Assembly (NCBI GenBank): GCA_029974275.1
Contig: JARKSN010000087.1
Coordinates: forward strand, 1 to 28,327
Length of the DNA: 28,327 bases
Source of the DNA: Candidatus Hydrogenedentota bacterium
Lineage (GTDB): Bacteria > Hydrogenedentota > Hydrogenedentia > Hydrogenedentales > SLHB01
Direction of reading: 5' to 3'
Part shown: piece by piece, positions 1 to 28,327 of the stretch
Layout of the letters: each line of letters opens with the position of its first letter
Position numbering within the stretch: the first letter of the stretch is position 1
Made by a program: the position numbers and the translations under genes
Notes under the pieces: model-generated
The model's input: only the letters and a program-made list of their open reading frames with translations
Told to the model about the DNA's origin: nothing
The model's database searches: none

Positions 1-334
1 AGGACAGGTTCGTCAGCGCATGGAACGCGGAGACGTTGCGTTGGAAGAAGGCCTCGTGCGAATCGTGATGGCGCGCAACGCTGGGTTTCAGTTCGGAAAG
101 GTCGGCTCCCGCCGAGAAGTGCTTGCCCGCGCCCTGCACAATCAAGCCTTCCACCTGCAGACGCGGCAAGACCCGCTCGGTCAGCTCCGCAAAATCGGTG
201 AAGAAGCGCCGGTCCATCATGTTTTCCGGCGGCGCATCGAGGGTGAGATACGCGATTCCCTCGGATTCATCGACGCGAATCGAGTGGCCTCCCTCTGCGC
301 CTTTGGATCTTTGCGTTTCTGCGCTAGAGATCAC
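1..334 (-). CDS. Enoyl-CoA hydratase/isomerase (crotonase) family protein, 5' part only (runs off the window)
   Basis: Not in the ORF track; translated by hand from GTG at 334 after a GAGGAG RBS: MISSAETQ...IAYLTLDAPPENMMD...LIVQGAGKHFSAGADLSEL..., containing the crotonase FSAGADL oxyanion-hole motif. Open to position 2. Confidence 0.85.
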   Translation of the reverse strand, partial: MISSAETQRSKGAEGGHSIRVDESEGIAYLTLDAPPENMMDRRFFTDFAELTERVLPRLQVEGLIVQGAGKHFSAGADLSELKPSVARHHDSHEAFFQRNVSAFHALTNLS

Positions 335-335
335 G

Positions 336-701
336 TCACTCCTCTTGATACACCGCCAAACCATATGCGTGTTGTTTCGTGTGCGCGATGGAAATATGAA
401 GACCGAGTGCCGGCGCACCGCTTTCGTCGTGCCGGCACGGGGGGCATGATATGATAGTGGGCGCTCCGTTGGCCGTATGCGTCAGCACAAAATCGCGCTC
501 GCTCCATTTGCCCAACCCCAACCGCGCGTATAATGTACATAACGCCCGTTTCACTGCCACGAATCCCGCGACGGTCTGCACGTGCCGGTTGGCGGTCGCT
601 TCAATCTCCGCTTCCGTGAGATACTGTGCCTCGAAAAGGTCTCGCTGCGCCGCCACGTCGGCCATTGCGATTCGTTCGACCTGTGAATAGATGCGTCCCA
701 C
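336..701 (-). CDS. AcpS-like (4'-phosphopantetheinyl transferase fold) protein with degenerate motifs
   Basis: YLTEAEI ~ FTxxE; AGFVAVKRAL ~ AGRFAAKEA; NGAPTI ~ G.P; HISIAHT ~ SISH. Lacks the N-terminal GxD and the Glu of KEA. Confidence 0.65.
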   Translation of the reverse strand: MGRIYSQVERIAMADVAAQRDLFEAQYLTEAEIEATANRHVQTVAGFVAVKRALCTLYARLGLGKWSERDFVLTHTANGAPTIISCPPCRHDESGAPALGLHISIAHTKQHAYGLAVYQEE

Positions 702-719
702 GCGGTCGCGTTCCTGACG

Positions 720-1385
720 TTATCGGGTGGCGGCTTCGTCGACGTCCATGGCCTGTTCGACCACTTTGAGGAACAGCTCCGCCTCCTTGCGCAGGGCGTC
801 TTCCCGCGGCAGTTTGCGGGCGTTCCGGATGGACTCCATCACGGCCCGGACTACGCGCGGGGGACGGTTGCCCACCAGCGATTCCAGATAGCGGACCGCC
901 GCCGCGTCGGGATCATCCTCAACCACCTGGTCCACCAACCCCACGGCCAGTGCTTCATCCGCGTCGATGACATGCTCGGAAAGGACAACTTCGGCGAGTG
1001 CCCTGCGCAGTACGTTTTGTTGCGCCAAGACGGCCAAACATGCAGGCGGCAACGACAGGCCTAGTCCCGGCGAACTGAAGGCAACATCACACAAGGCAAT
1101 GCGAAAATGGCATGCCAGCGTCAAACCCGCCGAGGCATGTTGACATGCCCCGCGAATGGACGCCGCGACGGGAACGGTAGCATTGGAGACGAGGTCCCAC
1201 AGCGCTTGGTAGGTCGCCGGGGGATGGAACTCGATATCCGCCGACGGCTCAAAACGAAGCGCCACGCCCTTCAGATCGGCATGCGACAAAACGTGCCGCA
1301 ACAATGACGGCGCGCCCGACCCTCTCAGCAGGTCTGACGCCGCCAAGGTGCAAATGCCATTCGCACTGTCAAAATCGAAACGCAT
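720..1385 (-). CDS. Crotonase-fold protein with degenerate catalytic motifs
   Basis: PVAASIRGAC...LTLACHFRIA and IDADEALAVGLVDQVV match the enoyl-CoA hydratase family; FxAGAD, GGG-E and PE motifs are absent. Confidence 0.75.
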   Translation of the reverse strand: MRFDFDSANGICTLAASDLLRGSGAPSLLRHVLSHADLKGVALRFEPSADIEFHPPATYQALWDLVSNATVPVAASIRGACQHASAGLTLACHFRIALCDVAFSSPGLGLSLPPACLAVLAQQNVLRRALAEVVLSEHVIDADEALAVGLVDQVVEDDPDAAAVRYLESLVGNRPPRVVRAVMESIRNARKLPREDALRKEAELFLKVVEQAMDVDEAATR

Positions 1386-1391
1386 GCATCC

Positions 1392-2498
1392 TCACGTCAT
1401 ATTCCCAAAACGGCGCGCCGGTTGAAAGTAAGGCAGCCGAGTCTCCCGATACAAGCGATCCAACGTCTCGCGTATCCGCTCGCGCCCTTCCGCCTCGACG
1501 ACCTGCGAAAGCCTCTGTTCAGACGCCAGCAGCGCGCCGAGAGACAGGGATAACCCTCTTTCCGTAATCGCGTTACGATCCAAAGCATCATAGCAGGTGT
1601 TCACGAGCAGGTACAAGAAACGCTTCGCGAGCGCAGGAGAATCGTCGTCCGGCGGTGGTGTGATGATCTCTGTAAACAGCGCGCCACAGAGCAAGCCATT
1701 TCCCGTTTTTATGCCGCGTTTTCCCAAGGGCAGGGCACGTTCCAGGCCTTCTAGGAGCGGCGCATAGGGCCAAATTTCGTCATGAGGCATCCGGTCGAGA
1801 TACCGGACCGCCGACGCGTGGATGAGGCCAAGACCAATCGCGTCCATGAGCGAGAGCTGGCCCACCGACGATAGCGGCGAAACCGTAGCTGCGTCGATCA
1901 GCACAGGGTGTATTCCCGACAGCAACAGCCGGAAACACTCCGCGTGAACGGGCAAAAGCAGTCGGTTGACGATGAACGCAGAGTCGTTGTCTTCCTCGAT
2001 GCATTCCAGGCCATTCTCTGCCGCGAAGTCGAGAATGCGCGACCGCCGAGACGCCGGGGCATTGGACGGAACGATAATCTCGGCAAATCGGGTCAGCTCC
2101 AGCGGGTAATAGCAGTGAAAGCCGAGGCAGTCCGGGTGAATCTCCTGCGGCAGGATGGAGGAGGAGTTCGATACGAGGAGCGTGTTGTCCGATACGACGC
2201 CGCGGATCGCATGGAGAAAGGCCTGTTTCGTTGCAATGTCCTCGACGGTGCACTCGATGAGCATGTCGACCGGCTCAGCACGCATATCGGACGCCACGCG
2301 GAACCGCGTCTCCGCCGGGACGAAATCCGGGTCAACCCGCGTGGCCCGGCGCACAGCCTTGCGGAACCAATCTCCGAGCGCAACGAGTCGTTCGTGCGAT
2401 TGCGACGCCCACGTGACGCGGTGGCCTCTGCGCACGAAATAGAAACCGATGTCGCGCGCCATCTTTCCCGAACCGGCAATCAGAATATGCCTGTTCAT
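1392..2498 (-). CDS. 3-hydroxyacyl-CoA dehydrogenase family protein
   Basis: Start moved to ATG 2498 (ATGA overlap with the upstream stop). Rossmann ILIAGSGKMA, IECTVEDIATKQ, SNSSSI, GFH (catalytic His), FAEII and AFIVNRLL. Confidence 0.85.
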   Translation of the reverse strand: MNRHILIAGSGKMARDIGFYFVRRGHRVTWASQSHERLVALGDWFRKAVRRATRVDPDFVPAETRFRVASDMRAEPVDMLIECTVEDIATKQAFLHAIRGVVSDNTLLVSNSSSILPQEIHPDCLGFHCYYPLELTRFAEIIVPSNAPASRRSRILDFAAENGLECIEEDNDSAFIVNRLLLPVHAECFRLLLSGIHPVLIDAATVSPLSSVGQLSLMDAIGLGLIHASAVRYLDRMPHDEIWPYAPLLEGLERALPLGKRGIKTGNGLLCGALFTEIITPPPDDDSPALAKRFLYLLVNTCYDALDRNAITERGLSLSLGALLASEQRLSQVVEAEGRERIRETLDRLYRETRLPYFQPARRFGNMT

Positions 2499-3436
2499 AT
2501 GGCAGCCCGCTGATGCGCGTTCTTGATGTTGATGAAGCGCGGCGCGTCGGGAAGCATGCGTCCATTCTGCGTGAGCGAAATGCCGATGCCGCATTCATAG
2601 GCAGACACAACGTCCTGCGCTATCAACGTCTCCATGACCCGCTGCCAGTTCACGGGCGTGACGATGTTCCGCGCCGTGAAGGGGATCAATTCCTCGGGTT
2701 CGCGCAACGAACGCTGGTCGATGGAGGAGATAATGGGACACCGCGCCGCGCGCCAGGCAAATTGACGTAGCGTGTCTTCGAAGGGCGCGCGAACCTCCTG
2801 CAAAAAAACGGGATGGTGATAGGGCACGGTCACGTCAAGCACGGCAGCCTTGAACGCGCCCCGGGCATCGGCGTCGTCGACAAGGGCCTGAAGCTCGGAG
2901 GTTTTCCCGGAGAGAACGTGCGCGGTCGCGTTGTTCGAGTTGACCAAACAGACGGACGCGTAGTCGCCGTGGCGGAGCATGTCGTCGATTTGTTCCGCGT
3001 CGAAACCGATGACCACGGCCATGCCGCAGGCTTTGTCCACGCATGCAGCTTCCGCGAGGGTGTAGGCCTCCCGAATAATCGCGAGTCCATCGTGAAACGA
3101 TACGGCATCTGCCGCCGCAAAAGCAGAGTAAATGCCGAGACTATACCCGGCCATGAAGTAGGGCCATCCCTTGCTCGACACGAAGACCGCCGCCACGCCG
3201 CACCCGTAGCTGTAGGTCAGCGCCTGCGATTGAAGTTCGGTCAAAGAAGGGTGCGTTTCGTCGGAGATTGCGGCGATCAGGTCGGTCCCGGCAAACGCGG
3301 AACCTTCTTCGAGAAACGGGCGCATCACGCCTTCGTGGCGTTGGAAGAAGTCGCGTTCGCGGCCACACATCTTGACCGCCGCGCCGGGAAAGAGGAATGC
3401 CGATTGCACGTCACCGCCCCTCGCCGACATACTCAA
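2495..3436 (-). CDS. FabD-like ACP S-acyltransferase, atypical
   Basis: AFLFPG, nucleophile motif GYSLG (GxSxG), VPYHHP (catalytic His), PVNWQRVM and YECGIG match the malonyl-CoA:ACP transacylase fold. Confidence 0.85.
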   Translation of the reverse strand: MSMSARGGDVQSAFLFPGAAVKMCGRERDFFQRHEGVMRPFLEEGSAFAGTDLIAAISDETHPSLTELQSQALTYSYGCGVAAVFVSSKGWPYFMAGYSLGIYSAFAAADAVSFHDGLAIIREAYTLAEAACVDKACGMAVVIGFDAEQIDDMLRHGDYASVCLVNSNNATAHVLSGKTSELQALVDDADARGAFKAAVLDVTVPYHHPVFLQEVRAPFEDTLRQFAWRAARCPIISSIDQRSLREPEELIPFTARNIVTPVNWQRVMETLIAQDVVSAYECGIGISLTQNGRMLPDAPRFINIKNAHQRAAI

Positions 3437-4535
3437 TGGAATACCCGGCCTGCATGAACTTGCTGACTTCGGTGACGAAACTCAAAATGCGATCGCCCGA
3501 TTGGAACGCCTCCTCGCGCAGGATTTTGTCGAGGCACACAAAGGCCATCGGCGGGCCGCAATAGCCCAACTGATCGAGGCGCGTGTATAGGGCGTGACGG
3601 GGAATGCCCAACGCTTCACACTCCTCCATGATCGCCTCGACGATGTGCTTGGTGGGCATGTTGAGTTGGAAGTAGCGCACGCGATCGAGCGGGAGATGCG
3701 CCTGTTCGAGCATGCGCGCAAGACCGCTCGTGAACACGGACCGGTCGCCGTCCTGAAAGACATCTGTGGCCAACGCGTTTCGGAAGAGTTGGCGAAGGTG
3801 GTGCGATGCCGTGTCGTATTCGTCGCGCGGGTTCATCCAGTATGCGGGACGTTTGTTGAACATCAGCGACGGGCGTTTGCCGCCAACAGATTCAACGTGC
3901 GTCGCCTCGACGCGAAAGCCTTTGTTGCAGGACGCGTCGCGCGTCAAAACCAACGCGCCCGCGCCGTCGCACAGAAACCACCGTAGGAAAAGCGATTCCT
4001 TGTCCACAAGGGCTTGGTTGTAGTACGCGGCCCGGAGCTCGCTGGACGAGATATTCGACGAGACCACGAGGGCAGTGTGATTATTTCCGTGCTGAAGGAG
4101 TTCGTGTGCGAGATAGAGCGCCTTGTACGCCGAGGTGCAATTGGCGTGGATGGAAAACTCCGTGCAGCGTTCGATGCCCAACCGCTCTTGAATGTGCACG
4201 GACGCCGTCGGCATCTGGTCTTGGTGCGCGGAACCGTAGCAGATGAGGTCGACGTCTTCCGGCTGCATGCCTGCCGTCGCCAAGGCGCGCTTCGCCGCCT
4301 CGACCGACATCGACACGTTGTCATGCGTGAACTCGTGCGTGACCGGATCGAGGGCGTAGTGGACATGCGCGATGTCGAGCAATTCCTTCATCAGCGGCGT
4401 GGTCGTTTTCAGCCACTTCTGAATACGCGGCGGCGCCTCGGTCAACTCGCCCAACATGGAGTCGATTTGATCAAATGGAATCGGCTCGCCCGGCAAAAAC
4501 GCGCCCGTGCCCGCAATGTACACTGGAAATGCCAT
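3411..4535 (-). CDS. KAS III (FabH)-fold ketosynthase, DarB/StlD-like
   Basis: VYIAGTGAFLPG, catalytic Cys in HANCTSAY, and FLRWFLCDGAGA resembling the DarB-type FLRWMLSDGAGA segment as I recall it. Confidence 0.8.
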   Translation of the reverse strand: MAFPVYIAGTGAFLPGEPIPFDQIDSMLGELTEAPPRIQKWLKTTTPLMKELLDIAHVHYALDPVTHEFTHDNVSMSVEAAKRALATAGMQPEDVDLICYGSAHQDQMPTASVHIQERLGIERCTEFSIHANCTSAYKALYLAHELLQHGNNHTALVVSSNISSSELRAAYYNQALVDKESLFLRWFLCDGAGALVLTRDASCNKGFRVEATHVESVGGKRPSLMFNKRPAYWMNPRDEYDTASHHLRQLFRNALATDVFQDGDRSVFTSGLARMLEQAHLPLDRVRYFQLNMPTKHIVEAIMEECEALGIPRHALYTRLDQLGYCGPPMAFVCLDKILREEAFQSGDRILSFVTEVSKFMQAGYSIEYVGEGR

Positions 4536-4557
4536 TGATTAGAAATCCCGACCCCAA

Positions 4558-4623
4558 AAACGCAGCGTTGTGTAGGCGCGATTTGCAATCGGACTATCTT
4601 GATCGCCGCGCAACGCAGTGGTT
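4558..4623. repeat. Imperfect inverted repeat, GTAG-REP-like element in the fabF-KAS III spacer
   Basis: GCGTTG...CAACGC outer stem around GTAGGCGCGATT-TGC-AATCGGACTA. Single copy in the window. Confidence 0.3.
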
Positions 4624-4626
4624 CTC

Positions 4627-4650
4627 AAGAAGTCCCATTACAAAAGGGAC
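4627..4650 (-). terminator. Weak hairpin immediately after the fabF stop
   Basis: Minus strand GTCCC-TTTTGTAAT-GGGAC followed by TTCTT. Confidence 0.3.
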
Positions 4651-5871
4651 CTACATTTTTGAAAAAACGCACACCCCATTATGCCCGCCGAACGCAAACG
4701 AATTCGACATCGCGTGCCGCAGCTCTTTTTGCCGTGCGACGTTGGGCACGTAATCCAAATCGAGTTCCGGATCGGGCGTGCGCAGGTTTGCCGTCGGCGG
4801 CAGAATTCCTGCTTCGATAGCTTTGCAGCACACCACTGCCTCGACGCCCGCCGCGCCCGCGAGACAATGCCCCGTCATGCTCTTCGTCGAGGACACCGCG
4901 AGCGAATAGGCGTGAGCGCCGAACACCTGGCGAATAGCCTCGGTCTCGTAGAGATCGTTGAGGTGCGTCGAGGTGCCGTGGGCGTTGATGTAATCGATCG
5001 ACTCGGGCGCCAACCCGGCGTTCTGCAACGCGCACGACATCGCCTTGGCCATGCCAACGCCCTTGGGTTCGGGCGACACAATGTTGTAGGTCTCGGAGGT
5101 CAACGCGGGCAAATGCAACTCCGCATACACGCGCGCACCGCGACGCTGTGCGGCATCGAGCGTCTCGAGCGCCAGCATGCCGCCGCCTTCGCCCATGACG
5201 AACCCGCTCCGCTCTTTGTCGAACGGACGCGATGCCGTCGCCACGTCCGCGACGGGTTCCGAGAGCGCCATCAACGAGCCGAAACCTTCGACGTCGAGAT
5301 AGTTGATCGACGAATCGCCCGCGCCCGCGATCACCACGTCGCATTGGCCCGTCGCGATCAACATCCACGCGTATGCCAAGGCATAGGCCCCGGACGAACA
5401 CGCGGTGCTCACGACCAGCGACGGTCCGCCAAACTTCTCGCCCAAGCTGACCCATGCCGCAGGCGCATTCGGCATGACCCGAAGAATGCGCTGCGGGTCG
5501 GGCGTTGGTTCGCTCCACGTGTAGCACGTGCCGGTCGAACCCATCACCACGCCCACGCGCGATCGGTCAAGCGGGGCGCCGTCGAAATGGGCGTCTTCGA
5601 TGGCCATCTGCGCGGTGACGACGTTCAGCATGGTTCCGCGTGTCATTTGACTGCGGTGGCGTTTTTTGATGCGGCTCTGGAAAAGTTCGTTCGCGCCGTC
5701 GGGTAGTTCCACTCCAAAGGGGCACGCCAGTCCTTCCGGGTCGAAACTCTTGAAGCGGGCGGTAGGCGTTTCGCCTGCCAGCAACCCGCGCCAACTCGTT
5801 TCCAGGTCGAGCCCCAGCCCCGTCATCAGGCCGAGCCCCGTCACCACGATGCGCGGATTCGCCACGATCAT
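4651..5871 (-). CDS. fabF: Beta-ketoacyl-ACP synthase II (KAS II)
   Basis: RIVVTGLG, STACSSG (Cys), SRPFD..RSGFVMGEG, NAHGTST (His), KSMTGH (His) and SNSFAFGG. ATG 5871 overlaps the thioesterase stop; GTG 5880 is an alternative start. Confidence 0.92.
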   Translation of the reverse strand: MIVANPRIVVTGLGLMTGLGLDLETSWRGLLAGETPTARFKSFDPEGLACPFGVELPDGANELFQSRIKKRHRSQMTRGTMLNVVTAQMAIEDAHFDGAPLDRSRVGVVMGSTGTCYTWSEPTPDPQRILRVMPNAPAAWVSLGEKFGGPSLVVSTACSSGAYALAYAWMLIATGQCDVVIAGAGDSSINYLDVEGFGSLMALSEPVADVATASRPFDKERSGFVMGEGGGMLALETLDAAQRRGARVYAELHLPALTSETYNIVSPEPKGVGMAKAMSCALQNAGLAPESIDYINAHGTSTHLNDLYETEAIRQVFGAHAYSLAVSSTKSMTGHCLAGAAGVEAVVCCKAIEAGILPPTANLRTPDPELDLDYVPNVARQKELRHAMSNSFAFGGHNGVCVFSKM

Positions 5872-6278
5872 GGCTTCCACCGTTCAAAGGCCTCTTGAAA
5901 GGCATCAGGCGCTTCCACGGCGCGTTGTTGTTGGCGGTCGAAGAAGACGATCTCCGTCTTCGCGCGCAATAGTGTATCGCCGTCACGTTGGATACGGCAT
6001 TGCAGCGTCAACCGGAAACCATCAAAGGCCACAGGGCGGACGTGGACTTGCAGTGCGTCCATAAACCGCGCGGGTTTGCGAAAATGAAGCCGCATATCAT
6101 AGAGCACCGGCACGGCATCGCTGCCGTTGATGTCGAATCCTAGACGGGTAATGAATCGTACCCGCGCGCGTTCGAGATACGCCACGAGTTTCGTGTGGTG
6201 AACGATGCCGTAGGAATCGACGTCCTCGAACTCCGCTGTGATGTTCAGCGTAAATCCTGCGTTTGCTGCGTCGTTCAT
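5868..6278 (-). CDS. Acyl-CoA/ACP thioesterase, 4HBT/YbgC hot-dog family
   Basis: FEDVDSYGIVHH...YLERAR and FRKPARFMD. Start moved to ATG 6278 (ATGA overlap). Confidence 0.88.
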   Translation of the reverse strand: MNDAANAGFTLNITAEFEDVDSYGIVHHTKLVAYLERARVRFITRLGFDINGSDAVPVLYDMRLHFRKPARFMDALQVHVRPVAFDGFRLTLQCRIQRDGDTLLRAKTEIVFFDRQQQRAVEAPDAFQEAFERWKP

Positions 6279-6688
6279 GCGTTCGCGCTCCCAGTGAACA
6301 CGTGCACCTCCGCGACGCACTCGCGCCATGGCGTCCAGCGCAGCCGCACCGCAGTGTCCGCGATAGTGTATTGCGCGCGAAGCGTGGCGGAGAGGTGCAG
6401 GCGGGGAGCGTCGTCTTCCCACTCCGCGAGCAGTTCGCATTCGGTGAAGGTATACGGCGCAGACAGCGCTTTATACAACGCCTCTTTACAACAGAATGCC
6501 GCGCAGAAACCAGCGGCGGGCCAAGGCAGGGAGCGGTCATGAGCGATTTCGCGATCGGAATACACAAACGGCCAAGGACGCGCGCCGTCGGCGAATTTCT
6601 GGAAGCGATCGAGTTGTTCCGCGTCGATTCCGCATCCGGCGAGCCGCAACGGCGCCTCAGATGTCCACGTTGAGAATGCCGTTGCCAT
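6275..6688 (-). CDS. AcpS-type holo-ACP synthase (4'-phosphopantetheinyl transferase)
   Basis: GCGIDAE, VYSDREI and AAFCCKEALYKAL; directly downstream of the ACP gene. The true start may be TTG 6649. Confidence 0.8.
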   Translation of the reverse strand: MATAFSTWTSEAPLRLAGCGIDAEQLDRFQKFADGARPWPFVYSDREIAHDRSLPWPAAGFCAAFCCKEALYKALSAPYTFTECELLAEWEDDAPRLHLSATLRAQYTIADTAVRLRWTPWRECVAEVHVFTGSANA

Positions 6689-6965
6689 GTTTCACAATAG
6701 CGTTCGTCAGGACGATGATGTCCCCGATCGTGTTGGCGGGTTTCTTCATGAGGCGCCTGCCCAGCGCCTTCAACTCGATGGTGAGGCCGAAGGTCTTGCA
6801 CACGCTCTCCAACAACGCCAACAACATCAACGAGTCTCCCTCGAGTTCCTCGATGATGTTGGTTTGGTCCGTGATGCTGTCCCTGTCCACCTCGCACTCA
6901 TCGGCAAAGAAGTCATAGACCAAGTCCCGGACCTGACGTTCGGTGTCACTCTCGACGGGCGCCAT
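6657..6965 (-). CDS. Acyl carrier protein
   Basis: Acidic 102-aa protein with EELEGDSLMLLALLE (phosphopantetheine Ser in DSL) and TIGDII; purine-rich RBS (GAGGAGAAGGGG) upstream. Confidence 0.88.
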   Translation of the reverse strand: MAPVESDTERQVRDLVYDFFADECEVDRDSITDQTNIIEELEGDSLMLLALLESVCKTFGLTIELKALGRRLMKKPANTIGDIIVLTNAIVKHGNGILNVDI

Positions 6966-7015
6966 CCCCTTCTCCTCTTAGACAATGCCTGAGCGCATAA
7001 TCGCGCGCGAAACGG

Positions 7016-7045
7016 AGTCTACCACATACGTCCCCGTGGCGTCCA
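7016..7045 (-). promoter_or_regulatory. Putative sigma70 promoter of the ACP/lipid cluster
   Basis: TGGACG-N18-TAGACT with an extended -10 TG, about 50 nt upstream of the ACP start. Confidence 0.4.
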
Positions 7046-7066
7046 TGATTGGGCGCACTCCAAAAA

Positions 7067-9382
7067 TCATTGCAACACGACGCGCCCGGTCTGTGGCATA
7101 GACGTGGACGGTGCATCGCCCAACTGTTCGCGGCGTTTTGCGAGGTCGTCGGCGGTTGCGCCGCGTCGTTCGGCTTCCGCAAGGCAACTGCGCGCGACAT
7201 CGAGTCGCTTTGCCGTCAATGCCAAGTCGCATTGTTTCAACCACGGAACGGGATCGTCGGGGCGCTCATCGGCAGCCTGTCGATAGAGATCCGCCGCCAA
7301 TTGCGGTTGGTGGAACTCGACCGCCGCATCGCCCAACACGACGAGGGGGTGTGCTACGCCGGCCGCCACGGCTCCCGGACTCTCCAGATACGCCTGCGCC
7401 TCCTGCCACATGCCTTCCGCCGCGCATTGGCGCGCGAGAAGCGTCCACGATTCAGGCGCAGCGGCGGCAGGCGCGTCGATCGACTGTTTCTGGAAACTTT
7501 CCGCCTGCCTCATCCGCGCACGAACATAGCCCAGCAGCGCCCACGCCGCTCGATTCGCCGGGTCCAATTCCATGAAATCCTGCAGCGTGAAGGCGGCCTG
7601 CATGTAGCGTCCCCGCATGGCGAGAATCTGTGCGAGAAGAAACGCTCCCTCGGGCGTCGGCGCCTTGTGTTGAAATTCGGCGAAACGTTTCTCGAGCAAC
7701 GCCACTTGTTCCGCGCGTTTGGAAAGCTGCTGCAACAGCGGCGCGTAGGGCGAGTCCTTCGCATCGCCGATGGCCTGTTTCAACAACGGCAGCGCGGCAT
7801 CGTAGTCGCCTATTTCGACAAGCGCGATCGCATACATCCCGGACGCCTCGCGCGAAATCGGGCCCAAGGACGTCGCGTATCGGTAGTAATCCATGGCGCG
7901 ATGGATATCATCGCGATGGCCCTGGGCGCGACTGCGAACCTGGTGGAGCCGCGCCAATTCGAGGGCGGCGTCTTGGTTGGACTCGTCCGATCTCAACGCG
8001 TCTTCCTGATGCGCCATGGCTTCCTCGGACTGGCCCAGCAACCGTTGCGCAGTCCCCAACGCAGAAAGCGTCCGCGACGTGCGTGCGCCGCCCTTGACCG
8101 CATCGAGCAAATGCGACTCGGCGTCGCGCAGCGTCGAAAGACGGGCGTCTTTTGCGAAATCGATATTTGGCTGATTCGCCAGTTGTTCCGCCGCCGGGCG
8201 CGCCTCTGCCAATAGCATCAACCCGATCTGCTCGTGCGCGACGGCATAATCCGGGCGCTTGTCCAGCGTATCGCTCCACAACGCCATCGGGTCTTGCCAC
8301 AGCTGATTGCGCTGAAACGTCGCCACACCCGCCGCGCCCAACAACGCCACGGCCGCAAGTCCCGCCGCCACCCGCACCGCCGCAATCTTCGGCAACGCCT
8401 GCACCGCCCACGGCAACACAAGCGCTGCGCCTGCAGACGGAAAATACGCCCCATTTTGCCGCGCGCCTTCGTCCGACAATGCCAATGCCGTTCCCGGAAA
8501 ATCTCTCACAATCGCCAGCGCATTGGATGGCGCATCCCAGTAGGAACGGAAAATATCCGCGGTAAATGCGTGCCCGGACGCCCGCCATGCCACGACGCCC
8601 GCGATCAACACGCCCCAATAGGCGACAAGTGGACGCACGCGCGACCCCAGGCCGTTCCTGCCCCAAACGACCCAGTCTACAACCGCCGCCAGAAGGGGAA
8701 ACGCCCAGGCCGCTTTCGTGCAGGCGCATGCCAAAAGAAAGCTCAACAACGATAGAACGAATCCGAGCGGCCGCAACGCCGCATTTCCGTTGTTCACGGA
8801 ATGCACATAGAGAAGAAGACTGAGCAAGACAAAAAACGTGGCCAAAACGGTCCCTCGCGGCAGAATCGCGTTGACACTCTGCGACGCAATAGGGTTGAGC
8901 ACGAACAACAGACCGGCGAGCATCGCAATGGCCTCGTGCGTCTGGCCGCGCAGCAGGCGGCGAGCAAGAAGGTAGACCAACACGCCGTTGAGAATGTGGA
9001 CAAGCGCATTGACAACGGCGAACCCTGCGGCGTTGTTGGGCGTGACGATCCAGTTCAGGCCGAAGGTCAGCGCGATCAGGCGCGACACGCCCAGCGCGGC
9101 GGCGGCGTTCCAGGCAGACGTGAAGCGGTGCGCCTCTGGGGTGTCGCGAAGAACATCGCTCACCTCTCCGATAAACAACACGCCCCACGCCGTCGAATAA
9201 ACAATCGCGCCCGCCATCGCGATCAGGAAGGCGCCTATCCACACCTGGGCTACGTCGATGCCGCGATCGCCTTTGAGGACCGGCTCAGACAGCCGTTGAT
9301 CCAGCTTTTCGTCGCCGGTGCTTTCCTCGCACGCCGGACTTTCCCTCGTTGTTTCTGGATGTGCGTTTTCGTTCACGAACAC
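7067..9382 (-). CDS. TMTC-like multi-pass membrane protein with C-terminal TPR repeats
   Basis: N-terminal TM helices with NALVHILNGVLVYLL, LFVLNPIASQSVN and TFQRNQLWQDPMALWSDTL, typical of TMTC/GT-C proteins, followed by multiple TPR-like helical repeats. Confidence 0.8.
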   Translation of the reverse strand: MFVNENAHPETTRESPACEESTGDEKLDQRLSEPVLKGDRGIDVAQVWIGAFLIAMAGAIVYSTAWGVLFIGEVSDVLRDTPEAHRFTSAWNAAAALGVSRLIALTFGLNWIVTPNNAAGFAVVNALVHILNGVLVYLLARRLLRGQTHEAIAMLAGLLFVLNPIASQSVNAILPRGTVLATFFVLLSLLLYVHSVNNGNAALRPLGFVLSLLSFLLACACTKAAWAFPLLAAVVDWVVWGRNGLGSRVRPLVAYWGVLIAGVVAWRASGHAFTADIFRSYWDAPSNALAIVRDFPGTALALSDEGARQNGAYFPSAGAALVLPWAVQALPKIAAVRVAAGLAAVALLGAAGVATFQRNQLWQDPMALWSDTLDKRPDYAVAHEQIGLMLLAEARPAAEQLANQPNIDFAKDARLSTLRDAESHLLDAVKGGARTSRTLSALGTAQRLLGQSEEAMAHQEDALRSDESNQDAALELARLHQVRSRAQGHRDDIHRAMDYYRYATSLGPISREASGMYAIALVEIGDYDAALPLLKQAIGDAKDSPYAPLLQQLSKRAEQVALLEKRFAEFQHKAPTPEGAFLLAQILAMRGRYMQAAFTLQDFMELDPANRAAWALLGYVRARMRQAESFQKQSIDAPAAAAPESWTLLARQCAAEGMWQEAQAYLESPGAVAAGVAHPLVVLGDAAVEFHQPQLAADLYRQAADERPDDPVPWLKQCDLALTAKRLDVARSCLAEAERRGATADDLAKRREQLGDAPSTSMPQTGRVVLQ

Positions 9383-9598
9383 TCCCCCGAATCCGCTCTC
9401 TCGATCGCCCGCGGCTCACGCGCTGCGCCAGCAAGCGCCTTGATCCGTTTCTCTCCATGAAAACAGCAGCAGAGTAACATGTCGCCGTCTTCGGATAAAC
9501 AGCAGCGTATCCATCGTTCGCGGCCTGTTTTTTGGAGCCGAACGCCACTACGCGGCGCCATCTCCGCATGACTGCGTCACGGATGAATCGGTCAGGCC

Positions 9599-10828
9599 CT
9601 AGAGCGTCACGTAGCCAGGTCCGAGCGATTGCCTGGGCTTGGCGGCGAATTCGAGTTTGAGCACGCAGATTCCGGCCGCCTTGTCGGGACATGTCCTCGG
9701 AAGGCCTTTGAGGATGATGCGGTTCTTTTCCTGGATAAACGAAATCGGCTTGCCGCCGGCCAGGAACGACGCCTTCAGGAGCCTGGTGCGCATGCCGCCA
9801 ATGGCCAGTTCGGACCCGGGCCAGCGCGAACACCAATAGTAGGCAGTCTTTCCCTTAAGCGTCCAGAACCCCGTCAGCATGCCCTCGAGCGCGCCCTCCG
9901 TGCGGTCGCAGGCGCCGTACACCGCCTCGCCGTTCGCGGCCAACCATTTTCCTGTCGCGGTCAGACGTTCGATGGCCTCGGCAGGCAGGGAGCCATCGGG
10001 CAGCGGGCCGACATTCAGGAGAAGATTGCCGCCATCTCCGGTGCACTGGCGCAACATGCGCAGCACGGCGCGGGTGGAGTGCCAGTCCTCCGGCGGCGCG
10101 GGTTGCCACCCCCAGGCGCCGTTGAAAGTCATGCAGGCTTCCCATGCGCGCCCGGCCTTTTCCGCGGCGATGTTCTCCTCGGGGGTGCCAAAATCCTCAT
10201 CGAGCAAGGATCGGTTGTTGATGAGAATGTCCGGCTGGAGCGAACGCGCCATCGCGTTCATCTTCGCGCTTTCCCACTTCTCCGGCGTGTCCAACGGCCA
10301 AGCCACGTCGTACCACAGAATATCGATCTTGCCGTAGCGGGTCATGAGTTCCTGCACAAGGCCATGGGTGTAGTCGACAAAACGCCGGCGCGCCTTCTCG
10401 TCCTTCGCACAACGCGCCCCGTCGGGGTGGCGCCAATCCATCAGCGAATAATAGAAGCCCACGCGCAGTCCTTCCGCGCGGCAAGCATCGACGTATTCCG
10501 CGACCAAATCGCGCTTGGGGCCTTGTGCGGCGGCGTTGTAGTCCGTCAATTTGCTGTTCCACAGACAAAAACCTTCGTGATGCTTGGTTGTCATGACCAT
10601 GTACTTCATGCCCGCTTTCTTGGCGAGCTTGGCCCATTCCCGCGCCGGACACGGCTTTGGCTTCCAACTGGCCGCCAGCTTCTCGTACTCGGGGATCGGG
10701 ATGCGCTCCCGGTTCATGACCCACTCGTGCCGCCCCAGTTGCGAATACAGACCCCAGTGAATGAACATCCCGAACCGTGCGTCATGCCACCACTTCATCC
10801 GCTTCGCTCGTGTCTTGTCCGCGTCCAT
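9599..10828 (-). CDS. Alpha-L-fucosidase, GH29 (no signal peptide)
   Basis: WWHDARFGMFIHWG, TTKHHEGFCLW, YYSLMDW, ILWYD (nucleophile), GGNLLLNVGP and GEAVYG; GGAGG RBS. Confidence 0.93.
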   Translation of the reverse strand: MDADKTRAKRMKWWHDARFGMFIHWGLYSQLGRHEWVMNRERIPIPEYEKLAASWKPKPCPAREWAKLAKKAGMKYMVMTTKHHEGFCLWNSKLTDYNAAAQGPKRDLVAEYVDACRAEGLRVGFYYSLMDWRHPDGARCAKDEKARRRFVDYTHGLVQELMTRYGKIDILWYDVAWPLDTPEKWESAKMNAMARSLQPDILINNRSLLDEDFGTPEENIAAEKAGRAWEACMTFNGAWGWQPAPPEDWHSTRAVLRMLRQCTGDGGNLLLNVGPLPDGSLPAEAIERLTATGKWLAANGEAVYGACDRTEGALEGMLTGFWTLKGKTAYYWCSRWPGSELAIGGMRTRLLKASFLAGGKPISFIQEKNRIILKGLPRTCPDKAAGICVLKLEFAAKPRQSLGPGYVTL

Positions 10829-10965
10829 GAAATTGCCTCCCGGTGTTGCATGGATATTCTCGATGCCAGGAGTCTATAGCAAGCGCTGCGTCGATGCCAC
10901 GTCCCGTCCGTCAACCCTTTTCATCGAACGGCAATCAAGGCGTCATGGATGCGCGAAAACGGCGT

Positions 10966-10994
10966 TTGTTCTCTCCGGCGCAATCCAGTATACT
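10966..10994 (+). promoter_or_regulatory. Putative sigma70 promoter of the fluoride riboswitch/crcB operon
   Basis: TTGTTC-N17-TATACT about 10 nt upstream of the aptamer. Confidence 0.6.
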
Positions 10995-11003
10995 TTGGCC
11001 ATC

Positions 11004-11052
11004 AAGGGGATGGAGTCCCCCGTTAACCGCTGAATAGATGATGACTCCTACC
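11004..11052 (+). ncRNA. Fluoride riboswitch (crcB motif) aptamer
   Basis: GGGGATGGAGTCCCCCGTTAACCGC...GATGATGACTCCTAC: P1 GGGGA/TCCCC, pseudoknot GGAGT (11012-11016) with ACTCC (11044-11048), and AACCGC. Lies upstream of crcB. Confidence 0.92.
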
Positions 11053-11100
11053 GATTGCGTCATACATGGCGCAGGAGGCAGGGCTTCAGCGGAGGTTGCG

Positions 11101-11250
11101 ATGGACTCTATGTTGACATGTCTGCGGGGCGGAACGCCGCCCACATCCCAGGCGCCAAAACGCCCTCCGCCTTGCCGCTTCCTCTATTCCAAGAACGTGT
11201 GCGATTGGGCTCTGACGGCGTCGGCGTTGGAACTCCTTGAAGGCGCATGA
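11101..11250 (+). CDS. Possible 49-aa small ORF in the riboswitch leader
   Basis: GGAGG at 11091-11095, ATG at 11101, MDSMLTCLRGG...ELLEGA*. No recognisable family. Confidence 0.25.
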   Translation: MDSMLTCLRGGTPPTSQAPKRPPPCRFLYSKNVCDWALTASALELLEGA

Positions 11251-11287
11251 TGATGTTACGGCGGCTGGAACGTTAGGCAGGGAACAC

Positions 11288-11665
11288 ATGGAAAAATGGG
11301 CGCTGGTGCTTGCGGGCGGCGGATTGGGATCGGCTACGCGATACGGGACAACCTTGTTGGCGACTCGCTTGTGGGGCGCGGCGTTTCCCTGGGGAACGCT
11401 GATCGTGAATCTGGCCGGCTGTCTCTTGATCGGCATATCGTTCGCCTTGGCGGAACAAAAGAACATCATCGGCCCGGCGGCGCGCCTGTTTCTCATGACC
11501 GGCTTTCTCGGCGGGTTGACGACCTTCTCGTCCTACGGTCTTGAAAGCATCATCGTAGCGCGATCGGAAACGCCGTGGGTCTTCGCGGCGAATCTGGTCG
11601 CGAATAATGCCGGCGGCTTTGCCCTGGTTCTTGCGGGCATGTGGTTGGCCCGAACGTTCCTTTGA
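11288..11665 (+). CDS. crcB: Fluoride efflux channel Fluc/CrcB
   Basis: GGGLGSATRY, PWGTLIVNLAGCLLIG and TGFLGGLTTFSSY; start taken at ATG 11288. Confidence 0.95.
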   Translation: MEKWALVLAGGGLGSATRYGTTLLATRLWGAAFPWGTLIVNLAGCLLIGISFALAEQKNIIGPAARLFLMTGFLGGLTTFSSYGLESIIVARSETPWVFAANLVANNAGGFALVLAGMWLARTFL

Positions 11666-11676
11666 GGAGGTGAATC

Positions 11677-12960
11677 ATGGCGCTGTCCTACAACGTTGTC
11701 GAGATATTCACAAGCGAAGGCGCACGATGCCGCGGCAAATCCATAGTCGAGACCATCATCCAATACGTGCGGGCGCAGAAGATCGCCGCCCGCTGCATCG
11801 CAACGCGCGGCATCATGGGGTGCTACGAGAGCGGCGAAATCGCCACGCAACGCATCGTCGACATCTCCTACAACATGCCGATTAAAATCGAAGTGATTCT
11901 GCCCGCCGCCGAACTCGAACGCATCCTGCCCGGAATCGAGGACATCGTGACGGACGGCATTGTGGTAGTGGAAGACATGCAAATCCGCAGCCACCGCACA
12001 GAAAAGCGCCTTGTGCCTCGCCATCTCCTGGTGCGGGATGTCATGACCGCATCTCCCGTTGCCGTCCATCCCGCCACTCCGGTGCGCGAGATCGTCCACA
12101 TCCTTCTATCGGCACAGTACAACGGCCTTCCCGTTGTGGACGACAAGGGCCGTTCCATCGGGATTATCACGCAAGATGACCTGATTGAACGGGCCGGGAT
12201 GCCAATTAGGCTTGGCCTTCTTGGCGAGTTTGGGGCGCATCGGGTGGATGCGTGGCTCGAAACGGTTTCTCGCAAGACCGCTCAAGACACGATGACCTGT
12301 CCGGCAAAAACAATCGGCGCGGATAGGCCGCTGACCGAGGCCATAGACCTCATGCTGCGCCACAATTTGAAGCGCTTGCCGGTAGTGGAAAGCGGCGGGA
12401 AACTCGTAGGGCTTCTTGCGCGGTTTGACATTTTTCGGACCATCACCACAGAGACGCCGGACTGGGAGGCGCTGACCCGCCATAACGTGATCCTGCAAAA
12501 TGCGCGCTTCGTGCACGACGTCATGCGCAGAGATACCCATACTACTCTTCCCGACACGCCAGTCGAAGAGATTGTGAAGGTCATCGACGCGAACGACATT
12601 CAGCGCGTGGCGGTCGTAGATGCGGACGGAAAACTTCTCGGCCTCATCACGGATCGCGACCTCTTCTCCGCGTTTTCTGCCGTTCATGGCGGCCTTTGGG
12701 ATTATCTACTGAGCAAAGTAGCCTTCGGCAAGACAGCGCAAGTGCACAAAGACATTCTCCGGCATGCCCAAGCGCGCACGGCCAAGGAGATCATGAAGAC
12801 AGACCTCGTGACGGTTCGGGAAGAAGCGCCGCTCGAAGATGCCATCCAACTGATGGTCAATCACCGGTTGAAGCGCGTGCCGGTTGTGGACGCCGAAGGC
12901 CGGTTCAAAGGCATGGTGAGCAGAGACTCGCTATTGCGCGCCGGGATTGCAGAAAAGTAG
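11677..12960 (+). CDS. DUF190 (PII-like) domain fused to four CBS domains
   Basis: N-terminal IFTSEG..RGIMG...LPGIEDIVTDGIV; two CBS pairs (VRDVMT, GLPVVD, KRLPVV, RVAVVD, KRVPVVD); GAGGAGG RBS; DUF190 genes commonly follow crcB. Confidence 0.85.
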   Translation: MALSYNVVEIFTSEGARCRGKSIVETIIQYVRAQKIAARCIATRGIMGCYESGEIATQRIVDISYNMPIKIEVILPAAELERILPGIEDIVTDGIVVVEDMQIRSHRTEKRLVPRHLLVRDVMTASPVAVHPATPVREIVHILLSAQYNGLPVVDDKGRSIGIITQDDLIERAGMPIRLGLLGEFGAHRVDAWLETVSRKTAQDTMTCPAKTIGADRPLTEAIDLMLRHNLKRLPVVESGGKLVGLLARFDIFRTITTETPDWEALTRHNVILQNARFVHDVMRRDTHTTLPDTPVEEIVKVIDANDIQRVAVVDADGKLLGLITDRDLFSAFSAVHGGLWDYLLSKVAFGKTAQVHKDILRHAQARTAKEIMKTDLVTVREEAPLEDAIQLMVNHRLKRVPVVDAEGRFKGMVSRDSLLRAGIAEK

Positions 12961-13045
12961 CCGGAACCATCGCGTTCCCTCCGAGAATCTTTTTCGGCAA
13001 TTGCGCGAAAATACATGCTGAGACGCATTCATTTTGGGGGGCTCT

Positions 13046-14230
13046 ATGTTAAAGGCCGTATTCGCCCTGCCGCGCACCGTTTGGCTGATTGGCCTGATCA
13101 GCCTGGTCAATGACAGCGCAAGCGAAATGATTTATCCGCTGATTCCTCTCTACCTCTCGTCCGTCCTGATGGCGGGACCGCGCGCTTTGGGCATCATTGA
13201 AGGCATTGCGGAGGCCACGGCCAGCTTGCTCAAGCTGTTTTCGGGCGTGGTGGTCGATCGCACGCGACGATGCAAACCTTGGATTGTATTTGGCTACGGC
13301 TTGGCGGGCATCGGGCGGCCCCTCATTGCTTTCGTCGGCAGTTGGCCATGGTTGTTGGCGATTCGTTTCGCTGACCGCGTAGGCAAAGGGCTGCGTTCAT
13401 CGCCGCGCGATGCGCTACTGGCGGCCAGCGTCGCCACGGAACGACGCGGATTGGCCTTTGGTTTCCACCGGGCGATGGACAACGCCGGCGCCGTGCTAGG
13501 CCCGGTGGCGGCGGCCCTGTTGTTGAGCGCCAAGATGCCGCTCAAGGACATCTTCCTGTGGTCGGCCCTGTCGGCCGCCGTGTGCTTGGCTTTGGCCTTC
13601 TGGATTCGAGAGCCGCAAAGCGCCGATCCGCCAAAATCCAACGCGTTTGACTGGCGCCTAGGCGACATGCCGCCCGTATTCAAGCGGTATCTCGCAATAG
13701 TGGCGCTGTTCACGATGGGCAACTCCTCCAACATGTTTCTCCTGTTGCGCGCCAAGGAACTGGGCGTGCCAGAAGCCCAGATTCCTTTGCTGTGGGCGGC
13801 CGTCTCGGCGGTGGCGATGCTATTCGCCACGCCCTTATCGGCCTTGTCGGATCGAGTGGGTCGTGTGCGCCTGTTGGTTGGCGGATATATTGCGTATGGG
13901 CTGTTCTACGTCGGCTTGGGACTGATTGTTCGCGATGGCGCGTTGCTGTTTGTCTTGTTCGCATTCTACGGCCTGTTCATGGCGGCAACGGAAGGGGTGG
14001 AAAAGGCGCTGGTCGCCGACATCGCCCCCGCCGCCCGTCGCGGCACGGCATTCGGCTGGTTCAACCTTACGACGGGCGCATTCCTGTTGCCGGCATCCAT
14101 CCTGTTCGGGTGGATGTATCAGACGGCATCCCCCCTCGTTGCATTCGCGTTTTCCGGCGGGTGCGCTTTTCTCGCCGCCGCACTGCTCTGGGGGTGGGTG
14201 GGCGCGAAAAAAACCAGCGCCATGCCTTGA
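13046..14230 (+). CDS. MFS transporter
   Basis: About 12 TM helices; motif A-like GVVVDRTRR and LSDRVGRVR; DRVGKGLRSSPRDAL and GFHRAMDNAG. Confidence 0.9.
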   Translation: MLKAVFALPRTVWLIGLISLVNDSASEMIYPLIPLYLSSVLMAGPRALGIIEGIAEATASLLKLFSGVVVDRTRRCKPWIVFGYGLAGIGRPLIAFVGSWPWLLAIRFADRVGKGLRSSPRDALLAASVATERRGLAFGFHRAMDNAGAVLGPVAAALLLSAKMPLKDIFLWSALSAAVCLALAFWIREPQSADPPKSNAFDWRLGDMPPVFKRYLAIVALFTMGNSSNMFLLLRAKELGVPEAQIPLLWAAVSAVAMLFATPLSALSDRVGRVRLLVGGYIAYGLFYVGLGLIVRDGALLFVLFAFYGLFMAATEGVEKALVADIAPAARRGTAFGWFNLTTGAFLLPASILFGWMYQTASPLVAFAFSGGCAFLAAALLWGWVGAKKTSAMP

Positions 14231-14347
14231 CAGCATGGCGGCATCTCCTTACCATGAGCCAGCGAACAATCAATGCCGGACGTTTGTCGGACTGCAAACT
14301 CCCAGTTGTGCGGGGCAAGCCGCAGGGCAAAACCAAGGAGAGAAGTC

Positions 14348-15379
14348 GTGAAACGGTTCAAGTCTGCAAAGGATATCCGAGTAGGCGTGATTGGGTACGG
14401 CGGAGCGTTCAACATGGGGCGCCACCATCTGGCGGAGATGCGGCTGGCGGGAATGACGCCTGCAGCAGTGGCGGAGATCGACACGTCGCGGCTCGACGTA
14501 GCGCGCGCGGACTACCCCGGCATCGAAACCTACACGTCGGTCTCGGAAATGCTCAAAAAATCCGACGTCAACCTCGTGACCATCATCACCCCGCACAATA
14601 CCCACGCGAAACTCGCGATGCAATGCCTGAACGCGAAACGGCATGTCGTGTGCGAGAAGCCCCTGGCCATCACCACCGCCGAGTGCGACGCGATGATCGC
14701 CGCCGCCCGAAAGAACAGCGTGATGCTGTCGACGTATCACAACCGCCATTGGGACGGCTGCATTTTGCGCGCGACGGATCGCATCCGCGCGGGCGCGATC
14801 GGCAACGTGTTGCGCATTCACGCGCACATGGGGCATTACGGCAAGCCCGGAGATTGGTGGCGTTCGAGCAAGAGCGTCTCGGGCGGCATCTTGTACGATT
14901 GGGGCGTGCATTTGCTCGAATACAGCCTGCAACTCATCGACGCGCCGATCGTCGAAGTCAGCGGTTTCGCGCATTCCGGCTTTTGGGCGCCGCAAACCGC
15001 CTGGAAACAAGACACCAACGAAGACGAAGGTTTCGCCGTGGTGCGGTTCGCGACGGGGCAATATCTGACGCTATGCATATCAAGCATTGACAGCAACACG
15101 CGCCCCTTCTGGCTTGAAGTGACGGGCACGGAGGGAGCCTATTCCTTCAACGACTTCTCCTACGAATTGATTAAGCGCGTGCAGGGCGAACGTGTCTCTC
15201 TCAACGGGCAAAATCCGCCCAGCGAAGGCCACCGGCTCTACCAAAACATCGCCGACCACCTTGTCAAGGGAACGAAACTGATCATCTCGGCAGAATGGGC
15301 GCGGCGGCCCATTCACATTCTCGATCTCGCCGCGCAAAGCGCCCGCAAAGGCGCCGCGTTGAAGGCAAAACACCGTTGA
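14348..15379 (+). CDS. Gfo/Idh/MocA family oxidoreductase
   Basis: VGVIGYGG, ITPHNTH, HVVCEKP, HNRHWD and GGILYDWGVH; start moved to GTG 14348 after the AAGGAG RBS. Confidence 0.92.
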   Translation: MKRFKSAKDIRVGVIGYGGAFNMGRHHLAEMRLAGMTPAAVAEIDTSRLDVARADYPGIETYTSVSEMLKKSDVNLVTIITPHNTHAKLAMQCLNAKRHVVCEKPLAITTAECDAMIAAARKNSVMLSTYHNRHWDGCILRATDRIRAGAIGNVLRIHAHMGHYGKPGDWWRSSKSVSGGILYDWGVHLLEYSLQLIDAPIVEVSGFAHSGFWAPQTAWKQDTNEDEGFAVVRFATGQYLTLCISSIDSNTRPFWLEVTGTEGAYSFNDFSYELIKRVQGERVSLNGQNPPSEGHRLYQNIADHLVKGTKLIISAEWARRPIHILDLAAQSARKGAALKAKHR

Positions 15380-16347
15380 TCCACCCGTCCGTGCAGCAGC
15401 AGTTGCGCCGCGACGTCGAGGCCTTGGCCTTGCCGGCGGGGCGGGCCGTCGCTTCGGCGGGGCACGACGCGGCGCGGGCATACATCGTCGAACGGCTGCG
15501 GACGCTAGGCCTTTCGCCGTATCGCAACGCTTCCTTCGAATTGCCATATTCGATGGAGGGCGGCGATTTCGTCAACATCGCGGCGTGCCGCCCGGGCAAA
15601 GCCCCGGAGCTTCCGCCGCTGCTTGTCTATGCGCATTACGACACGTGCGGCGAGCAGCCGGGCGCCGACGACAACGCCGCCGCCGTGGCCATTGCCTTGT
15701 GCGTGGCTGAGCGAATGATCGCGGCGCCCGGACGCAGGAATGTCGTCTTTTGCTTCGCCGACGCCGAGGAACCGCCGCATTTTCTAACCCCTTCCATGGG
15801 CTCCATCTATTTCTACGAGCGCCAGCGGCTGACAGACTTCCATTGCGCGATCGCGATGGACCTTGTCGGGCACGACGTCCCCGTCGCGGGATTGGAGGAG
15901 GCGCTCTTTATCGCCGGCATGGAGAGCGACCCGGGACTGGAACAGGCAATCGTGCAGTGTGCGCCGCCCGCGGGATTGGATCCGCTGCCCACGCTGACGC
16001 GTTATATCGGCGATTTGAGCGATTACGCCGTCCATCGCCGCGAAAAAAAGCCCTACCTTTTTTTGACGTGCGCCCATTGGGAGCATTACCACGAACCGAC
16101 CGATACGCCGGACCTCCTTAACTACGCCAAGATGGAGGCGATCGCGACGTATCTGCTGTCCTTGTTGCATTTTCTCGACACGCAGCCCCTGGAGGGGCCC
16201 TTTGAAGGCTACGACACGACCTCCACGGAATTGGCCTTCATGCGGCGATCCGTGGGGCCGATCGTCGAGAGCTTGGGCATGCGCCTGAACGACCGATCGG
16301 ACATCGATTCCCTGGCGGCGCTCATGCTGCACGTGTTTGGACTATAG
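15376..16347 (+). CDS. M28 family metallopeptidase
   Basis: AHYDT, GADDNA, DAEEP, MDLVG, SDY and [11 protein letters not shown] 15376 overlaps the upstream TGA. Confidence 0.88.
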
Positions 16348-17346
16348 AACCTTGCCGGACGCCTTTTCCTGCTCGGCCCGCTTCACATCGGCGTCCACCA
16401 TGAGCCGCACCAGTTGCCGAAACGTCGTTCGAGACTCCCACCCCAACTGCCGCTTGGCCTTGCTTGCGTCGCCCACGAGCAAGTCCACCTCGCTAGGACG
16501 ACAATAACGGGGATCCTTCTCGACATATTCACGGTAATCCAGGTCGAGGTACGAGAAGGCCTCGTCCAAAAACTCGCGGACCGTGTGGCTCTCGCCCGTA
16601 GCGAGCACATAATCCTCTGGGCCATCCTGCTGCAACATGCGCCACATGCCTTCGACATATTCCTTGGCGTATCCCCAATCGCGCCGCGCATCGAGATTGC
16701 CCAGATAGACCTTCCGCTGCAACCCCAGCTTGATGCGCGCGGCGGCGGTCGTGATCTTGCGCGTCACAAAGGTTTCGCCCCGGCGCGGTGATTCGTGATT
16801 GAACAAAATGCCGTTGCAGGCGTACATGCCATAGGCTTCGCGATAGTTCACGGCCGCCCAATAGGCAAAGACCTTAGCCACGCCGTAGGGACTGCGCGGA
16901 TGAAACGACGTCGTCTCGGTTTGCGGAACTTCCCGCACCAACCCATACATTTCACTGCTGGACGCCTGATAATAGCGCACCGGCGCGCCGCTATGGCGGA
17001 TGGCCTCCAACATGCGGATCGCGCCCACCGCCACAATGTCCGCCGTGTATTCCGGAATGTCGAAACTGACGCGAACATGGCTTTGTGCCCCAAGGTTATA
17101 CACCTCGTCCGGTTGCACGCGGTTGATAATTTGACCCAGCGCCGCCGAATCGCTGAGATCGCCGTACATAAGGTTCAAGCGACGTTTTTCGACATGCGGA
17201 TCCTCGTAGATGTGATCGATCCGCCCCGTATTGAACGAACTTGACCGGCGGATGAGCCCGTACACTTCATAGCCCTTCTCGAGCAGCAGTTCCGCCAAGT
17301 ACGATCCATCCTGCCCCGTGATGCCGGTGATCAGCGCCTTTTTCAC
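16342..17346 (-). CDS. gmd: GDP-mannose 4,6-dehydratase
   Basis: [54 protein letters not shown] and [11 protein letters not shown]. Confidence 0.97.
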
Positions 17347-17519
17347 GTCTCTCCCCTCCCCCCTGCCTGCATCAGGCTAGCGCATTGTCGCACAACGACG
17401 GACGTTTCTACGGACAACATTCCCCTGCGAAAGAGGCTTCTCCCGGCGCCCTATCAATCGCCGCGAACGATAAACAGGCGGCGCGTCTCCCTAAACGAAC
17501 GTTCCCGCCAGGGTTGGCA

Positions 17520-18914
17520 TCAGCGCAAGACAAGCTGACCTTGACGCGCATAGTCGAGCGCGAGCAAAAGAATGCGCGCGGCCTCTTGCGGCGCGTGGAA
17601 CCCGGATGAATTCTCCGCCTCGACGAAATCAAGAAGAAATTGCGCCTTACGCTGCAGGGCGCACGCGTCAGCCAACGGCGTTTCCGCAGCGCCGGCGGCG
17701 CGTGCGGCCTTGATTTCGCCGATCAAGGCGACGACCGCATCCATGACGCGATCGCGCATCTCCATTGTGCGCCCCTGGATTGTTTCCACGCGGCTCTTCA
17801 ACTCTTCCTCCGGAAATTTGTGGCAGGTCTGACACGCGTTGTTGATGTGCAGCACCGGGCTCTGGATGTGGTGATCGCTGATTTTGAGCGCGCCCACGCG
17901 TTTGTACGGCATGTGGCAGTCGGCGCAAGCGACGCCCGAGCGCGCGTGCACGCCCTGACTCCACATCTCGAATTCAGGATGTTGCGCTTTCAACGCCGAC
18001 GCGCCGGTGTCGGCGTGGATCCAATCCTTGTGACCGTTTTCCTCATAGTAGGCGAGAATATCATCTCCCTTGAGCCCTTTTGTCCAAGGATAGACCAAGC
18101 GCTTCTCAGGCCCCTGGAAATAATACTCGACGTGGCACTGGCCACAGACAAAAGAACGCATCTCCTGGCGCGTGGCCATCACGTTGGGATCGTAATCGGA
18201 AACGCCCTGGGCGGCCTTGGCGGCGCGGATGCCCTCCAGAAAACCGGGGCGCGTAATGCGCAGCTGCATGGTCTGCGCATCGTGACAATCGATGCAGGTC
18301 ACGGGATGCGTCACCAGTTCTCGGGCTTCCGCATACGGCATCTGGTTCATCTTCTCGAACCCCTTGACGATGTCGCCGTCGCCGAGTTTCTTGTAGGGGA
18401 CATACACCGACGCGTGGCAGTGCATGCACGTGCCGGGCTGCTTGGCGGCCTGTTGGCGTTCGGTGTAGGTCTGATCTTCAAGCATGTACGCATGGCCACG
18501 TTCCTCGCGAAAATCCTTGGCGAAGGCATACCCCGCCCAGAGGGTTTTCAGACGAGGGTCCTCTTCGAGTTTCGATTGCGCCACCACCGATCGCGGGTCG
18601 GCCTCGGTCGGCGTGCGCGGCATGGCCTCGCTGCCGCCGTAGCGAGTGCGGGCCATATCGGCCGTGCGCAAATACGCGTCGTATTGCAGCGGAAAATTCT
18701 TGCCCCACACGGCGGGATCCTCGGTGTCGTCGGTCAAATCGACCACCCGGAAAAAGGGATTGCGCGCCTCCTGCTTGTGCTCAAAAATGTTCACCAACAG
18801 CGCCGCAACCCCAAACGTCGCCACCGCCGAAAACAAGGCCGCGGCGACCAGTAAGGCGACAAATCCCCGAAGCGACTTCCTCTGCGTTTCCGTCGACTGA
18901 TTACGGGCGATCAT
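17520..18914 (-). CDS. nrfA: Ammonia-forming cytochrome c nitrite reductase catalytic subunit (CXXCH-type heme 1)
   Basis: Five heme motifs (CMHCH, CIDCH, CGQCH, CADCH, CQTCH); LWAGYAF..DFREERGH, CHVEYYF, KAQHPEFE and GFHAPQE; N-terminal TM helix. Confidence 0.95.
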   Translation of the reverse strand: MIARNQSTETQRKSLRGFVALLVAAALFSAVATFGVAALLVNIFEHKQEARNPFFRVVDLTDDTEDPAVWGKNFPLQYDAYLRTADMARTRYGGSEAMPRTPTEADPRSVVAQSKLEEDPRLKTLWAGYAFAKDFREERGHAYMLEDQTYTERQQAAKQPGTCMHCHASVYVPYKKLGDGDIVKGFEKMNQMPYAEARELVTHPVTCIDCHDAQTMQLRITRPGFLEGIRAAKAAQGVSDYDPNVMATRQEMRSFVCGQCHVEYYFQGPEKRLVYPWTKGLKGDDILAYYEENGHKDWIHADTGASALKAQHPEFEMWSQGVHARSGVACADCHMPYKRVGALKISDHHIQSPVLHINNACQTCHKFPEEELKSRVETIQGRTMEMRDRVMDAVVALIGEIKAARAAGAAETPLADACALQRKAQFLLDFVEAENSSGFHAPQEAARILLLALDYARQGQLVLR

Positions 18915-18955
18915 GCGTCTTCCTTTCCCTCGCGTGTTGGGCGCGCCCTGCCATG

Positions 18956-19405
18956 CTATTCGAGATGCCCCACCGAGGGGTGACAGCGAATGCAGGACGT
19001 CATGTTCTGGCCAGCGTGGACACGATCAATGGCTTGGACGATATCCCCATGGCATCGGCGGCAGGCGGCCTCGGCAATGGCGCGGTTGCGCGGCGTGATC
19101 GCGATAGGCTCGTGAAAACCGCCCAAGGTGAAGGCCATCGAATGGTGGTAGCCGTTGAGGGCCTTCGTCGCATACTTGCCGATGAAGTCATGCGGCGTGT
19201 GACAATCATTGCACACGGCAACGGCGCGGTGGCTCGAACGCTCCCACGCGTTGTAGTTATCGTTCATGACGTGACAGTTCGCGCACGCGGCCGGATTGTC
19301 GGTGAGATACGACGCGCCCCGGGCGTAAAGAAACGTGTACGCCCCCACGCCCGACAGCGCACCGCTCAATAGCCCTGCCAACACTGCCGCTATGCCGCGC
19401 ATCAT
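18956..19405 (-). CDS. nrfH: Tetraheme NapC/NirT-family quinol dehydrogenase subunit
   Basis: TM anchor plus CANCH(VM), CNDCH, CRRCH and CIRCH; immediately upstream of nrfA. Confidence 0.93.
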   Translation of the reverse strand: MMRGIAAVLAGLLSGALSGVGAYTFLYARGASYLTDNPAACANCHVMNDNYNAWERSSHRAVAVCNDCHTPHDFIGKYATKALNGYHHSMAFTLGGFHEPIAITPRNRAIAEAACRRCHGDIVQAIDRVHAGQNMTSCIRCHPSVGHLE

Positions 19406-19451
19406 GGCGTGGACTCCCTCGCGTCAGACCCTGCCCAGATGATATGGCGGG

Positions 19452-19480
19452 ATTGTACCGAAAGGATGGCGGCGCTGCAA
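19452..19480 (-). promoter_or_regulatory. Putative sigma70 promoter of nrfHA
   Basis: Minus strand TTGCAG-N17-TACAAT, about 45 nt upstream of the nrfH start. Confidence 0.5.
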
Positions 19481-19631
19481 TGCCGCCGCTGCAGCAAAAA
19501 CGCGCACACAAATACGCGGGCGATCCTGGCTTCTGGCGCCATGCAGAAACTTCCCTGGCGCGGCAGGATTTGCTTTCCGGAAACGCGAACCCCAACCCGC
19601 CCTCCATCGCAACTCCTTTCGCAGAAACGCC

Positions 19632-19645
19632 TTGAGACGAATCAA
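19632..19645. promoter_or_regulatory. FNR/Crp-family-like box
   Basis: TTGAG-ACGA-ATCAA, one mismatch to TTGAT-N4-ATCAA, in the divergent nrfH/flgF intergenic region. Confidence 0.45.
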
Positions 19646-19649
19646 CTCC

Positions 19650-19666
19650 TTGGCATATGCCTTGCT
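19650..19666 (+). promoter_or_regulatory. Sigma54 (-24/-12) promoter of the flgF operon
   Basis: TTGGCATATGCCTTGCT: GG(19652-3)-N10-GC(19664-5), close to TGGCAC-N5-TTGCW. Confidence 0.75.
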
Positions 19667-19968
19667 TTCCCCTGACGGTGGTCTAACCAGACGGCATTGC
19701 CGTTCCGAAGTCCTTGCGACTTTTCAGAACGCCCATGCGTCCCGTCCCGTGCTTCGGCGTTGGCGACACAAAGACCGCCCATTCTCGTGAGAGGCGGCCC
19801 GGAACTCAGCATACGGGGTGAACAGCCCGTATGTAAGCGCCGTCGCTGGTCTTGGAGTGACCGGAGCCGCCGAACGCTACGCCTGCGGGCGATTGCATAC
19901 ATGCCGCCGTACCGGCGGCCAGAACCGACTGTGCGACAGGGGACCCAAAGGAGACAGAGGGGCGAAAG

Positions 19969-20721
19969 ATGCTGCAAGGACTCTACGCGGCGGCGAACGG
20001 CTTGGTCTCCGAAGAAGCGCGGCAGGCCGTTATCGCCAACAACATCGCAAACGTCTTCACCGCGGGATTCAAACGCCAGGAACCGGTGCAGCAAGGTTTT
20101 TACAGCGTCTTCCGCGACTCCATGAGCGTCGCGCGCCTGAACGCGGAACGATCGCCGGGCGGCGGAGTCAAACTGGTCGAAACCTATACCGATCCGGCAG
20201 AAGGAACCGTCACCACCACAGGCAACAACCTCGATATCGCCTTGTCAGGCCCCGGATATCTTGTCGTGGACACGCCCCAGGGCGAACGCTTCACCCGTGC
20301 CGGAAAATTCATGATCGACAGCGACGGGCAACTGGCAAACGATGCGGGACACAAGGTGCAAGGAACCGGCGGCCCCATCGACGTGCGCGGAGGCGCCGTG
20401 CAGTTTGACGGAACCGGCCGGGTGATTGTAGACGGCGCGCCGGTCGGAACGCTCCGCCTTGTCGAATTCGAGGACCCGCGCATGCTGACGCGCGAAGGCA
20501 ATACGCTGTTCGCCGCCTCGCAAGCGGCGATGGACCGATCGGCCCCGGCGGACCAAACCCGGGTGGCGGCAGGATCGCTGGAAATGTCCAACGTTCAACT
20601 GCCGCACGAGATGATTGGCATGACGCTGGGATTGCGCGCCTATTCGGCGAACCAGCGGGTCATCAGCGCGTTTGACGAAACCTTGGGCAATTTGATCGAA
20701 CGGGTGGGCATGCCGATCTAG
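19969..20721 (+). CDS. flgF: Flagellar basal-body rod protein FlgF
   Basis: GLYAAANGL..IANNIANV.TAGFK, TGNNLDIALSGPGY, FTRAG.F and GSLEMSNV; precedes flgG. Confidence 0.88.
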   Translation: MLQGLYAAANGLVSEEARQAVIANNIANVFTAGFKRQEPVQQGFYSVFRDSMSVARLNAERSPGGGVKLVETYTDPAEGTVTTTGNNLDIALSGPGYLVVDTPQGERFTRAGKFMIDSDGQLANDAGHKVQGTGGPIDVRGGAVQFDGTGRVIVDGAPVGTLRLVEFEDPRMLTREGNTLFAASQAAMDRSAPADQTRVAAGSLEMSNVQLPHEMIGMTLGLRAYSANQRVISAFDETLGNLIERVGMPI

Positions 20722-20750
20722 TTATCGGCGCACATGGGGAGCGGAAACGT

Positions 20751-21542
20751 ATGATACGCGCACTGTTTACGGCGGCGACGGGAATGATCGCGCAGCAATT
20801 GAACATCGACACGATCGCCCACAACATGGCGAACGTGAACACCACCGGCTTCAAAAAAAGCAGGGTGAACTTTCAAGACCTCATCTACGAGACGATCAAA
20901 CCCGCAGGCTCCGAAACGGCCGCCGGCCAAACCATTCCGGAAGGAATCCAGGTAGGACACGGCGTGCGCCCCGCTTCGATCGCCAAACTGTTTTCGCCCG
21001 GCAATTACATTCAAACCGGCAATCCCCTCGACCTCGTGATCGAAGGCGACGGCTTCTTTCAGGTGACCCTGCCCGACGGAACCATCGGCTACACGCGCGA
21101 CGGCAATTTCAAGCTCGATGCGAACGGGCAGATCGTTTCGACGGATGGTTATCCGCTGCAGCCGGGCATCACCGTGCCGAACAACGCCCTCAGCGTGAAC
21201 ATCGGATCGGACGGCACCGTATCCGCGATGGTCCAAGGCAACGCCGCCCCGCAAAACCTGGGAACCATCCAATTGGTGCGATTCGTGAACCCCGCAGGCC
21301 TCGACGCGCGGCTGGGACGCAACATCCTGTTGGAAACCCAGGCCTCGGGCGCGCCGATCGCCGGACAACCGGGCCTCGATGGCCTGGGCACGCTCGAAAA
21401 CGGCTTTCTCGAAAACTCGAACGTCCAAGTCGTGGAGGAAATCCTGAATCTCATCATCGCGCAACGCGCGTACGAGGCCAGTTCGAAGGTCATTCAAACC
21501 TCCGACGAAATGCTGCAAACCGCAAACAACGTGCGACGGTGA
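20751..21542 (+). CDS. flgG: Flagellar basal-body distal rod protein FlgG
   Basis: MIRALFTAATGM.AQQ, NTTGFKKSRVNFQDL.Y, GIQVG.GV and AQRAYEA.SKVIQTSDEML. Confidence 0.96.
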   Translation: MIRALFTAATGMIAQQLNIDTIAHNMANVNTTGFKKSRVNFQDLIYETIKPAGSETAAGQTIPEGIQVGHGVRPASIAKLFSPGNYIQTGNPLDLVIEGDGFFQVTLPDGTIGYTRDGNFKLDANGQIVSTDGYPLQPGITVPNNALSVNIGSDGTVSAMVQGNAAPQNLGTIQLVRFVNPAGLDARLGRNILLETQASGAPIAGQPGLDGLGTLENGFLENSNVQVVEEILNLIIAQRAYEASSKVIQTSDEMLQTANNVRR

Positions 21543-21564
21543 TAGGCCCCAGGAGACGTAATTC

Positions 21565-22542
21565 ATGATGCGCCGGAACACGAGAAGCATCGCGCGGCAT
21601 GCAGGCGGCATGGGCGTTGCCCTGCTGGTCGCCTTGGCGGCCGCCCGAGGATATGCGGCGGACGCCGTGACCCTGAAACCGGAAGCATACGTCAAAGGCC
21701 CGACGGTGCTGCTGGGCGACGTGGCCGAAGTCACCGGCGAAAACGCCGAAGCCCTCGCCTCGATCACCGTGGGAACGGCCGCCGTTCCCGGCGGAATCAA
21801 GCGCCTCGACGCTGCGCTGCTCGCCGCGCGCATCAAAAACGCCGGATTCAGCGACAACGACGTTCACATCACCGGCCCGCCCAGCGTGGTCGCCAAAACC
21901 CTGCGGGTCGAACTCACCAAAGAAATGATCGCCGAAGACCTGCGGCGTTTCATCCAAACAAAGGTTCCCTGGGAACCGGACGACACCCTCATCGACGTCA
22001 TTCCGCCGTCGCAGGACATCGCGGCGCCCGACGGCGAACTGAGCATAAACTGGATGCCTGCCGCGCAATACCGGTTCCTGGGGCCGGGCGTGTTTCGGGG
22101 CGATATCAAGGTGGACGGAACGCTCTGCCGCACGATCTCCTGCCAAGTGAACATCGCGGCGTATGCCCCCGTTATCGTGACGACGACGGACATCCCCCGC
22201 GGCAAGGTCATCGCAGCGTCAGACGTCGCGCTCGAGAAGCGTCCGCTTGCCCCCAACGCCGTCGATTCCGCGCAAAGCCTGGACGAAGTCGTCGGATTCG
22301 CGGCCAAATCCACGCTGCTGCCCGGTCAAGTCATCAGCACACGACATTTGCTGCCCAAGCAGGTCATCAAGCGCAACCAGACGGTGATCGTCGAGGCCCA
22401 ATCGGGCGGCCTGGTCGTGCGGGCCCGGGCGCGCGCCATGACCGACGGCCGCGAAGGCGATATCGTCTCATGCCAAAACATGGAATCCAAAGAAGAATTC
22501 ACGGGAATTGCACGAGCCGACGGCGTCGTGGCGGTCCCATAA
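21565..22542 (+). CDS. flgA: Flagellar P-ring formation chaperone FlgA
   Basis: Signal peptide, VLLGDVAEV, SAF-like DIPRGKVIAASDV and RAMTDGREGDIV..QN; lies between flgG and flgH. Confidence 0.88.
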   Translation: MMRRNTRSIARHAGGMGVALLVALAAARGYAADAVTLKPEAYVKGPTVLLGDVAEVTGENAEALASITVGTAAVPGGIKRLDAALLAARIKNAGFSDNDVHITGPPSVVAKTLRVELTKEMIAEDLRRFIQTKVPWEPDDTLIDVIPPSQDIAAPDGELSINWMPAAQYRFLGPGVFRGDIKVDGTLCRTISCQVNIAAYAPVIVTTTDIPRGKVIAASDVALEKRPLAPNAVDSAQSLDEVVGFAAKSTLLPGQVISTRHLLPKQVIKRNQTVIVEAQSGGLVVRARARAMTDGREGDIVSCQNMESKEEFTGIARADGVVAVP

Positions 22543-22554
22543 GGAGAAACGACT

Positions 22555-23193
22555 ATGCGCACGATCATAGGGTGTTGGGCGCTCGCCGCATGGTTCACGA
22601 CGGGAGTGGCCTGCGCGGATTCGCTTTTCAACAAAAGAGCCTCCGACCAAGGCACGCTCATCTCCAACAAAAAGCCCGATTTCAAGATCGGCGACATCAT
22701 CACGGTGCAGGTAGTCGAAAACATCGACGCCTCCACCGAAGCAGACACCCACACGAAAAAAGACGGCAAGGTGGGAACCCAGGCCCCAGTGGCCGCCAAT
22801 CCCTTCCTCATCTCGGAAGGCGTGGGCGGACTCAACATCATCTCGTCGAAACAGCTGCCGAATTGGGACATCAAAACCGGCAACGAACACAAAGCCACCG
22901 GATCCGAAACCCGCGCCAACAAACTGATCACCACCGTAAGCTGCCTGGTCGAGGAAGTGATGGACAGCGGCAACCTGCGCATCGCCGGAGCCAAACGCGT
23001 GACCGTGAACCGCGAAGATTCGAAACTGCTCGTGCGCGGAACCATTCGCGCGCGCGACGTGCGCCCGGGCAACACCATATTGTCAAGCCAAATCGCCAAC
23101 GCCGAAATCGAACTCAAGGGACAGGGGTCGCTGTGGAACAACCAGCGCCGCGGCATCATCACGCGAATTCTCGATTGGTTCTCGCCTTTCTAA
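22555..23193 (+). CDS. flgH: Flagellar L-ring protein FlgH
   Basis: KIGDIITVQVVE, V.EV..SGNL.I.G.K, RGTIR..DV..GNTILSSQIANAEI and C-terminal WFSPF. Confidence 0.93.
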   Translation: MRTIIGCWALAAWFTTGVACADSLFNKRASDQGTLISNKKPDFKIGDIITVQVVENIDASTEADTHTKKDGKVGTQAPVAANPFLISEGVGGLNIISSKQLPNWDIKTGNEHKATGSETRANKLITTVSCLVEEVMDSGNLRIAGAKRVTVNREDSKLLVRGTIRARDVRPGNTILSSQIANAEIELKGQGSLWNNQRRGIITRILDWFSPF

Positions 23194-23224
23194 ACGGCGC
23201 GGGCAATATGCCAAGGGGGTATTC

Positions 23225-24331
23225 ATGATTTCTATGCGATGGCGGACATGGATGGCCGTGGCGGCGCTGGCAATCCTGGGCGCGCAGACGGCACAGGCCA
23301 TGCGCCTCAAAGACCTGTGCGACATCCAGGGAGCCCGCGGCAATGCCCTCACCGGCATCGGCTTGGTCATCGGTCTCGCCGGCACCGGCGACAAGACCCC
23401 CGCGGCCATCAACGCGCAACAGCGCATGTTGGACCGCCTCAACATCGACATCGCCAGCACCAAGGAACTGAAATCCGACAACGTCGCCGTCGTCATCGTC
23501 ACAGCCACCTTTCCCGCATTCGCCAAAGAAGGAACGCGCATCGACGTGCAAGTCAGCTCGATCTACGACTGCAAAAGCCTGGAAGGCGGAACCCTCCTCG
23601 AAACCCTGATGTGCGGCATCGACAACGAAACGTACGCCGTCGCGCAAGGACCAATCAGCATCGGCGGATTCAACGCCAGCGGCGGCGGAGGAGCCGCGTC
23701 CGTGCGAAAAAACCACGTAACCGCGGGCCGTGTCCCGATGGGAGCCTATATTGAACGCGAAATCCCTTCGACGATCACCGACGGCCAGCGGATATCGCTC
23801 CTGCTCAAACAACCCGATTTCACCACCGCCAACAACATCCAGGAAGCATTGAACCAAACCTTTGGAGCGACCGCCGCCACGGCGCTGGGCGCAGGCGTCG
23901 TTCAAATCGGCATCCCCAATGACGCCAAGGCGAACCTTGTCGGCTTCATCGCCCGCCTGCAAGACCTCGACGTGAAAACAGGCACGCCGTCGCGCGTCGT
24001 GATCAACGAACGCACCGGCACGATCGTGGTCGGCGAAAACGTGATGGTCAAGCCATGTCAGATCGCGCACGGCTCCCTGAGCATTCGCATCTCAACGGTG
24101 ACGGAAATCTCCCAGCCCGCCCCGTTTTCCTACGGAACCACCGAAAAAGCCAAAGGCACATCGGTCGACGTCAACGAACAATCGGCCTCGCTGCTGCCCG
24201 TGGAGGGAACGTCCGCAGCGGAAGTGGCAAACGCCCTCAACAAACTCAAAGTCACCCCGCGCGACCTGATCGCCATCTTCCAGGCCCTGCGTCAGGCCGG
24301 ATCGCTCGAAGCCGATCTGGAGATCATGTGA
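23225..24331 (+). CDS. flgI: Flagellar P-ring protein FlgI
   Basis: RLKDL..IQGAR.NAL.GIGLVIGLAGTGD, SLEGGTLL, PDFTTA, VVINERTGTIV and IFQAL..AGSL.A.L. Confidence 0.96.
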   Translation: MISMRWRTWMAVAALAILGAQTAQAMRLKDLCDIQGARGNALTGIGLVIGLAGTGDKTPAAINAQQRMLDRLNIDIASTKELKSDNVAVVIVTATFPAFAKEGTRIDVQVSSIYDCKSLEGGTLLETLMCGIDNETYAVAQGPISIGGFNASGGGGAASVRKNHVTAGRVPMGAYIEREIPSTITDGQRISLLLKQPDFTTANNIQEALNQTFGATAATALGAGVVQIGIPNDAKANLVGFIARLQDLDVKTGTPSRVVINERTGTIVVGENVMVKPCQIAHGSLSIRISTVTEISQPAPFSYGTTEKAKGTSVDVNEQSASLLPVEGTSAAEVANALNKLKVTPRDLIAIFQALRQAGSLEADLEIM

Positions 24332-24759
24332 TGACGCCCATATCCCCCCTATCCACGGCAACCGAAAAAAACCAGGACGTCTTCGAAGCCGCACAACGCA
24401 AAACCGCACTCAAGGGGATCGAACGGCTGTTCGCGAAACTCCTGCTCGACGAAATGCGAAAAACCGTTCCCGAGGGCGGCTTGTTCGGAGGCGATTTCGC
24501 CGCGCGGATGCAACGCGAGTTTTTCGACGACGCCCTGAGCGAAGCCATCGCCGACACGGGCCAATTCGGAATCGCCAAGACGATCGATGCACAACTCCGC
24601 ATGGCCGAAAACGCGCCAAAACCAAACGGGGATCGAGAACCATCGGCATATCTGCCCTTGTCCCGAGCCGTCGCCCCTCTCAAGCCCAGGCCCCCTTGTG
24701 CCGATAACTACGGAGACCCTCGCGCCGCCCGCCCGATGACGCGCGACGCGACCCCATAA
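24331..24759 (+). CDS. flgJ: Short FlgJ (rod-binding domain only)
   Basis: IERLFAKLLLDEMRKTVPEGGLF..FFDDALSEAIA..GQFGIA..I..QL; start moved to ATG 24331; no muramidase domain. Confidence 0.8.
   Translation: MTPISPLSTATEKNQDVFEAAQRKTALKGIERLFAKLLLDEMRKTVPEGGLFGGDFAARMQREFFDDALSEAIADTGQFGIAKTIDAQLRMAENAPKPNGDREPSAYLPLSRAVAPLKPRPPCADNYGDPRAARPMTRDATP
24680..24707 (+). promoter_or_regulatory. Sigma28 (FliA)-type promoter inside the flgJ 3' end
   Basis: TCAAG-N15-GCCGATAA; perfect -10 element upstream of flgN-flgL. Confidence 0.7.
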
Positions 24760-24796
24760 CAGGCGGGCGATGCCGCGAAACTACAAGAGGTTCTAC

Positions 24797-25300
24797 GTGG
24801 AAAACGCCTTTAGCCAGCTATGCGATCTATTGACCGACGAAGCCGAGCGCCAGGAAACAATCCTGTCGCTGCTACGCGCTCAAGGCGAAGCCGTGCGGGC
24901 GCGCGACGCCGTCGCCGTCGAAGACCGCACGCGCGCCATCGAACTCGCGGCGCGGGAAACCGCTGCCGGGGAAACGCTCCGGCAACGCGCCCTGGACCGT
25001 CTATTCGATTACTACGAACTGTCCGGCGACCAACAAACCATGTCCGCCCTGGTCACGCTGGCTCCTCCCCGCTGGCGCGATCGCCTAAAACACGTCCAAC
25101 AACGCATCCGGACAGCCCTGGAAGATTCACGCCGCGAAGTGCGCATCAACGCGCGCCTGATCCGTCAGGCCCAGCGAACCGTGGATGCATGCCTCGAACT
25201 GATCGCCGCCGCCGAGACGCCCGCACGAGGCTATGCGGCCACCGGAGCCGCCGCGGCGCGCGGGGAAGCCATCCCCGCATTGATTGACACGAAAGGATAA
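24797..25300 (+). CDS. flgN: Flagellar export chaperone FlgN
   Basis: Helical protein with INARLIRQ and Y...G..LIDTKG ending typical of FlgN, plus operon context. GTG 24797 has an AGAGG RBS; ATG 24770 is an alternative start. Confidence 0.72.
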   Translation: MENAFSQLCDLLTDEAERQETILSLLRAQGEAVRARDAVAVEDRTRAIELAARETAAGETLRQRALDRLFDYYELSGDQQTMSALVTLAPPRWRDRLKHVQQRIRTALEDSRREVRINARLIRQAQRTVDACLELIAAAETPARGYAATGAAAARGEAIPALIDTKG

Positions 25301-25307
25301 CACCGGC

Positions 25308-26219
25308 ATGGGCATCCAACGCGTCACATCGCGGATGATGACCGAGCGCACATTGAACGCCTTGAGCGATCAGGTCCGCCGGCTGATGAAACTGCAGGAC
25401 CAACTGTCGACCCAACGGCGCATCACAACGCCATCGGACGATCCCATCGGGACGCAACGCGCCGTGAACGTGCGCACCATTCTCGCCAAAAACAAACAAT
25501 ACAGCGCGAGCATCACGAACATGGAGCCGCTACTGGACGAAACCGATACGGCCATCATGACCGCCAACGCCGCCCTCGGACGCGTCCGGGAATTGACCTT
25601 GCAAGGAGCCAACAGCACCAACGCCCAGAGCCAGCTCGACGCCATCGCCAACGAAATCAACCAACTGCTGGAAACCGTCTTTTCAACGGCCAACCACATC
25701 ACCGACGGACGCTACATCTTTGCCGGCACGCGCAGTTCCCAAGCGGCCTTCACGGCGACGCGCCACGCCAACGGCGAAATCGCATCCGTCGCTTACCAAG
25801 GCAACGAAGAAAAGATCCGAATCGCCACCGGCGACCAACAAACGGTTGTTATCAACGAAAACGGGCAGGCCGTGTTTCGCAACGGCGAAGACACGTTCCA
25901 AACCCTGATCGGCATTCGCGACGATCTGCGAGCGGGCAATATCACAAACCTGCAAAACACCCGTCTCGCCGCGCTCGATACATGCCGCGACCACCTTCTG
26001 CGCGCCGTCGCCCGAGTCGGATCCGTGCAAAACCAACTTGCCGCCGCCCAAACCGAAATCGAAGAATTCAACCTCGGCTACCAAAAACTTCTGTCCAACG
26101 CCATCGACGTCGACTACGCAGAAGTCGTGGTGAACCTCAACACCCAAACCAGCGCCTATCAAGCCGCCCTCAACGCGGCAAGCCGCATCCTGCAACCCAG
26201 TCTTCTCGATTATATCTAG
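25308..26219 (+). CDS. flgL: Flagellar hook-associated protein 3 FlgL
   Basis: RVT...QLSTQRRITTPSDDP, GRYIFAGT, YQGN and DVDYAE...AYQAAL.AASRILQPSLLDYI. Confidence 0.93.
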   Translation: MGIQRVTSRMMTERTLNALSDQVRRLMKLQDQLSTQRRITTPSDDPIGTQRAVNVRTILAKNKQYSASITNMEPLLDETDTAIMTANAALGRVRELTLQGANSTNAQSQLDAIANEINQLLETVFSTANHITDGRYIFAGTRSSQAAFTATRHANGEIASVAYQGNEEKIRIATGDQQTVVINENGQAVFRNGEDTFQTLIGIRDDLRAGNITNLQNTRLAALDTCRDHLLRAVARVGSVQNQLAAAQTEIEEFNLGYQKLLSNAIDVDYAEVVVNLNTQTSAYQAALNAASRILQPSLLDYI

Positions 26220-26260
26220 ACAAGATGCAGTGGCGTCGCAGCCGCCAACGACACGCCCGC

Positions 26261-26300
26261 AAAATGGAAAGGGGCCGCATCCACGCGCATGCGGCCCCCT
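26261..26300 (-). terminator. Intrinsic terminator between the convergent flgL and hypothetical gene
   Basis: 10-bp stem GGGGCCGCAT/ATGCGGCCCC (26271-26298) with a TTTCCATTTT tail on the minus strand; may act in both directions. Confidence 0.75.
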
Positions 26301-26325
26301 GTTGCGATCGAAGCATTCCCTTCCG

Positions 26326-28146
26326 CTATAGCGAATCGAACACCCGCTGGAACGGCGTCTGGGTCGTCTGGACCTCTTCCTTCTGCGCCAACATGCGGAT
26401 GGTGTCCTGATAGCCCGCCACCCGCGCCACAACAACCTGATCCTCGATCTGCTTTTGCATGATCGTTGGCAGGTTCTCGATGAATGCGTAGCGCGGCGTC
26501 GGCCCCGAATCGGGAGCCCGCTCATACGCGCCGATATTCTTGCCATCAAGCGTGCGGTAATAAACGCTCCAATTGCCGTTCATCACGCATTCCGCCCACT
26601 TCAACCACGTGCTGCCATAACGATCGGTCACCGGAATGCGGGCAAAGAAATACTCGCGCTTGCCCGATATCTCCAGCTCGCTAAGGTAGAGCGACGTGTA
26701 CTCAGCCAACAGTTGCGGATCCACCCATTTCGCCGAAGCCACCTTGCTCTTGAGCTGATCGACCGCCGCAACGCGGCCTTCGTAATTGTACTTCTTGGGC
26801 GTCAAGGGAATGCTCTCCCTGACGGTGACGGCCAGCCGCTCCACGTCGGCCGCCAAGGCGTCCCGCGTAGCTTGGCTGCGATCGTTGGCTTCGGCCAAGC
26901 GACCGACCAAACCCTGCAATCGTTCCACCTCCGACTCAAGGCCGTCCCGCCGAGCGCGCACGATGGAACTTTGGTTGACGAGTTCCTCGAACTTCTGCTG
27001 ATTCGAGGCGAATTCCTCGTTCAACGACTCGATTTTTCCGCGAAGAGCCGCCTGCTCCTCGCCCAACTGCGCGCATTCCGTCTTGACCGCATCGCGCTGG
27101 GAAGTCAGCTCGGCGATTTCCGTGTTGATGATGTCACGATCCTCGATCAACTTGCTCATCGCCTCCGGCGAAAGATCGACGCCTTCGGGGGGCTTGTTTT
27201 TGACCACTTTCGCCAAGTCCGCTTCAAGACTACTGACCTTTTTCCGCAATTCGTCGGCTTGTTTCACGGCCGGGTTCAAGGCGTCCGGCAGAAACGATAG
27301 CTTGGGAGCCATCGACGTGCCCGACAGCACGCCTACCAGCAGACCTATTATCAGCGTGATAATCCCCACCAAAACCGCCGCGCCCGCGGCCATGCCTCCC
27401 TTGGCTCGGGGCTTTTTCTTGGCCTCAATCTCGGTTCCAGGCTGGGGCGTAGCGGAAACGCCGGCCATCGTGTCCGGCGAAAAATCCGGAATGGGCGTGC
27501 CTTCCCCGAAACTGGGAGGCGCGCTGGGCATCGTCCCAAACGCGCCATCATCAAAACCAAACTGATCGCTAAACCCAGGGGCCGCCGCGCTATCCTGGGG
27601 CCTCACGCCAAACATCGGCGTTTCCATGGCCTGCGTCGGCGCCGAAGTGTCCGGCGCCCCCAGATTGCTTGTCCCCCCGCCAAACGCACTATCAAACATC
27701 GGCGTGTCAAGGTCCGAATCCGGCCCCGGACCAATCTCCGGCGTCTCCGGCGTGAAATCACTGTCCGCTGCTTGGTTTTGATAACCGCCGCGCCCGCGCG
27801 GATGCTCGGGCGTGCGCAGATTGGAATCGGTGATCGGCGTATCGAACATGGGGGTGTCCTCGAATTGCGGCGGCGCAGGACGAACATTCCCCCCTGTCGG
27901 CACGGGAGTCTCGACTGGAATATCGCTGATCGGCGGCAATCCGCCAAAGCCCCCCGGAACCCCGCTGTCCGATTCAAACGCCCCCATCGGCGGCATGGAA
28001 CCGGGCGCGCTTCCCCCTGCGGAGGAATCAAAGTCGCTCAACGGAGGCAGATTGCCCAAACCGCTGTCGCTGATAAAGCCTTGCTCGGGCTCTCCGGGTT
28101 CGTGCCTCTTGGAACCCTTGTCTTTCCCTTGGGAATCATCGGCCAT
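26326..28146 (-). CDS. Hypothetical single-pass membrane protein: acidic Pro/Gly-rich N-terminus, TM helix, coiled coil, C-terminal globular domain
   Basis: Long ORF; start at ATG 28146 after GGAGG; TM AVLVGIITLIIGLLVGVL preceded by KKKPRAK; heptad-rich region follows. Confidence 0.85.
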   Translation of the reverse strand: MADDSQGKDKGSKRHEPGEPEQGFISDSGLGNLPPLSDFDSSAGGSAPGSMPPMGAFESDSGVPGGFGGLPPISDIPVETPVPTGGNVRPAPPQFEDTPMFDTPITDSNLRTPEHPRGRGGYQNQAADSDFTPETPEIGPGPDSDLDTPMFDSAFGGGTSNLGAPDTSAPTQAMETPMFGVRPQDSAAAPGFSDQFGFDDGAFGTMPSAPPSFGEGTPIPDFSPDTMAGVSATPQPGTEIEAKKKPRAKGGMAAGAAVLVGIITLIIGLLVGVLSGTSMAPKLSFLPDALNPAVKQADELRKKVSSLEADLAKVVKNKPPEGVDLSPEAMSKLIEDRDIINTEIAELTSQRDAVKTECAQLGEEQAALRGKIESLNEEFASNQQKFEELVNQSSIVRARRDGLESEVERLQGLVGRLAEANDRSQATRDALAADVERLAVTVRESIPLTPKKYNYEGRVAAVDQLKSKVASAKWVDPQLLAEYTSLYLSELEISGKREYFFARIPVTDRYGSTWLKWAECVMNGNWSVYYRTLDGKNIGAYERAPDSGPTPRYAFIENLPTIMQKQIEDQVVVARVAGYQDTIRMLAQKEEVQTTQTPFQRVFDSL

Positions 28147-28203
28147 GGGCCCTACCTCCGTGCCTGAGTAAATCCCGACTGGACACACTCTTACCGTTGC
28201 CGC

Positions 28204-28232
28204 ATTCTATCACTATGCCGCGGCCTTGTCAA
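28204..28232 (-). promoter_or_regulatory. Near-consensus sigma70 promoter
   Basis: Minus strand TTGACA-N17-TAGAAT with an extended -10 TG, about 55 nt upstream of the ATG. Confidence 0.75.
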
Positions 28233-28327
28233 GAAAACTCCCGAAACGATCGCATTACATGGCCGAGGGAAATTCTGCATGGGAATAGCCATCGCTAATG
28301 TCTTTGTAGCGCCCGGTCTCTGTGCCG

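Follow-up and report, generated by a model that had tools for sequence, protein, structure and literature searches.

Described systems related to the locus

The closest described systems are the head-to-head ketosynthase pathways of the DarABC/StlCDE type, known for dialkylresorcinols, cyclohexanediones and the Photorhabdus stilbene. In the excerpted text of two reports (PMC6836626, PMC13748660), DarB/StlD homologues join a beta-keto and an alpha,beta-unsaturated acyl thioester into carboxy-cyclohexanediones. Among solved structures StlD, and among curated families NF005293, comes nearest to a KAS III-like enzyme encoded at the locus analysed here. A dedicated ACP is common to both, and the ketosynthase (KS), 3-hydroxyacyl-CoA dehydrogenase (HAD) and crotonase of our operon can supply the 3-oxoacyl and 2-enoyl thioesters that, going by these excerpts, DarB/StlD use. 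However, the His/Asn of the catalytic triad are replaced by Asn/Tyr in the operon enzyme and its relatives, the family scores of this enzyme lie far below the cut-offs, no DarA/StlC-type aromatase is recognised in the operon, and the operon itself includes the substrate-supplying enzymes, a B12-binding radical SAM enzyme and two AcpS-like proteins. The hosts also differ, being mostly uncultured anaerobes.

Aryl polyene and flexirubin systems share with the operon the use of discrete ACP-dependent enzymes and the lack of an enoyl reductase, and the related loci of Bacteroidales adjoin KS/CLF-like, FabA-like, deacetylase and GT2-DUF2062 genes. In contrast, the present operon stands alone between genes for a TPR membrane protein and a peptidase, uses HAD and crotonase instead of an SDR ketoreductase and a hot-dog dehydratase, and has no CLF partner. 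The HMG-synthase beta-branching cassettes (PksCFGHI/AcpK, CurA-F) likewise combine an ACP, an acyltransferase (AT), a KS, a thiolase-fold enzyme and two crotonases, but their KSs are Cys-to-Ser decarboxylases and their decarboxylase-type crotonase lacks the hydratase Glu pair, whereas our operon retains the KS Cys, has two hydratase-type crotonases and a thiolase-fold enzyme other than an HMG synthase, and adds an HAD and a radical SAM enzyme. The HAD-family proteins FkbK, ZmaG and ClbD act on ACP-bound substrates in methoxymalonyl-/aminomalonyl-ACP formation. They provide a precedent for HAD-fold enzymes that accept carrier-protein thioesters in systems with a dedicated ACP, although FkbH-type loading and an acyl-CoA-dehydrogenase-like partner, both used by those pathways, are absent from the operon.

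Finally, the "ladderane-type" FAS II clusters of anammox bacteria and Desulfotalea are described, in the excerpted text of Rattray et al. (2009; PMC2649909), as carrying B12-radical SAM and phytoene-desaturase-like genes. On that description, both systems associate ACP and FabF-like genes with a B12-binding radical SAM enzyme, and some loci related to ours also have a CrtI-like flavoenzyme. The text of that paper names no enoyl-CoA or hydroxyacyl-CoA enzymes and refers to FabH only as the housekeeping enzyme. On TIGR04072, where the cut-off is 360, the radical SAM enzyme of the operon reaches only 21-25 bits. We found no published description of the present module in the literature.

Gene organization

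The window, which is the whole contig (JARKSN010000087.1, 28,327 nucleotides), carries ten closely packed genes on the minus strand between positions 2 and 6965, all in one orientation (Table 1). These open reading frames are genuine. Pfam and NCBIfam back every one of the ten gene assignments, and the ORF coordinates, translations and DNA agree on two ATGA overlaps, at 6275-6278 and 2495-2498. The first places the probable start of the thioesterase (TE) at the ATG at 6278 (about 136 aa), overlapping the stop of PPT1; the second places that of HAD at the ATG at 2498 (368 aa), overlapping the stop of AT. The second crotonase, ECH2, probably starts with the GTG at 334, 1 nt past the stop of PPT2. 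ECH1 is bordered by gaps of 6 and 18 nt, and a single 115-nt gap separates KS from the KAS III-like gene. The arrangement is far beyond chance. The same gene order is seen again in other phyla.

Table 1. Genes of the operon in the window and on contig C125 of the same genome (positions with the prefix L093)
Feature	Position	Strand	Size and family evidence
ECH2, crotonase, N-terminal 111 codons	2..334	-	ECH_1, E 5.4e-7; truncated by contig end
PPT2, AcpS-fold protein	336..701	-	121 aa; acpS TIGR00516, E 2.3e-5
ECH1, crotonase-fold	720..1385	-	221 aa; ECH_1, E 2.8e-15, residues 57-212 only
HAD, 3-hydroxyacyl-CoA dehydrogenase family	1392..2594	-	3HCDH_N, E 1.5e-14; 3HCDH, E 6.7e-7
AT, FabD-fold acyltransferase	2495..3436	-	fabD TIGR00128, E 2.1e-39, below cut-off
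KAS III-like thiolase-fold enzyme	3411..4535	-	374 aa; StlD/DarB family NF005293, E 9.9e-39
KS, FabF-like elongating beta-ketoacyl-ACP synthase	4651..5880	-	fabF TIGR03150, E 1.2e-120
TE, YbgC/4HBT hot-dog thioesterase	5868..6440	-	4HBT_2, E 1.6e-19, residues 71-185 of long ORF
PPT1, AcpS-type 4'-phosphopantetheinyl transferase	6275..6688	-	137 aa; Pfam ACPS, E 3.3e-9
ACP	6657..6965	-	102 aa; Pfam PP-binding, E 4.4e-8; Ser in DSL motif
ECH2, C-terminal 108 residues	L093:2798-3124	-	both catalytic Glu present
B12-radical SAM enzyme	L093:1486-2817	-	443 aa; Pfam B12-binding, E 5.7e-18; Radical_SAM, E 2.8e-13

The tightly packed, co-oriented ten-gene cluster of the original prediction is thus real, but its gene list was one short. 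An eleventh gene, for the B12-radical SAM enzyme, lies on another contig of the same genome (G000:C125) together with the remainder of ECH2, whose stop it overlaps. The prediction had named fabG, fabZ or darA in the missing part as signs of a known cluster type; the end recovered on C125 has none. Indeed, neither the operon nor its two flanks encode FabG, FabZ, an enoyl reductase or an acyl-CoA dehydrogenase, and the operon contains no thiolase or acyl-CoA ligase. The use of beta-oxidation-type enzymes in place of FabG and FabZ was correctly anticipated, as was a layout unlike those of aryl polyene, canonical DarABC, ole or pfa clusters. The 771-aa TPR membrane protein encoded upstream has no tblastn match in any of 80 related loci and therefore lies outside the cluster. 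Pieces resembling KS, CLF and LolA occur on other contigs of the same genome.

Distribution

The prediction had named a lack of conserved synteny in other genomes as a ground for rejecting it; instead, the gene order recurs in 252 loci among the GTDB species genomes, confirmed by tblastn from 267 pattern matches, in Myxococcota, Fibrobacterota, Desulfobacterota, Kiritimatiellia, Spirochaetota and Bacteroidales; it was found in none of 40 kin genomes. Among the best 80 of the 252 loci, many of them interrupted by contig ends, the KAS III-like gene is present in 80, a crotonase in 71, KS in 68, HAD in 67, AT in 57, ACP in 49 and a 446-aa radical SAM protein in 39.

The KAS III-like enzyme

By its sequence, the KAS III-like enzyme groups as sister to StlD/DarB, which are ring-forming enzymes. 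It matches NF005293 over positions 1-371 of 378, scoring 133 bits where the cut-off is 450 (a second family gives 93 against 550), and aligns with the StlD structure 5GK0 over residues 4-363, N-terminal extension included (E 1.3e-16). Cys133 is kept, Asn292 occupies the position of the StlD His and Tyr325 that of the StlD Asn. These three residues, together with His245-His246 and His297, are invariant in 81 of 81 sequences; the active site is rewired but conserved, not decayed. Since two of the three positions that define the StlD/DarB triad are missing, the chemistry may differ altogether. The Cys / GY.G / HH pattern reaches relatives at only about 30% identity, and sequences with the C-H-N residues of the DarB/StlD type begin at 28% identity or less. 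This is the most conserved member of the module: its orthologues are 57-70% identical across phyla, compared with 25-45% for AT and HAD.

KAS III-fold acyltransferases without the standard triad exist, CerJ and DpsC among them. Such a role for the Cys-only protein, as acyltransferase or off-loader, belongs to a rather unlikely alternative, in which HAD serves as ketoreductase and crotonase as dehydratase in a cycle with KS that gives a polyenoyl-ACP, much as the KR and DH of aryl polyene systems do, with methylation by the radical SAM enzyme(s) and release by TE. An iterative synthase of unsaturated chains would fit the lack of an enoyl reductase, the CrtI-like desaturase that takes the place of TE in 9 of the best 80 loci, and the Bacteroidales neighbours, of which the KS/CLF-like, FabA-like and GT2-DUF2062 genes recall aryl polyene/flexirubin clusters. 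It fits poorly with a colinear operon that has a single KS without a chain-length-factor partner, and with the fact that the best conserved protein aligns end-to-end with a ring-forming enzyme; nor did we find a precedent for HAD and crotonase replacing KR and DH on ACP substrates.

Elongation, loading and beta-carbon processing

The KS scores 389 bits on NF005589 (cut-off 387), and its Cys-His-His triad is intact (Cys 66/66, His 66/66, His 63/66, the remaining three being gaps). The AT, which the prediction had called atypical, has its best PDB matches among FabD structures (E 2.9e-23) and keeps Ser and His in 56 of 56 sequences; its fold is thus that of FabD, but at the position of the malonyl-binding Arg117 of FabD it has Ala in 55 of 56, and the Gln of GQGSQ is absent from its position throughout (0/56). 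It is predicted to transfer non-malonyl acyl groups. The malonyl donor of the KS must therefore come from outside the operon.

The catalytic residues of HAD, aligned with solved HADs, are intact (His 64/64, Glu 64/64, Asn 63/64, Ser/Thr 63/64). The two crotonases of the prediction both have the fold, but only ECH2 keeps its pair of catalytic glutamates in this genome. In ECH1 both are Gly, and the protein is, to judge by these residues, catalytically degenerate here. The pair is present in 133 of 137 aligned crotonases of the module, the exceptions being ECH1 of the window, L016, L027 and L031, and the losses require at least three independent events on the KAS III tree. HAD and the crotonases may act on either ACP or CoA thioesters.

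The original prediction saw here either elongation by reverse beta-oxidation on the ACP, or CoA-processed starters fed onto the ACP, taken here as primed by the KAS III for the housekeeping FAS. Intact HAD and ECH2, the ACP and PPTase of the operon and an AT predicted to move non-malonyl groups are in keeping with it, yet we judge it improbable: lacking a thiolase, an enoyl reductase and an acyl-CoA dehydrogenase, the cycle cannot close, and the KAS III-like enzyme is no ordinary priming enzyme: decarboxylative priming needs a His and an Asn that are missing in 81 of 81 sequences, and its fabH score is 79.6 bits against a cut-off of 292. Still less probable is a cassette of the bacillaene/curacin kind, placing a branch on a beta-keto intermediate, which the company of ACP, AT, KS, thiolase-fold enzyme and two crotonases mirrors. 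HMG-CoA synthase was rejected as the identity of the thiolase-fold enzyme (TIGR01835, 34 bits against 360, over residues 69-168 only), the KS Cys is retained in 66 of 66 sequences and the hydratase Glu pair in 133 of 137, and there is no assembly line for such a cassette to act on.

Carrier protein, phosphopantetheinyl transferases and thioesterase

The ACP serine is kept in 50 of 50 aligned orthologues, window included. PPT1 retains the Asp, Glu and Lys of its GxD and KEAxxK motifs, presumably the AcpS Mg-binding and catalytic residues, in 23 of 23 and is probably active. The pathway thus has its own carrier protein and activating enzyme, in agreement with the original view of it as self-contained. 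The second PPTase-like gene of that view proved to have the AcpS fold, but in a degenerate form. PPT2 has no match in the Pfam search; a profile of 14 orthologues matches Bacillus subtilis AcpS (1F7L, E 3.3e-11), and the position of the Mg-binding Glu is R, K, Q or G in 18 of 19, so that the protein is probably non-catalytic. The thioesterase matches TIGR02799 below its cut-off (E 4.6e-20) and keeps the Asp of its DxD motif in 17 of 17.

HAD, crotonase and YbgC-type thioesterase belong to families typical of degradation, which might point to the breakdown or remodelling of an unusual 3-hydroxy or unsaturated lipid, oxidised with HAD and crotonase running in the beta-oxidation direction. We regard this as the least credible reading, as the dedicated ACP, the PPTase, the acyltransferase and a KS of the elongating kind whose triad is intact are all hallmarks of biosynthesis, and acyl-CoA ligase, acyl-CoA dehydrogenase and thiolase are lacking.

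Proposed pathway

The reading we prefer, at a probability of about 0.4, is that of a head-to-head condensation module which supplies its own substrates, follows a DarB-like logic and is completed by radical SAM tailoring. This self-contained module would be horizontally mobile and would assemble a specialised lipid or a small polyketide on the carrier protein that it encodes; catalytic residues are kept in PPT1, KS, HAD, ECH2, TE and ACP. After activation of the ACP by PPT1, the Arg-less AT would load an ordinary non-malonyl acyl starter, which the FabF-like KS would extend with malonyl-ACP to a 3-oxoacyl thioester. HAD and crotonase(s) would then turn part of the pool into the 2-enoyl thioester by way of the (S)-3-hydroxyacyl intermediate. 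As no enoyl reductase follows, the chemistry would halt at the 3-oxo and 2-enoyl levels, the very two classes of substrate that are coupled by DarB/StlD enzymes. The StlD/DarB sister would use its conserved Cys to join two such chains head-to-head, with His245-His246, His297 and Tyr325 replacing the usual His/Asn, to give a cyclic dione or a related branched compound. The B12-radical SAM enzyme would tailor this product, most likely by C-methylation, or else by oxygen-independent oxidation or aromatisation, before release by the hot-dog thioesterase. A non-catalytic role as partner subunit is probable for PPT2 and, in this genome, for ECH1. A simple DarB scheme leaves unexplained the two crotonases, PPT2, and the extra radical SAM enzymes and CrtI-like flavoenzyme of other loci.

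Among curated families, the radical SAM enzyme comes nearest to the lipid methylase HpnR (148.7 bits) and to BchE (136.1 bits); as each of these scores falls far short of its cut-off, the type of reaction given above is a guess. Some of the other loci carry up to three B12-radical SAM genes along with the gene for the CrtI-like flavoenzyme, the latter being seen in Desulfocapsaceae and others.

An eleven-gene operon divided between two contigs

The window is a complete contig (G000:C84), and its minus strand is occupied from position 2 to 6965 by ten co-oriented ORFs. The original prediction of a lipid cluster of at least ten co-oriented genes is confirmed by these ORFs, their Pfam/NCBIfam assignments (see table) and their packing. 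ORF coordinates, translations and DNA reveal ATGA overlaps between PPT1 and TE and between AT and HAD, a single nucleotide lies between the stop of PPT2 and the start of ECH2, and the 115-nt interval between KS and the KAS III-like gene is the sole sizeable gap. The G+C content (0.58-0.64) is even over the whole window.

Operon genes carried by the window, with the source of each assignment
Gene	Coordinates	Strand	Source
ACP	6657-6965	-	Pfam/NCBIfam
AcpS-type PPTase (PPT1)	6275-6688	-	Pfam/NCBIfam
YbgC/4HBT thioesterase (TE)	5868-6440, probable start 6278	-	Pfam/NCBIfam
FabF-like synthase (KS)	4651-5880	-	Pfam/NCBIfam
KAS III-fold enzyme, best family StlD/DarB	3411-4535	-	Pfam/NCBIfam
FabD-fold acyltransferase (AT)	2495-3436	-	Pfam/NCBIfam
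3-hydroxyacyl-CoA dehydrogenase (HAD)	1392-2594, probable start 2498	-	Pfam/NCBIfam
Crotonase ECH1	720-1385	-	Pfam/NCBIfam
PPT2, small protein with weak AcpS similarity	336-701	-	Pfam/NCBIfam
Crotonase ECH2, N-terminal part	2-334	-	Pfam/NCBIfam

In related loci of other genomes, the gene after the second crotonase encodes a 446-aa protein (rSAM) that combines a B12-binding with a radical SAM domain. Its orthologue in the window genome (52% identity) lies at the extreme end of another contig, C125, where the last 108 codons of a crotonase, with both catalytic glutamates kept, precede the rSAM gene and overlap its start. By sequence comparison, the two ECH2 halves match the orthologue of one related locus (L025) except for about 8 codons that fall between the contigs. 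Since the remainder of ECH2 and the rSAM gene are found on C125, the operon comprises eleven genes. On the same contig, a peptidase M6-like gene comes after rSAM, across a gap. The original prediction had named fabG, fabZ or darA in the missing end as signs of a known cluster type; the hidden end on C125 carries none of them.

Pfam and NCBIfam detect no FabG, FabZ/FabA or FabI/K in the operon or its flanks, so that a type II FAS elongation cycle is not encoded there, nor does the operon encode an acyl-CoA dehydrogenase, an enoyl reductase or a thiolase. All eleven genes and both flanking genes are assigned to families other than DarA/StlC, in a comparison that covered these thirteen genes. With the exception of a generic FabF subfamily, no NCBIfam cut-off is reached by any operon protein.

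Directly upstream of ACP and co-oriented with it is a 771-aa protein (7067-9382, minus strand) whose N-terminal region is a multi-pass membrane domain and whose C-terminal part carries TPR repeats (TPR_14, E 2.8e-10; PrsT-like match weak). It has no tblastn match in any of 80 related loci and so is a neighbour and not an operon member.

Distribution and gene order

The best 120 of 1291 relatives of the KAS III-like protein (E ≤0.001) are 62-100% identical to it and about 370 residues long. A scan of GTDB, with one genome per species and two conserved peptides as the pattern, gave 267 matches, 252 of them confirmed by tblastn; the best 80 were fetched, all titled as MAGs or uncultured bacteria. 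Gene counts and orthologue alignments refer to these best 80 of 252 loci, the remaining 172 lying outside them. Conserved synteny elsewhere, on which the original prediction was made to depend, is borne out by the 252 confirmed loci and a gene order shared across phyla. Indeed, tblastn and blastp with the window proteins found the colinear order ACP-PPT1-(TE or CrtI-like)-KS-KAS III-AT-HAD-ECH1-PPT2-ECH2-rSAM in Myxococcota, Fibrobacterota, Desulfocapsaceae, Kiritimatiellia, Rokubacteriota, Calditrichaceae and one Spirochaetales MAG, and rearranged forms of the same gene set in Spirochaetota/Leptospirales and Bacteroidales.

Many of the 80 loci are cut by contig ends, which bears on all of the following counts: KAS III 80, a crotonase 71, KS 68, HAD 67, AT 57, ACP 49, the 446-aa rSAM 39, PPT1 22, PPT2 18, a second B12-rSAM of 500-545 aa 17, TE 16 (an under-count, the TE of the other two layouts being too divergent for the window query) and a CrtI-like flavoenzyme 9. 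The latter, of the CrtI/phytoene-desaturase family, replaces TE in a colinear sub-variant (L040:4674-6311 and L040:7265-8749; homologues in L015, L023, L024, L033, L036, L045 and L079) in which ACP is often preceded by an additional 545-aa B12-rSAM carrying DUF4070.

In a FastTree tree of the KAS III-like proteins, loci of the colinear layout group into a single clade (support 98) in which phyla are mixed, and the neighbour closest to the window protein comes from a Kiritimatiellia MAG (69% identity). A search of 40 genomes from the same family or order as the window did not reveal the module, the KAS III-like query giving only FabH-level matches (best E 2.2e-15, 29% identity, residues 75-352). 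Given this mixing of phyla in one clade and the kin genomes in which it was not found, the operon behaves like a unit that spreads by horizontal transfer. In Bacteroidales it lies amid KS/CLF-like, FabA-like, deacetylase and GT2-DUF2062 genes, and only there does it have neighbour genes in common with aryl polyene/flexirubin clusters; in the window genome the operon stands alone.

Full-text literature searches yielded no description of this gene set, and no product, enzyme activity or paper tied to it. Two candidate descriptions, a Pelobacter genome paper and Rattray 2009 (PMC2649909), were set aside because the clusters in their accessible sections are others. The disputed "ladderane-type" FAS clusters of the latter share B12-rSAM and CrtI-like partners with the module but, as far as those sections go, not their enzymes. 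The outline of a 2026 review on lipid-modifying radical SAM enzymes (headings Tes, Mss, Gms, Grs, Gmm, Cds, HpnH/J/P/R, Jaw5 and ladderane candidates) contains nothing like the module.

A KAS III-like enzyme with an altered active site

The central condensing enzyme is homologous over its full length to StlD/DarB, as judged by alignment: residues 4-363 align to 24-395 of the StlD chain 5GK0 (E 1.3e-16), and profile NF005293 is matched at positions 1-371 of 378, N-terminal extension included (E 9.9e-39). Its scores nevertheless lie far below the family cut-offs (133.4 vs 450 bits for NF005293; 93.4 vs 550 for NF053539), which no protein of the whole window genome exceeds. The Cys-His-Asn triad of StlD/DarB is not kept either: the Cys is present in 81/81 sequences, whereas the His position is Asn and the Asn position Tyr, each in 81/81. 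According to the alignment, the replaced His is the residue mutated to Ala in StlD entry 5GK2. By score and by triad, the enzyme is thus not a member of the StlD/DarB family. The enzyme is no FabH either, as it lacks the same triad and scores 79.6 bits against the TIGR00747 cut-off of 292.1; a separate FabH-like gene of this genome lies on contig C61. The ESM Atlas returned only generic "3-oxoacyl-ACP synthase III" clusters.

Cys133, His245, His246 and His297 are invariant in the KAS III-like sequences (81/81). When 1.84 billion representatives were searched exhaustively with HMMER, 1325 proteins reached E ≤0.001, and 43 full-length matches were aligned with the window protein. Among the 13 relatives at about 30-58% identity, Cys is found in 12, the triad His in none, GY.G in 12 and His-His in all 13; one row, at 27% identity, is off-pattern, with Asp for Cys and His for Tyr. 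Sequences of the C-H-N type, with the DarB/StlD-like "PH.SS" and "GNTG", start at 28% identity or less. Read from these alignments, the site is a conserved alternative active site and not the result of decay.

The other operon proteins

The KS keeps its triad (Cys 66/66, His 66/66, second His 63/66, the other three being gaps). These Cys residues bear on the possibility that the operon is an HMGS-like beta-branching cassette. The hallmarks of such cassettes are an HMG-CoA synthase homologue and a KS with a Cys-to-Ser change; here TIGR01835 is matched only partially, at 34 bits vs 360, and we regard this explanation as very unlikely.

Catalytic positions of AcpS (which we take to be the Asp/Glu metal ligands and Lys), crotonase and HAD were mapped through alignments, as were, onto AT, the malonyl-binding Arg and GQGSQ Gln with the numbering and roles that we assume for FabD. 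Aligned to solved HADs, the dehydrogenase has His and Glu in 64/64 sequences and Asn and Ser/Thr in 63/64 each; with a Rossmann GxGxxG/A motif as well, its catalytic set is complete, and every curated equivalog scores below cut-off. An NADPH preference, suggested by a non-acidic residue closing the second Rossmann strand, was dropped because the N-terminal part is unaligned to solved structures. The ACP serine is kept in 50/50 sequences and the TE aspartate in 17/17.

Only PPT1 has the features of an AcpS-type PPTase, with Asp, Glu and Lys in 23/23. For PPT2 only the fold is supported, by a match of its orthologue profile to AcpS 1F7L (E 3.3e-11); the N-terminal Asp motif of PPT2 falls outside the alignment, and the Glu is found in 1/19 sequences and replaced by Arg, Lys, Gln or Gly in 18/19. 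PPT2 is probably not a transferase. That the two are recent duplicates was rejected, profile-profile comparison giving only 9.7% probability. In AT, Ser and His are kept in 56/56 sequences, the malonyl-binding Arg position is Ala in 55/56 and the GQGSQ Gln is found in 0/56. With 135.7 bits against the TIGR00128 cut-off of 260.9, it falls outside FabD, and a malonyl transferase function appears unlikely.

The catalytic Glu-Glu pair occurs in 133 of the 137 module crotonases aligned, and the C-terminal piece of ECH2 on C125 has the two-glutamate hydratase signature (GFELAL and LPETQ). The four exceptions are the ECH1 proteins of the window, which has Gly at both positions and so departs from that signature, and of L016, L027 and L031, which are two Fibrobacterota MAGs and one unclassified; these three retain the gene despite the loss. 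On the KAS III tree the losses represent at least three independent events, so that ECH1 catalysis seems repeatedly dispensable, with the gene retained.

The rSAM on C125 is a class B radical SAM protein by its domains (B12-binding, E 5.7e-18; Radical_SAM, E 2.8e-13; Pfam), and the eight most frequent forms of its motif, in 32 of 40 aligned sequences, are all CxxxCxxC. It reaches no curated subfamily; the closest, HpnR and BchE, are far under cut-off (HpnR 148.7 vs 650 bits). Against the PDB it gave only distant class B matches (best 9CCB, E 5.1e-11, then TokK and OxsB), uninformative on the reaction.

Proposed function

The original prediction saw a hybrid of FAS II condensing enzymes and beta-oxidation-type enzymes. 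The enzymes are indeed there, but without FabG, FabZ, enoyl reductase, acyl-CoA dehydrogenase and thiolase, they cannot complete a FAS II cycle, nor can they close a cycle of reverse beta-oxidation; reverse beta-oxidation or starter supply, as it had proposed, now appears quite improbable. Catabolism, which would also draw on HAD and the crotonases, is to us the least credible explanation for this operon.

In the available sections of PMC6836626 and PMC13748660, carboxy-cyclohexanediones are formed by DarB/StlD-type enzymes from two thioesters, one beta-keto and one alpha,beta-unsaturated acyl, and are aromatised afterwards by DarA/StlC. Because the operon would yield 3-oxoacyl and 2-enoyl thioesters, the same substrate classes, we tentatively favour, with a probability of about 0.4, a self-supplied DarB-like condensation on a private ACP. 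The KS would make a 3-oxoacyl thioester, which HAD would convert into the (S)-3-hydroxyacyl form and a crotonase into the 2-enoyl form; the KAS III-like enzyme would join its substrates head to head as DarB does, the B12-rSAM would tailor the condensation product and TE would release it. Of known systems, it is the DarB/StlD pathway that the module would work most like.

The loss of two of the three defining triad positions is, on the alignments, a serious argument against this DarB-like condensation. Also against it, no aromatase is recognised in the operon or flanks, ECH2, PPT2 and, in other loci, the extra rSAM and CrtI-like genes find no place in the scheme, and HAD and the crotonases may act on either ACP or CoA thioesters. 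The foremost rival, which we nevertheless consider unlikely, is a polyene synthase that lacks an enoyl reductase and in which the KAS III-like protein would off-load the chain as an acyltransferase.

The favoured condensation can be extended, more speculatively. Anaerobic diderm bacteria might make lipids of the cyclohexanedione or resorcinol type, or others condensed head to head, by a route that needs no oxygen and in which DarB would be replaced by a condensing family whose active site consists of Cys, His-His and Tyr. The built-in KS, HAD and crotonase would make both substrates on the private ACP, and the B12-rSAM would carry out the tailoring or aromatisation that is DarA's task in oxygen-using organisms. 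We hold this extension to be rather doubtful; if it is true, sediments, digesters and wetlands would harbour in this module a widespread and hitherto unassigned producer of unusual lipids. Dialkylresorcinols and cyclohexanediones, the products of the nearest relatives, act as signals, antioxidants and pigment anchors; a counterpart in anaerobes would be of importance to microbial chemical ecology and would help to interpret orphan lipid biomarkers.

The module is present in at least 252 species-level genomes of many phyla, nearly all uncultured. Few proteins of the module are as well conserved as its KAS III-like enzyme, although two of the three residues regarded as essential in the closest characterised relatives are missing from it; for this reason it probably represents a mode of catalysis not yet described for the thiolase fold. 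With 11 genes in about 9 kb, the module is directly testable.

Genome context

The window genome holds other discrete-enzyme lipid or polyketide pieces: B12-rSAM, KS, CLF-like and LolA-like genes (G000:C336:1-7100), three KS genes with a SPASM radical SAM gene (G000:C257:10200-17300), two KS genes with a 4HBT and a PKS-type dehydratase gene (G000:C2:1-4230), and three B12-rSAM matches on G000:C122.

In the window itself, a cytochrome c552, NrfA-type nitrite reductase gene (17520-18914, minus strand; PF02335, E 2e-133) suggests nitrite ammonification. A flagellar basal-body and hook-associated block (19969-26219, plus strand) encodes two FlgF/G-type rod proteins, FlgA, FlgI, a rod-binding protein, FlgN and a flagellin-family protein, and includes an unassigned 252-aa ORF (22470-23228); the presence of a P-ring gene indicates a diderm host. 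An alpha-L-fucosidase (9599-10828) and a GDP-mannose 4,6-dehydratase (16342-17346) are encoded on the minus strand, and contigs C257 and C336 carry a further fucosidase, a sulfatase and an FG-GAP protein, a content reminiscent of polysaccharide-degrading bacteria of the PVC group.

Follow-up and report, generated by a model that had tools for sequence, protein, structure and literature searches.

A KAS III-fold enzyme with Asn and Tyr at the His/Asn positions: a putative sister of DarB/StlD in an operon of Candidatus Hydrogenedentota

Gene content of the operon and its occurrence in other genomes

The window, meaning the whole 28,327-nucleotide stretch of Candidatus Hydrogenedentota DNA that was analysed, carries a translationally coupled operon with genes for an acyl carrier protein (ACP), a phosphopantetheinyl transferase (PPTase), a thioesterase, a FabF-type ketosynthase (KS), a KAS III-like enzyme, an acyltransferase (AT), a 3-hydroxyacyl-CoA dehydrogenase and two crotonases, all on the minus strand. 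The ACP (6657..6965) is a PP-binding protein with a DSL motif and stands before an AcpS-type PPTase (6275..6688) and a 4HBT-fold thioesterase (5868..6278), which probably starts at Met55, where an ATGA overlap joins it to the PPTase stop. The FabF-type KS (4651..5871) has the Cys-His-His triad motifs ACSSG, HGTST and GHC, and its likely ATG start (5869-5871) forms another ATGA overlap with the thioesterase stop. The KAS III-like gene (3411..4535) encodes a 374-residue protein, and the start of the following FabD-like AT (2495..3436, serine motif GYSLG) overlaps or abuts its stop. The 3-hydroxyacyl-CoA dehydrogenase (1392..2498) has its likely start at Met33, again with an ATGA overlap with the AT stop. 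Beyond it lie a crotonase, ECH (720..1385), which has lost both catalytic glutamates in this genome, a small protein of 121 residues (336..701) that appears AcpS-like by eye and has no Pfam hit, and a second crotonase, ECHb (2..418), of which the contig end leaves only the N-terminal part. Contig C125 of the same genome ends with the C-terminal part of ECHb and a gene for a B12-binding radical SAM enzyme, and the operon continues there. Best hits for the dehydrogenase and crotonases are 3-hydroxybutyryl-CoA dehydrogenase and short-chain hydratases.

Gene context was counted in 45 related loci where the enzyme gene has 5.5 kb or more on each side (fully flanked loci). Homologues of the KS occur in 44 of these, ECH and ECHb in 42 each, the AT in 41, the ACP in 40 and the dehydrogenase in 38; relatives of the 121-residue protein occur in 12. 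At least one cassette radical SAM gene is present in 34 of the 45 loci, which are DarA-less. This gene set is conserved across many phyla, many of them non-anammox, and its occurrence includes Brocadiia, Kuenenia and Desulfocapsaceae; a CrtI-like oxidase accompanies it in some relatives. Both crotonase types are hydratase-type and not ECH2 decarboxylase-type, and among matches that cover the catalytic Glu pair, both residues are kept in 51 of 57 ECH and 65 of 65 ECHb sequences. Retention of this hydratase pair in the crotonases of relatives speaks against reading the cassette as a beta-branching (HMG-synthase) module, as does the match of HMG-CoA synthase models to residues 69-168 only of the KAS III-like protein (34 bits versus cut-offs of 244-360); this reading was rejected.

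Catalytic positions and placement of the KAS III-like enzyme

Three motifs hold the KAS III catalytic positions in the 3411..4535 product: HANCTS (residues 130-135), QLNMPT (290-295) and LGYCGP (323-328). In a phmmer alignment to StlD (5gk0), the StlD His column holds Asn292 (codon 3660-3662) and the Asn column of KGNTGSAS holds Tyr325 (codon 3561-3563); the H302A mutant chain 5gk2 has Ala in the column aligned with Asn292. A 31-sequence profile gives identical column assignments. The original prediction, that the Cys is kept and the KAS III His/Asn positions are replaced, is thus confirmed as Cys133 (codon 4137-4139), Asn292 and Tyr325. Cys133, Asn292 and Tyr325 are invariant in all 120 family proteins examined, so the replacement is neither chance nor a private mutation.

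Profile scores of the protein fall below the StlD/DarB and FabH cut-offs. It reaches 133.4 bits with the StlD/DarB family beta-ketosynthase model NF005293 (cut-off 450) and 93.4 bits with the DarB model NF053539 (cut-off 550); as a yardstick, a true DarB, from locus L113, scores 553.7 bits. FabH models are likewise unmatched, with 79.6 bits for TIGR00747 (cut-off 292.1) and 85.2 for NF006829 (cut-off 249). Judged by its sequence, the product is not FabH, and a canonical FabH with motifs ACSGF, HQAN and NTTSAS is encoded separately on contig C61 of the same genome. The enzyme could nevertheless be a KAS III that still decarboxylates and initiates chains on the ACP of the cassette, Asn292 and Tyr325 donating the hydrogen bonds that His and Asn would otherwise give. 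An ACP and an AT whose serine motif is FabD-like are present in the operon, and thiolases have Asn at the first oxyanion position (the NEAF Asn, described in the available part of PMC3406046), so Asn/Tyr could in principle stabilise an enolate. The poor FabH scores and the genome's own FabH argue against this possibility, as do the Cys-His-His triad motifs of the adjoining KS and the non-decarboxylating nature of DarB and StlD, the nearest characterised relatives; we consider it distinctly unlikely.

StlD is the best sequence match (phmmer E 1.3e-16; profile E 2.4e-27). A predicted AlphaFold model of the protein (pLDDT 90.3) also has StlD as its top Foldseek match (E 1.7e-31, TM 0.83-0.86), and VIA aligns 354 of 374 residues of this model to StlD with Z 41.9 and rmsd 2.4. 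AbyA1 follows at Z 36.1, and then a plateau near Z 34 contains FabH, OleA and PqsD. At this Z of 41.9, the predicted model has a StlD-type fold with extra segments relative to FabH. In a tree of 69 rows, the protein belongs to a clade with Tyr and His-His (19 rows; SH-aLRT 94) whose sister group (support 91) is a DarB/StlD-like clade (26 rows, support 100) in which Cys-His-Asn is present in 26 of 26.

KAS III transacylation requires the Cys. With Cys133 present and His/Asn gone, the protein might be a KAS III-fold acyltransferase: Cys133 would accept the acyl group of a CoA thioester and hand it on, either to the cassette ACP for KS priming or to a hydroxyl or amine acceptor, without making a C-C bond. 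KAS III-like precedents exist in CerJ, ChlB3 and ChlB6 (available sections of PMC9573744), and, alongside the KS, AT and ACP, nothing else in the operon is an obvious candidate for priming. Those sections of PMC9573744 describe a Cys-His-Asp triad in CerJ and ChlB3 and an inactive H295N mutant of CerJ, and no such triad is evident here. The sister group is DarB/StlD and not CerJ/ChlB3, and ChlB3 reaches only Foldseek rank 39 (TM 0.69), compared with Z 41.9 for StlD. Simple transfer also seems to need fewer than the roughly 20 polar residues that are invariant in the family (120/120). An acyltransferase is therefore unlikely.

A thiolase- or OleA-like enzyme was also considered, which would catalyse a linear non-decarboxylative Claisen condensation and feed a reverse beta-oxidation-type module (dehydrogenase and crotonases) that supplies the KS and radical SAM enzyme with a 2-enoyl starter. 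In local mode, hhalign against thiolase gave probability 83.8 (E 7.8e-6) and put Asn292 on the NEAF Asn with moderate confidence; the same alignment serves the decarboxylative alternative. The Cys-Asn pattern and the surroundings of Cys (IHANC versus thiolase VNKVC) align with thiolases, and the cassette partners are CoA-type by their best hits. Alignment confidence is near zero in the thiolase GHP and CxG regions, where Tyr and Glu stand instead of His and Cys; Glu356 lies at most one residue from the thiolase base Cys column in this low-confidence part. OleA needs a Glu base (available part of PMC8180931). The ring-forming DarB clade has Glu356 to the same extent, however, and StlD exceeds OleA and any FabH by 7-8 Z units, which makes a linear Claisen enzyme quite unlikely.

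Conservation and newly invariant residues

The Cys/Asn/Tyr family comprises more than 1000 environmental proteins, some 1300 in round figures, with 60-78% identity across phyla and, on the sequence comparisons, is a large uncharacterised sister family of DarB/StlD. No published description of it or its cassette was found in a literature search, most subscription journals lying outside the coverage of that search. Sequence comparison suggests that the clade without the classic His/Asn gained the invariant polar residues Asn132 (codon 4140-4142), His245-His246 (codons 3798-3803) and Tyr325, although residues 217-266, which contain His245/His246, are the least certain stretch of the alignment. 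An inner subclade additionally has invariant His130 and His297. These gained His and Asn residues may supply another His/Asn pair in the active site, which the original prediction named as a refuting condition. Glu356 (TEVSKF; codon 3468-3470) is conserved in 120 of 120 family proteins and in the DarB/StlD clade, where it belongs to a PES(A/G)RF loop that follows the last core strand; Arg185, Asp190, Gly191 and Gln249 are also among the residues common to the two clades, together with Cys133.

Loss of two classic catalytic residues could be taken to indicate a non-catalytic scaffold or chain-length-type partner. Invariance of Cys133 and many pocket residues in all 120 proteins at such interphylum distances, and loss of the Cys in only one of 19 rows of the Tyr + His-His clade (P0156), make that role highly improbable.

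DarA homologues beside related enzymes

A DarA profile of 12 rows was drawn from the gene upstream of true DarB in metagenome loci, with L113 as lead sequence; relatives of this lead are named 'dialkylresorcinol condensing enzyme' in their sources. With this profile, the original prediction of no DarA cyclase in the window is borne out and extends to the genome, where the single match has E 0.016 over 38 profile positions. A DarA homologue (hhalign probability 100, E 2.9e-48 against the 12-row profile) lies directly upstream of the related enzyme at two loci, L052 and L058, out of 80 related ones, in the order crotonase, DarA, enzyme, dehydrogenase. This enzyme is 50% identical (186/369) to the 3411..4535 product and carries the Cys, Asn132, His-His, Asn292, Tyr and Glu. 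The occurrence of the rewired enzyme next to a DarA homologue in two relatives is new.

No ACP, KS or AT gene was found in the examined flanks of the L052/L058 enzyme, which argues against both acyl transfer and decarboxylative chain initiation, and the DarA neighbour, itself a point against acyl transfer, suggests a ring product in place of a linear Claisen product. At a threshold of E <= 1e-20, neither of the two DarA-bearing genomes has a match to the cassette radical SAM. Five genomes that carry the radical SAM gene were tested for DarA, and in one of them a partial DarA-like gene (93.7 bits) lies at another site.

Proposed function

On balance, and with moderate confidence, we read the enzyme as a DarB/StlD homologue with a rebuilt active site that carries out non-decarboxylative head-to-head condensation. 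This reading builds on observed homology, on where the key residues lie and how conserved they are, on gene context and on the DarA neighbour in relatives; the substrates, product and residue roles that we infer would be as follows. Cys133 would be loaded with a 3-oxoacyl chain and the second substrate would be a 2-enoyl thioester; 3-oxoacyl and 2-enoyl thioesters are the DarB substrates in the available parts of PMC13748660 and PMC6836626. The two would be joined without CO2 loss by Michael addition and then Claisen ring closure, as in DarB, to give a carboxy-cyclohexanedione-type lipid head. Neighbouring enzymes could supply the substrates, with the dehydrogenase interconverting 3-hydroxyacyl and 3-oxoacyl thioesters and the crotonases 3-hydroxyacyl and 2-enoyl thioesters, and in the full cassette the chains would be built by the KS, AT and ACP. 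Holding of the enolate, the job of His/Asn in DarB, would pass to Asn292 and Tyr325, which occupy the corresponding positions; the newly fixed His245-His246 and Asn132 would probably help, and the likely base is Glu356, common to DarB/StlD. Here we infer roles for StlD residues, too, beyond what the alignment provides. Since the genome has no DarA and DarA adjacency is limited to two of 80 loci, the product here may differ from a resorcinol.

Several observations run counter to this reading. Scores are far below the StlD/DarB cut-offs, and two of the three DarB/StlD triad residues are absent. The first crotonase of this genome lacks both catalytic glutamates. An operon with AT, ACP and KS also fits ordinary decarboxylative chain building.

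The original prediction offered either acyl transfer or head-to-head condensation. Condensation gains from the sister relationship to DarB/StlD, the top rank of StlD among folds and the DarA adjacency in two of 80 loci, and the acyl-transfer branch loses ground for want of any sign of the Cys-His-Asp that the available text of PMC9573744 gives for CerJ and ChlB3. Superposition on known folds, which had been suggested as a check, puts StlD first by both Foldseek and VIA, with FabH and OleA lower by VIA, as far as a predicted model can tell. The prediction had further reasoned that loss of His/Asn takes the enzyme out of priming. Replacement of the pair stands, and priming through malonyl decarboxylation appears unlikely from the sequence, but the reasoning holds only in part: DarB and StlD are already non-decarboxylative while keeping His/Asn, so loss of this pair is not what removes the enzyme from priming.

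A broader proposal is tentative and rather doubtful. The Cys/Asn/Tyr (+ His-His) family could be a second, independently tuned solution for DarB-type ring formation, in which a B12 radical SAM enzyme, sometimes with a CrtI-like oxidase, replaces DarA in most anaerobes. This would constitute an O2-independent route to resorcinol/cyclohexanedione-type lipids with a wide distribution among uncultured Myxococcota, Spirochaetota, Fibrobacterota, Desulfobacterota and anammox bacteria, and its clusters may be those that genome miners label 'ladderane'. Distribution of the radical SAM gene, in 34 of 45 DarA-less loci and neither DarA-bearing genome at the above threshold, favours replacement of DarA; the partial DarA-like gene in one of five radical-SAM genomes weighs against it, and the sample is tiny.

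Significance

The thiolase superfamily is usually read by a three-residue code, which is Cys-His-Asn, Cys-His-His or Cys-Asn-His. Cys-Asn-Tyr with a new His-His pair would be a fourth pattern, and the existence of such a family, adjoining a DarA homologue in some genomes, suggests that DarB-type chemistry is independent of the classic His/Asn pair. The family marks an orphan cassette coupled to a B12 radical SAM enzyme and common to anaerobes of many phyla. Knowledge of the enzyme's reaction would open the way to the cassette product, perhaps a membrane lipid, a signal or the partner of a pigment. Such knowledge would also help to correct automatic 'FabH', and possibly 'ladderane', annotations.

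Comparison with known systems

StlD and DarB (NF005293, NF053539, PDB 5gk0) are ketosynthase-cyclases of dialkylresorcinol, cyclohexanedione and Photorhabdus stilbene pathways. The enzyme described here resembles them in full-length homology, the motifs HYALDP and FLRWxLxDGAGA, the catalytic Cys and the Glu of the xE(S/V)xxF loop, and differs in having Asn292 for His, Tyr325 for Asn, and the new invariant residues Asn132 and His245-His246. The DarAB-like gene order, with DarA and then the enzyme, occurs in two relatives only; unlike DarAB and StlCD, the enzyme is usually accompanied by two crotonases, a 3-hydroxyacyl-CoA dehydrogenase, KS/AT/ACP and a B12 radical SAM enzyme, and this genome has no DarA. 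FabH (KAS III, TIGR00747) shares the thiolase fold, the Cys position and about 20% identity, but the 3411..4535 product has 50-60 extra residues and lacks the His-Asn pair where FabH has it. CerJ, ChlB3, ChlB6 and DpsC, too, have a KAS III fold whose catalytic set is non-canonical, although theirs is Cys-His-Asp, or a Ser-based triad in DpsC, as compared by description in the available part of PMC9573744, and they are more distant in fold rank and sequence.

Candidate 'ladderane' clusters of anammox bacteria and Desulfotalea (Rattray 2009) contain, in the portion of that paper available, amxACP, amxFabZ, FabF homologues, a phytoene-desaturase-like enzyme and a B12 radical SAM enzyme. The ACP, FabF-type KS and B12 radical SAM are shared with the present cassette, as is a CrtI-like oxidase in some relatives. 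Those clusters are FabZ/FabG-type as described there, without a KAS III-like enzyme, crotonases or 3-hydroxyacyl-CoA dehydrogenase, and the terms 'Enoyl-CoA' and 'hydroxyacyl-CoA' have no occurrences in the available text of PMC2649909. Identity with the published anammox clusters, whose gene lists in the accessible sections comprise FabZ, FabF, ACP, PDH-like and radical SAM and no KAS III-like, crotonase or dehydrogenase gene, is therefore unsupported. 'Ladderane' clusters reported in the same phyla (PMC9902471) provide a lead only.

Biosynthetic thiolase, with Cys89, Asn316, His348 and Cys378, shares Asn at the first oxyanion position (NEAF) and differs in that Tyr stands here in place of His and a Glu lies near the position of the Cys base, a likeness at the profile level only (probability 83.8). 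OleA, with Cys143, His285, Asn315 and Glu117, shares a carboxylate available as base. The chemistry proposed for the DarB/StlD sister family would, like that of thiolase and OleA, be non-decarboxylative.

Catalytic residues and family of the KAS III-like enzyme

The 374-aa KAS III-like protein encoded at 3411–4535 on the minus strand carries Cys133 within HANCTS, Asn292 within QLNMPT and Tyr325 within LGYCGP, as verified by codon position. Both KAS III domains score weakly in Pfam (30.4 and 31.8 bits); the top NCBIfam model is the StlD/DarB family (133.4 bits, cut-off 450), followed by DarB (93.4, cut-off 550) and fabH (79.6, cut-off 292.1). A phmmer search of PDB sequences aligns the whole protein with StlD (5gk0, E 1.3e-16) and places Asn292 in the StlD His column, which reads Ala in the H302A mutant chain 5gk2, and Tyr325 in the column of the Asn in StlD KGNTGSAS. 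A 31-sequence profile gives identical columns (E 2.4e-27). The two comparisons bear out the original prediction that the Cys is kept and that QLNMPT and LGYCGP occupy the FabH HQAN and GNT positions. On these alignments, the His and Asn of KAS III are truly replaced. Residual decarboxylative priming is a rival function. The predicted structure (pLDDT 90.3, pTM 0.92) has secondary structure consistent with KAS III topology, with Asn292 between strand 286–291 and helix 296–308, Tyr325 ahead of helix 330–341 and Glu356 at the end of strand 349–356. StlD chains top its Foldseek ranking (E 1.7e-31, TM 0.83–0.86), ahead of AbyA1 and a large number of FabH structures. VIA-align gives Z 41.9 for StlD (354 aligned, rmsd 2.4) and Z 36.1 for AbyA1, with a plateau at Z 33–35 for PqsD, FabH, PKS11, OleA, BioZ and type III PKS.

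A word-indexed search with this protein returned 1291 proteins at E ≤ 0.001 among 4291 candidates. The matches listed (120 of 1291) are 62–78% identical to it, and all 120 carry Cys133, Asn132, His245, His246, Gln249, His297, Glu356, Lys359 and Gln362; His130 occurs in 119 and His104 in 117. The NMP and GYCG segments singled out in the original prediction are equally constant, with Asn292, Pro294, Gly324 and Tyr325 each present in 120 of the 120. An exhaustive search of representative sequences matched 1325 proteins (E ≤ 0.001), of which 207 reach E ≤ 1e-10 and 34 reach E ≤ 1e-30. Seventy representatives of 330–420 aa, minus seven garbled sequences (P0131, P0153, P0190, P0191, P0241, P0251 and P0262), were combined with five close members of the family and, as outgroup, the FabH of this genome in a 69-row quick IQ-TREE analysis (LG+G4, SH-aLRT support only). 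In a 19-row clade (support 94), 18 rows read Tyr in the Asn column and all 19 carry His-His at 245/246; the sole row without Tyr, P0156, has also lost the Cys. The sister of this clade (support 91) is a 26-row DarB/StlD-like clade (support 100) with Cys-His-Asn throughout and His-His in none. Asn292 is present in 13 of the 19 Tyr-clade rows, the rest having Ser, Thr, Gly, Asp or Arg. When 18 Tyr-clade rows (P0156 left out) were compared with the 26 DarB-like rows, the residues fixed in at least 17 of the former and present in at most 2 of the latter were Glu126, Asn132, Lys138, Gly218, His245, His246, Gly271, Tyr325, Ser358, Lys359 and Gly364; Cys133, Arg185, Asp190, Gly191, Gln249 and Glu356 are among those common to both clades. 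Loss of the His/Asn pair therefore coincided with gain of other polar residues. In FabH, the MxGxxxF segment forms part of the wall of the tunnel for pantetheine and the acyl chain; in the alignment, His245/His246 lie 3–4 residues ahead of the residue matched to its Met. P0255, which falls in neither clade, has likewise lost the Asn and carries His-His. A separate group of KAS III homologues (P0170, P0194, P0199, P0202, P0214, P0246, P0270 and others) has xPQAN in place of FabH PHQAN, so that the His is gone, with the Asn (GN) and Glu (E(A/S)SKW) kept; the group apparently represents another triad variation that has likewise gone unstudied.

Genomic context and distribution

The window is a complete contig. 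The enzyme belongs to a minus-strand cassette that comprises genes for an acyl carrier protein (ACP, 6657–6965), an AcpS-type phosphopantetheinyl transferase (PPTase, 6275–6688), a 4HBT thioesterase (5868–6278), a FabF-type ketosynthase (KS, 4651–5871), the KAS III-like enzyme (between KS and AT), a FabD-like acyltransferase (AT, 2495–3436), a 3-hydroxyacyl-CoA dehydrogenase (1392–2498), a crotonase (ECH, 720–1385), a 121-aa protein (336–701) and a second crotonase (ECHb, 2–418) truncated by the contig end to its N-terminal part. Stop and start codons overlap as ATGA at 6275–6278 (PPTase/thioesterase), 5868–5871 (thioesterase/KS) and 2495–2498 (AT/dehydrogenase), so the longest-ORF starts listed for those genes are probably placed too far upstream. 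The end of another contig of the same genome, C125 (L087:10493–12131), holds a crotonase C-terminal part covering profile positions 97–196, and the fragment in the window covers positions 2–84. Directly after it on C125 is a B12-binding radical SAM gene that is 54% identical to the one ending the cassette in locus L026. Given these complementary pieces and the radical SAM gene, the cassette is very probably split over two contigs, with the operon continuing on C125. Directly upstream of the ACP gene lies a 771-aa protein (7067–9382, minus strand) that has TPR repeats and, at its N-terminus, a membrane-like region; tblastn found no counterpart in 80 related loci, so it is probably not a cassette member.

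The genome collection contains 314 confirmed relatives of the enzyme. Record titles of the best 80 of these 314 loci name MAGs of Myxococcota, Fibrobacterota, Spirochaetota, Thermodesulfobacteriota, Calditrichaceae, Kiritimatiellia/Victivallales, Rokubacteria, Brocadiia/Kuenenia, Bacillota, Aminicenantes and others. Where the flanks extend for at least 5.5 kb on each side (45 loci; tblastn, E ≤ 1e-8; gene identities from Pfam), the partners are KS (44), ECH (42), ECHb (42), AT (41), ACP (40), dehydrogenase (38), one or more B12 radical SAM proteins (34), PPTase (17), thioesterase (12), the small protein (12) and a CrtI-like oxidase (7). Both crotonases are of hydratase type, with short-chain enoyl-CoA hydratases as closest PDB relatives. 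Of 67 ECHb matches, 65 retain the catalytic Glu pair and two do not span the sites. Of 57 ECH matches, 51 retain it, the exceptions being the present genome, whose ECH has lost both glutamates and may be an inactive or repurposed copy, and five others, including Kuenenia locus L060. Among 133 genomes of the class (64 genera), this genome alone has a member of the enzyme family at E ≤ 1e-60. The contig also encodes the flagellar P-ring protein FlgI, for which 18 of 20 relatives have a counterpart of 57–70% identity. The contig thus matches its lineage, and lateral transfer is the apparent origin of the cassette. Estimated contamination is 3.58%, and mis-binning of the two contigs is a residual possibility.

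Association with DarA and proposed function

A metagenome locus, L113, with a true DarB (553.7 bits on NF005293) followed by DarG and DarH served as reference. The gene directly upstream of its DarB, which has no match in Pfam or NCBIfam, was used as the DarA query: it recurs ahead of DarB in 17 of 39 DarB loci with at least 1 kb upstream, and three of its relatives in the protein collection bear the NCBI name 'dialkylre(c/s)orcinol condensing enzyme', the name in use for DarA. An alignment of twelve such proteins gave profile A2. The original prediction found no DarA in the window, and this holds genome-wide, the sole A2 match spanning 38 positions at E 0.016; nor was a DarB above the cut-off found in the genome.

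When the best 80 of the 314 loci were searched with the twelve A2 proteins, L052 and L058 matched strongly. In L052, which comes from a Brocadiia MAG, the DarA homologue (6047–6958) lies directly upstream of the enzyme (6977–8113); in L058, the DarA homologue (803–1771) lies upstream of the enzyme (1791–2918). Further matches among those listed (32 of 33) are a fragment at the start of L076 and one of 21 residues in L073. The L052 DarA homologue aligns with A2 over 277 columns (hhalign probability 100, E 2.9e-48), and its neighbouring enzyme is 50% identical to ours (186/369), with IHANC, HHV, QLNMPTKH, GYPGPP and LEVSK. Both loci have the order crotonase, DarA homologue, enzyme and 3-hydroxyacyl-CoA dehydrogenase (L052:5178–9290; L058:82–4095), and no KS, AT, ACP or radical SAM gene was found in the examined flanks of this four-gene set. 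It adjoins cytochrome bd oxidase genes in L058 and an ABC/FtsX-type transporter in L052. According to the accessible text of PMC13748660 and PMC6836626, DarB joins a 3-oxoacyl and a 2-enoyl thioester into a carboxy-cyclohexanedione that is aromatised by DarA. Precisely this pair of substrates would come from a dehydrogenase and a crotonase that act on 3-hydroxyacyl thioesters. Adjacency to a DarA homologue, together with such partners, argues most strongly for retention of DarB-type chemistry by the rewired enzyme. Of the two activities originally proposed, non-decarboxylative head-to-head condensation thus gains support and acyl transfer stands only as a rival. We regard DarB-type condensation with a rebuilt catalytic set as the most likely function, with confidence about evenly balanced.

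DarA and the cassette radical SAM protein may be mutually exclusive. The L052 and L058 genomes have no match to the cassette radical SAM protein at E ≤ 1e-20, and the L076 genome has only 27–30% identical paralogues (control: L026 genome, 1029 bits). Conversely, A2 turned up nothing in the L005, L037 and L054 genomes or in the present one (positive control: L052 genome, 231 bits). The L026 genome, however, does carry a partial DarA-like frame on a different contig (93.7 bits, profile positions 2–208), so the either/or pattern, seen in very few genomes of unestablished completeness, is suggestive but not clean. In L076:1–14317 (Desulfobacteraceae), two sulfotransferases flank the rewired enzyme, alongside the DarA-like fragment, a methyltransferase, two SDRs, a PapA-like condensation-domain protein, KS, crotonases and a type III PKS, a combination that may represent a cluster for a sulfated resorcinolic lipid.

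Comparison with known enzymes and clusters

A linear, OleA/thiolase-like Claisen reaction is another rival. The family alignment was compared by hhalign with 19 thiolases from this genome and its relatives (20 extracted, one 136-aa fragment left out), giving probability 83.8 and E 7.8e-6 over 293 columns. Thiolase VNKVC aligns with IHANC, and the NEAF fingerprint Asn aligns with Asn292 at moderate confidence; the GHP and CxG regions have near-zero alignment confidence, with Glu356 one column off the base Cys. Tyr at the second oxyanion position has no precedent known to us. As described in the available part of PMC3406046, the thiolase base is Cys378 and superfamily oxyanion residues are two His, or Asn and His, so Asn at the first position has precedent in a non-decarboxylative enzyme. 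For acyl transfer, the precedent originally invoked, CerJ and ChlB6 as acyltransferases, agrees with the accessible portion of PMC9573744, which gives the triad of CerJ and ChlB3 as Cys-His-Asp.

The family is widespread and unstudied: no published description of it or of the cassette was found in a literature search with most subscription journals outside its range. AntiSMASH 'ladderane' clusters, expressed and of unknown function, are reported from Desulfobacterota, Fibrobacterota, Myxococcota, Verrucomicrobiota and Planctomycetota (PMC9902471). The cassette shares ACP, FabF, B12 radical SAM and a desaturase-like enzyme with the anammox 'ladderane' candidate clusters, whose published descriptions, as far as their accessible text goes, feature FabZ-type enzymes (PMC2649909, PMC13459092).
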